Source: an uncultured Ignavibacteriales bacterium (GTDB taxonomy: Bacteria; Zixibacteria; MSB-5A5; GN15; FEB-12). Taken from it: a stretch of DNA of 45,486 bases. Both the position numbers and the translations under genes were made by a program. Of this stretch, positions 1 to 45,486 are shown one piece after another. The notes beneath the pieces are model-generated. The model saw only the letters and a program-made list of their open reading frames with translations. It made no database searches and was not told where the DNA came from. The stretch is from the NCBI GenBank assembly GCA_964455535.1, contig CAYVWS010000001.1, positions 1-45,486 on the forward strand, given 5' to 3'. Positions within the stretch are counted from its first letter, which is position 1, and the number at the start of each line of letters is the position of its first letter.

Positions 1-203
1 GGGTTGGTGCCAATCACCGCGCCATGCGAGATTTTCACATTCTTGCCAAGCTGCGCGCCGGGAGCGAGCAAAACATTTGACGCGATCCGACAGCCGTCGC
101 CGACTATGACACTCTCTTCGACAATGGTATTCGGCCCTATGGAAACGTCGTTTCCAATCTGAGCTTTCGGCGATATGACCGCGCTGGCATGGATGGCGCT
201 CAT
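1..203 (-). CDS. lpxA: Acyl-ACP--UDP-N-acetylglucosamine O-acyltransferase, N-terminal part (gene runs off the window start)
   Basis: Reverse translation from ATG 203..201 gives [67 protein letters not shown], a hexapeptide-repeat LpxA-type N-terminus. ATGA overlap with the lpxC-fabZ stop at 200..202. Confidence 0.8.
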
Positions 204-1591
204 CGGTCCACCACCATGGCCATGAAATCTGCGTTGGCGACCAGCGCGTCATCGACGAACGCTTCGCCGGTCATCTTGCACGTGTTGCGGCGAAACGCCT
301 GCATCTTGAGTTCAAACCGAAGCTGATCCCCCGGCAGAACCGGCCTGCGGAACTTGGCATTATCGATCGACATGAAATACACTACTTTCGTCTGCGGGTT
401 CTCGACAGCATTCAGAAGCAGAATGCCTCCCGCCTGCGCCATCGCTTCGAGTATCAGCACTCCCGGCATGATCGGATGATCGGGGAAATGTCCCTGAAAG
501 AACGGTTCGTTGATTGTGACATTCTTGATGACTGTCACGCTCTTGTCCGGTTCCAGATCGATGACCCGGTCGATCAGCAGGAAGGGATACCGATGCGGCA
601 TGATTTTGAGAATTGACTGAATATCGTAGAAGGCGTTCTTGCTCCCCGAAGGAAATCGCTGCGCCATCTTTTTCTTTTTGTACAGTTCGCGCATCCGTCG
701 GGCCAACGCCACATTGGCTTTGTGACCAGATCGGGCCGCCAAGACATGACCTTTGAACGGCGCACCGATCAACGCCAGATCGCCGAGCAAATCAAGTGTC
801 TTGTGTCGCACCGGCTCATTGTGAAACCGGAGCGGAATGTCGTTGATGATGCCCGTCTCGCCGACGAACGCATCGCCTTTGATATCGAGCGCACGGCGAA
901 TGCGGTCGACTTCGACCTGCCCCTGATCGGAATCATAGATGACGACCGCGTTATCCAAGCTTCCGCCGCGGATCAGACCGTGCGACTTGAGCATCTCGAC
1001 TTCGGACAGAAAACAAAACGTCCGCGCCGGCGCGAATTCTTCAACAAACTCCGAATCCAAATCCTGAAGCGTCGTGTATTGCGTGCCCAGCGACGGATTC
1101 TTGTAGTCGATCAGAAAAGTAATGCGAAGATCATCCGACGGCGTCACTACCAGATCGACGGCCCGATCGGGCTCGGCATACGACATCGGCGCATCAATTT
1201 CCAAAAAGAACTTGTCGACCGGCTGGTTTTCAATGCCGGCCTCCAGAATCCTGTCGACAAACGGACGCGCCGAGCCATCGCACACCGGCGGCTCGTTGTT
1301 GTCAAGCTCGACTTCGATATTGTCAATCTGCAACCCGGCAATCGCGGCCAGCACATGCTCAACCGTGTGAACTTTTGCCTCGCCCTGCTGAAGGGTCGTT
1401 CCGCGCGAGATATCGACAACATGGTCAATATCGGCCATCACACTCGGCGACCCCGGAAGATCGACCCGCGTGAACTTGATCCCGGAATCGGGCGCAGCCG
1501 GCTTAAACGTCAGATGACAGGCGTTTCCGGTATGTAACCCGATGCCTGACAAAGAGATCGACTTGGCGATGGTTCGTTGTTTGGAGAACAT
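200..1591 (-). CDS. lpxC-fabZ: Bifunctional UDP-3-O-acyl-GlcNAc deacetylase / 3-hydroxyacyl-ACP dehydratase (LpxC-FabZ fusion)
   Basis: The N-terminus ([22 protein letters not shown]...HTVEHVLAA) is LpxC-like. The C-terminal ~150 aa ([13 protein letters not shown]...[26 protein letters not shown]) is FabZ-like. ATG preceded by AAGGAA. Confidence 0.95.
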
Positions 1592-1685
1592 TGTTCCTTA
1601 TGTCCGCTAAGTTGGCGGAGTATACGGACTTTCCCCAAACCGTTCAAGCTGTTTTTGCAGCTTGATAGATGTAAGCTTCGGCGTC

Positions 1686-1716
1686 GCAAACAAAAAGCCC
1701 GCCGTGTGGCGGGCTT
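1686..1716 (-). terminator. Rho-independent terminator downstream of rho
   Basis: On the minus strand: AAGCCCGCC-ACAC-GGCGGGCTT (9-bp stem, 1695..1716), followed by TTTTGTTTGC. Confidence 0.7.
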
Positions 1717-1739
1717 GAATTCAAATGACGTCGATGTTA

Positions 1740-3011
1740 CTAATCCTTCATCGACGCCAAAAACTTCTTGTTGTTCTTGGCCTTTTTCAGACGGTCGATC
1801 AAGAATTCCATCGCTTCGACCGGATTCATTTCAGAAAGGAACTTGCGCAGGATCCATACTTTCTGAAGCGTATCCTCCGGAATCAGCAACTCTTCTTTTC
1901 GCGTCGAGGAACGATTGATATCCATCGCGGGGAAGATTCGGCGATCAGCCAGACGGCGGTCAAGCACCAATTCCATGTTGCCGGTGCCTTTGAATTCTTC
2001 GAAAATGACTTCGTCCATTCGCGAACCGGTTTCGATCAGCGCCGTGGCAACGATAGAGAGCGAACCGCCCTCTTCAATATTACGCGCCGCGCCGAAGAAT
2101 CTTTTTGGTTTGTGCAGTGCATTGGAGTCAACACCACCGGAGAGAATCTTGCCCGAGTGCGGCACGACCGCGTTATGCGCGCGGGCCAAACGCGTGATCG
2201 AGTCGAGCAGAATGACCACGTCATGTTTGTGTTCAGTCAAACGCTTGGCTTTCTCGAGCACCATCTTGGCAACCTGCACATGGCGTTCGGCGGGCTCATC
2301 GAATGTCGACGACACTACTTCGCCCTTCACCGAGCGACGCATATCGGTCACTTCTTCGGGGCGTTCGTCGATCAGGAGCACTATCAGTTTGACTTCCGGA
2401 TGATTCGTGGTAATCGATTGGGCGATCTTCTGCAGAATAATCGTCTTACCGGCTTTCGGCGGCGAGGTAATCAGCGCTCGCTGCCCTTTGCCGATCGGAC
2501 ACATCAGATCGATCACACGCGTTGTCAGATCATCGGGATTGGACTCCAGCAGGAACGGCACATTCGGATAGAGCGGCGTCAGGTTATCGAAAAGCGTTTT
2601 GTGCTTGGCGACATCCGGATTTTCGTAGTTGACCGTTTCAATTTTCAAAAGCGCAAAGTATCGCTCGTTATCTTTGGGCGGGCGCACCTGACCGTTGATC
2701 GTGTCACCGGTGCGCAGATCGAAGCGCTTGATTTGCGACGGCGACACATAGATATCATCCGGTCCGGGCAAATAGTTGTAATCAGGAGAGCGGAGAAAAC
2801 CGTACCCCTCTTCCATGATTTCAAGCACTCCTTCGGCGAAGATCGCGCCGTTGGAGTTAGAGCGGCTCTCCATGATCTTGTAAATCAGTTCCTGTTTGCG
2901 AAGCCCCGATACACCGGGGATATCGAGATCCTCGGCCGTCTTCAAAAGCTCGGCTATTGTTTTCGTTTTCAGTTCAGCCAGTTCGACATTCTCAGCCATG
3001 ACAATACTCAC
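1740..3011 (-). CDS. rho: Transcription termination factor Rho
   Basis: The N-terminus ([20 protein letters not shown]), the Walker A region ([10 protein letters not shown]) and the overall length are typical of Rho. The ORF start at 3011 is GTG and overlaps the rsfS stop (GTGA). ATG at 2999 ([11 protein letters not shown]) is an alternative start. Confidence 0.95.
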
Positions 3012-3394
3012 CCTCTCTTACGGGCGCCGCGACGAACCGGCTCTTCATCGAGCAGCTCAACCGGGGCATCTCCCCACAATTTTTCAAGCGCATAAAAGCG
3101 CCGCGTTGGTTCATAAAATACGTGCACTACAATATCAGTATAGTCCAACAGGACCCAATTCCCTTGTCTGACGCCCTCGGTAATAACCGGCTTATGCCCT
3201 TCGAGCCGCAGACCATCTTCAATCCCCTCGGCAATGGCCCGTACATGCACATTTGCGGTTCCGGATACAATCACAAAGTAATCGCACACGGAGGAGATCG
3301 ATTTCAATTTCAGGATCTTGACGTCAAACCCTTTTTTGTCCAGGGCGAGTCTTCCGGCGAGGCGGGCGCGGGACAGTGCGGACTGCGTTCTCAA
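3008..3394 (-). CDS. rsfS: Ribosome silencing factor RsfS (iojap family)
   Basis: [42 protein letters not shown]...[14 protein letters not shown] matches the RsfS pattern. TTG start overlaps the upstream gene stop (TTGA). Confidence 0.9.
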
Positions 3395-3927
3395 GTTTTC
3401 CCTTGCAGCTCCTTCTCGGTAGCCGATGACAACGACAAGCGTCGATAGTCGTCACCCAGCACCAGGGTTAATGAAACATTTTTGCTGTTATGTTCAAGCG
3501 GCAGGTAGGTCACCTGACCTTCCGAAAGTCCGATTCGTCTGGCAACGGCGTCGGCGGCCGCACGGTTGACATCGCGAGCCACCAGAAATGAATGCTGCAC
3601 CTTGCGCGCGCTGAACCTGGTGGTGTCCACCACCGCAAAGCTCAAACGGGCATCGGCCGACTTGTTGAGTAGTCCTGTTACCACCTTGTTAAGCGTCGGG
3701 TCGGTGGTCGCATTCACGATCTGAAGTCTCACCGTCGCTTCCGGACCGGCCAGTGAGCGCGAGACAGAGCGCGTCGTGCCGATACCGAACCAGCCGATAT
3801 AGCCGAGCCCGGCAACCAGCAGGGTCAAACAGGCGGCGTCGAAAATAATACGTCCAACGCGAGGTCGTTTCGAATCGGCCTTGAGTTGAGATAAGTCAGT
3901 GTGTGAGTCGTTGTGAGAATCGATCAT
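3391..3927 (-). CDS. Membrane-anchored protein with a LytR_C-like C-terminal domain
   Basis: One N-terminal TM segment (IIFDAACLTLLVAGLGYIGWFGI), then VRLQIVNATTDPTLNKVVTGLL...VARRIGLSEGQVTYLP, which resembles the LytR/CpsA/Psr C-terminal domain. Recognised by eye only. Confidence 0.6.
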   Translation of the reverse strand: MIDSHNDSHTDLSQLKADSKRPRVGRIIFDAACLTLLVAGLGYIGWFGIGTTRSVSRSLAGPEATVRLQIVNATTDPTLNKVVTGLLNKSADARLSFAVVDTTRFSARKVQHSFLVARDVNRAAADAVARRIGLSEGQVTYLPLEHNSKNVSLTLVLGDDYRRLSLSSATEKELQGKT

Positions 3928-3963
3928 TCGTAAACGAGGGTAGGAATCGGCGGCGGAATTAGA

Positions 3964-4440
3964 TCATTCCGGACCGAACAGGTTTGCAGGATTGCGTACT
4001 CCTCTATATGACGATGGCCAATCCAGGCCGTTGATTGTCTGAAAGCTTACTGACATAGAGACATTCTTGCTCGGGCGATAATCCAGCCAGAAGCTCGGCA
4101 ACAAGTTCACACCCTGCCCGGGGGTTGTCAGATTGCCGCTGATCCCGTGAGCCACACCCAGGTCAACCATCAGATTGAGCTTGGACGAAAACGGATACAT
4201 CATGCTCGTGTGGAGCATCCCCATCGAGCCGCTGTACGCTCCGCCGGACAGGTACGAAACCGAATAGCTATTCGACCAACGAATCTTCGAAAGATCGACC
4301 AGACTAAAAAGCGCTTTGCTTGTCTTCATGCCGACCGGGTTCATCGAGGAAACGTCCTGTAGGGTCGCACGATCCACATGCTGGGCCGATACCGAAACGC
4401 CCAACAGCAGAGTCGCCAGCGAGATGATGATCTTTTTCAT
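3964..4440 (-). CDS. Secreted hypothetical protein (beta-rich, possibly a small outer-membrane protein)
   Basis: Clear signal peptide MKKIIISLATLLLGVSVSAQ. The rest is rich in alternating S/G/aromatic residues. No family recognised. Confidence 0.55.
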   Translation of the reverse strand: MKKIIISLATLLLGVSVSAQHVDRATLQDVSSMNPVGMKTSKALFSLVDLSKIRWSNSYSVSYLSGGAYSGSMGMLHTSMMYPFSSKLNLMVDLGVAHGISGNLTTPGQGVNLLPSFWLDYRPSKNVSMSVSFQTINGLDWPSSYRGVRNPANLFGPE

Positions 4441-4591
4441 ATTGGAATTCCGCTTTCTGTACGCTCAGTAAACCACCGAATGCTCTATTCGTCAACCAAA
4501 ATCGGATATTGTTTCCGATCAATCGGGCCAACCGATTTTCCTTCCGCGTCTTATACGACGCTCAATACACTTCTATATCAAACAATATCGG

Positions 4592-5332
4592 CTATTTCTT
4601 GGCGAATTTGGATTCAAGCACAGCAAGGTCGTCAGTCGAGTTTACCCCCAGCACCTCATCGGGACGCTCCGCCTTGACGACCGATACTCGCAAGCCCTTG
4701 CGATTAAATATCTTAACCACATCGGTCAAGTAGTATTCTTTCTGCGCGTTGTCGTTACCGAGCGTATCGATGACTTCGAACAACTTTTGGTTATTGAAGC
4801 AAAACGTTCCGGAATTGACTTCGGCGATTTGCCTAATGTCTTCGCTGGCGTCCTTGTGTTCTATGATATCCAAAAGTTGATCGGGCTGGACGCCTCGGAC
4901 AATTCGCCCGTAACCGGTCGGATCGGGAAAAACAGCCGAAAGGCAGGTTCCTGCCGCGCCGGTGTGCCGATGAACATCGAACAAGTGATTGATCGATTCG
5001 AGAGATAGAAGCGGCACATCGCCGGCCACAACCAAAGTCGTACCGTTGAAATCCGCCATAGCATCACGTGCCATCATTACGGCATGGCCGGTTCCGAGCT
5101 GCTCGCGCTGCCACGCGAATTGAGCCGGATAGTCTGAGAGTGCGGCTTGAACTTGTTCTCCCTTGTGGCCAATGACCACAACTGTTCGGGCCGGCTTCAA
5201 CTGCGCCAGCGTGTCCAAGAGAATTTTGATCATCGGACGGCCGCAGACCGGGTGGAGAACTTTGGGTAAGTCGGACTTCATCCGCTTGCCTTTGCCGGCT
5301 GCGAGTATGATGACTGCAATTTGCGAATCCAA
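4592..5332 (-). CDS. GlmU-like sugar-1-phosphate nucleotidyltransferase (uridyltransferase domain only)
   Basis: AVIILAAGKGKRMKSDLPKVLHPVCGRPM and QLGTGHAV are GlmU N-terminal signatures. The ORF ends at 246 aa, before any hexapeptide acetyltransferase domain. TTG start. Confidence 0.8.
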   Translation of the reverse strand: MDSQIAVIILAAGKGKRMKSDLPKVLHPVCGRPMIKILLDTLAQLKPARTVVVIGHKGEQVQAALSDYPAQFAWQREQLGTGHAVMMARDAMADFNGTTLVVAGDVPLLSLESINHLFDVHRHTGAAGTCLSAVFPDPTGYGRIVRGVQPDQLLDIIEHKDASEDIRQIAEVNSGTFCFNNQKLFEVIDTLGNDNAQKEYYLTDVVKIFNRKGLRVSVVKAERPDEVLGVNSTDDLAVLESKFAKK

Positions 5333-5371
5333 AGTGGTGGGAAACTTTCTACAGGTGTAGCTGCGGGTTGT

Positions 5372-5722
5372 CTATTTGATCGGTCGGTTTTTGGGGTCAA
5401 CTTGCACAACGATTGGTTTGAACGACTCCGCCTCGGTGCGGTCAATCTGAGCATAGGCAATGATAATAACCAAATCGCCAATCGCGGCTTTGCGCGCCGC
5501 CGCGCCGTTGATGACTATTTCGCCTGAACCCGGCTTGCCGGGAATGACATAGGTCTCAAACCGCTCGCCATTGTTGATATTTGCCACGGCTACCTGTTCA
5601 TGCGGAACCAAATCTGCCAGCTTCATCAGCTCGGAATCGATGGTTATCGATCCCTCATAGTTGAGATTGGCGTCAGTGACAGTGGCGCGGTGGATCTTTG
5701 ATCTAAAAACAGTAATCTTCAT
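5372..5722 (-). CDS. panD: Aspartate 1-decarboxylase
   Basis: [29 protein letters not shown] carries the Gly24-Ser25 self-processing site. Length of 116 aa is typical. Confidence 0.95.
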
Positions 5723-6235
5723 ACGTACAGCATTTCAACACTAAATGGTGCCGGAAGCTCCCCGAATATAGGGGCAAATCGCCGATCCGCAACCCCGACC
5801 GCCGTCCCGCTTGTAACATATTGAACTGTAGCTATATACAAAGAATTGACACTGCGATCATTTGCCGGAATTTTGAACGACAAGCCAAGGCGTGCCGCTT
5901 GTGAACCATTCGTCATGCAGCGTGCGGCCTCCAGCGGCAAGGGGCGTGACAAATCAATTCTATAGTTCTGTGCCTATCCGTCATTGCATCCCTCCTTTGC
6001 CATTTCCTTTCCGGTTGCTACTTTCGCGATCGCTGTCATTCCTGCCCACTGTGCCATTCCCGCCCCCATTGATATTCCCGCGCAGGCGGGAATCCAGTCT
6101 TCGATTTGTCGCGCCCCCTTTCAAAGTCGTAGCCATTCCCGTTTTTAGATTCCCCCTTCCCCTTCTATTCGCCAAATTCACAAATTGAGAAAAAATGGGA
6201 CCACTGGTCCCGTCACGACAGTACAAAGGACGCAA

Positions 6236-7498
6236 ATGGACAAATTCGTAGTTGCCGGTCCGGCCAAAATCCGGGGCAAGATCAAATCCGACGGTTCCAA
6301 GAATGCCGCCCTGCCCATCATCGCCGGCGCTCTCTTGATTGATAGGGGCGAGACCGTTCTTCGCAACATTCCCCAGCTTCGCGATATCGACACGATCGTC
6401 AAAATGCTCGAATATGTCGGGGCGAAAGTGAAGTACGATCCCAAGTCCGAAACCATGGCGATCAAGGCGGAGGGCGTTCGCGAAAATACGGCTCCTTACG
6501 ATCTGATGCGCCAAATGCGGGCGTCGTTTCTCGTTCTCGGCCCATTACTTGTCCGTATGGGTGAAGCCCGCATTTCGCTGCCGGGCGGCTGCTCGCTGGG
6601 TGCCCGACCGGTTGATTATCATATCAAGGCCTTTGCGGCTATGGGCGCCACCGTCACCGAAGAAAGCGGCTACGTCATCGCCAAAGCCAAGAAACTAACC
6701 GGCGGAACGATCTACTTCGACAAACCGTCCCACACCGGAACCGAAAATATTCTCTATGGCGCCGTGATGGCCAAGAAACCGACAGTGATCACCAACGCTG
6801 CCTGTGATCCCGAAATTGTCGACGTCGCCAATTTTCTGAAAAAAGCCGGCGCCAAAATTCACGGTGTCGGCACGCCTAATATTGTCGTTGAACCGGTGAA
6901 GCGTCTGCGGCCGGTAGAACACACTGTATCCGGCGACCGTCTCGTCGCGGGGACATACCTCTTCGCTGCCGCCCTGACTGGTGGAGCCGTCGAGGTCACC
7001 GGCGTCGTGCCGTCGGACCTGACGATGGTCCTGCACAAGCTCAGAGAAATGGGTTGCGAGATTTCTACGCGCAAATCGGCAATTGTCCTCAAAGCGCCCA
7101 AGCGGCTAAGCTCCGTGCAAGTGACAACTTTCCCATTCCCCGGCTTTCCGACCGACCTTCAGGCCTGTATTATGGCCGCCGCCTGCGTGGCCTCGGGAAC
7201 TTCTCATATCAAAGAGACTGTTTTTAATGATAGGTTCTCCCATTCGATGGAACTTCGCCGCCTGGGCGCCGAAGTAACCATCGCCGCCGACGAGGCGGTC
7301 ATCACCGGTGTAGAACACTTGGATGGCGCTTCGGTGATGGCACCGGACATACGCGCCGGCGCCGGATTGGTTCTGGCCTGCTTGGCGGGCCGAGGACGAT
7401 CGGAGATATTACGAGTCTATCATGTCGACCGAGGATATTATCGCCTTGAGGAAAAGTTGGCCTCCCTTGGAGCCGATATTACAAGAGAGAAAGATTAA
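6236..7498 (+). CDS. murA: UDP-N-acetylglucosamine 1-carboxyvinyltransferase
   Basis: MDKFVVAGPAKIRGKIKSDGSKNAALPIIAGALL and the active-site loop LPGGCSLGARPVD (Cys type). I place the start at ATG 6236 (AGGA 7 nt upstream), not at the TTG at 6185 used by the ORF track. Confidence 0.95.
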   Translation: MDKFVVAGPAKIRGKIKSDGSKNAALPIIAGALLIDRGETVLRNIPQLRDIDTIVKMLEYVGAKVKYDPKSETMAIKAEGVRENTAPYDLMRQMRASFLVLGPLLVRMGEARISLPGGCSLGARPVDYHIKAFAAMGATVTEESGYVIAKAKKLTGGTIYFDKPSHTGTENILYGAVMAKKPTVITNAACDPEIVDVANFLKKAGAKIHGVGTPNIVVEPVKRLRPVEHTVSGDRLVAGTYLFAAALTGGAVEVTGVVPSDLTMVLHKLREMGCEISTRKSAIVLKAPKRLSSVQVTTFPFPGFPTDLQACIMAAACVASGTSHIKETVFNDRFSHSMELRRLGAEVTIAADEAVITGVEHLDGASVMAPDIRAGAGLVLACLAGRGRSEILRVYHVDRGYYRLEEKLASLGADITREKD

Positions 7499-7617
7499 TC
7501 CGACCGACACCCGAAATTGTCTATTGGTCGGGTCGACAATTACTATAGCCCGATTCACCCGAACGGCTGAACGGAGTACAGCCCTGTTTCGTCCAGTTAG
7601 GAAAAAGGAACTAACTC

Positions 7618-10600
7618 GTGAAAAAAATCGTAGCTCTGTCAGTACTACTGGTCGTGTGCGCCGCCACGCTTCTGCCGGCCCAAGAGCGTGCCTTCGGCAA
7701 GAACAAGGTCACCTACAAGAAATTCGACTGGAAGTTCATTCAGACCCGGCACTTCGATATCTACTACTACGAAGATGCCTACTCGACCGCCAAGTTCGCT
7801 GCCGATGTCATGGAAGACGCCTACGTCGAAATCAGCCGCGAACTGGAATACAAGCTCCAGCGACGAGTTCCGGTGTTCGTCTATAACTCACAAAACGATT
7901 TCCAGCAGACTAACATTACCCCTGAATTGTTGCCCGAAGGTGTCGGCGGATTTACCGAGGCCTTCAAGAACCGCATTGTCATTCCCTTTACCGGCTCGTA
8001 TGAGGAGTTCCGCCATGTGCTGCACCACGAGCTGACACACGCCGTTGTCTACGATATTCTCTTCGGCAACTCGTTTGCCTCTTTACTTTCGCGCAATCGG
8101 CTTTTCGATCTGCCGCTCTGGTATGCCGAAGGGTATGCCGAATTTTCATCGCGTCATGGATGGGACTACTGGTCGGACATGTTCATCCGCGATGCGACCA
8201 TCAATAATTATATGGCCCCGCCCGACTATCTGGGCGGCTTCCTGGCCTACAAGCAGGGCCAGGCGATGATCAAGTACATCGTCGACAAGTACGGCGAAGC
8301 CAAGCTCGGCGAGATTCTGCAGAAAGGCAAAGTTCAGCTCTCGCTGAGCCGGGCTATGAAATCAGCGATCGGCGTCGACGAAAAAGAATTCTATGAAGAA
8401 TTTTCCAAAGAAATGAAACGGCGCTACTGGCCGGAAATTTCGGAGCGCAAGGAAGCGCCGGAGATCGGCAAGCAGTTGACCCACGCCCGCAAGGACGGTT
8501 CCTATTTCAACGAGCGACCGGCCTATTCTCCCGAGGGGGACAAAGTCGCGATCTTCTCCGATCGCCACGACTACGACGAAATTATTCTGTTGTCGGCAAC
8601 AACCGGCGAAGAGTTGGCGCGCGTCGTCAAGGCCCAGCGCTCAGGCGATCTTGAGTCACTGCACTCGTATTTCAGCGGAATGTCGTTCTCGGCCGACGGC
8701 AAACAAATCGCCTTCGTGGCCAAAACCAAAGGCAAAGACGCGATCTATCTTGCCGATGTGCGCCGCAAGAAAATCGTGAAGCGGATCATGCTGGACTTCC
8801 ACAACGTCCTCTCACCCAACTTTGCCCCCGACGGTGATCACATCGTCTTCTCGGCATTGGCCCAAGACAAACGCGACCTGTATTTGTATTCGGTCTCCGG
8901 CAACAACTTCAAAAAGTTGACCAACGACCGCTATGACGATGTCGAACCGAGCTGGACGCCGGACTCCAAGTCGATCATCTTCTCGTCCGACCGGCCGTCA
9001 CCGACAACTTCAAAAATCACCAATCTGGGTCAGGCCGCCACCGACTCCGCGATTCAAACCCCGGGCGGTTTCAGCTATGGCGTCTACAATATTTTCAAGC
9101 TCGACGTTGCCACCACCGAAGTGACACCCGTTGATGTCGGCTCCGGTTCCAACCGTTCCCCGGTTGTGTCACCCAACGGCAAGATGATCGCATTCGTCTC
9201 CAACCGAAACGGGATTGAGAATATTTATCTGGGATATCTGGATTCGGTCAAGTTTTACGCGGTGACCGACGTATTGACCGGAGTGCGGGACTTGTCGTGG
9301 TCGCCCGACGGACAAAAGCTTGCCTTCTCCGCTTTCTTCAACGGCGGCTTTGACGTATTCGTCATGAAAGACTTTGTCCCGGCCGGTGAGAACGGTGTCT
9401 TAAAACCGACCGATTTCATGATGGGCAAGTACAATCATCCTTTCAAGAAATCAGTCACGAAAGACGCCCTCGCCAAGCACGATTCAACCTCGGCGTCACC
9501 TGCTGATTCCGCCGGCGATTCGACCATTCTCGCCGCAGCCGATTCAACCGCCAATCCCGACACGACCGCGAAAAAGGACTCGGTCATTACTCAGACAGGC
9601 ATTCACGGCGATGATTTTGTCTATGTCAGCGGCCATGCACCTGATCCGATGGACACACTCCTCAAACCGGTACCCGGCGATTCCGCCGCAGCGCGCCCGA
9701 CCATGAAAGAGCCGGCATCTTTTGATTCGATTCCCCCGCCCTCGGAATCGGGCGAATACGCCGTTCACAAATACAAAGTGAAATTCACGCCTGACTATGT
9801 CGGCGGTGGCTTTGCCTACGACACTTTCTTCGGTGTGCGTGGTCAGTCGGTCTTCGTCTTTTCGGATTATCTGGGCAATCATCAGATTCTGATCGCGGCT
9901 GATCTGGTCAGCACGATCGACCAATCGTATGTCCAGGCATTTTATGTCAACAACGCTTCCCGGAATAACTTCGGTGTTGGACTCTTCCATACCAAGAACT
10001 ACTACGAAGACTCCAACAACTTCCTGTTTTCCGACCGGTACTACGGTCTGGCCGCATTCGCCGCCCATCCATTTTCGATTTTCAGCCGGATCGACGGCTC
10101 GGTGTCGCAGGTCTTTATCGACCGCAAATACTATGACGCGCTCGACCCGCACTACACTCATGACCGAAGCGTGAAAGTTTCTTATGGCGCCTTGTCATAT
10201 GTGTTCGATAACGTTTTATGGGGATATACCGGGCCGGTCAACGGACGTCGCTATGCGCTGACTGTCGACGCCGGCAAGGACCTTTTCACGTCGAATTCGA
10301 TGAGCTTCTACTCATTCGGTCTGGACTACCGCAAGTATTGGAATATCAGCAAAGTGGCATCGTTCGCCTTCCGCGCCTCCGGCGGAGCGTCATTCGGCCG
10401 CACCCCGAAGACATACTTCCTGGGCGGTGTTCAGAACTGGATCGGTTCGCGAGACCTCGATTCCCCGGTGTATGAAGTCGAAAATCTCTACTTCGCCGAT
10501 GTCGTCACCCCGATGCGCGGTCTGCCTATTTATGGGCTGGCCGGAGACCGCTATACCGCCTTCAACGCCGAACTTCGCTTCCCGCTTGTTCAGGTGCTGG

Positions 10601-10872
10601 CGTTCAAGTACCCGTTGCCGCTGGTCTTCACCAATATTCAGGGAGTTATGTTCACCGACATCGGTTCAGCGTGGTACGGCAGCAATTTCAAGGGTGGCAC
10701 ATCCGAAGGCGGCAAAGATCGGTTGCAGGATATTCACACCGGTTTCGGATTCGGGATGCGGATGAATTTCGCCGGTCTCGCCCTGCTTCGGTACGACATC
10801 GCCTGGCAGACCGATTTCAGCAAAGTATCGGACCGCCCCACCCACTATTTCTCGCTCGGCGCGGATTTCTGA
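7618..10872 (+). CDS. Large secreted/outer-membrane protein: HExxH peptidase-like domain + TolB-like PD40 propeller + Omp85-family beta-barrel
   Basis: Domains read in order:
- Signal peptide MKKIVALSVLLVVCAATLLPAQ.
- HELTH at 8026..8040.
- At least 6 PD40-like repeats (PAYSPEGDKVAIFSDR, SFSADGKQIAFVA, NFAPDGDHIVFSA, PSWTPDSKSIIFSSDR, PVVSPNGKMIAFVSNRNG, LSWSPDGQKLAFSA).
- D/S/T/A-rich linker.
- C-terminal Omp85 signatures (MRG at 10513..10521, NAELRFPL, FTDIGSAW, GFGFGMRMNF, terminal Phe).
GTG start preceded by AAAGGAA. Confidence 0.85.
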   Translation: MKKIVALSVLLVVCAATLLPAQERAFGKNKVTYKKFDWKFIQTRHFDIYYYEDAYSTAKFAADVMEDAYVEISRELEYKLQRRVPVFVYNSQNDFQQTNITPELLPEGVGGFTEAFKNRIVIPFTGSYEEFRHVLHHELTHAVVYDILFGNSFASLLSRNRLFDLPLWYAEGYAEFSSRHGWDYWSDMFIRDATINNYMAPPDYLGGFLAYKQGQAMIKYIVDKYGEAKLGEILQKGKVQLSLSRAMKSAIGVDEKEFYEEFSKEMKRRYWPEISERKEAPEIGKQLTHARKDGSYFNERPAYSPEGDKVAIFSDRHDYDEIILLSATTGEELARVVKAQRSGDLESLHSYFSGMSFSADGKQIAFVAKTKGKDAIYLADVRRKKIVKRIMLDFHNVLSPNFAPDGDHIVFSALAQDKRDLYLYSVSGNNFKKLTNDRYDDVEPSWTPDSKSIIFSSDRPSPTTSKITNLGQAATDSAIQTPGGFSYGVYNIFKLDVATTEVTPVDVGSGSNRSPVVSPNGKMIAFVSNRNGIENIYLGYLDSVKFYAVTDVLTGVRDLSWSPDGQKLAFSAFFNGGFDVFVMKDFVPAGENGVLKPTDFMMGKYNHPFKKSVTKDALAKHDSTSASPADSAGDSTILAAADSTANPDTTAKKDSVITQTGIHGDDFVYVSGHAPDPMDTLLKPVPGDSAAARPTMKEPASFDSIPPPSESGEYAVHKYKVKFTPDYVGGGFAYDTFFGVRGQSVFVFSDYLGNHQILIAADLVSTIDQSYVQAFYVNNASRNNFGVGLFHTKNYYEDSNNFLFSDRYYGLAAFAAHPFSIFSRIDGSVSQVFIDRKYYDALDPHYTHDRSVKVSYGALSYVFDNVLWGYTGPVNGRRYALTVDAGKDLFTSNSMSFYSFGLDYRKYWNISKVASFAFRASGGASFGRTPKTYFLGGVQNWIGSRDLDSPVYEVENLYFADVVTPMRGLPIYGLAGDRYTAFNAELRFPLVQVLAFKYPLPLVFTNIQGVMFTDIGSAWYGSNFKGGTSEGGKDRLQDIHTGFGFGMRMNFAGLALLRYDIAWQTDFSKVSDRPTHYFSLGADF

Positions 10873-10902
10873 TTCTATTCGCCAGATTGTAGCAAGAATT
10901 AT

Positions 10903-10936
10903 GGTGTCAGGCCTCCCGACCTGACACCGTTTTCGT
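10903..10936 (+). terminator. Rho-independent terminator after the 1084-aa gene
   Basis: GGTGTCAGG (10903..10911), 8-nt loop, CCTGACACC (10920..10928), then GTTTTCGT. A second small hairpin CCGATC-TGC-GATCGG followed by AATTTT lies at 10950..10970. Confidence 0.75.
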
Positions 10937-11024
10937 CTATGATAGCCGACCGATCTGCGATCGGAATTTTGCGATGCAATCCGCACCGCGTAGCGGTGCA
11001 CTATCATCCCGGAATGCATGATAT

Positions 11025-11058
11025 CCCAAAAGAAAACGCAGTCCTTGCGGACTGCGTT
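11025..11058 (-). terminator. Rho-independent terminator, minus strand, ending the Lon-like transcription unit
   Basis: On the minus strand: AACGCAGTCC-GCAA-GGACTGCGTT (10-bp stem, 11035..11058), followed by TTCTTTTGG. Confidence 0.65.
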
Positions 11059-11347
11059 ATGCGAAAACGAGGCGTTCGGCCACTTTCACTGTCAGTCGAG
11101 AACCGTTGATAGTTACCGGCGATTCCGATCCGATTTCCCTGTCTGACCAACTACGGATCAGAGCATCGTTGCTCCGGACAGTTCCCGCTCGTCGTTCGAG
11201 GATGCGCGTGACCTGCTTAGCATTGCGCACGAACCTCTTTCGCAAATCAATTGCACTGCAATTCAAATGATTGCCGCGAGGCCTGTCAAGGGAAAAATAA
11301 ATGGGGACGCGACCCCATGATAGGAATCGCGCCGTGTGATCTTGCAT
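11057..11347 (-). CDS. Possible small protein (96 aa) coupled to the Lon-like gene; may instead be a 3' UTR
   Basis: The ATG at 11347 lies 6 nt after the Lon-like stop (11354..11356). Its stop (11057..11059) sits inside the terminator stem. No recognisable domain, no SD, Arg-rich composition. Confidence 0.25.
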   Translation of the reverse strand: MQDHTARFLSWGRVPIYFSLDRPRGNHLNCSAIDLRKRFVRNAKQVTRILERRAGTVRSNDALIRSWSDREIGSESPVTINGSRLTVKVAERLVFA

Positions 11348-11353
11348 GTGTCG

Positions 11354-13879
11354 TTATCGACGAGCGGGCGGACGCCGATTCTTGCGACGTTCGACGCGTT
11401 TTGACTTTCCCGCATTGTTCGGCGACAGTCCGTTATCCTTTTCATCGCGACCAAAGCGATCGATATCGAGCGCCATCTGTCGCAGTTTCTTATCGGCCAG
11501 ATCGAATACTGATCGCTCGGGAAACACACCATTCCTGCCGCGAGTTCCTCCGGTTACACCAGTGAGAATTTCAATACCCTGATCGATAGACTTCACCGGC
11601 CAGAGATGGAATTTTCCTTTGCGGATCGCGTCGATAACATCGGGTCGCAACAGCAAGTCCTGTACGTTCTGGTGCGGCAGCATCACCCCCTGCTTGCCGG
11701 TCAGCTTGCGACTATTGCAGACATCGTAGAACCCCTCGACTTTTTCGTTGATACCGCCGATCGGCTGAATTTCGCCTTTCTGGTTCACCGAACCGGTGAC
11801 TGCGATTCCTTGATTGATTGGAATGCCCGTCAGCGCCGAGAGAATGCCGTAGATCTCGGCCGATGACGCCGAGTCACCGTCGACGCCGCCGTACGACTGC
11901 TCAAAGGTAATCGAGGCCGACATCGCCAGCGGTTTGTCCTGCGCAAAGGTCTGACGAAGATATCCGGAAAGCACGGCCACACCCTTAGTGTGGATTGGGC
12001 CGGACAGGTCGGCCTCACGCTCAACATTGATAATGCCTGCTTTTCCCAAACTGGTGTTTACCGTGATTCGGCTGGGACGGCCGAAAGAATACTCGCCGAC
12101 ATTGTAGACCGACAGCCCATTGACCTGCCCGACCGCCGAACCGGTTGTCGAAACCAGGAGCATCTCTTGATCGAACATCTCCTGTATCTTGTCTTCGATC
12201 AGATTGACACGTGATCGCCGCCCGATGATCGCCTTTTCGACATCGGCGCGATTCACCGTTTTGCCGTCGCGCTCGCGGGCGCGGAAATCACTCTCGCGCA
12301 GTATGTCCGCGATCAGAGTGAAGCGCACCGTCAGCTTTTCGCGATGCCCCGCCAACCGGCGTCCATATTCGGCGACGGCGGCCATGGCGGAAGTCTCAAA
12401 CGACATCAGCTGATCGTCGTCGATAATTCTTCGCATGAATCGGTAGTATTCTTTGGTGTTGGCTACCGTGTACGGCATCACCGAATCAAATTCCGCCTTG
12501 ACCTTGAAGATCAATTTGAATTCCTCGTCCATCTGCCACAGCGCTCGATAGACCCACGGCTCACCGATCAAGACTACTTTGACATCGACCGGGATCGGTT
12601 CGGGCTTGATCCCTGAACCAGCCATCATGTAGAATGGATCGTATCCCGAAATTTCCATCTCGCCGTTACGCAGGGCACGCTTCAGATGTGTCCACACGCC
12701 CGGTTCAGTCAACAGATCGAGCGCGTTGACTACCAAAAATCCGCCAGAGGCCTTGAGCAGTGACCCGCAGAATATCCGCGTAAAATCTGTTCGCCAGTAG
12801 CCGTATCGATCGACTACCCGTTCCATCGAACCGAAGAGGTTCTTGTATGAAGGCGATTTTTCGAGGATCACAGGTACCTTGTGGGTTTGAGAGTTGTCCA
12901 GAAGAAGATTGACCGAAAATTCCTCGAACGGTTCGCGACGTCTGAAAGCCGGCGCTTCTTCCTCGCCGCGCCGGGGTTGCGACTCGGCATATCGGTCGTC
13001 GTCGGTGGCGAGCGCCTCTTCTACTTCCTGCAGATACGCGGTCACTTGCGGATCGGGGTAGCGTTTCTTGAGCAAGTTGACCTTATCTCCCACCAGCGGA
13101 GCGACCATCGAGTGATTGAGCTTTTCGATGGCGTCGTCGAGTTTCATCGCGAGCTTCTTGGACTCCACGGTTGTCAGATCGAAGTCCCGTCGCAGCGAGT
13201 CCCAGCGCCGGCGCATTTCGTCAAGCTGGGCGGCGGCATATTTCCCCTCTTTGGTCAAACGTTCAAGTTTTTCAAGTGAGGCCGGTTCATTGTCGATCAG
13301 CGGCTGAATCTCGTTGCGTGCCCCCATCGGCGTCTGAATCTGCACCATGACAAAACCGGCGGCGGTCAGTTTGTTTTCGAACTCCTGCACCAATTCGCGC
13401 TGACGATTTTCAAACTCGCGCACCACCCGCGAATGACGGTCTTTGTAGTCTTCCGACAAGAATATCTTTGGTATGACCTTGCGAAGCGAGTCAACCAGAT
13501 ACTGCATGTCCTTCTTGAACCGCTTGCCGTCACCGGCTTTGAAAATCAGAACTCGTGGATTGTCGGCATTGCGGAAATTATTGACATAACAAATGTCATG
13601 CAGACGCGGCTCTTTGTGTTCGAGTCGTTCCAACAATTGTGAGATGGTGGTGCTGCGTCCGGTTCCCGACATTCCGGTCACGAAAATATTGAACCCGCGG
13701 CTCGGCACACTCAAGCCGACCCTGATCGCTTCAATCGCCCGCTCCTGGCCGATGATATCGTACGATGGTGTGATGTCGGATGAACTCTTGGCCCCTTTCG
13801 GGGAATATGTAATTGTATAGTCGAGGTCTTTTGCGGACAATGTCTTGTGCGTGAGTGCGCGCCGCGTACGTGTGGGCAT
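11354..13879 (-). CDS. Lon-like protease (LonC-like; AAA-like domain with a long insertion, plus a Lon Ser-Lys protease domain)
   Basis: - Protease domain: GGVDGDSASSAE (Ser codon 11870..11872) and GGINEKVEG (Lys codon 11741..11743).
- Walker A-like GMSGTGRST has Arg at the Lys position (13655..13657).
- The Walker B position reads FLVVNALD (N-A at 12722..12727).
- About 300 aa of charged, coiled-coil-like insertion lies between them.
Start chosen at ATG 13879 (GGAG 6 nt upstream) rather than TTG 13942. Confidence 0.85.
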   Translation of the reverse strand: MPTRTRRALTHKTLSAKDLDYTITYSPKGAKSSSDITPSYDIIGQERAIEAIRVGLSVPSRGFNIFVTGMSGTGRSTTISQLLERLEHKEPRLHDICYVNNFRNADNPRVLIFKAGDGKRFKKDMQYLVDSLRKVIPKIFLSEDYKDRHSRVVREFENRQRELVQEFENKLTAAGFVMVQIQTPMGARNEIQPLIDNEPASLEKLERLTKEGKYAAAQLDEMRRRWDSLRRDFDLTTVESKKLAMKLDDAIEKLNHSMVAPLVGDKVNLLKKRYPDPQVTAYLQEVEEALATDDDRYAESQPRRGEEEAPAFRRREPFEEFSVNLLLDNSQTHKVPVILEKSPSYKNLFGSMERVVDRYGYWRTDFTRIFCGSLLKASGGFLVVNALDLLTEPGVWTHLKRALRNGEMEISGYDPFYMMAGSGIKPEPIPVDVKVVLIGEPWVYRALWQMDEEFKLIFKVKAEFDSVMPYTVANTKEYYRFMRRIIDDDQLMSFETSAMAAVAEYGRRLAGHREKLTVRFTLIADILRESDFRARERDGKTVNRADVEKAIIGRRSRVNLIEDKIQEMFDQEMLLVSTTGSAVGQVNGLSVYNVGEYSFGRPSRITVNTSLGKAGIINVEREADLSGPIHTKGVAVLSGYLRQTFAQDKPLAMSASITFEQSYGGVDGDSASSAEIYGILSALTGIPINQGIAVTGSVNQKGEIQPIGGINEKVEGFYDVCNSRKLTGKQGVMLPHQNVQDLLLRPDVIDAIRKGKFHLWPVKSIDQGIEILTGVTGGTRGRNGVFPERSVFDLADKKLRQMALDIDRFGRDEKDNGLSPNNAGKSKRVERRKNRRPPARR

Positions 13880-14514
13880 CTCTTCTCCGTGAGCAATGAG
13901 TGACGTTACACCAAGATACCCCCCGCAGTCGAGGGCGATCAACCATTATCCGCGGACACCGTCGAATGAGGGACTCAGTTGTGAAATGTGAAAGTGACGA
14001 AGCGTTTCACTCGCGAGCGGTCGAAAGGTGTCTCACAAGTCGAAATCTGATGGTTGAGACAAGATCACGATCACACCGAAACCGGCGATGCGATTTCACG
14101 CATTAAGCCGGCAAGTAGGCCGCACGTCGACCCGCCACACTCGAAGCCAAAGTCGCCGAAATGCGCCACACACCTCCAAAATCATCTGCGTGTCAATTTT
14201 GACACAGCACGCCAATTCGGCGATGTCGGCTCTCGCACACAGCCCGAATATGGACTTTGGTTACAGGCGAGCTTACCTAACCTATTGGTCGGCATAAGCG
14301 GCCACACATCCAGTCAGTCACACAGCAAGAATTTGGTTTTGAAGCTGACTTTGGACTGCCATCTTGGCATCCGACGCAGGACTCGCGCCCCTTAGATGTG
14401 ATATAAAATCCTTAGTTTTTGACCAAAAATGTTGAATATCACAACCGCTTAAGCGGCTTGAAATTAACAGAGGCGCGTCTCGCAAGCTATTGCCAAATAA
14501 CAAGATCGCATTTC

Positions 14515-14543
14515 TTGACAGAAATTGTTGAACAGGGTAAATA
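14515..14543 (+). promoter_or_regulatory. Candidate sigma70-type promoter for tRNA-Glu
   Basis: TTGACA (14515..14520), 17-nt spacer, TAAATA (14538..14543), about 34 nt upstream of the tRNA 5' end. Sequence match only; promoter consensus in this lineage is unknown. Confidence 0.45.
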
Positions 14544-14576
14544 CCTGCGTTGCTTTCTTAGCATTGCGCATGACTT

Positions 14577-14649
14577 GGCGGTATCGTCTAGTGGCCCAGG
14601 ACGGGTGGTTCTCAGCCATCAAACCGGGGTTCGATTCCCCGTACCGCTA
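14577..14649 (+). tRNA. tRNA-Glu (anticodon CUC)
   Basis: Manual cloverleaf:
- Acceptor GGCGGTA/TACCGCT, with G1-U72 wobble.
- D arm GTCT..GGAC.
- Anticodon stem GGTGG/CCATC with loop TTCTCAG (CTC).
- T arm CGGGG-TTCGATT-CCCCG.
- Discriminator A; CCA is not encoded. Confidence 0.9.
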
Positions 14650-14656
14650 GAGCCAG

Positions 14657-14715
14657 TCTGGGTAGCTTGCGACATTTATCCCTGTGAATGTCGCGAGTCT
14701 ACCCAGATTTTTTTT
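14657..14715 (+). terminator. Strong rho-independent terminator after tRNA-Glu
   Basis: Long hairpin: TCTGGGTAGCTTGCGACATT, loop, AATGTCGCGAGTCTACCCAGA (about 20 bp with one bulge), followed by T8 (14708..14715). Confidence 0.8.
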
Positions 14716-14775
14716 GGCGCATGCACGTAACGCCACACTTTTTTTTGTGAACGATCTGCAATTAGATTACCAAAC

Positions 14776-15423
14776 ATGAGTTGGCGACAAATCTTCTGGA
14801 CCTCGAATCTTCTTTCTCTGTCGCGCGTGGTGTTGATATGGCCGCTGGCGCACACGCTGGCGTTGCCGTCAACTGAAGGTGTCGTGGCCTCGCTCTCTCT
14901 CTTGGTCATTGCGGGTTTAACCGACTTTTTCGATGGCTACCTCGCGCGACGACTTAACCAAGTCACTCCGCTCGGCGCTGCGCTTGACCCGATTACCGAC
15001 AAGATCTTTGCCGCCGGCTTTATGATACTTCTGATAGTCCATCGGGAATTCCCGATCTGGCTGGCCGCTGTGCTCATCGGCCGCGATCTTCTGCTTTTGA
15101 TGGGTGGCCTGTTACTTCTGCAAAAACGAGCGGTTACTATTCCGGCCCGACTGTACGGAAAATATCTGTTCTTCGCGACGGTTATATTGCTGAGCAGCTA
15201 TGTGCTGCGATATGAGTTCGGCGAAATTCTGAGCACGGTCTTTGTGCTGGCTCTGTGTGCCGGCTCGCTTATCGACTACGCGGTGGTGTTTCGTCGTGTC
15301 TTAGGAGGACGTCCGCTACCGGAGTACGATTCAAAACCGGCCTATCGAAAGCTTCGTGTCGGCTTAACCGCGCTGGTATTAGTTGTCTTTGTCGCAGTCT
15401 GGATATATCAGAAGTTCTGGTGA
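14776..15423 (+). CDS. CDP-alcohol phosphatidyltransferase family protein
   Basis: Signature DFFDGYLARRLNQVTPLGAALDPITDKIF (D-x2-DG-x2-AR-x8-G-x3-D-x3-D) and several TM segments. Substrate not assignable. Confidence 0.85.
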   Translation: MSWRQIFWTSNLLSLSRVVLIWPLAHTLALPSTEGVVASLSLLVIAGLTDFFDGYLARRLNQVTPLGAALDPITDKIFAAGFMILLIVHREFPIWLAAVLIGRDLLLLMGGLLLLQKRAVTIPARLYGKYLFFATVILLSSYVLRYEFGEILSTVFVLALCAGSLIDYAVVFRRVLGGRPLPEYDSKPAYRKLRVGLTALVLVVFVAVWIYQKFW

Positions 15424-15442
15424 GTCAGGCGTGCCGTAGCCG

Positions 15443-17824
15443 TCAGGGCTTTTGCTCGGCGGTGGCAATTCGTCGCAGGTACTCCTGTAGCCGCTTAATC
15501 ACAATACTTCCGCCCGGTTCAGCGTTGTCGAAACTGAGCCAGCCGGCCTCGGCCGCAAGATCATCCGCTGCCTGAAAGAACGCACCCTTTATGCTCAGCT
15601 GTGCCATGCGGGCGCGGTAGTCGGAATCCAGAGCATCGATCGCTTCGAGTACGGTGCGTCGCTTGCGCACATAGTCAAACTTCACGCTGTCGGCGTACTC
15701 TGCGGCTGCCGCTGCACTTTGCGCGGCCAACGGCATTTCCAGACCGTAACGCCACAAATTCTTCCACTCGTTTCCGACCGCGGCCTCAACCAACAAACGG
15801 GCCGAGTCTTTTTGTGCGACGGCGGCCTCGCGCTCGGCGCTGACTCCGAGCGGCGGGGTGTGGGCAAAGAGCGGCCAGCGCATTTGAGCCGTAATCGACC
15901 AGACATCGTGCTTTTCGTCAAATCCCACCTGCTCAGCGAGCGAGTCCACAAGTCCGAACCACCCGCGCAGGCCAAGACTCGGATACCGACTCGCCTTTCC
16001 ATGGGCAATTCGTGATTCCGCCAAACTTACCTCCGCCGATCGCAGCCGCATGGCCGGATTGGCGGCCAGCGCTTCGACCTGCATGAATTTCTCGGCGGCA
16101 AGACTGAATCGCTCTGACGACATGATCATGCGTATTGGAACAAACTGATTGATCATATCGCCGCTTGAATATCCGCCGGAGTCGAGAATGGTCACCGTAT
16201 CGAGCACCGGACGGCCCATCAGCAGGTGCAAAAGACTGATCTGTTCCTGCAGGGCACGACGCGCGTCCATCAGGTCACGTAAATTTTCAAGCCGGCGCAC
16301 TTCCCATCGCGGGGTGTCATCGGCAGCGCCCGGATCGATGAAGTTATTAAGTCGCGCGATTTCTTTGAATTCAACAATCCTGGCATTCAACCGACTGAGT
16401 TCAGCAATGGCACGCTGGGCATCCAGACAATCGCGATAGGTAGCACGAAGCAGCCGCTGGACATCAAGCTCTGCCTGGGCCAAAGATGCGGAATCGACAG
16501 TTCGATTCGAACGAGCGACACGGATCGACTTGCTGACCTGGGGCGCAAAGAGCGGCTGCTGCACTTCGATTCCGGCGCGATACCGACCGCGGGATACTTC
16601 TCCGAAGGTGTTATCGGTCGCCGATTTCGATGCCGCTGTTGCCGCGCCTTCAAATGACACTTCCGGCAAGTACCCGCGCTTAAGATTGTCCAGTCGTTGA
16701 CCTGCCGCGTCAATCCGCGAGATCAGACCCTGTAATCCGGGATTCTGCGTCTGGGCATTGGCGAGAGCTTCGGCCAGTGTCAGACTCTGTGCCTCGGGCA
16801 GCATTGCGAATTCATCGATGACCTCTGCTTGTGCCCATATTTCGGCAGCGACGCGATCACTGGACATATCCAGCGCCGCTTTGTTGAGGATATATCCTCG
16901 TTGAGATGGATACTCAAGCGGCAGATCGGAGGGCACCGCCCCCTGGATTATCTTAACTGTCTTCATCGCCGCAAACAGCGCCGCGCTTTGTTCGGCGCGG
17001 ACCGAACTGGATGATGAGAGCCCCTTCTCAACGATGAACCTCCCCTCGGATGTGTGCACCGGAATCATATCGTTGCGGGCATTGGCGCTGAATTGGTCAA
17101 GAGCAGGCAATGACAGCCCCCAGAGCGGCCCGACATAGAGAGCATCCATAGGCCGGGGAAGTCCGGAATATCCTTTGAAATACGCGAATACCCCGTCGGC
17201 GTTGTACCCCTGCGCCCAGACAATTTTGATCCCGAGTTTTTTGCCTGCCTGCCAGCATTTTTCATAATAGGCAGTGTCACGGAAATCTTTGTTGAACGCT
17301 AGCACTCCCACAACTTTGGGATGGTAAAGCGCAACCATGTCGCTTAGGTCCTGCTTGATCTGATCGGGGCGAACCTGCACGGTAAGGTTGTTGGCAATCG
17401 GCCGGTGATCCGGGCCTAACAGCCCTTCGGCTTCCGGGTCGAGCTGCCAAAGGCCGACGATGGGACGAGCAAATCCGGCCTTGAGCAGGGCCTCGACGAC
17501 CCACGGCCCGATTGCGACTACAATATCAATGCTCGTGTCGCGAACATATTCCTCCGCCATTTGCTTGCACTGATCCTTCTTCCATGCGGCGGTTTTGAAC
17601 CCATTGGCGACATAGATGATTTCCGCCGATGAGGGGACCAAATGCTCGAGGGCATCGCGATACTCGTTGCGAACGATAGTATTGTTGTAATATTCGCCGG
17701 CCTCGAAAAATCCAACCTTTACTACTTTGCGCGGGGCCGCGCCGACCGACAGCGGGAAGACCGCCAACAGTAATCCGGCCAAGAGGATAAATCGCTTTAG
17801 GGAGTGTACTTTCACGGCCCACAT
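15443..17824 (-). CDS. Fusion protein: periplasmic-binding-protein-like (ABC_sub_bind-like) domain + TolC-family outer-membrane efflux channel
   Basis: - Start set at ATG 17824 (MWAVKVHSLKRFILLAGLLLAVFPLSVGAAP signal peptide; in-frame GTG at 17815 is an alternative).
- About 16814..17731 reads like an ABC substrate-binding fold (KVVKVGFFEAG...IDIVVAIGPWVVEALLKAG..PIVGLWQLDPEAEGLL...NLTVQV...VVGVLAF...GIKIVWAQ...ALYVGP...IPVHTSEGRFIVEKG...IIQGAVPSDLPLEYPS...ILNKAALD).
- About 15446..16786 is TolC/OEP-like (LTLAEALANAQTQNPGLQGL..., two repeats).
- The 153 codons upstream in the ORF track look non-coding. Confidence 0.8.
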   Translation of the reverse strand: MWAVKVHSLKRFILLAGLLLAVFPLSVGAAPRKVVKVGFFEAGEYYNNTIVRNEYRDALEHLVPSSAEIIYVANGFKTAAWKKDQCKQMAEEYVRDTSIDIVVAIGPWVVEALLKAGFARPIVGLWQLDPEAEGLLGPDHRPIANNLTVQVRPDQIKQDLSDMVALYHPKVVGVLAFNKDFRDTAYYEKCWQAGKKLGIKIVWAQGYNADGVFAYFKGYSGLPRPMDALYVGPLWGLSLPALDQFSANARNDMIPVHTSEGRFIVEKGLSSSSSVRAEQSAALFAAMKTVKIIQGAVPSDLPLEYPSQRGYILNKAALDMSSDRVAAEIWAQAEVIDEFAMLPEAQSLTLAEALANAQTQNPGLQGLISRIDAAGQRLDNLKRGYLPEVSFEGAATAASKSATDNTFGEVSRGRYRAGIEVQQPLFAPQVSKSIRVARSNRTVDSASLAQAELDVQRLLRATYRDCLDAQRAIAELSRLNARIVEFKEIARLNNFIDPGAADDTPRWEVRRLENLRDLMDARRALQEQISLLHLLMGRPVLDTVTILDSGGYSSGDMINQFVPIRMIMSSERFSLAAEKFMQVEALAANPAMRLRSAEVSLAESRIAHGKASRYPSLGLRGWFGLVDSLAEQVGFDEKHDVWSITAQMRWPLFAHTPPLGVSAEREAAVAQKDSARLLVEAAVGNEWKNLWRYGLEMPLAAQSAAAAAEYADSVKFDYVRKRRTVLEAIDALDSDYRARMAQLSIKGAFFQAADDLAAEAGWLSFDNAEPGGSIVIKRLQEYLRRIATAEQKP

Positions 17825-18034
17825 TATACACAGAAACAGCCCAAAGGGGCAAGTCATCTGAAACTGTTCAGACCGGCTCAATCCGATATGCGAACTTAGG
17901 GACGGTGTCACTTTTTTGTCCGTTTGCGCAAATTTGTGTTGACGGAGCGATGAACAAATGCCGATACTTGGGGAACATATAGCAGTAAGCAATAAACCAA
18001 ATAGCATAACGCCGCGATTAAGAGAAAGAGTTTG

Positions 18035-18177
18035 ATGGTAATCACCATGACAAAAGCAAATGTGTGCCCGGTCAATACGGGATACGAACGCGGCGGGAGT
18101 GTGCCTTTGCCTTGAGGCGAAGTTACCACAGGCAATCTGTCCCGCTGCAACGCAAAGTTTCGGCGGGATTTTTTTTT
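18035..18177 (+). promoter_or_regulatory. Candidate leader peptide plus terminator/antiterminator (attenuator) upstream of the ABC exporter genes
   Basis: - 26-codon uORF at 18035..18115 (MVITMTKANVCPVNTGYERGGSVPLP), preceded by AGAGAAAGAG.
- Terminator-like hairpin CCCGCTG (18141..18147) / CGGCGGG (18161..18167), followed by A + T9 (18169..18177).
- An identical CGGCGGGA word inside the uORF (18091..18098) can pair with 18140..18148 instead (9 bp).
Structure was inferred by eye. Confidence 0.35.
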
Positions 18178-18224
18178 GAACCAATTGCCTGCCGAAAAAC
18201 ATCGCACGCAAAGGAAATGAAGAT

Positions 18225-20036
18225 ATGACTGCAGACTTGTATGAGCCCGAGCCGGGAGCCCGGGACGACAACAGAATAACCAATCGGGAAGCATTCGCCG
18301 CGTTGCGTCCGCTCTTGCGCCGTCACGCCGGCGGGCTGGCGTTCTGCCTTGGATTGCTGGCTGTTGCGACCGGACTGTCGCTGTATTGGCCGGTGCTTTT
18401 GCGCCAGGCGCTCGATGTCGACATCGCCAACAAGGACACCTTCGGCTTGTTGTGGACAGTCGGCTATATCGCGGCGATCCAACTCGTCACGCTGGTCTTC
18501 CAGTTGATACAGCGAGTGAAGCTTGAAGTCATCGGCCAGGAAGTCATGGTCGACCTCAAGCGCCGCTTGTTTGAGCATCTTTTGTCGCTGGACATTTCGT
18601 TCTTCGACAAGAACCCGGTCGGGCGACTGCTCTCGCGCGTGGAATCCGACACCGAATCACTTCGCATGCTGTTTACCAATGCGGCGGTGCTGATCGTCGG
18701 CGACCTGCTGTTGATCGTGGGCATCTTCGCGCTCATGTTCCACTACAGTTGGCAGTTGGCTTCGGTGCTGCTGTGTTTCGTGCCGGTAGTGCTGTCGTGC
18801 GTTTACTTCTTCCAGAAGATCACCACCCCGCGCTTTTTCGCGGTGCGCAAGAAGATGGCCGAAGTGACGGCGACTCTGACCGAAATGCTCCACGGCATGT
18901 CGATCATCCAGATCTTCCATCGCGGGGCCTATGCCCGCGCCCGGTTGAATGCGGCCAATAAGTCGAAATTCAAAGACGAGTTCTTTGTACATTCCGGCTT
19001 CGTGCTCTTTTTCAACCTAATGAGCTTCCTGCAGTATGCCGCGATGGCGATTGTATTGTTGTTCGGCGCGATATGGAAAGACTCGGGTGTGATCACGGTC
19101 GGAACTATCAGCATGTTCGTCGTGCTCATCTGGCGGTCGTTCGATCCGATCTACCGCACTTCGGAGCAACTGTCGGTGATCCAGAAAGGTTTGGCTGGCG
19201 CGCGTCGAATTGTCGGAATTCTGGGCGAGCGATCGGCTATTCCTGATCCGGCGACGCCTCTTCCGATACCGGCGCTGTCGTCGTCGATTCGATTCGAGAA
19301 CGTCTGGTTTTCGTACGGCGACGACGATCACTGGGTGCTGCGCGATGTCTCATTTGAAATCGCAGTGGGTCAGCGCGTGGCGCTGGTCGGTGTCACCGGC
19401 GGCGGCAAATCGACGATCATCACGCTGCTATTGCGGATGTACGATCCCCAAAAGGGCCGTATTCTAATCGACGGCGTCGATATTCGGTCATTCGCCAAGG
19501 CCGACCTGCGGCGGAAATTCGCGCTCGTGCTGCAGGATATTATCCTGTTCCCCGGCACGGTAGCGGAGAACATTTCGCTTGAAGACGAAGCGGTCAACGC
19601 TGACCGCATCAGGCAGGCCGGTGCCACGGTCGAAGCCGATCGCTTCATCGCTCGCTTGCCGCAACAATACGGCACCGTGGTGTCGGAAAAGGGCAGCAAT
19701 TTCAGTCGCGGTGAACGGCAACTGCTCTCGTTTGCGCGGGCGCTGGTCGTTGATCCCGAAGTGCTGCTGCTTGATGAAGCAACCAGCTCGGTCGATCCGG
19801 AAACCGAGCGCACGATTCAGGCGTCGCTCAAGAAGCTGATGTCGAATCGGACCTCATTGATTGTGGCGCACCGGCTGTCGACCATTCTCGATGTCGACCA
19901 GATTCTGGTCATACGCCGCGGCGAGATTATCGAGCGCGGCACCCATACGGAGCTGATTTTGAACAAAGAAGGGTACTACTCGAAACTCTTCCACTTGCAG
20001 TTCAAGAGCGGCTCAGGAGCAACTAACTATGCGTGA
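18225..20036 (+). CDS. ABC exporter, fused permease/ATPase subunit 1 (type I exporter fold, MdlA/BmrC-like)
   Basis: Six-TM N-terminal half. Walker A GVTGGGKST, Walker B LLLDEAT, H-loop VAHR. The signature is deviant: NFSRGERQ (FSRGE at 19701..19715). AAGGAAA RBS. Confidence 0.9.
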   Translation: MTADLYEPEPGARDDNRITNREAFAALRPLLRRHAGGLAFCLGLLAVATGLSLYWPVLLRQALDVDIANKDTFGLLWTVGYIAAIQLVTLVFQLIQRVKLEVIGQEVMVDLKRRLFEHLLSLDISFFDKNPVGRLLSRVESDTESLRMLFTNAAVLIVGDLLLIVGIFALMFHYSWQLASVLLCFVPVVLSCVYFFQKITTPRFFAVRKKMAEVTATLTEMLHGMSIIQIFHRGAYARARLNAANKSKFKDEFFVHSGFVLFFNLMSFLQYAAMAIVLLFGAIWKDSGVITVGTISMFVVLIWRSFDPIYRTSEQLSVIQKGLAGARRIVGILGERSAIPDPATPLPIPALSSSIRFENVWFSYGDDDHWVLRDVSFEIAVGQRVALVGVTGGGKSTIITLLLRMYDPQKGRILIDGVDIRSFAKADLRRKFALVLQDIILFPGTVAENISLEDEAVNADRIRQAGATVEADRFIARLPQQYGTVVSEKGSNFSRGERQLLSFARALVVDPEVLLLDEATSSVDPETERTIQASLKKLMSNRTSLIVAHRLSTILDVDQILVIRRGEIIERGTHTELILNKEGYYSKLFHLQFKSGSGATNYA

Positions 20037-21855
20037 TAAGATACGTTGGTTTTGGAAATACTATCGCAATTACAAATACGTGCTGGCGGTCCTGATCTTG
20101 TTGACACCGCTGCAAGTCAGTTTTCAGGTTTTTCTGCCGCGGCTGATCGAATTCGCTGTTGACTATGTCAAGACCGGCACGGTCAATCCGCATCCAGTCG
20201 CGCAGTGGCTGGTGGCAACAGGAAATGGTATTGGCTGGTCAACAGCTGTCACGCTTCCGGTGGCGGTGGTCGTGCTCGGCCTGATCGCGGCTTCGCTGTA
20301 CATCATCGTACAGGGACATCGTACCTGGATGAACATGAAACTCGAATGGGTCTTCAGGCAGGCGGCGTTTGATGGCGTAACGCTCAAAGGTCCGGACTTC
20401 TTCAACAAGTTCCGCACCGGCGATTTGGTCACGCGCATGACCGACGACGTTGCCGAAAAGCTCTCGTGGTTTGCCTGCTCGGGAATCTTTCGTTTCTACG
20501 AGGCCCTATTGATGGTCGCCTTTGCGGTGACAATGATGGTGAGCATCAATCCGAAACTTGCGCTCTACAGCGCCGGGCCACTGCCGATTCTGATTCTGAT
20601 CTTTTTCAAGACGTCGTCGCTTCTTGATAAGCGGTACGATGCGTTGCAGAAAAAGATCTCGCACTTCACCGATGTGATGGAGGCCTGCTTCTCAGGCATC
20701 AGAGTCGTGAAAGCATATGTTCGAGAGAAAGCACAGTCGGCGAAAGTCGATCAGGCATTAAGCGAAAGACGTCAGGCCGAAATTGACGCCATCAAAGCAA
20801 ATGTGCGGGTCGAGTCGATGTACTTTTACATCTGGCAGATCGGCATCATCATTGTCACACTCGCGGGCGGTTTGATGGCAATTGGCGGCAATTTGTCGGT
20901 CGGCGAATTGGTGGCGTTTGTGTACTATGTCGTCTATCTGGTCTTCCCGATGTTCGACATCGGCCAGTTCCTGGTCAAGTCACGCCAGTCGGCGGTCTCG
21001 ATTGATCGTCTGGTGGAACTCGAACGCGTCGCACCTATGGTAGCCGACGGCGGCTCCCGTGCGGGTAATGGAAACCTCCATGGCGCGCTGGCGTTTGAGC
21101 ATGTGCAGTTCAAATTTGACGACTCCGATCGGCAGATACTCGATGACATATCGTTCAATGTCAATCCGGGCCAAAAGATCGCGCTGGTCGGCAAAGTCGG
21201 ATCGGGAAAAACGTGGCTGATTAACCTGGTTCCGCGGCTGGTGGATCCAACCGGCGGTTCGATCAAGCTCGACGGTCACGATCTGCGCATGTACAAGCTC
21301 GAAGACCTGCGGGCAAGTATCGGCTACGTTCCGCAGGAGCCGGTCTTGTTCAGCGACACAGTGCGAAACAATATCCTGTTCGGGCGTGAGTCGATATCCG
21401 ACACCGTGCTCGAGTGGGCTATCGAAGTCGCGCAGCTCAAGGACGAGATCGCTACATTCCCGAATGGTCTCGATACCGCTATCGGTACGCGTGGGATGTC
21501 GATTTCCGGCGGACAGAAACAGCGTCTGGCGCTGGCGCGCGCGCTGGTCGGGAAACCGAAAGTGCTGATCTTAGATGACTGCACCTCGGCCCTCGATGCC
21601 CGCACAGAGGCGCGTTTGTGGGAGCGACTGCATGAAGTCATGCCCGATATGACGGCGATTCTAATCACACATCGCCCCGATACGCTCGAGCGGGTTGACA
21701 TGATCTATGTGTTGGATCAGGGCAAAGTGATTGAGTCGGGACGTCATTATGATCTGATGGCGCTCGGCGGTCATTATGCCCGCGTCTACAAGCGATATCA
21801 GTTGGCTGAAGAAGTGGGTGATGAGAACGCCGAGAAACGAGAGACCGAGAGTTGA
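20029..21855 (+). CDS. ABC exporter, fused permease/ATPase subunit 2 (MdlB/BmrD-like)
   Basis: Overlaps subunit 1 by 8 nt. Walker A GKVGSGKT and canonical signature ISGGQKQ. Walker B is LILDD, with Asp replacing the catalytic Glu (21577..21579). Confidence 0.9.
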   Translation: MRDKIRWFWKYYRNYKYVLAVLILLTPLQVSFQVFLPRLIEFAVDYVKTGTVNPHPVAQWLVATGNGIGWSTAVTLPVAVVVLGLIAASLYIIVQGHRTWMNMKLEWVFRQAAFDGVTLKGPDFFNKFRTGDLVTRMTDDVAEKLSWFACSGIFRFYEALLMVAFAVTMMVSINPKLALYSAGPLPILILIFFKTSSLLDKRYDALQKKISHFTDVMEACFSGIRVVKAYVREKAQSAKVDQALSERRQAEIDAIKANVRVESMYFYIWQIGIIIVTLAGGLMAIGGNLSVGELVAFVYYVVYLVFPMFDIGQFLVKSRQSAVSIDRLVELERVAPMVADGGSRAGNGNLHGALAFEHVQFKFDDSDRQILDDISFNVNPGQKIALVGKVGSGKTWLINLVPRLVDPTGGSIKLDGHDLRMYKLEDLRASIGYVPQEPVLFSDTVRNNILFGRESISDTVLEWAIEVAQLKDEIATFPNGLDTAIGTRGMSISGGQKQRLALARALVGKPKVLILDDCTSALDARTEARLWERLHEVMPDMTAILITHRPDTLERVDMIYVLDQGKVIESGRHYDLMALGGHYARVYKRYQLAEEVGDENAEKRETES

Positions 21856-21865
21856 TTTGTTGTAA

Positions 21866-21897
21866 GGTGGGTCCGTCCTCGGACCCGCCTTTTTTTC
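21866..21897 (+). terminator. Rho-independent terminator after the ABC pair
   Basis: GGTGGGTCCG-TCCT-CGGACCCGCC followed by T7. It lies between the convergent ABC and phoU genes; an A-run on the other side is absent, so it is mainly a plus-strand terminator. Confidence 0.8.
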
Positions 21898-21938
21898 GGG
21901 AATTCGACGAGGCGGCTTCAAAGACGAGGCCGCCCTAC

Positions 21939-22625
21939 TTATCTCAAAATGCTGTCGATTGTCGCCTGAGCGCGGAAGGGGTGGCGCACGATCTCGCCTT
22001 CGATCATGTAGGTCACATCTTCGGCGATATTGGTCGCATGGTCGGCAATACGCTCCAGATAACGCGAAACGGACAGGAAGAGAATGAAGGTGTCGATATT
22101 TTCGGGATGAGCCATGATGCCGTCGCGAATCGCCTGATACATGTTGCGGTGAATCTGGTCGACTTCATCGTCGGATTTGCGTACCGCCGAAGCTTCGCTT
22201 ACATCGGCGTGCATGAGCGAGTCGAGACTTCGTTTGAGCATCGCTTTGACAAGTGCGGCCATACCGTCGAGATCGAACGGCACGGCTACCTGCGGAAGTT
22301 TGGCGTAGGCAATCGCCCGCTCGGCCAGATTGACGGCCAGATCGCCGATCCGTTCGAGGTCGTTGTTGATTTTGAGAAGCGCGACGATAAACCGCAAGTC
22401 AACCGCCACCGGCTGATGCAGCGCCAGAACTTTCAGGCACTGTTCTTCGATTTCGACTTCCTGCTGATCGATTTCGTGGTCGGCTTCGATCACCGTGTTG
22501 GCCAGTCGGGCGTCGCGCGTGGCTACCGCTCGCACCGCCATGTGCACCGATTCTTCGACTATCGCCGACAGCCGCAGCACGCTTTGTTTGAGCTTGTCTA
22601 TTTCAACTTCCAAATGTCGTGACAT
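21939..22625 (-). CDS. phoU: Phosphate transport system regulator PhoU
   Basis: Two PhoU repeats (EADHEIDQQEVEIEEQCLKVLALHQPVAVDLR...; DDEVDQIHRNMYQ...ERIADHATNIAEDV). Confidence 0.95.
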   Translation of the reverse strand: MSRHLEVEIDKLKQSVLRLSAIVEESVHMAVRAVATRDARLANTVIEADHEIDQQEVEIEEQCLKVLALHQPVAVDLRFIVALLKINNDLERIGDLAVNLAERAIAYAKLPQVAVPFDLDGMAALVKAMLKRSLDSLMHADVSEASAVRKSDDEVDQIHRNMYQAIRDGIMAHPENIDTFILFLSVSRYLERIADHATNIAEDVTYMIEGEIVRHPFRAQATIDSILR

Positions 22626-22643
22626 GAATCAAACTCCCTGTGA

Positions 22644-23486
22644 TCATCCGAATCGACCGGTGACATAGTCCTCGGTCCGCTTTTCTGTCGGCTTGGTGAA
22701 CATCTGTTTGGTAGCGCCGTATTCGACCAGCACGCCTTCGTAGAAGAAGGCGGTGTAGTCCGACACACGGGCGGCCTGCTGCATATTGTGCGTGACGATT
22801 ACAATCGTGTACTGCTGGCGCAGTACGGCGATGAGATCTTCGATTTTCGAAGTCGAGATCGGATCGAGGGCCGAAGCCGGTTCGTCCATGAGAATCACTT
22901 CGGGGCGAACCGCCAGCGCGCGGGCGATACAGAGTCGCTGTTGTTGACCGCCGGAGAGCATATATGCGCTGACATCGAGTTTGTCTTTGACTTCATCCCA
23001 GAGATAGGCGCGCTTGAGACTGTCTTCGACGGCTTCCTGCACAATCAGCTTGTTGGTCACGCCGTTGACCCGCAGACCGTAGGCGACATTATCGAAAATC
23101 GATTTCGGGAAGGGATTCGATTTCTGGAAGACCATGCCGACTTTGGTGCGCAAACTTGAAACATCCTTGATGTCTTTGTAAATCTCAGTGCTTTCGAGTT
23201 TAACCGATCCGGTGTGGCGGGTGCCGGGGATGGTGTCATTCATTCGGTTGAGCGTTCGTAAGAAAGTCGATTTACCGCAGCCCGACGGTCCGATAAGCGA
23301 AGTTACTTTGTTTCGCAAAATCTCGATCGAGATCTCAAAGAGCACCTGATGATCGCCGTAGTAGAAGTTGAGTCCGGCGACGGCCATCTTGGGCGCGCCG
23401 GTCGGCGAGTGATCGCCGCGCGCGACACTGTCCAGGCGGGGCGTCACAATATCTGCTTCCGTCATTTGTTTTTCAGGTCCGGACAC
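22644..23486 (-). CDS. pstB: Phosphate ABC transporter ATP-binding protein
   Basis: [11 protein letters not shown]..., [49 protein letters not shown] start at 23486 overlaps pstA; ATG at 23465 is an alternative. Confidence 0.95.
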
Positions 23487-24432
23487 GACTCCTCCTCATA
23501 TGAGAGCGAATCAGAATGGCCACGAAATTCAGCAGGAACGTCAGCACCAGAAGCACGAGCACCGTGCCGTACAGAATCGGACGGGTCGCCTCGACATCGG
23601 GCGACTGAGTGGCCATGATATAGACATGATATCCCAGTTCCATGAACTGGTCGGTCAATTTGCTTGGCAAATACGGCAGGTAGTAGGCCGCGCCGGTAAA
23701 TAGTATGGGCGCGACTTCACCCGCGCCGCGACTAACCGCGAGTATCCCGCCGGTCAATATGCCGGGGATCGCCTGCGGCAGGACAACTTTCCAAATCGTC
23801 TGGAGTTTTGTCGCGCCGAGGGCATAGCTGGCTTCGCGAATTTCGCGCGGAATAGTCCGCAGCGCTTCTTCGGTGGAAATGATCACGACCGGCAGGGTGA
23901 GAAGTGAAAGGGTCAGCGCCGCCCAGATGATCGCGGGCTGTCCCCACACCGGTCCCGCGGTGCCGTAGAAAAGCTTGTCAATATTTTGCCCGACAAATCC
24001 CACGAAGAACCCCAGGCCGAATAATCCGAAGACAATCGATGGCACACCCGCCAGATTGGCAATCGCCACCCGAATCAACCGTGCGATTTTCGACTCCGGT
24101 CGGGTGTATTCGTGCAGATAGATGGCAGTGAACACACCAACCGGCACTACAGCAATGGTCATCAGGATCACGAGCGCGACCGTACCAAAAATCGGCGGCC
24201 AGATGCCGCCCTCGGTCATCCCCTGTTCGGGAGCTTTGCTTAAGAAGTCCCAGGAAATGATACCGTATCCGCCAATGACGATGTCACCCAAAATGATCAT
24301 CAGGACCGCAATAATGATTGCGGCGGCGGCGAATGTCAGCCCGCGAGGTATCGCGCCCGATGATTTCTTGCCCAGGGTAAACGGCGCTTTGGTCTGCTCT
24401 CGCGACGCCTGAGTCAGCAGACGAGGGCTCAT
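23473..24432 (-). CDS. pstA: Phosphate ABC transporter permease PstA
   Basis: Polytopic. [36 protein letters not shown] is the PstA-type EAA region. 4-nt overlap with pstC. Confidence 0.9.
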
Positions 24433-25388
24433 CGTGTCCTCCCCTGCAGACGCTCACGCAAGCGCTCCATCACCATATGCGATGACAGATTCACTAGGAA
24501 TGTAAATATGAAGAGTAGAACGCCGATGAAAAAGAGAACCGAGTAGTGTGTGTCGCCGAAGACTACTTCGCCAAGTTCGGCTGCAATGGTGGCCGAAAAG
24601 GTTCGGATCGGCTCGCTGAAGTTCATCGAAATGATCGCGGCGTTCCCCGAAGCCATCAGCACAATCATGGTCTCCCCGATAGCCCGCCCGAATCCGAGCA
24701 CCATACTGGCAAAAATTCCGGGTAGTGCCGCGGGTAGCACCACGGTGAACGATACCTGCCATCGATTGGCGCCGACCGCCAACGCGGCGTCGCGAAGGGA
24801 CTGCGGCACCGACACCATAGCATCTTCGGTGACCGTGAAAATAATCGGGATAATCGCGATACCGAGCGCGATACCGGCGGTGATTGCATTTAGGCGAAAG
24901 TCAAATCCGAAGGTTGTCTGGACAAACGACGCCAGCACAATGAGCGCAAAGAATCCGAGCACGACCGATGGAATACCCGCCAATAATTCTATGGTTGGTT
25001 TGATAATCTCTCGCATTCGACGGCTGGAAAATTCGGAGGAATACATTGCCGCCCCAACCCCCAGAGGGGCGGCAAACAGCATCGCTACGATTGCCGCTTT
25101 GAGCGTTCCCAAAAAGAGCGGCCACAGCGAAAACTTTGGATTATCCGAGTTCGGCTGCCACGACCACTTAGCCGGCTTGCCCTGAACAAACTCCTGCTTG
25201 AGAATCATCTTGCCCAAGCTGGCGTGTTCTTGCTGCTGAGGGTCGGAGAAGAGCGGAAGTGTCTCTTTGAAGATGAAAATGAAAATGAGCAGGATTCCGA
25301 CCAGCGCCACCCAGGCGTTGATCGCCAGAAACTTCTCGCCCAAAAACTCGCGTATTTTGGACTTTGGCTTGAACTTAAGTTCTTGCAT
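24429..25388 (-). CDS. pstC: Phosphate ABC transporter permease PstC
   Basis: Polytopic. VVLPAALPGIFASMVLGFGRAIGETMIVLMASGN is the PstC-type EAA region. It is the first gene of a pstC-pstA-pstB-phoU run. Confidence 0.9.
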   Translation of the reverse strand: MQELKFKPKSKIREFLGEKFLAINAWVALVGILLIFIFIFKETLPLFSDPQQQEHASLGKMILKQEFVQGKPAKWSWQPNSDNPKFSLWPLFLGTLKAAIVAMLFAAPLGVGAAMYSSEFSSRRMREIIKPTIELLAGIPSVVLGFFALIVLASFVQTTFGFDFRLNAITAGIALGIAIIPIIFTVTEDAMVSVPQSLRDAALAVGANRWQVSFTVVLPAALPGIFASMVLGFGRAIGETMIVLMASGNAAIISMNFSEPIRTFSATIAAELGEVVFGDTHYSVLFFIGVLLFIFTFLVNLSSHMVMERLRERLQGRTR

Positions 25389-25434
25389 TCACGGGTCTTC
25401 CCTGCTTCACACCGCTATTAAGGAACCGCCTTCG

Positions 25435-25473
25435 TGTTAGGGAATTGTTAGGGGTTGGTGAGTGTTGTGTGTC
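25435..25473 (-). promoter_or_regulatory. Candidate Pho box: four 11-bp-phased hexamers upstream of pstC
   Basis: Minus-strand reading: GACACA (25473..25468), CTCACC (25462..25457), CTAACA (25451..25446), CTAACA (25440..25435), each start 11 nt apart. The last repeat ends 46 nt before the pstC ATG, followed by an AT-rich -10-like TTAATA and GGGAAGA. Confidence 0.45.
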
Positions 25474-25874
25474 ATGTGTGGCGAGGCCATTGGGGCTCCT
25501 TTTTTGGGTTTGGTGTGCGAGGGAATGGGTTCGGTATTGGGTTCTGATGGGTTCGCGAGTGATCCCCTTGAACTCTCCTAACTTGAACTGCGCGTTGGCG
25601 TTGTATGTTTCGGGCGCCTTCATGAATTGGGTTCGTTTGGTCAGAAAACAATTTTTCGGAATTTGGTACTTCTACGAGTGCGGGGCACGGCTCGACGATC
25701 TGGTAAGCGACGTTTTTCATACTACAATACTCTGATGCCAATGCTTGTTGGTGCAATTTTGTAGTGATTCTGTGGCCTGCTGGTGGCGCTCGGTAATTTT
25801 ACATCGCTTGCCCCCGATTCGTCTTATTGGTAGACTACGATGTCCATTGATTGGGTTGGTTGGGAGGATTCAAG

Positions 25875-26231
25875 GTGAAGCGGACAGTCCTAATTGTCTC
25901 GTTGTCAATTCTGATGTTGGGGGCGATGTGTCGCCCAAATGCTTCAAAGTCCGCTTTCTACGGGTCTATTTCTGGAAAAGTCTGGGATACGCACTTCAAC
26001 GAGCCGTTGGTATGTGTGTCCGTGAGTGTGGTAGGCACGAGATTAGGCGCCTTGACCGATCAACACGGCAACTACCTAATAACAAAATTGAGACAGGGAA
26101 CTTACGTAATCAGGTTCATTGTGATAGGATATGATTCAAAGCAAGTTGACAATGTGGTGGTGGTAGCTAATCAGAATACTGTGATCAATTGTAATCTGGA
26201 ACAAACGCCAAACGACGATATGTTACAGTAA
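25875..26231 (+). CDS. Small stand-alone CarboxypepD_reg-like domain protein (possibly an N-terminal remnant of a TonB-dependent receptor)
   Basis: GTG 25875, 6 nt after GGGAGGA. Signal-like VKRTVLIVSLSILMLGAMC. GSISGKVWDTHFNEPLVCVSVSVVGTRLGALTDQHGNYLITKLRQGTYVIRFIVIGYDSKQVDNVVVVANQNTVINCNLE is the typical carboxypeptidase-regulatory-like fold pattern. The 3' half is visibly AT-richer than its surroundings. Confidence 0.7.
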   Translation: MKRTVLIVSLSILMLGAMCRPNASKSAFYGSISGKVWDTHFNEPLVCVSVSVVGTRLGALTDQHGNYLITKLRQGTYVIRFIVIGYDSKQVDNVVVVANQNTVINCNLEQTPNDDMLQ

Positions 26232-26236
26232 CAGTT

Positions 26237-27604
26237 CTACCTCGGCACTCGAATCGAGAAGGTCGTCCCTTTGCCCAGTTCGCTGTCGACGGAGACAGAG
26301 CCGTGGTGCGCGACCACGATATGCTTCACAATCGCAAGGCCTAATCCTGTCCCGCCGGCATCGCGGGAGCGAGATTTGTCGACTCGATAGAATCGCTCGA
26401 ATATCCGAGATAGATGCTCTTTCGGAATTCCCGGGCCATTGTCCTTCACACGAATGAAGACTTCGGCTAAGTCGGCAGTCGCTGCAACTTCGACGCGCGA
26501 ACCCGACGGAGAGTATTTGATCGCGTTATCAACCAGATTCACAACCGCTTGCTCTAAGAGGGCACCATTAGCGCGAACCGAAATCTCAACATGATTTTCA
26601 AAATGAAGGGTCACCTGCTTCGCGTTAGCCGCCTGTTCACACGCATGGAGTGCGGCATTGACCACAAACGGGATGCTCGTGTCAGCAAAAGCAATTTCGG
26701 CCCGCTCGACTCCCTGCTCGATGCGAGACAGTGAGAGCAGGTCGTCGATGATGGCGTTGAGACGGTCGGCCTGGCGTCGGACTGTCTCCAAAAATCGCTG
26801 ACGGTCTTCATCGGAAATGTCGGGAGTGCTCAGGATAGTTTCAATAAACCCTTTGATGCTCGTGATCGGCGTTTTGAGTTCGTGCGATACATTGGCCACA
26901 AAGTCGCGGCGCATCGTTTCGAGTTTGCGCAGAGTCGTGATGTCGTGAAGGACGAGAACTGCCGCTGCGGTACGTCCCTGGGAATCGCGAATCGGGCTAC
27001 CGAGCAGATGATAGTGACGGTCCCCCTCGCGCTCGATCAGCAGCTCCATATCAATCGGCTGGGTGGCCGACAAGGTTGCCGAGGCAAATTCCTGAAGGGC
27101 AGTGTTGCGAACCAGTTCGACAATGGTCTTGCCGCGAGAGCGCTTCATATCCAGATCGAAAAGAACCGCCGCCGCCGGATTGAGATTGACCAACCGGGCT
27201 TCGTGGTCGACAGTCAGGATACCGTCGGCCATTCCCGAGAGGGTAACTTCAAGCTCGTTGCGCTCCTTGAGAAGTTCCCAGCGCTGTTCTTCGAGGCGCA
27301 TTGCCATCACATTGAGGGCGTAGGCCAGATTTCCGAATTCTTCGATTGGATCGATGGTAATGCGATGAGTCAGTTCTCCCCCGCCGAATTGCCCCGCGCC
27401 GTATTGGATTTCTTTGAGCGGCTTGGTGAGTCGGCGAGTCAGTCCCGCAGCAATCAGCCAGCCGATGAGTATGGCGGCGCCGCCGCCGATAGCTACAGCG
27501 GTCCACGCATTGCCGCCGGACAAAAAGCCGATGACCAGACAGGCCGCGACTACAACTACTACTATGGCCGAGAACAATTGCGCGAAGAGCCGCGTGCCGA
27601 ACAT
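26237..27604 (-). CDS. phoR: Sensor histidine kinase, PhoR-like
   Basis: N-terminal TM segments, HAMP-like linker, PAS-like region, HisKA box FVANVSHELKTPITSIKGF, and ATPase boxes (VDNAIKYS, DNGPGIP, GTGLGLAIV). Adjacent to phoB and the pst genes. Confidence 0.85.
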   Translation of the reverse strand: MFGTRLFAQLFSAIVVVVVAACLVIGFLSGGNAWTAVAIGGGAAILIGWLIAAGLTRRLTKPLKEIQYGAGQFGGGELTHRITIDPIEEFGNLAYALNVMAMRLEEQRWELLKERNELEVTLSGMADGILTVDHEARLVNLNPAAAVLFDLDMKRSRGKTIVELVRNTALQEFASATLSATQPIDMELLIEREGDRHYHLLGSPIRDSQGRTAAAVLVLHDITTLRKLETMRRDFVANVSHELKTPITSIKGFIETILSTPDISDEDRQRFLETVRRQADRLNAIIDDLLSLSRIEQGVERAEIAFADTSIPFVVNAALHACEQAANAKQVTLHFENHVEISVRANGALLEQAVVNLVDNAIKYSPSGSRVEVAATADLAEVFIRVKDNGPGIPKEHLSRIFERFYRVDKSRSRDAGGTGLGLAIVKHIVVAHHGSVSVDSELGKGTTFSIRVPR

Positions 27605-27606
27605 TC

Positions 27607-28293
27607 TTATTCTTTCATCTTATAGCCGACGCCGCGCACAGTCTCAATGAGCGTGCCGCTGTCGCCAAGCTTTTTGCGCAGACCGACAATCTGGACATCG
27701 ATCGAGCGGTCGGTCACGTACGCTTCGTCGCCGCGAATTTCATTGAGTATCTGTTCACGCGAGAAGACCCAGCCGGGACGGCGCGCCAGCAGATACAGGA
27801 TCTGAAATTCAGAGAGGGTGAGCGAGGCCGAGTGACCGTCGACGATGACTTCGTGGCGGCCAGGATGGATGGTCAATTCGTGCAGTTTCAGAGGCGCTTT
27901 TTCATCGGAGGTCGCTTTGTTCTTGCGACGAAGTACCGCCCGTACCCGCGCGATCAGGACTTTGGGTGAAAATGGCTTGACGATATAATCCTCGGCGCCG
28001 ACCTCAAGGCCGGTCACGATGTCCGACTCTTCCCCTTTGGCGGTCAGCATGATGACCGGAATGTGCGCCGTCTTGGATTCCGCCTTGAGGGTTTTGCAAA
28101 CCTCGAGGCCGTCGATTTCGGGGAGCATGAGGTCGAGCAGAACAAGCGACGGCGACTCTGATCGCGCCAGCTTGAGCCCCATCTCGCCGGATACGGCCGA
28201 TGTGATTTTGTATCCTTCGCGAGCCAAGTTGAATCGGATAAGTTCGAGAATATCCCCTTCGTCTTCAATCACGAGAATATGCTCTTTGGCCAT
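27607..28293 (-). CDS. phoB: OmpR-family response regulator, PhoB-like
   Basis: Receiver domain (ILVIEDEGDI...LVLLDLMLPEIDGLEVC...MLTAKG) plus a winged-helix output domain (LTLSEFQILYLLARRPGWVFSREQIL...VDVQIVGLRKKL...IETVRGVGYKM). Confidence 0.9.
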   Translation of the reverse strand: MAKEHILVIEDEGDILELIRFNLAREGYKITSAVSGEMGLKLARSESPSLVLLDLMLPEIDGLEVCKTLKAESKTAHIPVIMLTAKGEESDIVTGLEVGAEDYIVKPFSPKVLIARVRAVLRRKNKATSDEKAPLKLHELTIHPGRHEVIVDGHSASLTLSEFQILYLLARRPGWVFSREQILNEIRGDEAYVTDRSIDVQIVGLRKKLGDSGTLIETVRGVGYKMKE

Positions 28294-28360
28294 ACTTAGT
28301 CCTTCCGCCTGTCAAATATACGGTTTTCGTGTCGTTCGCCAAAGAGAGTAACTAAGAAAC

Positions 28361-28399
28361 TGTTAGGTTGGTGTTAACATAAGGCACGAAATGAGTTAG
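28361..28399 (-). promoter_or_regulatory. Candidate Pho box upstream of phoB
   Basis: Minus-strand reading: CTAACT (28399..28394), TTAACA (28377..28372), CTAACA (28366..28361), with starts 22 and 11 nt apart. The word CACCAACCTAACA matches CACCAACC(CC)TAACA upstream of pstC. Confidence 0.4.
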
Positions 28400-28441
28400 A
28401 AGCGAGGGGACGGAAAGAACAGGGCCGGTTCTATCTTATTT

Positions 28442-28918
28442 TCAGGCAACGATCTCCACCCAGTTGCGGGCGGGGAAAATGTCGAGTTCTTCGGCGACGT
28501 CGTCAATCGCGCGAACAAGATTTCGCCAGGTCACTTTGCGTTTGGCAGCGGCGGCCGGAAGCCACTCGTATTCGCTGTTTTCAGACGAAAGAGTAACCCG
28601 CGCGGTCGAGGGAACAACCACGGCTATCACCGGCAAAATCCAGATCTTGTCGTATTCGGGTTCGTAGAATTGCACCAGATACTCGGTCGCCCACATCGAC
28701 TGGGGCTTGAGCCCTGTTTCTTCTTCGAGTTCGCGGACCACTAACTGGGCGACGGATTCATTCCCCTGTTTGCTGCCGGTCATGAATCCCCAACAGCCGC
28801 CGTACGATTCGGCTTCGGCCCGCCGCAGAATCAAAAACTTCCAGCCGTCGTCGTCTTTTTTGACGACCGCCACATTCACACCCGGTGATTCGATCGCAAT
28901 GTTTGGTCGCAGGGTCAT
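28442..28918 (-). CDS. NUDIX hydrolase
   Basis: Nudix box GSKQGNESVAQLVVRELEEETGL (G-x5-E-x7-REUxEExGU). Start set at ATG 28918; the ORF-track start at 28975 is TTG. Confidence 0.85.
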   Translation of the reverse strand: MTLRPNIAIESPGVNVAVVKKDDDGWKFLILRRAEAESYGGCWGFMTGSKQGNESVAQLVVRELEEETGLKPQSMWATEYLVQFYEPEYDKIWILPVIAVVVPSTARVTLSSENSEYEWLPAAAAKRKVTWRNLVRAIDDVAEELDIFPARNWVEIVA

Positions 28919-28999
28919 ATCTCTTCTTTGGTAGGTTGTGCCGAGAGAATGTAACGATTGAAAAATTGGAGGCAATGTAAAACGTCGCGCCCTATCCGC

Positions 29000-30193
29000 C
29001 TACTTGAGAAGCACCATCTGGCGGACAGCAGTAAATTCGTCGGACACCAGTCGATAGAAATAGACACCCGAAGCGGCGACATGTCCGCTTTCGGTGCGGC
29101 CGTTCCACTCGACAATTCTCTCCCCTGCGGGGACCGTTTCATCGACCAGTGTCTTCACTCGTTCACCCAGCACATTGTAGACATCGATTCGGACCGCAGA
29201 ACGCTTCGGCAGCGAAAACTTGATGCGCGTGGTCGGATTGAACGGGTTGGGATAATTCTGGCCCAGCCGAAAAGTACTCGGTAAGCCATCCTCGTCGTCT
29301 TCGACTGCCGTCGGCCCCAGATAATAGTACACGCCCAGATCCGACACTGAGCCGTCGGGGTCGTTAAAAAACGGGTTGGCATCACCGGCGTCTATGCACG
29401 GAGATCCTGCCTGAAGGTGATAGTCTCCGTTTTGGGGATCGACGAACATCGGGTCGCCGTGCACGACGTGCGGCCCTTCCCGGTAACCGCTGTCGGACGG
29501 CAGACCGTTATTCCAGACGCAGGTGTAGTCGAACTGGCCGATATATCCGCGCACTGCCCAGCCGGTCATGTTTGACAGGATGCAGTTGCGGACCTCTGCG
29601 CCGGCGTTGTACGCATAGATACCCAGCTCGCAACGATCGATCGTACAGTTGAGCATCGTGATATCACCGCCCTGCACCTGAATAGTCGGGCCGCCGGTGT
29701 TGTTGTAGAAGAGGCAGCGACGAAACGACGGGCCGTCATCGCGGACCTGTACCACCGTGACGCCATGATTATCTCTGATAATGCAATCCTTGATAACCGG
29801 ACTGGCAAGTTTGTTCATCCGGAATACTCTGACCGAGTCGGTCACCGCGCCGACATTGTACCCCGTAATCGTGAAACCTTCTACCAGACAGTTTCCGGTC
29901 TCGCTATTAATGCAGGTGATCACCGGGGCGAAATCGTCGGCCGGCATGAGAAATGTCTGTTCGGGTCCCGCCTCGCTTTTCAGGACGAACTGCTTGCCGA
30001 TAAAATTGATATTTTCGTGCCAAATTCCGGGGGCCACCAAAATCGTGTCCCGATCCCCCACCCACAAGATCGCTTTTTGAATAGTGGTGTACCGTGGATC
30101 GGGCATGTGAATGACATCGCCGATAGCTGAAGTCGCCCCCAAAGCGATCACGCCTACAAGCAGCACGGAACATAGGCGAGTGAGCGGATTCAT
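29000..30193 (-). CDS. Secreted right-handed beta-helix repeat protein with a T9SS-type C-terminal sorting domain
   Basis: Signal peptide MNPLTRLCSVLLVGVIALGATSAIG (ATG 30193). Repetitive beta-helix-like middle (NCxI..N turns). C-terminal tail FRLGQNYPNPFNPTTRIKFSLP...VYNVLGERV...SGVYFYRL is typical of Por/T9SS C-terminal domains. Confidence 0.8.
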   Translation of the reverse strand: MNPLTRLCSVLLVGVIALGATSAIGDVIHMPDPRYTTIQKAILWVGDRDTILVAPGIWHENINFIGKQFVLKSEAGPEQTFLMPADDFAPVITCINSETGNCLVEGFTITGYNVGAVTDSVRVFRMNKLASPVIKDCIIRDNHGVTVVQVRDDGPSFRRCLFYNNTGGPTIQVQGGDITMLNCTIDRCELGIYAYNAGAEVRNCILSNMTGWAVRGYIGQFDYTCVWNNGLPSDSGYREGPHVVHGDPMFVDPQNGDYHLQAGSPCIDAGDANPFFNDPDGSVSDLGVYYYLGPTAVEDDEDGLPSTFRLGQNYPNPFNPTTRIKFSLPKRSAVRIDVYNVLGERVKTLVDETVPAGERIVEWNGRTESGHVAASGVYFYRLVSDEFTAVRQMVLLK

Positions 30194-30255
30194 GGCAGGG
30201 CAATATATCCCCCAATCAAAGCGACCGCAAGTCCGCCGCACGCAGCGCGCAAAGT

Positions 30256-31101
30256 CTACGCCAGGCGAAGATTATCGATTAGCCGAACCCCGTGTAATCG
30301 GACCGCCAGCGAACAGACCACGCCTTTACGAACGACACCGACCGGCTCAAGCGATTCAAAATCGGTGAAGGCGATATAGTCGATAGTTGCGGATGGCGCG
30401 GTTCCCGAGATGACCGCCCGCATTTCGCGCTCGATAACCCGAGTCTTGCGCAGTCCCGCCTGCACCATGAACTGAGCTGTCACGAGAGATCGGTAGAGGC
30501 AAATCGCCTCGGCCCGTGCCTTCGGATTGAGATATTTGTTTCGCGATGATAGCGCTATTCCGTCGGTTTCGCGGACCGTGGGCCCGACGATGAATCTGAC
30601 CGGGTAGCCCAGATCGCGCGACATTTTTCGAAGCACCACCGACTGCTGGAAATCTTTCATGCCGAATACAACGACATCGGGCCGACAGATGTTAAACAGC
30701 TTGGCGACTATAGTCGTCACGCCCTTGAAATGCGTCGGGCGAATTTTCCCTTCGAGGGTTGTGGTGAGCGATGCGACATCAACCCAGGTTTGGAAATCCT
30801 TCGGATAGATTTCTTTCGCCGATGGAACGAAGACGATTTCTCCTCCTGCCGATCGAATCTTGCGGATATCCCCTTTTTCGTCGCGGGGGTATTTCTTTAG
30901 ATCTTCTTTTGGGCCGAATTGAGTAGGATTGACAAAGATTGTCGTGATCACAACATCAGCGTGGCGCTTTGCCAGCCGAATCAGCGACAGATGCCCTTCA
31001 TGCAGAAAGCCCATCGTCGGGACCAGACCTATTTTCTTCCCTTCGCCGGCTAAGCGGCGCGCAAGACGCTGCATCTTTTCGACTGATCGGACTATCTGCA
31101 T
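30256..31101 (-). CDS. panC: Pantoate--beta-alanine ligase
   Basis: IGLVPTMGFLHEGHLSLIRLAKRH and VTTIFVNPTQFGP motifs. Its ATG directly abuts the stop of the upstream membrane protein gene (TAAATG). Confidence 0.95.
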   Translation of the reverse strand: MQIVRSVEKMQRLARRLAGEGKKIGLVPTMGFLHEGHLSLIRLAKRHADVVITTIFVNPTQFGPKEDLKKYPRDEKGDIRKIRSAGGEIVFVPSAKEIYPKDFQTWVDVASLTTTLEGKIRPTHFKGVTTIVAKLFNICRPDVVVFGMKDFQQSVVLRKMSRDLGYPVRFIVGPTVRETDGIALSSRNKYLNPKARAEAICLYRSLVTAQFMVQAGLRKTRVIEREMRAVISGTAPSATIDYIAFTDFESLEPVGVVRKGVVCSLAVRLHGVRLIDNLRLA

Positions 31102-32235
31102 TTACTTGTCGATGGAGCTGTCCGGTAAAATCTCGGCGCCGGTTTGTTCTTCTTCATGAAATAGCGGCTTCTCTCCAGAGAGATCGTGGCGGTCTTTCGA
31201 TTTGCGAATGCCGGCGTAGGTATACACTTGGGCCGCGGCAATTGACGCCATGAAATACCCGATGATGGCCGCGAAGATAACAAACAGCATCAGCGCCACC
31301 AGATGCGCCGCAATGCCGCCGCCGGACGGGCCGGTGAGTTGGTCGAAATCGAATGACCAGCGCACACCGGGGAAGACATTGAAGAAGAATTTGAAGAATC
31401 GCGCTTCGGTCGGCAGAAGAGAAAATCCGGCGCCGACCAGACGTCGGACTTTTTCGCCGCCGCCGATCGAGGTCGCGAAGACCATGAATTCTATCGCGCG
31501 ATACGAAAAATAGGCAAACACAAAGGTCGCAATTTTGGAGAGCGCTCCGGAGACGAATGTGTAGCCGATCCAGCGCGACGGCTGCCGGATGATTGTCGAA
31601 AATGTTTCCAGAATGACGCCGAACGACTCTTTCCCCCGGTCGGCCGCCGCGACCGCCGGAAGAAGCAGAACCCCGATCACCGCGACAAACAGGATGAACA
31701 CGGCGAACAGCGCGATGATGAAATTCGGAATGACAAAGAAGATCGCAAAGAGCAGGTCACCGAGCACCGGAATGCGCACAATTAGCCCGAAGAGGGTGAA
31801 CAGCAGCACGACAAAGCCGACAAACACCGCCAGCGCGGCCACCGCCGACAATAACTGCCGAAAGCGACTGCGCACAAATCCGAGTGCCTTGCGTGGAGAC
31901 ATAAAGGCATTGCCGCGAATCGCCTCGACATGGATGATCGATACCGCAGTCAAGCCGCACATGATACAGAGCACGCCGCCGGCAATACCGACGGCATACA
32001 AAAGCTGCGCCAGGATGCGCCCTTGCGGCGGCGAGTCGAACGGGAAAAATCCGTAGAGATCGAAGACAAGGCCGAGATTCTCGCCTTGTTCCAGATACGC
32101 CAGATACCTAAAGAAGTCGTAGACCAGCAACCCGGCAATCAGCGAGACGGTCGCCAGCAAAATCTGTTTGGCGGAAAGCCCGCGCGCGGGGGCCTGAACG
32201 GCATCGAGGATATTGTAAAACGGCCGGGCGATCAT
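31102..32235 (-). CDS. Polytopic membrane protein of unknown function
   Basis: About 8 hydrophobic segments and an acidic C-terminal tail. No family recognised. Coding is supported by length, orientation and tight coupling to panC. Confidence 0.7.
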   Translation of the reverse strand: MIARPFYNILDAVQAPARGLSAKQILLATVSLIAGLLVYDFFRYLAYLEQGENLGLVFDLYGFFPFDSPPQGRILAQLLYAVGIAGGVLCIMCGLTAVSIIHVEAIRGNAFMSPRKALGFVRSRFRQLLSAVAALAVFVGFVVLLFTLFGLIVRIPVLGDLLFAIFFVIPNFIIALFAVFILFVAVIGVLLLPAVAAADRGKESFGVILETFSTIIRQPSRWIGYTFVSGALSKIATFVFAYFSYRAIEFMVFATSIGGGEKVRRLVGAGFSLLPTEARFFKFFFNVFPGVRWSFDFDQLTGPSGGGIAAHLVALMLFVIFAAIIGYFMASIAAAQVYTYAGIRKSKDRHDLSGEKPLFHEEEQTGAEILPDSSIDK

Positions 32236-32303
32236 AGTGTAATTAGATTGGCTGGTGAAACAATGTCAACTCTTATACAAGCGACCTTTGGAATCGCCGA
32301 ATG

Positions 32304-33299
32304 CTATATATGAAATTCGACTATGTCGCCGTCAGATAAGACGAAGTCGGCCTGCACCCGCTGGCCCTCGAATTTTCCCGGTCCCCAGACCCTCGCAAAC
32401 TTGAGCTTGGCGGCGAACTCCTTGTGAATTGCGGTGGCCGCCTCAGCCACCGTCCCGCCGATCGACAACACGACCGGCGACTCGAGTTTGGCTTCTTGTC
32501 CGACTTGCTTGGTGTACACGCGCATTATTTTCAGGATGTCGAATACGGCGCGACGAAACGAGGCGAGACTAGTGTCGTCGAGCAATGATGTCGGCACAAG
32601 CGACGCATTCGGCATAAGCTGCTTCCATTGCGACAGATCAGAACTGTCATCGGATTCGAGAGCTTTGTGCAGGGTTAGGATTGTCCGCTTGTGAATAAAG
32701 CGAATGTCATCAGTAACCGGATCATCGGCCGCCCCCATGAGAATTTTCTTTTCGCGAAGCTGTTCCACGATGTAACTGACGGCTTCAACCCCGGCCGGAT
32801 CGGAAGCGTCGCCGACCAGTGCGACCACATCGGCGTTTCTTGTCAAGTTGATCAGATATGTCTCAAACGACTCGTGGGAAATGGGCGGTGTGTCGATCAG
32901 TTGAAACTGGATAGTCTCAAAGGCCATCATTCCGGCCATTGGTTCGCGGGTTGAATAGGGATAGTCGGCAATCAGCGGTTTGGCGTGCGTCAGCGCGCCC
33001 AAGAGTGACGACTTCCCGCTATTGGGCGGTCCGATCAGGATGACTTGTCCGGCCCCTTCTTTGACGATGTGATCGTGCGGCGAAACATGCCCGCCGACAT
33101 GTGCGTGAGTCTGTTGCTCAAGGTCCTTTTTGAGCTTCGAGATTTTGGTTTTCATGTCGGCCTGGAGCTTATCGGTCCCCTTGTGCTTGGGCATCATCGT
33201 CAGAAGCTCTTCGGCCATGCGGAGTTTTTCGCGCGTATCACGCTCGGCCCGGAATTGGCGCTCGAGTTCGTAGTATTGCGGCGGCAGATTGGCAGGCAT
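32304..33299 (-). CDS. DRG/Obg-superfamily GTPase-like protein with a C-terminal TGS domain
   Basis: - DRG-like N-terminal helix (KHKGTDKLQADMKTKISKLKKDL).
- G1 GPPNSGKS (33009..33032) and the G2 region YPYSTREP.
- The G3 position reads DTPP (32883..32894).
- TGS-like C-terminus (VYTKQVG...IHKEFAAKLKFARVWGPGKFEGQRV...DGDIVEF).
Start set at ATG 33299. Confidence 0.8.
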   Translation of the reverse strand: MPANLPPQYYELERQFRAERDTREKLRMAEELLTMMPKHKGTDKLQADMKTKISKLKKDLEQQTHAHVGGHVSPHDHIVKEGAGQVILIGPPNSGKSSLLGALTHAKPLIADYPYSTREPMAGMMAFETIQFQLIDTPPISHESFETYLINLTRNADVVALVGDASDPAGVEAVSYIVEQLREKKILMGAADDPVTDDIRFIHKRTILTLHKALESDDSSDLSQWKQLMPNASLVPTSLLDDTSLASFRRAVFDILKIMRVYTKQVGQEAKLESPVVLSIGGTVAEAATAIHKEFAAKLKFARVWGPGKFEGQRVQADFVLSDGDIVEFHI

Positions 33300-33342
33300 G
33301 AGTGTATGTATACTGCGCCGCGCGGCGCGGCACAATAGCGGA

Positions 33343-34497
33343 CTAACGGGCGTGACGCTTCAGAATGCGAACCAATGTCGTACTGATTCGGTCGATATCA
33401 GCCGGTTTCAACAGCGGATAGAGCGGCAGCGAAATGACCGACTGTCCGGCCGCGTCGGCGTTGGTTAGTTTCTGACGGTGCAGGTTGTATTTTTTGGCAA
33501 AACCGAGGGTGTGGATAGGACGGTAGTGCAGACTGCAGCCGATTCCTTCGCGTGACAATTCGTCGACAATCTGATTTCGATCGACGCGGATTGCATCCAG
33601 GTTGAGACGCACTATGAATAGGTGCCAGGCATGGTGATAGTCGGCCTTCAGTTGGGGTGTGCGCACCAGCTCTTCGGCCGTCGACAAATTGCGAATGTAT
33701 CGAAGCGCGAGCCGTTCGCGGGTTTGCTGATTCGATGCAAAGGCGGACAACTCGCCAAGACCCACCGCGGCGAGAATATCAGAGATATTCGCCTTGAATC
33801 CTTGTTCGGTAACATCGTACGACCAGGAACCCGATGTGCGTCGTTCGTAGGCCGAGGCAGTCATGCCGTGCTTTGACCAGCGCCGAATCTGATCGATTAT
33901 CTTCGCATCACGACTGACCACCATCCCGCCTTCGCCGCAGGTAAGATTCTTGGTCGCGTGAAAAGAGTAGATAGACAGGTCAGCATACTGGGGAATAGAC
34001 TTTCCTCGAATGGTCGCCCCGAGGGCGTGCGCCGAATCAGCGATAAGCATTATCTTGTGACGTGCCGCGACGCGCGAAATTTTCGGATAATCGCAGGGAA
34101 ATCCGGCGAGATCGACGGTCAGGATTGCTTTGGTTTTCTTGGTAATGCGAGACTCAATCAGCTTGGGATCGATATTGAGCGATCCCGGATCGATATCGAC
34201 AAAAACCGGTCGCGCTCCGAGATTGATGATCGACTCGACTCCGGCCACGAATGTAAACGGGGTGGTGATGACTTCCGTCCCCGGCCCGACTCCCGCCGCC
34301 CGCAGAGCCAAAGTGATTCCCGATGTCGCCGAGTTGACGGCTACGGCGTTCTTCACTCCCACCAGTTTTCCGATTTCCTGTTCGAATTTGGTCGCAACCG
34401 ATCCGGTGGTCAGCCAGCCGGATTTGAGGACCCGGCTTACGCCGCGCAAAGTGGCGGGGGTTAGTTTCAAATCGCAGAAGGGAATTTTCTTAGGCAT
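33343..34497 (-). CDS. DegT/DnrJ/EryC1/StrS-family PLP-dependent sugar aminotransferase
   Basis: VAVNSATSGITLALRAAGVGPGTEVITTPFTFVA and SFHATKNLTCGEGGMV (PLP Lys). Confidence 0.9.
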   Translation of the reverse strand: MPKKIPFCDLKLTPATLRGVSRVLKSGWLTTGSVATKFEQEIGKLVGVKNAVAVNSATSGITLALRAAGVGPGTEVITTPFTFVAGVESIINLGARPVFVDIDPGSLNIDPKLIESRITKKTKAILTVDLAGFPCDYPKISRVAARHKIMLIADSAHALGATIRGKSIPQYADLSIYSFHATKNLTCGEGGMVVSRDAKIIDQIRRWSKHGMTASAYERRTSGSWSYDVTEQGFKANISDILAAVGLGELSAFASNQQTRERLALRYIRNLSTAEELVRTPQLKADYHHAWHLFIVRLNLDAIRVDRNQIVDELSREGIGCSLHYRPIHTLGFAKKYNLHRQKLTNADAAGQSVISLPLYPLLKPADIDRISTTLVRILKRHAR

Positions 34498-35545
34498 GTC
34501 TTATCAGTCTTTCGTAGAGATCGCACATCAGATCAAGAGACTTTTCCCATTGGTATTTTTCAATCACAAAGTTCCGTCCGGCGTTGCCCATGCGCAACAT
34601 AAGCTCACGGTCGGACGCAAGCTTGACGATGGCCGAGGCCAACGCGTCGATATCACCCGGCTTTACAAGAATGCCAGTCTTGCCATCGCACACGACTTCG
34701 GGAATGCCGCCGACATTCGACGCGATCACCGGGCGAGCGCAGGCGGCGGCTTCCAATGCCGCCACTCCGAATGATTCCATGCGCGAGGGCATCGCTAAGA
34801 TATGGTGATTCGAAAGATAGTCCACAACTTGTTCTCGGGTGAGATAGCCGGGGAAATCGACGGCGTTCGAAATCCCGAGCTCCTCAAGTAGCGCTTTGAG
34901 CGCGGCCTCCATCGGGCCGCTTCCGGCCAGCGACAGACGAAGATCCGGCACGCGTGTACGGGCTTTGGCAAAGGCCTCGACAAGAGTATCGGGACCGTAA
35001 ATCGGACGGTGTTCTTTGAGGAAGCAAACTTTCACCGGACCCAAAGGAAGCGGTTTGGTTTCGGCCGGGGGCGTGATGCCGAACGGAATGACCGATGTCT
35101 TGCTGGCAATGCCCGGAGTTACGGCGAGCGCCGCCTGCTTAAGGAACTCCCCGGTCGCACACACCCAATCGGCGCGGTTGAGTGTGCGCTGTACCAGCCA
35201 TTTTTCGATTCCGCTCACCCCGATTACGTCTGATCCCCAGACCGACACAATAGTCGGCCGATGACCAATCAATTGTGTCCAGAGGCCGAAACCGGACGCA
35301 TAGTGGCAGTGAACGATATCCGGCTTGTGTGCCCGGACATCGTTTGTGGCTCGCAGGGAGTACTTCAGATACGCGCCTTTTGAGCCCCGTGGATATACAA
35401 TTGTTTCGATACCGGGAATCGGGGCGCCGCCGACCGACACGACGATAATTTCATACCCGCGCGCGACAAGTCCGGTTGCCCAGCGTTGTATATGGGTGGA
35501 GTCAGCCCAGCCAAGTAGTACGATCCGCCCGCGCGCCATGGTCAT
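34490..35545 (-). CDS. Glycosyltransferase family 4 (GT-B)
   Basis: C-terminal E-x7-E-type region SRMESFGVAALEAAACARPVIASNVGGIPEVVCDGKTGILV. Overlaps its neighbours by 4 and 8 nt. Confidence 0.9.
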   Translation of the reverse strand: MTMARGRIVLLGWADSTHIQRWATGLVARGYEIIVVSVGGAPIPGIETIVYPRGSKGAYLKYSLRATNDVRAHKPDIVHCHYASGFGLWTQLIGHRPTIVSVWGSDVIGVSGIEKWLVQRTLNRADWVCATGEFLKQAALAVTPGIASKTSVIPFGITPPAETKPLPLGPVKVCFLKEHRPIYGPDTLVEAFAKARTRVPDLRLSLAGSGPMEAALKALLEELGISNAVDFPGYLTREQVVDYLSNHHILAMPSRMESFGVAALEAAACARPVIASNVGGIPEVVCDGKTGILVKPGDIDALASAIVKLASDRELMLRMGNAGRNFVIEKYQWEKSLDLMCDLYERLIRHA

Positions 35546-37134
35546 CTCATGTGGGCGTCGTCGTACGCTTCCACTTCTTCGGGTGTCGCGCCGCCGGAGC
35601 GGCTGGCGAGTTCTTTGACATACTCACCCAGGCCGAGCGGAATCGAAAGCAGCGCGAACATCCCAACGGTGCCGATGACCGTGCCGATCATTTTCAGGAA
35701 CATCTCGCCCCAGACACTGTCCTGAGATATTTCTCCGAAAAAGGGTTTGAAGAACAGAGTAATCAGAAACAGCACTACGGTAATCGGCACTAGTTTGATC
35801 AGACTCCGCACGATGGCCTTGCGCTGTTCGGTATCGACTTTCCGAATGATCAAAACGACCAATGCCGCCGCGTAGCTGGTCATCGAGATGGTGGTCGCCA
35901 GACCGATCCCCGGATACCCGATCAGTTCCGCCAGCACAAATGAACCGATGGCTTTGAGAGCGAACGCGGCGAGCGCCAGCCAGAAGATCAGCTTTGTCAT
36001 GCCCAGTGAATAGCAGGCGCGAATCGACGTTGATATAACAAAAAGTACAGCGACGGTCGGGGCCAGCATTCGAAGAAGCGACCCGGTCTTTTCGACCGAA
36101 TCGAGATTGAACTGCCCGCGATGCAACAGCACATAGACAAGCTCATGCGAAAAGAGCATCGTGATAATCGCCATTGGCAGTGCGACAAACAATCCGCCGA
36201 TCACGCCGCGGCGATAGATATCACCAAACCGGCCAAGTTCAAGCTTGTCCCCCGACTCGGCAAAAAGCGGAAAAAGCACCGAGGCAATAGCCAGACCGAT
36301 GACTGAATCCGGCAACTGCGTGATGATCTGCGCGTAATTGAGCGACGAAACTATTCCCTCGCCGAACGGAAGCGCAACATATCGGTCGATCAGAAAGTAC
36401 GACCGGCTGATCAACTCGACCAGCACCAGCACACCGGCGCTCAACAACAGCGATTTGGTTTCGGGAGAGAACGCGGCGAATGAATATTGTTCAAACGGCT
36501 TGAACTTCTTCACCCGCACAAACAGGTAGATATTCGAAATGAGCATTCCGGCGAGCATGCCGTAGGCAATCGCGCCAACTCCCCAGAATGACGAAAACCC
36601 CAGCACAATGCCGATCATCACGATATTTTCCGCGACCGGCGCGCCGGCAGTGTAGGCAAAGACGCGTTTGGTATTGAGCACGGCCCGGAGGAAGGCGTCG
36701 ATCACTCCAAGCAGTACCATTGCCGCTAACAGTCGACTGTAGAACTCGATCTGCCCGCTCTGGCCGGGCAAAAGATTAGGCATCCAGAGCGCGATCAGGT
36801 ACGGTCCTGCCAGCGCGAGAATGATCGTGATTGCGATACTGATAACCACTAGATGGTTGACCAACGGCCAGACGGTCTTCCAATCAAGCTCGGAGGAGCT
36901 GTCGTCGGTCTTTTTCAGATGACGCGTGAAGAAGGGAACGAGGAGATAGAATGAGGCAAAGTTGATCACACTATACGCCAGCGCCGGAAACATGAGCGCG
37001 ATCAGATACAGATCAAACTCATGCGATGTTCCGAATCGCGCCGCGACGACCAGTTCTCGACCCAGCCCCAGTACGCGGGAAATCAGAATGACTGCCGACA
37101 TGCCGAGTATAGCGCGAATCCGATCGGCCAGCAT
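35542..37134 (-). CDS. murJ: MurJ/MviN-family flippase (lipid II or polysaccharide-unit flippase)
   Basis: The N-terminus ILISRVLGLGRELVVAARFGTSHEFDLYLIALMFP is the MurJ signature. About 14 TM segments, 530 aa. Confidence 0.8.
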   Translation of the reverse strand: MLADRIRAILGMSAVILISRVLGLGRELVVAARFGTSHEFDLYLIALMFPALAYSVINFASFYLLVPFFTRHLKKTDDSSSELDWKTVWPLVNHLVVISIAITIILALAGPYLIALWMPNLLPGQSGQIEFYSRLLAAMVLLGVIDAFLRAVLNTKRVFAYTAGAPVAENIVMIGIVLGFSSFWGVGAIAYGMLAGMLISNIYLFVRVKKFKPFEQYSFAAFSPETKSLLLSAGVLVLVELISRSYFLIDRYVALPFGEGIVSSLNYAQIITQLPDSVIGLAIASVLFPLFAESGDKLELGRFGDIYRRGVIGGLFVALPMAIITMLFSHELVYVLLHRGQFNLDSVEKTGSLLRMLAPTVAVLFVISTSIRACYSLGMTKLIFWLALAAFALKAIGSFVLAELIGYPGIGLATTISMTSYAAALVVLIIRKVDTEQRKAIVRSLIKLVPITVVLFLITLFFKPFFGEISQDSVWGEMFLKMIGTVIGTVGMFALLSIPLGLGEYVKELASRSGGATPEEVEAYDDAHMR

Positions 37135-37165
37135 GACTACCCGCTTTCGTACCTGACCGGAACGA

Positions 37166-38272
37166 TCAGGACAAGATCCGCTTTAAGACGGTGATTACTT
37201 CGGTTTGCTCGGCTGGTGTCATCTCGGGGTAAATCGGGATCGAAAAGACTTCATCGGCCGCTTTCGACGACAACGGAAAGTCGGTTGGTTTCCATCCCAG
37301 ATCGGCAAAGCAGTCTTGCTTATGGAACGGCAGCGGATAATAAATCATCATGCCGATACCGGCCTTTTGCAGTTCCGCTTCGATCTCTTTGCGCCGCGGC
37401 GAGGCAAGCGTGTATTGATTGAAAATGTGCAGAGTCGAATAGTCTTTGATGACCGGCGTCTTCAAGTTCGGAATGCCGGCCAGTTCTTTGTTGTATCGCT
37501 TCGCGTGCTCAAGCCGTTTTTCAGACCATTTGCGCAGATGCGGCAGCTTTACCAACAGGACTGCCGCCTGAATCGAATCGAGGCGAGAGTTATACCCGAC
37601 GGTGCGATGGAAATATTTCGGATTCTCGCCGTGGGCACGAAGCGACCGGCAATTTTTGTAGTCTTCTTCCGTCTTGCACAAAATCATGCCGCCGTCACCG
37701 GCGCCGCCGAGATTTTTAGTCGGATAGAACGACAGGCAACCGAAGTCACCAATCGAACAGGCGGGTTTCCCTTTGTACTCGGCGCCGACGGCCTGCGCGG
37801 CGTCTTCGATCACTTTGAGGCCGTGCTTCTTGGCAATTGCCATGATCGGGTCCATATCGGCCAACTGACCGAATAGATGGACGGGCATGATGACTTTGGT
37901 TTTGGGCGTGATCGCCCTCTCAATCTGATTCGGATCGATATTGTAAGTCTCCGGATCAATCTCCACAAAGACCGGCTTGGCGCCAAGGCGCGACACGACT
38001 CCGGCTGAGGCAAAAAATGAAAAGTTGCTTGTAATCACTTCGTCGCCGGGCTTCACGCCGCAGGCCCGCAGGGCGATCAGAAGCGCATCGGTTCCCGAGG
38101 CCACTCCGATTGCATACGGAACACCGCAGACTTTCGCCAATTCTTCTTCGCACCTGGTGACCTCGGGCCCCAGCACAAAGCGACCGTGCGCCAGGACATC
38201 GAGCACGGCTTTGTTCATATCGTCTTTCAAGTACGCATACTGACGACTCATATCCAGAAGCGGAACTGCCAT
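37166..38272 (-). CDS. DegT/DnrJ/EryC1/StrS-family PLP-dependent sugar aminotransferase
   Basis: MAVPLLDMSRQY..., GVASGTDALLIALRACGVKPGDEVIT, SFYPTKNLGGAGDGGMI. ATG 38272 is preceded by AAGGGAGA; the ORF-track start at 38299 is GTG. Confidence 0.9.
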   Translation of the reverse strand: MAVPLLDMSRQYAYLKDDMNKAVLDVLAHGRFVLGPEVTRCEEELAKVCGVPYAIGVASGTDALLIALRACGVKPGDEVITSNFSFFASAGVVSRLGAKPVFVEIDPETYNIDPNQIERAITPKTKVIMPVHLFGQLADMDPIMAIAKKHGLKVIEDAAQAVGAEYKGKPACSIGDFGCLSFYPTKNLGGAGDGGMILCKTEEDYKNCRSLRAHGENPKYFHRTVGYNSRLDSIQAAVLLVKLPHLRKWSEKRLEHAKRYNKELAGIPNLKTPVIKDYSTLHIFNQYTLASPRRKEIEAELQKAGIGMMIYYPLPFHKQDCFADLGWKPTDFPLSSKAADEVFSIPIYPEMTPAEQTEVITVLKRILS

Positions 38273-38286
38273 ACAATCTCCCTTGA

Positions 38287-39045
38287 TTACTCTTTCCACC
38301 CTTGTTTGTCGAGCAGCTGCTCGGGGGGAACATCGCGAAATACTTTGGCCGGCACGCCGGCGACAATTTTGCCTGCCGGAGTATCTTTCGTCACAAGCGC
38401 ACCTGCGGCCACGAGGGTGTCTTGTTCAATTGTGATTCCGGGCAGTACGGTCGCATGGACGCCGACTCGTCCGCCCTTCTTGATCGTCACACCCTTGAAA
38501 TGCTTGAACCGCTCTTCGGTGCGACCGATGTAATTGTCATTCGAGGTTGCCACACACGGCGCGACAAATACCCGATCTTCGATTTCAGAGTAGGCCGTGA
38601 CATAAACATTCGTTTCGAGTTTCACATACTTGCCGATTTTGCAGAAATTTTCGACTGCGACGCCCCGTCCGACAATCGTGAAATCGCCGATCGAGACATT
38701 CTCGCGCACGGTCGACAAATCAGCGATCAGGACTTTGGTGCCGATAGTGCACCCGCGATAGATCACCACATGGGTGCCGACAATGCAATTCGGGCCGATG
38801 ATCGCGGCTGGAAGGTCCTGTTCTTTGGTCACTGCCGAATTCGCGGCCCGCATCGGCCGTTTGCCGATCACGGCGCCGTCGTCGATCCGAACATTGTCGC
38901 CGATAGAGGTGCCGTCGTGGATAATGACATTATGCCCGATTTCGCACCCGGCGCCGATTGTCACGCCGTCGCCGATCACGCAGTGATATCCGTGGCGAGT
39001 GCCGGAGCCGAGCTTGGCCGATTGTGAAATGACTGATCCGTTCAT
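38287..39045 (-). CDS. Left-handed beta-helix (hexapeptide-repeat) sugar N/O-acyltransferase
   Basis: Continuous hexapeptide repeats (IGDGVTIGAGCEIGHNVIIHDGTSIGDNVRIDDGAVIG...). ATG preceded by AAGGAAA. Confidence 0.85.
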   Translation of the reverse strand: MNGSVISQSAKLGSGTRHGYHCVIGDGVTIGAGCEIGHNVIIHDGTSIGDNVRIDDGAVIGKRPMRAANSAVTKEQDLPAAIIGPNCIVGTHVVIYRGCTIGTKVLIADLSTVRENVSIGDFTIVGRGVAVENFCKIGKYVKLETNVYVTAYSEIEDRVFVAPCVATSNDNYIGRTEERFKHFKGVTIKKGGRVGVHATVLPGITIEQDTLVAAGALVTKDTPAGKIVAGVPAKVFRDVPPEQLLDKQGWKE

Positions 39046-39068
39046 GATGTTTCCTTATACGATAGTAT

Positions 39069-40280
39069 TCAGCGGCCGCCTGAAGAATGTTTCCGTACAC
39101 CGGGCAGCCACCCGAAGAATGCATCGGCGAAGCGCATGACTCGTCGATAGTCATCGGGTGACGATTCTTCGAGCCCGCGGAGATACTCAAGCCAGGCCGC
39201 CAGCAAAAGAGCCAGCACCAGCGAGAATCCGACGCCGCCCAGCACAATCAGAGTACGTTTCGGCCGGTTGCGGACTTCGGGAACGCGTGACCGATCCAGC
39301 ACGCTGAATGTTCCGGTCTCGCTGCCTTCCTGGACTTTCGCCTGTTCCAACAGACTTAGCAAAGTCTCATAAAGACCCTCGTTAACTCTGATATCGCTGT
39401 ACAGCAACTCATATTGGCCCTTGAGGGCCGGAATGCGGGAGACCGGAAGACTGAAATATGAACTGTCGCGACTGCCGGTTTCAAGATCGGTCAGTTGCTT
39501 CTGAATGATCGCGCGACGCGCCTTTTTGTCGGCAAGTTCCGGGTTGTCCTCGCCGACCATCCGCTCAAGCGCTTTGACTTCAAGATCGATCTTGGCCAGC
39601 GCGACTTTCAGATCAGTTGCCTGTGAGATCGCCATTCTGGTTTGCTCGTCAAAGTCGACGGCCTTGTTGGCACGCTGGAACTGTTCGAGGGCGCCTCGCG
39701 CTGAGTCGAGCTTGGCCTTCACGCGGCCCAATCGCTCTTCGACGAATTGGCGGTTTTGGGTCGCGCGTGACGACGAAATCTTCTGGTCGAGGGCCATGAG
39801 TTCGTCGACAAAGGCGTTGGCCAAATCCGCCGCCACCTGCGGATCTTTGTCCTCGGCGCTGATTGACAACAATCCTTCGTTGGTGACCTGAAATTTGGTC
39901 CGTCCCATAAGTTCGATATACGTTTCGGTATTGCCGCCGGTGCCGAAGCGAGAGGCCAGAGCGAATTTCTCGATGATCGGATCGCAGATCGCGTGACTGC
40001 GCAGCATTCTGGCGTACAGATCGGAGGGAGTCACAAGTACAGGCAAATTGAGCCCGCCGGCGACAGATGTCACTTTGGCAAGTTCAGAAAGACCCGCACT
40101 CTGAATAGTCTGCTCTTTTGGCGGAAGGAGAAGGGCTTCGCCTTTGTACCATTTCGGCAAGACCAAAGCAATCAGAACGGAAGCTATAGCCCCGACAACC
40201 ACAAAGCCAACCACTAATCCGCGATGCGCCGCGACGGCGTCAAGAAACCGAAAGAAGTTGTTGCCCGATCGACTGCTCAT
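39069..40280 (-). CDS. Polysaccharide co-polymerase / chain-length determinant (Wzz/GumC-like), no kinase domain
   Basis: N-terminal TM followed by PKWYKGEALLLPP (Wzz-type). Long coiled-coil periplasmic region. Second TM LIVLGGVGFSLVLALLLAAWL. ATGA overlap with the upstream export gene. Confidence 0.8.
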   Translation of the reverse strand: MSSRSGNNFFRFLDAVAAHRGLVVGFVVVGAIASVLIALVLPKWYKGEALLLPPKEQTIQSAGLSELAKVTSVAGGLNLPVLVTPSDLYARMLRSHAICDPIIEKFALASRFGTGGNTETYIELMGRTKFQVTNEGLLSISAEDKDPQVAADLANAFVDELMALDQKISSSRATQNRQFVEERLGRVKAKLDSARGALEQFQRANKAVDFDEQTRMAISQATDLKVALAKIDLEVKALERMVGEDNPELADKKARRAIIQKQLTDLETGSRDSSYFSLPVSRIPALKGQYELLYSDIRVNEGLYETLLSLLEQAKVQEGSETGTFSVLDRSRVPEVRNRPKRTLIVLGGVGFSLVLALLLAAWLEYLRGLEESSPDDYRRVMRFADAFFGWLPGVRKHSSGGR

Positions 40281-41623
40281 CGCCGGCCATCCGTGAGTGA
40301 GATCAATACTTCGTCGCCGTCTTCGACAATCGATTCCGGCGCGGCCAAAAAAATCTGGCCGGTGACCCGGTTGCGGATGCTGACGGAGATCTGCGATGCT
40401 GCCGCCGTGAACCCGCCCGCTCCGCCGACATAGTCGGTGACGGTGTGACCTTTAGTAAACGGGAAAGTTCCCGGGCGACGGACCTGACCGGTAACTCTGA
40501 CAATTCCGATCGACGGCGGTACATAGATCGAATCAAACGGCACAAGACTGATGTCGCGGATCTTTCCGGAATTGTCGACGAGGTTGCTCATCGGGGTGGG
40601 CGGCACTGTATCCGAACCGGGCTCCAGTCGCGAGGCCCGCCGGAAAAGAACGGCGCGATTTGTCGCGGCCGTTTCAGAGACTCCGCCCGCTTGCTCGATC
40701 AGCTGCGAAAGAGTAAGACCGACTTTGAACGGATAGCGCTGGGCAAATTTCACCGCCCCGAAGATCGACACTCCGCGCTGGTCAAGGGCTGTCCTGGAAA
40801 TCGGCACTTCGAGAATATCGTTGTCACGAAGAAATTCATCACTTCCCGGTCGAGTCGGATCATTTGTGACGACGACGTTAAGCGAATCGCCGCTTGGGAT
40901 CACACCACCAGCCAATGCCAACGCAATTGTGCGGGTGTCTCCCGCCACCAGTTCTATTTCGCGGGGCTTTCGTACCTCGCCGACAACTCGAAACGAACGT
41001 CCGGAGAGCTGCGGAACATGTACCGCCGTCCCAGCAGACAAAGGGAGATTCGCGTCTTCGTCGAGTGCAAATCGAACTCGATCCAGATCTACAATGAGTC
41101 TTTTCGGCCCGCCGTCAATTTCGATTCGTCGCGTACTCGCCGACGAGAGCAGGCCGCCGGCCCGATTGATAGCGTCGACCACGCCCTGCGAAGTCCAGAG
41201 TTGATATGTGCCCGGGTGCGGCACTGCGCCGGTGACGGAGATGCTCACCAAACGGGGGCCCGAAATGGATACATCGATTTGCGCCGATCGATACTGGCCC
41301 GCCAACGGTTCGGCGAGTTTTTTCCGGACATCGGTCAAGGTCAGGCCGTTGACATCGATTACTCCGATGCGGGCATCGACGATTTTCCCTTCCGGCCCCA
41401 CCACAAGCTCCGAGGCCGCGATTCCCGCTTTGAGGGGTGTGACAACGAGCCGCTCGCCCGGCCGGATAAGATAGATGTCGGGGTTGATCGGCCGGTCAAA
41501 CGATGGCAGGGGGTACTGGCCCGACGTGTCTATCGTAGCCGGTTGCGCATATGCTTGGTAGGAGCATAACAGGCAGATAAGCGCCAATGATAGTGTTGTG
41601 GTGAATTTCAAAAATCTTGCCAT
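40277..41623 (-). CDS. Outer-membrane polysaccharide export protein (Wza/OPX family; Poly_export + SLBB repeats)
   Basis: Signal peptide MARFLKFTTTLSLALICLLCSYQAYAQ (ATG 41623; the ORF track extends to 41656). YLIRPGERLVV is Poly_export-like. Four SLBB-like units (VTGAVPHPGTYQL, VVGEVRKPREIEL, IFGAVKFAQRYPF, VTGQVRRPGTFPF). Confidence 0.8.
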   Translation of the reverse strand: MARFLKFTTTLSLALICLLCSYQAYAQPATIDTSGQYPLPSFDRPINPDIYLIRPGERLVVTPLKAGIAASELVVGPEGKIVDARIGVIDVNGLTLTDVRKKLAEPLAGQYRSAQIDVSISGPRLVSISVTGAVPHPGTYQLWTSQGVVDAINRAGGLLSSASTRRIEIDGGPKRLIVDLDRVRFALDEDANLPLSAGTAVHVPQLSGRSFRVVGEVRKPREIELVAGDTRTIALALAGGVIPSGDSLNVVVTNDPTRPGSDEFLRDNDILEVPISRTALDQRGVSIFGAVKFAQRYPFKVGLTLSQLIEQAGGVSETAATNRAVLFRRASRLEPGSDTVPPTPMSNLVDNSGKIRDISLVPFDSIYVPPSIGIVRVTGQVRRPGTFPFTKGHTVTDYVGGAGGFTAAASQISVSIRNRVTGQIFLAAPESIVEDGDEVLISLTDGRR

Positions 41624-41730
41624 TCTGTTACACGATTGCAGCCGATCTGAGGCCAAGAATACCGCACCGGAGCACCAAAGTCAACCCGCTATCCTGATGG
41701 TAGTTACGATACGACAAGTCACTTCCGGAT

Positions 41731-42159
41731 TCACTTTTTCAGGTCGTAGAAATACCGCTGGCCGGTTGGTGTGTCGACGTGTGTCAGATACAAGCTGTCG
41801 CCGGCGAATCGGCTCACATATGAACCGCGCGGGATATGAAGCGAATCGCAATTAGTCTGAGTGACGGGATCGGGAATGAAAAAAATCGATGGTCCCCCGA
41901 AATTGTTCGCCTCCCCGGCCGAATTGCAGACCGTGGTGTTGAAGGTCGAGAGGACGAACGAATAGTCCCGCCCCTCAATCGTGAATTTGACTAAGTCGGT
42001 GTCGACTCCTCCGACGACATTCGGATTGCGCTCGAAGATGAACCGGCCGTAGTAGATGCTTTTTTCGACGCCCGAATCAGCCGACTTTTTGCAGCTGAAC
42101 AAAGTCGCCGCCCCAATGGTCGCCGACAATACCAGCAAATGAGCAAATGGTCGCCGCAT
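41731..42159 (-). CDS. Hypothetical lipoprotein
   Basis: Signal peptide with lipobox (LLVLSATIGAATLFSC). No family recognised. Confidence 0.6.
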   Translation of the reverse strand: MRRPFAHLLVLSATIGAATLFSCKKSADSGVEKSIYYGRFIFERNPNVVGGVDTDLVKFTIEGRDYSFVLSTFNTTVCNSAGEANNFGGPSIFFIPDPVTQTNCDSLHIPRGSYVSRFAGDSLYLTHVDTPTGQRYFYDLKK

Positions 42160-42193
42160 GACGACTTCGATCCTCTCCCCGTTTCTGCGCCAG

Positions 42194-43882
<1,689 letters not shown>

Positions 43883-44623
43883 CTATCTTCCATGGGTTGG
43901 CAAACGGCGCAAATCCGCCGGCGTGTCAACCGTAATTGATTTCATTCTCGTAGTGAATACCCGCATTTTCCCGCCGTTTTCGAGAATGCGAAGCTGCTCA
44001 AGCGACTCGGCCTTCTCGCACGGTGTCCGCTGCCATTTCGCATACTGACGCAGCGCCGCGGCGCGATAGAAATAGATGCCGAGATGGATCATGAACGGAA
44101 ACTGTTTCGATCTCGCACTGCTCTTCGGATTTTGAATGAACGGTATCGGATACCGCGAAAACCAGAGTGCGTCGCCGTCGTGATTGGTCACTACTTTGAC
44201 TCTCCCCGGATCGAACAACTCGTCGTCGGAGTTGACCGGGCGGGCAAGCGTGGCGAATTGAATCGATTTGTTACGACGCATCGCGGTCACAACTTGATCG
44301 ATCGCTTTCGGATCGAGCAAGAGATTGTCGCCCTGAATATTAACGACAAAGTCTCCACCCAGTTCCGCCAGGGCCTCCGCGGCGCGATCGGAACCGGTCA
44401 CACACTTGGGTGAAGTGCGCACCACCTCGGCGCCAAACGCGACGGCGGCCTTTTCGATCTCAGGAGAGTCGGTCGCAATTACCAACTGGGTGATCGTCTT
44501 GGCCCGCCGAACTTTGTCCCACACATGCCACAGCATTGGCTTACCGCGCCAGGGATAGAGCACTTTCCGCGGAAACCGCGTCGATCCCAACCGGGCCGGT
44601 ATGACCGCCAGTGTGTGCTGCAT
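43883..44623 (-). CDS. kdsB: 3-deoxy-manno-octulosonate cytidylyltransferase (CMP-KDO synthetase)
   Basis: AVIPARLGSTRFPRKVL, VNIQGD, and a C-terminal LEQLRILENG motif. Confidence 0.95.
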   Translation of the reverse strand: MQHTLAVIPARLGSTRFPRKVLYPWRGKPMLWHVWDKVRRAKTITQLVIATDSPEIEKAAVAFGAEVVRTSPKCVTGSDRAAEALAELGGDFVVNIQGDNLLLDPKAIDQVVTAMRRNKSIQFATLARPVNSDDELFDPGRVKVVTNHDGDALWFSRYPIPFIQNPKSSARSKQFPFMIHLGIYFYRAAALRQYAKWQRTPCEKAESLEQLRILENGGKMRVFTTRMKSITVDTPADLRRLPTHGR

Positions 44624-44625
44624 CG

Positions 44626-44913
44626 TTATCCGATTACTTTCGGAACGTGGAAATACTCCTCATCGTGATCGGGGGCATTGCGAAGCGCCTCCGAGCGCGG
44701 CAGTGAATTCGCGGGTGTATCCTCGCGAAAGACATTTTCGGCTTTGATAAACTGGTTTTGCGGCTCGACACCGTCGGTGTTAACCGCTTGCAACTGATCG
44801 ATATAGGTCAAAATGACGGTCAGTTCGCGGGTATACTTTTCGATCTCGTCGTGAGTGAGACTAAGGCGCGCCAGCTTGGCGATATGCTCGACTTCGGCAC
44901 GTGTGAGTGGCAT
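44626..44913 (-). CDS. gatC: Asp-tRNA(Asn)/Glu-tRNA(Gln) amidotransferase subunit C
   Basis: MPLTRAEVEHIAKLARLSLTHDEIEKYTRELTVILTYIDQL; 95 aa. Confidence 0.9.
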   Translation of the reverse strand: MPLTRAEVEHIAKLARLSLTHDEIEKYTRELTVILTYIDQLQAVNTDGVEPQNQFIKAENVFREDTPANSLPRSEALRNAPDHDEEYFHVPKVIG

Positions 44914-45019
44914 ATGTAAAGGTACGGCAGCCGCCCCACGCAGTCAAGCCCCGTCTTTAAGCGCGGCTGCTTTCCTACCTGCTCGGCCTTAGGTCAATCG
45001 GGGTTGCTCGTCCGCCACT

Positions 45020-45486
45020 TTACATAATGATAACCAGCTTCCCGATTTGTATTCTACCATCGCGCGATTCGACTGTCCAGTAGTAAAGCCCTGATACGGC
45101 CAACTGTGTGTTGCGTGTGATCAAATCCCAAGTCTCGTGGTTCGACATCGGGTCCCATGACGGCATATTGTGATCAAGTTCGCGCACCAGGTCGCCGTCG
45201 AGCGTGAATATCTTGATTGTGCACTGCGGCGGCAGATTGTAGAAGTGTATTCTCCGGTTGCGGTCGGCCGGGCGATCGCGTTCGCCGGGGCCTCTCCCCT
45301 CGAATCCGGCCTGAGCATACCCGCCGTCCAGGCGATAGGGGTTCGGGTATACCGTCACATCCATTCCCTTGGCGACAACCGAATCGCTGGATTCCTCGGC
45401 ATAGGTGTGGATCGGAGTCTCGGTGCGGGGGGATTCCATCGGCGGCATGCCGAGATTCTGGGCGCCAAAATCAAAAGTCGTGACGG
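45020..45486 (-). CDS. C-terminal part of a secreted protein with a T9SS/FlgD-Ig-like C-terminal sorting domain (5' end outside the window)
   Basis: The frame stays open from 45448 to the window edge (VTTFDFGAQNLGMPP...). The tail VYPNPY...IHFYNLPPQCTIKIFTLDGDLVREL...SGLYYWTV...GKLVIIM resembles a T9SS C-terminal domain with an insertion. Confidence 0.7.
   Translation of the reverse strand, partial: VTTFDFGAQNLGMPPMESPRTETPIHTYAEESSDSVVAKGMDVTVYPNPYRLDGGYAQAGFEGRGPGERDRPADRNRRIHFYNLPPQCTIKIFTLDGDLVRELDHNMPSWDPMSNHETWDLITRNTQLAVSGLYYWTVESRDGRIQIGKLVIIM

What the first reader, a model, noticed from the sequence alone, without database searches (positions are those of the whole stretch)
7618..10872. 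Omp85-type barrel without recognisable POTRA repeats, preceded by an HExxH peptidase-like domain and a TolB-like propeller
Seen in sequence, in a single 1084-aa secreted protein:
- (i) A domain of about 270 aa with HELTH (8026..8040) in a context resembling MA-clan peptidase-like domains.
- (ii) At least six PD40/TolB-type repeats (about 8500..9372).
- (iii) A D/S/T/A/P-rich linker of about 100 aa (about 9460..9762) containing the DNA-level repeat GATTC(A/G/C)(A/G)CC.
- (iv) A C-terminal segment of about 370 aa with Omp85/BamA hallmarks: an L6-like MRG motif (10513..10521), NAELRFPL, FTDIGSAW, GFGFGMRMNF, and a terminal Phe.

Established knowledge: Omp85 proteins (BamA, TamA, FhaC) use N-terminal POTRA domains to handle substrates. 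None is evident by eye in this protein.

Inference: this could be a surface or periplasmic protease/chaperone tethered to, or exported through, its own Omp85 barrel. Equivalently it would be an Omp85 machine whose substrate-handling module is a propeller plus metallopeptidase. The function appears uncharacterised.
Basis: partly seen in the sequence, partly recalled or inferred. Interest (0 to 1): 0.68.

Follow-up and report, generated by a model that had tools for sequence, protein, structure and literature searches.

The report
POTRA-less Omp85 barrel with peptidase-propeller
This Zixibacteria gene encodes an outer-membrane barrel of the BamA type that carries a zinc peptidase and a TolB-like propeller on a long flexible tether where the usual POTRA domains would be; the design is real and widespread, was catalogued in 2014, and has never been studied experimentally.

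Summary
ORF 7618..10872 (+) encodes a 1084-aa secreted protein with four parts:
- a gluzincin-type peptidase domain (HExxH plus a WxxEGxAE third-ligand motif, both near-invariant)
- a six-bladed TolB/PD40 propeller
- a disordered D/S/T/A-rich linker
- a 16-strand Omp85 barrel with the L6 (M)RG and beta13 FxDxG lid-lock motifs and a terminal Phe.

No POTRA domain was found by HMM search or in the structure model. In some relatives the linker is only 25-38 aa, too short to hold one.

The architecture is not new. It matches the 'WD40-like Omp85' subfamily of Heinz & Lithgow 2014, whose Table S3 already lists BamA, TolB and aminopeptidase fold hits. A 2024 paper still calls that subfamily uncharacterised.

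The family is large. The barrel alone finds 904 cluster representatives at E<=1e-10, and 82 of 84 long ones carry the same peptidase domain. It appears in all 80 Zixibacteria loci retrieved, usually just downstream of murA.

The most likely role is a periplasm-facing, outer-membrane-tethered metallopeptidase for envelope protein processing or quality control. Self-export through the barrel is less likely by analogy with PlpD, whose enzyme domain is now shown to be periplasmic.

One new detail: the linker is an array of D-(S/T)-(A/I/L/V/M/T) motifs, the Bacteroidota O-glycosylation sequon, about four-fold above the composition-based expectation.

The parts
7618..7680 (+). Sec-type signal peptide (aa 1-21, MKKIVALSVLLVVCAATLLPA|QE)
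   Evidence: Sequence inspection. The model has a helix at residues 2-17. The region is poorly conserved among homologues. No convincing lipobox.
7681..7731 (+). Highly conserved N-terminal motif of the mature protein (aa 22-38, QE..FGKNKVxYxxFDW)
   Evidence: F26, G27, N29, K30, V31, Y33 and W38 are invariant in 60 homologues. It is the most conserved segment of the protein, with majority fraction 0.90. Residues 17-32 are modelled at pLDDT below 50. Its role is unexplained.
7732..8466 (+). Gluzincin (clan MA(E)) metallopeptidase-like domain, aa 39-283. HELTH is at 8026..8040. The third-ligand motif WYAEGYAE is at 8119..8142 (E171 = 8128..8130). Y211 is conserved.
   Evidence: Pfam Peptidase_MA_2, 35.6 bits, above the gathering score of 32.4. 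H137/E138/H141/W168/E171/G172/E175/Y211 are conserved in 82-83 of 83 divergent relatives. The domain model has pLDDT 83.6. Foldseek matches M9 collagenase T (2.6e-4, TMq 0.51) and the M1 factor F3 (4.8e-4, TMq 0.54).
8467..9366 (+). Six-bladed PD40/TolB-type beta-propeller, aa 284-583, with a poorly modelled insertion at aa 458-490 in blade 4
   Evidence: Pfam PD40 3.2e-27. NCBIfam TolB 3e-37, below its cut-off. PDB TolB sequences down to 2.4e-17. Six blades in the model. Foldseek TolB 1e-13.
9436..9696 (+). Disordered D/S/T/A-rich tether, aa 607-693. It carries an array of D-(S/T)-(A/I/L/V/M/T) motifs (9 sites between aa 622 and 705, 9481..9732).
   Evidence: pLDDT about 30. Length varies from 100 to 186 aa in Zixibacteria and from 25 to 151 aa in distant relatives. 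The motif occurs 302 times against 72 expected from shuffles in 60 homologues. DNA repeat GATTCVRCC: 5 of 8 window matches lie here.
9592..9786 (+). Conserved pre-barrel segment, aa 659-723 (TGIxxDDFVYVS..DPxDxLL ... EPASFDSIPPP..GEYxxxKYKVKF). It is not a POTRA domain.
   Evidence: Conserved in the alignment. The model shows only a short hairpin (661-668) and two short helices. Residues 701-720 are modelled at pLDDT 87-90. There is no beta-alpha-alpha-beta-beta unit.
9787..10869 (+). 16-strand Omp85/BamA-type beta-barrel, aa 724-1084. The L6 loop is at 10396..10536 with M-R-G at 10513..10521. The strand-13 motif FTDIG is at 10651..10665. The protein ends ...YFSLGADF.
   Evidence: 16 strands by DSSP. 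Foldseek matches F. nucleatum BamA at 1.6e-10 and the E. coli BamA barrel at 9.6e-10 with TMt 0.55. The barrel profile matches BamA chains at 4.1e-13 and 1.6e-5. R967, G968, F1012 and D1014 are invariant in 17 divergent barrels. NCBIfam TamL matches aa 980-1065 at 5e-7.
10901..10930 (.). Terminator-like GC-rich hairpin 29 nt after the stop codon, readable on both strands
   Evidence: Consensus scan. This is a pattern match only.
6185..7498 (+). murA, the conserved upstream neighbour on the same strand, separated by a 119-nt gap
   Evidence: Pfam EPSP_synthase family 4.5e-95. It lies directly upstream in 73 of 80 Zixibacteria loci. The link is not conserved in distant lineages.

Best explanation
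The gene encodes a Zixibacteria member of the POTRA-less 'WD40-like Omp85' subfamily.

**Shown here**
- After Sec export, the C-terminal 16-strand BamA-type barrel would sit in the outer membrane.
- The N-terminal module is an apparently active gluzincin metallopeptidase joined to a six-bladed TolB-like propeller.
- A 25-186-aa disordered tether joins the two. It may be O-glycosylated.

**Inferred mechanism**
- The N-terminal module stays on the periplasmic side, where the N-terminus of every known Omp85 barrel lies.
- The propeller captures or filters unfolded polypeptides or peptides and presents them to the peptidase. Propellers do this in tricorn protease, prolyl oligopeptidase and DPP-IV.
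- The barrel holds this activity at the inner face of the outer membrane.
- The likely job is processing or quality control of envelope proteins. This could be alongside BAM, in the way the soluble protease BepA works in E. coli.

**Status of each step**
- Shown: the domain identities, the intact active-site motifs and the family membership.
- Inferred: the topology, the substrates and the role of the barrel.
For: **Domains and models**
- Pfam and NCBIfam hits.
- Full-length model, pLDDT 78.4 and pTM 0.72, with 16 strands and six blades.
- Foldseek matches to TolB and BamA.
- Barrel profile against PDB BamA chains, 4e-13.
- Peptidase-domain model matching M9 and M1 catalytic domains.

**Selection for catalysis**
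- HExxH, WxxEGxAE and Y211 are conserved in 82-83 of 83 relatives that share only 30-42% identity.

**The module travels as a unit**
- 82 of 84 long representatives found with the barrel alone also carry the peptidase domain at their N-terminus.

**No POTRA**
- No Pfam POTRA hit at E<=1.
- No POTRA fold in the model.
- Linkers as short as 25-38 aa in some relatives.

**Topology by analogy**
- The enzyme domain of the Omp85 protein PlpD is periplasmic (PMC11116518).
- Established knowledge: both termini of a 16-strand barrel face the periplasm.

**Envelope context**
- murA lies directly upstream in 73 of 80 Zixibacteria loci.
- LpxC-FabZ, a CDP-alcohol phosphatidyltransferase and a TolC-like gene lie nearby.

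**Prior cataloguing**
- PMC4104836, Tables S2 and S3.
Against: - There is no experimental or computational evidence here for the topology of the N-terminal module.
- The barrel (majority fraction 0.77) and its L6 loop (0.85) are about as conserved as the peptidase (0.82). The lid-lock motifs are invariant. That is more constraint than a passive anchor would seem to need.
- A tether of 100-186 aa is longer than anchoring requires and could thread a barrel.
- No partner gene is conserved across lineages, so no pathway can be assigned.
- Peptidase activity is predicted from motifs only.
Confidence: 0.5

Rival explanations
1. Omp85 machine with a replaced substrate-handling module. The barrel is an active insertase or translocase for other proteins. 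The propeller-peptidase takes over the POTRA role of receiving clients, as a BamA-BamB-like fusion (suggested by Heinz & Lithgow), and also trims or degrades them.
For: - The lid-lock (L6 RG and strand-13 FxDxG) and the C-terminal YFSLGxxF are conserved as in BamA.
- The barrel is as conserved as the catalytic domain.
- Heinz & Lithgow note that Sam50 stays functional in binding and assembling beta-barrel substrates when its single POTRA domain is removed (PMC4104836).
- The same paper suggests the BamA-BamB fusion idea.
Against: - The long, variable, disordered tether (25-186 aa) gives no fixed geometry between the module and the lateral gate. POTRA5 and BamB are rigidly placed in BAM.
- The propeller is six-bladed and TolB-like, not the eight-bladed BamB type.
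- No client gene is conserved next to it.
Confidence: 0.2
2. Self-export, type V-like. The barrel carries its own N-terminal peptidase-propeller across the outer membrane, with the tether spanning the pore. The result would be a surface-displayed or released protease for nutrient acquisition.
For: - The tether is long enough to cross a barrel.
- Heinz & Lithgow raised translocation for Omp85-enzyme fusions by analogy with the older view of PlpD.
- The Bacteroidota motif can also be glycosylated on extracellular segments (PMC12871550).
Against: - The only precedent, PlpD, is now shown to keep its enzyme domain in the periplasm.
- There is no POTRA.
- The conserved lid-lock closes Omp85 barrels. 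This is established knowledge for BamA and TamA, and the motifs are invariant here.
- Some relatives have linkers of only 25-38 aa, too short to span a membrane and leave slack.
- A folded 560-aa zinc enzyme plus propeller would have to pass unfolded without an energy source.
Confidence: 0.12
3. Structural envelope tether, as a TolB paralogue. The propeller binds a Pal-like lipoprotein or peptidoglycan-associated partner, and the peptidase-like domain acts on peptidoglycan stem peptides or is only a binding domain. This would link the outer membrane to the wall, which fits the murA neighbourhood.
For: - TolB is the closest propeller by sequence and fold.
- murA is directly upstream in 73 of 80 Zixibacteria loci.
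- SPOR-domain and LapB genes lie near relatives in other lineages.
Against: - The TolB score is far below the NCBIfam cut-off: 128.6 against 343.
- There is no TolB N-terminal domain and no tol-pal genes are adjacent.
- The murA link is confined to Zixibacteria.
- The fold resembles protein and peptide hydrolases of families M9 and M1, not known peptidoglycan hydrolases.
Confidence: 0.08

Closest known systems
'WD40-like' Omp85 subfamily of Heinz & Lithgow 2014 (PMC4104836; e.g. UniProt H1XQ58, D0MEQ5, B3QRX6, B0VIY2, A9FGN9)
   Same: - PD40 repeats plus a PF01103 barrel, with no POTRA.
- Best fold hits to BamA/TamA, TolB and M1-type aminopeptidases (Tables S2 and S3).
- These are the same three modules in the same order as found here.
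   Different: - Zixibacteria were not among the members I saw listed.
- The paper named the group for the propeller and did not discuss the peptidase domain in the text.
- Direct sequence comparison with the listed accessions could not be run.
BamA / TamA (Omp85 insertases)
   Same: - 16-strand barrel.
- L6 (V/M)RG motif locked to FxDxG on strand 13.
- C-terminal YFSxGxxF.
- Detectable profile and fold similarity.
   Different: - No POTRA domains.
- A disordered tether in place of the rigid POTRA5-barrel junction.
- An enzyme and a propeller at the N-terminus.
- No evidence of insertase activity.
PlpD / FplA (patatin-like Omp85, 'type Vd')
   Same: - An enzyme domain fused N-terminally to an Omp85 barrel.
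- The enzyme domain was shown to be periplasmic for PlpD, which is the model for the topology proposed here.
   Different: - PlpD has one POTRA domain and a short helical linker, and its lipase docks on the POTRA and dimerises.
- Here there is no POTRA, the enzyme is of a different class, and the linker is long and disordered.
TolB (Tol-Pal system)
   Same: Six-bladed PD40 propeller; closest by sequence and by structure.
   Different: - No TolB N-terminal domain.
- Score below the family cut-off.
- Not in a tol-pal operon.
- Covalently tied to a peptidase and a barrel.
Clan MA(E) gluzincins: M9 collagenases and M1 aminopeptidases (including tricorn-interacting factor F3); Pfam Peptidase_MA_2
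   Same: - HExxH plus a downstream Glu in an EGxAE-type helix.
- Thermolysin-like catalytic fold.
- The 29-residue His-to-Glu spacing resembles what I recall for M9. That recollection was not checked here.
   Different: - Only 11-16% identity.
- No significant sequence match to any solved structure.
- GGFTE sits where M1 enzymes carry the GxMEN exopeptidase motif. This is by inspection and from memory of the M1 motif.
- No M9 activator or M1 N- and C-terminal domains.
BepA (E. coli periplasmic M48 metalloprotease that works with BAM)
   Same: A functional analogy only: an HExxH protease with a protein-binding repeat domain acting at the outer-membrane assembly site. This rests on established knowledge, not on a test here.
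   Different: - Different peptidase family.
- TPR repeats rather than a propeller.
- Soluble rather than fused to a barrel.
- No homology was shown.

Membership tests
Omp85 superfamily | C-terminal 16-stranded beta-barrel | tested here: met
   16 strands over aa 724-1080 in the AlphaFold2 model. Foldseek matches BamA barrels at 1.6e-10 to 1e-9, TMt up to 0.55.
Omp85 superfamily | Sequence homology to the Omp85 barrel (PF01103 / BamA) | tested here: met
   The query alone has no PF01103 hit. A 17-sequence family profile matches BamA chains at 4.1e-13 and 1.6e-5. Relatives at 34-42% identity score 33.6-55.9 bits against the PF01103 gathering score of 24.
Omp85 superfamily | L6 (V/L/M)RG(F/Y) motif and strand-13 FxDxG lid-lock | tested here: met
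   M966-R967-G968 lies in the loop between strands 11 and 12, and F1012-x-D1014-x-G1016 lies on strand 13. R, G, F and D are invariant in 17 divergent barrels.
Omp85 superfamily | At least one N-terminal POTRA domain | tested here: not met
   No POTRA family matched at E<=1. There is no beta-alpha-alpha-beta-beta unit between propeller and barrel. The propeller-to-barrel linker is only 25-38 aa in some relatives. The literature already accepts POTRA-less subfamilies (PMC4104836).
WD40-like Omp85 subfamily (Heinz & Lithgow 2014) | PD40/TolB-like propeller N-terminal to an Omp85 barrel, with no POTRA | tested here: met
   compared with Table S2 architectures PF07676 x n + PF01103.
WD40-like Omp85 subfamily (Heinz & Lithgow 2014) | Aminopeptidase-like (clan MA) domain at the N-terminus | tested here: met
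   Table S3 lists best aminopeptidase hits 1z5h, 4kxd, 4fgm and 3qnf. Here Foldseek finds F3 (1z1w) and other M1 and M9 enzymes.
WD40-like Omp85 subfamily (Heinz & Lithgow 2014) | Direct sequence relatedness to the listed members | not tested
Indirect support: a Calditrichaeota genome carries a 56%-identical full-length homologue (L049). Caldithrix, the source of listed member H1XQ58, belongs to that phylum (organism assignment from my own knowledge).
TolB (Tol-Pal) | Score above the curated family cut-off, and the TolB N-terminal domain | tested here: not met
   TIGR02800 scores 128.6 bits against a cut-off of 343.15 and covers the propeller only. No TolB N-terminal domain hit in Pfam.
TolB (Tol-Pal) | tol-pal operon context | tested here: not met
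   The neighbours are murA, panD, an NTP transferase and a LonC-like protease.
Gluzincin metallopeptidase (clan MA(E), Pfam Peptidase_MA_2) | HExxH plus a downstream Glu as third zinc ligand | tested here: met
   H137-E138-x-x-H141 and E171 in WxxEGxAE are conserved in 82-83 of 83 relatives. PF13485 scores above its gathering score. Zinc geometry itself could not be measured.
Gluzincin metallopeptidase (clan MA(E), Pfam Peptidase_MA_2) | Thermolysin-like catalytic fold | tested here: met
   The domain model (pLDDT 83.6) matches M9 and M1 catalytic domains at E 2.6e-4 to 2e-3, TMq 0.50-0.57. The significance is modest.
M1 aminopeptidase family | GxMEN exopeptidase motif and HExxH-X18-E spacing | tested here: not met
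   By inspection, GGFTE (aa 110-114) replaces GxMEN, and the His-to-Glu spacing is 29 residues. The M1 motif and spacing are from my own knowledge. No significant sequence hit to any M1 structure.
Type Vd autotransporter (PlpD-like) | Patatin domain, one POTRA and an Omp85 barrel | tested here: not met
   No patatin or POTRA hit. Only the barrel is shared.
TamL (Bacteroidota Omp85 lipoprotein, NF052279) | Score above the cut-off, and a lipoprotein signal | tested here: not met
   28.5 bits against a cut-off of 400, covering aa 980-1065 only. No convincing lipobox by inspection.

The most novel reading that the evidence does not exclude
The protein is a self-contained outer-membrane quality-control machine.
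- A POTRA-less but gate-competent Omp85 barrel would recognise stalled or misfolded beta-barrel clients at the membrane.
- It would hand them to its own tethered propeller-peptidase for destruction, fusing BamA-like recognition with BepA/DegP-like proteolysis.
- The tether would be a Bacteroidota-style O-glycosylated spacer. That would extend this motif-driven glycosylation system to Zixibacteria.
Probability: 0.12. Interest if true: 0.75.

Novelty: new member of a known kind. Interest (0 to 1): 0.4.

Why it matters
**The family**
- Omp85 proteins are central to building outer membranes, and POTRA domains are usually treated as part of their definition.
- This family has at least 904 cluster representatives at 50% identity. 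It shows that a fully conserved BamA-type barrel, lid-lock included, is maintained with an enzyme and a propeller where POTRA domains would be.
- It has been listed since 2014 without any experiment.

**What working it out would show**
- Whether Omp85 barrels can serve as plain anchors, or whether they perform gate-dependent work without POTRA.
- A new envelope protease of many FCB-group and other environmental bacteria.

**The linker**
- The sequon-rich tether is a concrete, testable hint that motif-directed O-glycosylation may not be confined to Bacteroidota.

Tried and rejected
**Searches that found nothing decisive**
- Cryptic POTRA: Pfam at E<=1, inspection of the model between aa 584 and 723 and linker lengths across the family. 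Rejected.
- The query against PF01103 directly: no hit. Membership had to be shown through a family profile and through fold.
- Profile of the peptidase domain against PDB sequences: nothing significant. The best match was an M9 collagenase at E=0.2, over the WxxEGxAEY helix. Only fold comparison placed the domain.
- Literature on Peptidase_MA_2 / PF13485: one unrelated paper.
- Follow-up work on WD40-like Omp85: only a passing mention in the PlpD paper.
- Literature search for Zixibacteria, outer membrane and BamA: one unrelated paper.
- Rfam over the whole window: only a tRNA.

**Ideas tested and dropped or left open**
- A conserved operon partner that would name a pathway. murA is upstream only in Zixibacteria. 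Other lineages have mutS upstream, DsbD downstream or a tandem paralogue. No universal partner exists.
- The 'Metallo' Omp85 subfamily of Heinz & Lithgow as the home of this protein. Rejected, because that group carries PF00149, a different domain.
- Proteome-level enrichment of the D-(S/T)-(A/I/L/V/M/T) motif in signal-peptide proteins, across about 1 Mb of Zixibacteria flanks. Observed/expected was 1.53 against 1.33 for other proteins, using crude gene calling, a crude signal-peptide rule and non-independent syntenic genes. Inconclusive.
- A second, canonical Omp85 gene in the window or in the 80 loci. None was found in the flanks. This says nothing about the rest of the genomes.

Full report

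Yes. The ORF listing gives one ORF, 7618..10872 on the + strand, with a GTG start and 1084 aa. A purine-rich stretch (AAGGAA) lies a few bases upstream of the start. A terminator-like hairpin lies at 10901..10930, 29 nt after the stop. The N-terminus MKKIVALSVLLVVCAATLLPA|QE reads as a Sec signal peptide. This is by inspection; the model puts a helix at residues 2-17.

- HELTH is aa 137-141 (8026..8040).
- The PD40 region 8500..9372 corresponds to aa 295-585.
- The linker 9460..9762 corresponds to aa 615-715.
- M-R-G at 10513..10521 is aa 966-968.
- The protein ends in Phe.

**2. Domain by domain**

*Peptidase domain*
- Pfam Peptidase_MA_2 matches aa 67-257 at 35.6 bits, just above its gathering score of 32.4.
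- NCBIfam gives a weak match to the HExxH protease flagellinolysin at 4e-7.
- In 60 Zixibacteria homologues, H137, E138, H141, W168, E171, G172, A174 and E175 are invariant.
- I extracted the same domain from 82 cluster representatives found with the barrel alone and aligned them with the query (83 sequences). A diverse subset shares only 30-41% identity with the query. In this set the conservation is as follows:

| Residue | Conserved in |
|---|---|
| H137 | 82/83 |
| E138 | 83/83 |
| H141 | 82/83 |
| W168 | 83/83 |
| E171 | 82/83 |
| G172 | 83/83 |
| E175 | 83/83 |
| Y211 | 82/83 |

It is a Glu in a WxxEGxAE helix, 29 residues after the second His, which is the gluzincin arrangement.
- A profile of the domain finds no significant sequence match in the PDB. 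The best is an M9 collagenase at E=0.2, aligned exactly over WxxEGxAEY.
- A separate AlphaFold2 model of the domain (pLDDT 83.6, pTM 0.83) matches these catalytic domains:
  - collagenase T, family M9: 2.6e-4, TMq 0.51
  - tricorn-interacting factor F3, family M1: 4.8e-4, TMq 0.54
  - a Vibrio collagenase: TMq 0.57
  - many other M1 aminopeptidases
- The domain is therefore a divergent clan MA(E) peptidase whose catalytic residues are under selection.
- It is not an M1 member. The spacing is wrong, and GGFTE stands where M1 enzymes have GxMEN. This is by inspection, and the M1 motif is from my own knowledge.

*Propeller*
- Pfam PD40 scores 3.2e-27 with four significant stretches.
- NCBIfam TolB scores 3e-37 but reaches only 128.6 bits against a cut-off of 343.
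- TolB chains in the PDB match down to 2.4e-17.
- The full-length model shows six four-stranded blades between aa 284 and 583.
- Foldseek puts TolB first at 1e-13.
- There is no TolB N-terminal domain and no tol-pal context. It is a TolB-like propeller, not TolB.

*Linker*
- aa 607-693 are modelled as disordered, with pLDDT about 30.
- The segment is the least conserved in the protein, with majority fraction 0.33.
- Its length varies from 100 to 186 aa among Zixibacteria and from 25 to 151 aa among distant relatives.
- The DNA repeat GATTC(A/G/C)(A/G)CC is real: 5 of the 8 window matches lie in 9481..9687. It is just the codons for Asp-Ser-Thr/Ala.
  - In the linkers of 60 homologues the motif occurs 302 times, against 72 expected from composition-preserving shuffles.
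  - 47 of the 60 are individually at p<=0.05.
  - The density is 6.0 per 100 aa, against 0.37 in the rest of the protein.
  - In distant relatives the count is 63 against 12.8 expected.
  - No other protein of the window has such a cluster.
- The review states that this motif-driven system is so far known only in Bacteroidota, and that the glycan is added in the periplasm.
- A crude proteome-level check on about 1 Mb of Zixibacteria DNA was inconclusive.
- After the variable part comes a conserved segment, aa 659-723 (TGIxxDDFVYVS..DPxDxLL..EPASFDSIPPP..GEYxxxKYKVKF). Its last 20 residues are modelled confidently. It is not a POTRA fold.

*Barrel*
- The model has 16 strands over aa 724-1080.
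- A 47-residue loop lies between strands 11 and 12 and carries M966-R967-G968. F1012-x-D1014-x-G1016 lies on strand 13. This is the L6 and strand-13 lid-lock arrangement described for Omp85 proteins (PMC11358297).
- R967, G968, F1012 and D1014 are invariant in 17 barrels that share 31-63% identity.
- The query does not reach Pfam PF01103 on its own. Membership rests on four other results:
  - The 17-sequence profile matches Fusobacterium BamA at 4.1e-13 and other BamA chains at 1.6e-5 to 3e-4. The alignment includes the C-terminal YFSLGxxF.
  - Foldseek matches BamA barrels at 1.6e-10 to 1e-9, with TMt 0.55 for the isolated E. coli barrel.
  - Relatives at 34-42% identity exceed the PF01103 gathering score.
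  - NCBIfam TamL matches aa 980-1065 at 5e-7.

*POTRA*
- No POTRA family appears even at E<=1.
- The model shows no such fold.
- Relatives with propeller-to-barrel linkers of 25-38 aa have no room for one.

**3. How widespread is it?**

- The search for homologous proteins returned more than 120 full-length homologues at 55-82% identity. Where a name carried an organism it was mostly Zixibacteria, candidate division GN15 or FCB group. Generic names included 'PD40 domain-containing protein', 'peptidase MA family metallohydrolase' and 'BamA/TamA family outer membrane protein'.
- A scan of one genome per species confirmed a relative at 327 sites. Most of the best 80 records are titled Zixibacteria or GN15; many carry other MAG labels (uncultured Ignavibacteriales, 'bacterium'), and one is labelled Calditrichaeota.
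- phmmer with the barrel alone, against 1.84 billion cluster representatives, found 1657 hits at E<=1e-3, 904 at <=1e-10 and 203 at <=1e-30. Most are 920-1170 aa long with the barrel at the C-terminus.
- Of the 84 listed representatives of 900 aa or more, 82 have the peptidase domain at the N-terminus. The three-part protein is inherited as a unit.
- A few relatives have the propeller but no detectable peptidase (P0172 and P0265).

**4. Context**

- In Zixibacteria, murA lies directly upstream on the same strand in 73 of 80 loci. A LonC-like protease lies convergently downstream in 50 of 80.
- The window also holds several envelope genes:
  - an LpxC-FabZ fusion
  - an NTP transferase
  - a CDP-alcohol phosphatidyltransferase
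  - a 946-aa TolC-like protein
  - MurJ
  - a polysaccharide cluster
- The murA link does not hold in distant lineages. There the neighbours are mutS, SPOR/LapB genes, DsbD or a tandem paralogue.
- The gene therefore looks like a stand-alone housekeeping envelope gene with no fixed partner.

**5. What is already known**

- Heinz & Lithgow 2014 (PMC4104836) split the Omp85/TpsB superfamily into ten subfamilies. One is 'WD40-like': a TolB-like propeller and no POTRA.
- Their Table S2 gives its Pfam architectures as PF07676 repeats plus PF01103.
- Their Table S3 lists, per member, best Phyre2 hits to BamA/TamA (4k3b, 4c00), to TolB (2w8b, 2ivz) and, in a column headed 'best aminopeptidase hit', to 1z5h (F3), 4kxd, 4fgm and 3qnf. 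That is the same tripartite protein.
- They suggested it resembles a BamA-BamB fusion.
- Their separate 'Metallo' subfamily carries PF00149 and is unrelated.
- Hanson et al. 2024 (PMC11116518) still list the WD40-like subfamily among those 'not well characterized'.
- I found no functional study.

**6. How it most likely works**

*Shown*
- A secreted protein with a BamA-type barrel, a tether, a TolB-like propeller and a peptidase domain whose catalytic residues are conserved.

*Inferred*
- The N-terminus of an Omp85 barrel faces the periplasm. This is established knowledge.
- The one studied Omp85-enzyme fusion, PlpD, keeps its enzyme in the periplasm.
- I therefore favour a periplasm-facing metallopeptidase tethered to the inner face of the outer membrane, with confidence 0.5.
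- In this reading the propeller acts as a substrate filter or binding platform, as in tricorn protease and the S9 peptidases. The likely job is processing or clearance of envelope proteins.

*Rivals*
- The barrel is an active insertase or translocase and the module replaces POTRA (0.2). This is favoured by the strong conservation of the barrel and lid-lock. It is disfavoured by the floppy, variable tether.
- Self-export to the surface (0.12). This is disfavoured by the PlpD result, the lid-lock, and the 25-38-aa linkers in some relatives.
- A TolB-like structural tether linked to the cell wall (0.08).

None of these can be excluded with the tools at hand. I could not read model coordinates or predicted aligned error. 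I could not check whether Zixibacteria also have a canonical BamA; the flanks I hold contain none.

**7. Verdict**

The protein is uncharacterised and lacks POTRA, but the kind is already catalogued, so this is a new member of a known kind.
- Interest is moderate at 0.4. The family is large, conserved and unexplored, and it bends the usual definition of Omp85 proteins. A specialist would recognise it, however.
- Two details are, to my knowledge, unreported and cheap to test:
  - the sequon-array tether
  - the very highly conserved but unplaced N-terminal motif FGKNKVxYxxFDW (majority fraction 0.90; pLDDT below 50 for residues 17-32).

Noticed in passing
window 9481..9732 (aa 622-705 of the ORF): The linker is an array of D-(S/T)-(A/I/L/V/M/T) tripeptides, the Bacteroidota O-glycosylation sequon. 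There are 302 observed against 72 expected across 60 homologues, and 63 against 12.8 in distant relatives. The motif-driven system is so far described only in Bacteroidota (PMC12871550).
   Followed up: partly
window 7681..7731 (aa 22-38): The first residues of the mature protein (FGKNKVxYxxFDW) are the most conserved segment of all, with majority fraction 0.90. Residues 17-32 are modelled at pLDDT below 50. This may be a docking strand for a partner or for another part of the protein. Unexplained.
   Followed up: no
window 6185..7498 and 11354..13942; loci L001-L080: murA lies directly upstream on the same strand in 73 of 80 Zixibacteria loci. A LonC-like AAA+ protease lies convergently downstream in 50 of 80. 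The link is lost in distant lineages.
   Followed up: partly
window 200..1591 (-): A single 463-aa ORF combines LpxC (aa 5-300) and a FabA/FabZ-like dehydratase (aa 331-454). It is a lipid A / fatty-acid fusion protein.
   Followed up: no
window 15443..18283 (-): A 946-aa ORF whose only Pfam hit is the outer-membrane efflux protein family (best stretch aa 503-632). About 500 N-terminal residues have no match, and the called start may be too far upstream.
   Followed up: no
L081 265..3300 and 5001..8072: In one distant lineage, two paralogues of the family (1011 and 1023 aa) sit 1.7 kb apart on the same strand. The first has only a weak match to the barrel profile, 36.8 bits.
   Followed up: no
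L083 2410..5016 / 5001..7949; L084 2419..5016 / 5001..7970: In two other lineages, mutS lies directly upstream and overlaps the family gene by 16 nt. A sigma-54 response regulator lies directly downstream, and SPOR and LapB genes are nearby.
   Followed up: no
window 10901..10930 and 10930..11350: A GC-rich hairpin readable as a terminator on both strands follows the gene. About 420 bp before the convergent Lon-like gene contain further hairpins (11035..11058, 11301..11333) and no Rfam match.
   Followed up: no
window 29000..30241 (-): A 413-aa protein with a right-handed beta-helix and a C-terminal FlgD_ig-like domain. That domain was listed together with CHU_C on a protein next to a PorP/SprF gene in a relative's locus, so it may be a type IX secretion cargo.
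   Followed up: no
window 1725..3095 (+) / 1740..3011 (-): Two long ORFs overlap on opposite strands. The + strand one (456 aa) has no Pfam hit. Which of the two is the real gene was not resolved.
   Followed up: no
window 14576..14650 (+): tRNA-Glu (CTC), the only RNA gene detected in the window.
   Followed up: yes

Follow-up and report, generated by a model that had tools for sequence, protein, structure and literature searches.

A widely conserved TolC-type exit channel with an N-terminal solute-binding-protein domain from Zixibacteria

Outer-membrane factors are usually seen as passive, constitutively available ducts that are opened by an adaptor. They form homotrimers with a 12-stranded barrel and operate together with a periplasmic adaptor (MFP) and an inner-membrane pump. 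E. coli TolC, ST50 and Klebsiella TolC (PDB 1EK9, 5BUN and 7NG8) are two-repeat OEP proteins with a signal peptidase I signal and no lipid anchor. Several outer-membrane factors carry an accessory added to the standard duct, such as the N-terminal lipid anchor of OprM, the YbjP lipoprotein on E. coli TolC and the collagen-like extension of Burkholderia Bucl8. YbjP binds around the equatorial belt of TolC, and the E. coli tolC gene is unlinked to the adaptor genes of its pumps. In the channel itself, helix H1 belongs to the equatorial domain, the equatorial belt lies at mid-height of the 100-Å periplasmic barrel, and the OprM lipid anchor starts from this domain; a TolC-type barrel offers no side opening at its equator, and substrates come in through the pump or adaptor at the tip, as is also established knowledge (PMC8277102).

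Two further groups of proteins are relevant to the locus described here. The Venus-flytrap proteins of Pfam family PF04392 (ABC_sub_bind) have a class I periplasmic-binding-protein fold, and solved members bind aromatic amino acids: CD0873 (6HNI) L-Tyr, SP1069 (3LFT) L-Trp and VC_1101 (3LKV) L-Phe. The heterodimeric ABC exporters TM287/288, TmrAB, BmrCD, LmrCD and E. coli MdlAB/SmdAB are encoded by adjacent overlapping genes and have Asp in place of Glu in the Walker B motif of one subunit and a non-canonical signature motif in the other. None of these exporters is known to require an outer-membrane factor.

The window, that is, the whole stretch of 45,486 nucleotides that was analyzed, encodes a genuine, widely conserved and unstudied TolC-type exit channel with an N-terminal solute-binding-protein domain (Table 1). 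As had been predicted from the letters alone, its reading frame is uninterrupted and begins with a signal peptide; the maximal ORF extends to 18283, and the NCBI-derived protein P0001 has an identical start and the same length of 793 aa. The N-terminus, MWAVKVHSLKRFILLAGLLLAVFPLSVGA/AP, resembles a signal peptidase I signal and contains no lipobox Cys when read from the sequence, and a hydrophobic leader ahead of a conserved G-[FY]-[FL]-E-[GA]-G motif was present in all 60 of the 60 family N-termini inspected. AlphaFold2, run with a 79-sequence alignment, returned a monomer model of the full-length protein with a pLDDT of 92.3 and a pTM of 0.84, the latter implying that the binding-protein domain packs against the channel in a defined way. 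Foldseek and profile searches of the PDB returned no chain containing both a binding-protein domain and a TolC module, and a literature search found no paper on such a fusion, in line with the original prediction that the architecture is uncharacterized; the NCBI label for one such fusion is just "TolC family protein".

Table 1. Features of the fusion gene and its flanking genes in the window
Feature	Position	Strand	Evidence
PgsA-like CDP-alcohol phosphatidyltransferase gene, converging on the fusion gene	14776..15423	+	Pfam 4.3e-28; NCBIfam pgsA 87 bits vs 109-bit cut-off
Fusion gene (793-aa product with signal peptide, PF04392-like domain and TolC-family outer-membrane factor)	15443..17824	-	ORF, Pfam, AlphaFold2
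Complete TolC-type outer-membrane-factor module, aa 350-788, repeats H1-H2-S1-S2-H3-H4 and H5-H6-S4-S5-H7-H8-H9	15461..16777	-	Pfam OEP, family profile, Foldseek, DSSP
Linker, aa 337-349, 13 residues, from binding-protein domain to TolC helix H1	16778..16816	-	DSSP of model; TolC alignment start
PF04392-like Venus-flytrap domain of the class I periplasmic-binding-protein type, aa ~31-336	16817..17734	-	Foldseek, family profile
Signal peptide, aa 1 to ~29, signal peptidase I type, without lipobox Cys	17738..17824	-	Read from translation
Divergent intergenic region between fusion gene and ABC pair, 400 bp	17825..18224	.	Coordinates
ABC exporter half-transporter 1, 603 aa	18225..20036	+	Pfam ABC_membrane 8.3e-46, ABC_tran 2e-29
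ABC exporter half-transporter 2, 608 aa	20029..21855	+	Pfam ABC_membrane and ABC_tran; overlaps half-transporter 1 gene by 8 bp

The C-terminal part is a full two-repeat TolC/OEP-like channel, as originally read. Pfam OEP (PF02321) matched it in two stretches at 8.9e-19, scoring 68.5 bits against a 22-bit cut-off; the family profile was collinear with TolC residues 3-408 at 6e-36; Foldseek superposed the model on TolC and ST50 with TM scores of 0.75-0.77; and the order of its secondary-structure elements by DSSP is that of TolC, whose protomer combines four beta-strands with long, half-length and equatorial helices. The score for the type I secretion TolC subfamily (NCBIfam TIGR01844) was 63.6 bits, far under the 225-bit cut-off. 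The TolC alignment starts at family profile position 343, corresponding to TolC mature residue 3 in helix H1, and the binding-protein domain ends 13 residues ahead of this point. With attachment to H1 at the equatorial belt, the channel tip would lie nearer to the inner membrane than the flytrap domain does; the predicted place of the domain at the belt, far from the periplasmic tip, is deduced from the connectivity of the chain and not from model coordinates. The protein is a two-repeat factor with a signal peptidase I signal and no lipid anchor, like E. coli TolC, ST50 and Klebsiella TolC; unlike them, it carries a ~305-aa Venus-flytrap domain before H1, which we found on no solved or described TolC.

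The N-terminal part had been read as an ABC_sub_bind-like domain of about 300 aa, and this was upheld at the level of fold and profile, with the limitation that the Pfam score fell short: PF04392 matched aa 76-319 of the window protein at 6.6e-5 and 22.7 bits, slightly below the gathering score of 25.9 bits. The assignment of aa ~31-336 to the PF04392 type is nevertheless secure, because homologues P0002-P0004 and P0008 are annotated with PF04392 in precomputed Pfam, phmmer matched the tyrosine-binding protein CD0873 (6HNI) at 2.7e-5, the family profile matched 3LKV, 6HNI and 3LFT at 1.7e-17, 3.4e-16 and 3.3e-13, and the model superposed on 3LKV, 3LFT and 6HNI with TM scores of 0.84, 0.81 and 0.78. 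By Foldseek, the model was nearer to closed CD0873 (TM 0.78) than to open CD0873 (TM 0.67). The domain has the class I fold in common with CD0873, SP1069 and VC_1101, together with V-E-K-G and D-P-x-x-x-G-L motifs, at an identity of only 16-20%; unlike these proteins, it is neither a free nor a lipid-anchored importer receptor and forms one covalent chain with an outer-membrane channel. Genes for a cognate importer, whether permease or ATPase, were not found near the fusion gene; apart from the exporter pair, the only ABC genes of the window are those of the phosphate importer PstCAB, and no importer permease was among the recurrent neighbours at 56 loci. The fold matches of the domain also included the amino-terminal domains of NMDA receptors. 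Attachment of a class I fold to a membrane channel or transducer is a design shared with ionotropic glutamate receptors (amino-terminal and ligand-binding domains), the GABA-B receptor and bacterial sensor kinases; here, by contrast, the channel part is non-homologous, its place is the outer membrane and periplasm, and gating by the domain is purely hypothetical.

Judged by its sequence conservation, the N-terminal domain is under stronger constraint than the channel. In the alignment of 79 sequences, 32 of its 306 positions were at least 90% identical, against 5 of 438 in the channel, and tblastn identities at distant loci were 37-40% for the N-terminal and 21-24% for the C-terminal domain. 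Conserved residues were modestly enriched at the strand ends that form the cleft (14 observed, 8.8 expected, p=0.03), and invariant Gly, Trp, Asn, Thr, Tyr and Glu residues sit in loops following beta-strands, which is the region used for ligand binding in class I binding proteins. Aligned with CD0873, Glu260 and Pro233 of the fusion correspond to the ligand-contacting Glu263 and to Pro236, and the specificity position Tyr279 is Ala277. Since the N-terminal domain is the best-conserved part of the protein and its solved relatives bind Trp, Tyr and Phe, its role would most likely be that of a ligand-binding regulatory or stabilizing collar, that is, probably an accessory module which binds a ligand and does not replace the adaptor.

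The explanation that best accounts for the locus as a whole, and that we regard as reasonably probable, is the following. The fusion would trimerize into the exit duct used by tripartite machines for efflux or secretion, and its three flytrap domains would form a collar around the periplasmic barrel at the equatorial belt, just beneath the outer membrane. In this organism, seen here through 45 kb of its genome, the duct may be common to adaptor-dependent pumps whose adaptor genes lie elsewhere, as with orphan E. coli TolC. The flytrap domain might bind a small periplasmic ligand, possibly similar to an aromatic amino acid, and would modulate or stabilize the duct and not bridge to the inner membrane. 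The heterodimeric ABC exporter would be a neighbour that often recurs in synteny, with expression perhaps coordinated by way of the divergent region, and not a partner docked without an adaptor. Like the OprM anchor, YbjP and the Bucl8 extension, the collar would be an addition to a standard duct; it differs from them in being a whole ligand-binding fold within one polypeptide. A duct with a well-conserved ligand-binding fold points to an unexplored regulation or stabilization of efflux and secretion at the outer membrane and, if the domain binds a ligand, offers a simple model of allosteric control for TolC-type channels.

A flytrap that no longer binds a ligand, and acts as a rigid buttress stabilizing the trimer or tethering it to the outer membrane or peptidoglycan in the manner of the OprM-type lipid anchor or of YbjP on E. 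coli TolC, seems rather unlikely. It would be consistent with an attachment point that the domain shares with the OprM anchor, with a fusion protein that has no lipobox, with a pTM of 0.84, suggestive of rigid packing onto the channel, and with the appearance of TolC-YbjP complexes (9V52 and 9TG4) among the TolC matches, which indicates that accessory proteins binding TolC exist. Against it stand the strong conservation of the domain, with invariant residues in the loops that hold ligands, the retained equivalent of CD0873 Glu263, and the presence of a flytrap cleft, for which a pure buttress has no need. As a proposal, we favour the alternative raised in the original prediction, sensing or gating of a periplasmic ligand by the N-terminal domain. 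The specific arrangement in which three flytraps clamp the TolC-like trimer at its equatorial belt, and the ligand allosterically controls channel opening or adaptor recruitment, is put forward tentatively and seems rather unlikely; if true, the protein would be an outer-membrane counterpart of the flytrap-gated ion channels and would add a new, post-translational level of efflux control.

Capture of a periplasmic solute by the flytrap, which would pass it to a pump and so make the duct a dedicated exporter of that compound, would suit a PF04392 fold that binds small aromatic amino acids and the conservation of residues around the cleft. However, with no entrance at the equator of the barrel, the domain would be wrongly placed to feed the channel, and we know of no precedent for such a module on a duct; we consider this reading very unlikely.

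Divergent to the fusion gene, across a gap that at 400 bp agrees with the original estimate, are the two overlapping half-transporter genes. Half-transporter 1 has a canonical Walker B motif (LLLDE) and a degenerate signature (FSRGERQ), and half-transporter 2 a degenerate Walker B (LILDD) and a canonical signature (ISGGQ). By these motifs, the pair is an ordinary exporter of the heterodimeric kind in which one ATP site is degenerate, similar in gene arrangement and in both substitutions to TM287/288, TmrAB, BmrCD, LmrCD and MdlAB/SmdAB, from which it differs in that every NCBIfam equivalog score is below cut-off (best matches MsbA-like/SmdB-like for half-transporter 1 and SmdA-like/MsbA-like for half-transporter 2). 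Both proteins, of about 600 aa, consist of ABC_membrane and ABC_tran only, with no periplasmic or C39/CLD domain; they did not reach the cut-offs of type I secretion and MacB-type families, and HlyB-type models scored 337 and 292 bits against a cut-off of 725 bits. In contrast to HlyBD-TolC and MacAB-TolC, the pair is of neither HlyB nor MacB type and has no HlyD or MacA adaptor encoded with it in the 45 kb. The intergenic region showed weak sigma-70-like matches on both strands; a response-regulator gene occupies this position at other loci, and no remnant of one was found between 17825 and 18224 in the window.

The survey of homologous loci did not support the idea that the fusion always lies beside an ABC pair, which adjoined it in 14 of the 37 distinct loci having at least 3 kb of upstream sequence and was missing from the other 23. 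In total, the pair was next to the fusion in 17 distinct loci, always divergent. This placement exceeds random expectation and may reflect some functional or regulatory link. The ABC pair was much the better conserved, with identities of 63-90%, compared with 30-68% for the fusion.

The window contains no adaptor gene, as had been noted: a Pfam scan of all ~31 large ORFs found no HlyD/MFP-family gene in the 45 kb, and a jackhmmer search started from AcrA, MacA and EmrA recovered the adaptors in control loci and gave no match in the window. Nor was an RND gene seen in this stretch. Likewise, no MFP gene was detected within 8-10 kb of 56 Zixibacteria-type loci in a search whose positive control worked. 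The lack of a nearby adaptor gene is uninformative, because E. coli tolC is unlinked too, and the fusion gene in the Zixibacteria clade behaves like an orphan tolC. The outgroup fusions have a domain order collinear with that of the window protein, aligning to it in hhalign across 760 columns at a probability of 100. An MFP gene lies directly downstream in six of seven of these loci (P0142, P0151 of Candidatus Eisenbacteria, P0140, P0110, P0119 and P0157), followed in five of the six by an ACR_tran RND gene; at P0110, the contig stops too soon for the gene after the MFP to be recognized. These fusions are arranged in an operon with an MFP and an RND pump like ordinary TolC-family factors, so the binding-protein domain coexists with adaptors. 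The outgroup N-terminal domains are divergent and have no GPW motif, and their function could differ from that in the Zixibacteria clade.

The original prediction had proposed that the fused domain may replace the adaptor by docking the channel to the ABC pair; the domain would then have to reach the ABC heterodimer in the inner membrane and take the place of a HlyD/MacA-type adaptor. Such a system would fit the head-to-head placement of fusion gene and ABC pair, seen here and at 17 distinct loci, and the lack of adaptor genes in the window or near Zixibacteria-type loci. It is contradicted by the classical MFP beside six of the seven outgroup fusions, with an RND pump in five of those six, and by the attachment of the domain on a 13-residue linker at H1, above the tip of a 100-Å barrel, from where it could not span the remaining periplasm. 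Further against it are ABC proteins with no periplasmic or C39/CLD domain that score under type I secretion and MacB-type cut-offs, the 23 of 37 loci with sufficient upstream sequence and no ABC pair, and the higher conservation of that pair, which fits a housekeeping syntenic neighbour. We consider an adaptor-free tripartite ABC system extremely improbable, and an "adaptor-free ABC-TolC machine" should stay out of the annotation.

Recurrence of the fusion, which the prediction had left to a survey of homologues, was confirmed. About 97 representative clusters (at 50% identity) were retrieved at E<1e-30, nearly all of ~780 aa, and stand-alone binding proteins of ~330 aa surfaced only at E>1e-13. 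The gene was found at 56 distinct loci from independent assemblies, mostly Zixibacteria MAGs, and the complete genes all span the whole family profile; the eight homologues from a word search share the domain junction, and the linker region is conserved. The fusion is ancient and recurrent. Its family is large and stable in evolution, with about 100 clusters in Zixibacteria; Eisenbacteria and some more uncultured lineages add to its membership. That separate binding-protein and TolC genes were joined by a frameshift or a chimeric contig, as the oddity of the architecture might a priori suggest and as the gene in pieces at two low-quality metagenome loci (L062 and L064) might recall, has virtually no chance of being correct, given that 56 independent loci and ~97 cluster representatives agree in junction and length, that the linker is conserved and that the full-length model is confident.

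On the other side of the fusion gene lies the PgsA-like gene, for which we claim no functional partnership with the fusion. It was the most often conserved neighbour, located downstream and convergent in ~21 of the 33 distinct loci having at least 1.5 kb of downstream sequence.

The minus-strand ORF was translated without interruption into a 793-aa protein, to which a database entry (P0001) is identical in sequence and length. The protein begins with a leader of the signal peptidase I type that lacks a lipobox. Pfam searches matched OEP in two stretches (8.9e-19) and ABC_sub_bind (PF04392) at residues 76-319 (6.6e-5), the latter with 22.7 bits, just below the 25.9-bit gathering score; of the two domains named in the original prediction, the channel was recovered outright, and the binding-protein domain fell short by profile score and was borne out by its fold, which matched solved PF04392 proteins. 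The N-domain alone matched the tyrosine-binding protein CD0873 (6HNI) at 2.7e-5. The C-terminal half had no match in the PDB by single-sequence phmmer and required a family profile. This profile covered TolC between mature residue 3 and residue ~408 (6e-36) and also aligned to 3LKV, 6HNI and 3LFT, with E-values of 1e-13 to 1e-17. All sequence and fold criteria applied place the protein in the TolC/outer-membrane factor (OMF) family, and it falls outside the TIGR01844 subfamily. The best sigma-70-like match overlaps the annotated ATG at 17824; because homologues begin about 8 residues later, translation may in fact begin with the GTG at 17815, leaving the signal peptide unaffected.

A word-indexed search returned seven homologues with 28-68% identity, six of them 779-789 aa long; the seventh (P0007) has 744 aa and is truncated at its N-terminus. 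With only the N-domain as query, an exhaustive HMMER search yielded 97 cluster representatives with E<1e-30. Nearly all of these have 770-800 aa, and stand-alone binding proteins of ~330 aa appeared only past E~1e-13. The fusion gene was located at 14 loci in a scan of genomes and at 42 in a scan of metagenomes, the latter biased towards the clade carrying the motif GPW[VT]VEDL, as that scan was run with the subset sharing it; the named records were Candidatus Zixiibacteriota, GN15 or 'Ignavibacteriales' MAGs. After removal of near-duplicates, 56 distinct loci were retained, in which each complete gene covers the whole two-domain profile. A chimeric assembly or frameshift at the domain junction, flagged as a risk in the original prediction, is excluded by recurrence of the fusion in independent assemblies. 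The original prediction did not recognise the architecture as a characterised system, and indeed neither a published description nor a solved structure of an OMF carrying a fused binding-protein fold was found in the literature or the PDB, with the database label for one such protein being just 'TolC family protein'.

An initial model was of poor quality (pLDDT 61), being built on 8 sequences, and was replaced by an AlphaFold2 monomer model from 79 family members (pLDDT 92.3, pTM 0.84). Foldseek matched its C-terminal part to TolC, ST50 and Klebsiella TolC (TM 0.75-0.77), and its N-terminal part to all three solved PF04392 proteins (TM 0.84 for 3LKV, 0.81 for 3LFT and 0.78 for 6HNI); no PDB chain spanning both domains was found by Foldseek or by comparison of the family profile with the PDB. 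The pTM suggests that the flytrap (binding-protein) and channel domains of the model are packed in a fixed orientation. Beyond residue 350, the order of secondary structure elements is exactly that of TolC, and about 13 residues lead from the end of the binding domain to the equivalent of TolC residue 3, at the start of helix H1. Together with H5, H1 forms the equatorial belt round the middle of the 100-Å periplasmic barrel (PMC8277102, section 6.2). On the basis of chain connectivity and established structures, the ~35-kDa flytrap domain lies beside or above this belt, farther than the channel tip from the inner membrane.

Within the protein, constraint is strongest in the N-domain, where 32 of 306 positions are at least 90% identical among the 79 sequences, versus 5 of 438 in the channel, and where tblastn identities to distant loci are 37-40%, versus 21-24% for the C-domain. 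Conserved N-domain residues were modestly enriched just past the ends of beta-strands (14 observed versus 8.8 expected, p=0.03), which is where the cleft of class I binding proteins is formed. In the HMMER alignment, Glu260 and Pro233 correspond to Glu263 and Pro236 of CD0873, and the Tyr279 position is occupied by alanine; the model is nearer to the closed than to the open form of CD0873. Among PF04392 proteins of solved structure, the ligands are L-Tyr, L-Trp and L-Phe (PMC6816091; PMC10443332). By fold, the N-domain falls within the PF04392 family; by function, it does not qualify as an importer receptor. Our best reading is that it serves as a putative ligand-binding accessory collar, which would modulate or stabilise the duct. 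The main rival to such a collar, to be weighed against the constraint on the N-domain, is a role that would be purely structural, akin to that of YbjP or of a lipid anchor, the anchor of OprM starting from the same equatorial point (PMC8277102, section 6.2). The interest that remains lies in a possible ligand-controlled exit duct.

The original prediction proposed that the flytrap domain replaces the adaptor and docks the channel to the ABC pair. Its description of the locus was accurate by translation and by Pfam searches, from the two-domain ORF and the divergent pair to the missing adaptor, no HlyD/membrane-fusion protein (MFP) family member being detected among all large ORFs of the window. 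Seeded with E. coli AcrA, MacA and EmrA, jackhmmer searches of 1,531 and then 1,838 stop-to-stop ORFs from the window and all loci recovered every adaptor of the positive-control loci (L069-L074), and none in the window or in the other loci carrying the fusion gene (L001-L064). An MFP gene directly follows the fusion gene in six of seven more distant members that share this collinear two-domain layout (P0142, P0151, P0140, P0110, P0119 and P0157); P0142 aligns with the window-type family by hhalign (probability 100, E 2.5e-57, 760 columns), and another, P0151, comes from Candidatus Eisenbacteria and is annotated 'TolC family protein'. An RND (ACR_tran) gene then follows the MFP gene in five of these six loci; for P0110, the contig stops before the gene after the MFP can be identified. 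A flytrap-bearing duct therefore probably works with a classical adaptor, for which the extra domain is no substitute. Moreover, a domain attached to H1, at the equatorial belt, cannot bridge to an ABC exporter without a periplasmic domain. On both grounds, the proposed adaptor-free ABC-TolC machine is not supported. From the 45 kb seen here, we infer that adaptors for the window's fusion protein are encoded elsewhere in the genome.

The two ABC genes overlap by 8 bp, and a 400-bp gap separates them from the fusion gene, from which they diverge. In ABC2, the catalytic Glu after Walker B is replaced by Asp (LILDD) and the signature is canonical (ISGGQ), while in ABC1 Walker B is canonical (LLLDE) and the signature deviates (FSRGERQ); such a combination of motifs typifies heterodimeric exporters in which one ATP site is degenerate. 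In NCBIfam, the pair matched MsbA-like, SmdA/B-like and other models best, all under cut-offs, and no ties to type I secretion or MacB-type systems were found. The pair is far better conserved, at 63-90% identity, than the fusion protein, at 30-68%, which fits the pattern of a housekeeping gene pair kept in synteny. All ORFs lying up to 6 kb from the fusion gene were clustered to define its neighbourhood, and the resulting counts represent non-independent events because the genomes are related. The ABC pair was present upstream and divergent in only 14 of the 37 loci with at least 3 kb of upstream sequence (17 loci in total). Other upstream neighbours include an ATP synthase operon, uvrA and a rex-like gene.

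Coordinates of the fusion gene, its neighbours and other features (window positions unless a locus is named; L numbers are loci carrying the fusion gene)
Feature	Position	Strand	Remarks
LpxC-FabA/FabZ ORF	200-1591	-	463 aa; LpxC 2.6e-90, FabA/FabZ-like dehydratase 8.5e-37
PD40/peptidase-MA (tricorn-like) protein	7618-10872	+	1084 aa; syntenic with fusion locus in closest relatives L001, L008, L016, L047
LonC/LonB-like protease	11354-13942	-	AAA_32, LonC_helical, Lon_C; syntenic in the same four loci
tRNA-Glu (anticodon CTC)	14576-14650	+	Rfam, ARAGORN
PgsA-like CDP-alcohol phosphatidyltransferase	14776-15423	+	downstream, convergent; about 21/33 loci with enough downstream sequence
Fusion gene	15443-17824	-
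Sigma-70-like match	17823-17852	-	10/12; TTGCCC, 18 nt, TATAAT
ABC1	18225-20036	+
ABC2	20029-21855	+
PhoU-PstB-PstA-PstC operon	21939-25388	-	phosphate uptake
Surface-polysaccharide cluster	33343-41656	-	two DegT-type aminotransferases, GT4 glycosyltransferase, MurJ-like flippase, hexapeptide acyltransferase, Wzz/GNVR chain-length protein, Wza-like Poly_export/SLBB protein
Single-domain response regulator	L022:4284-4646; L041:7503-7880		Response_reg 1.1e-21; upstream, same strand as fusion gene, mostly at 0-230 bp, at 478 and 779 bp for two loci; 16 loci (L010, L022, L024, L025, L029, L030, L034, L036, L039, L041, L051, L056-L061)
~373-aa multi-pass membrane protein	L017:2020-3165; L018:809-1963; L053:6750-7871		directly upstream, same strand as fusion gene; 7 loci, also including L049, L050

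The most persistent neighbour is the PgsA-like gene, which is always convergent, lies at the corresponding place in about 24 distinct loci and still adjoins the fusion gene where identity of the fusion protein is only 28-30%; this adjacency may reflect either mere synteny or a connection with envelope-lipid biology. The response regulator is CheY-like, with 125-167 aa. In loci that also have the divergent ABC pair, it is located between this pair and the fusion gene; it is absent from the window, and a search of the 400-bp gap upstream of the fusion gene found no remnant. The multi-pass membrane protein, which has no Pfam match, is confined to one subclade.

A link between the flytrap domain and the neighbouring Pst phosphate importer, which has no adjoining pstS, was rejected, since the class I fold of PF04392 is of the aromatic-amino-acid type and differs from the PstS type. 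The ~850 bp upstream of pstC contain no ORF longer than 129 aa. Besides the tricorn-like and LonC-like proteases, the PgsA-like transferase and PhoU-PstBAC, the remaining genes of the window encode a two-component system, the polysaccharide export cluster and the LpxC-FabZ fusion. The last, judged by its domains a predicted bifunctional lipid A/fatty-acid enzyme, confirms a lipopolysaccharide-containing outer membrane. Besides the tRNA-Glu gene, Rfam and ARAGORN found no RNA gene in the window.
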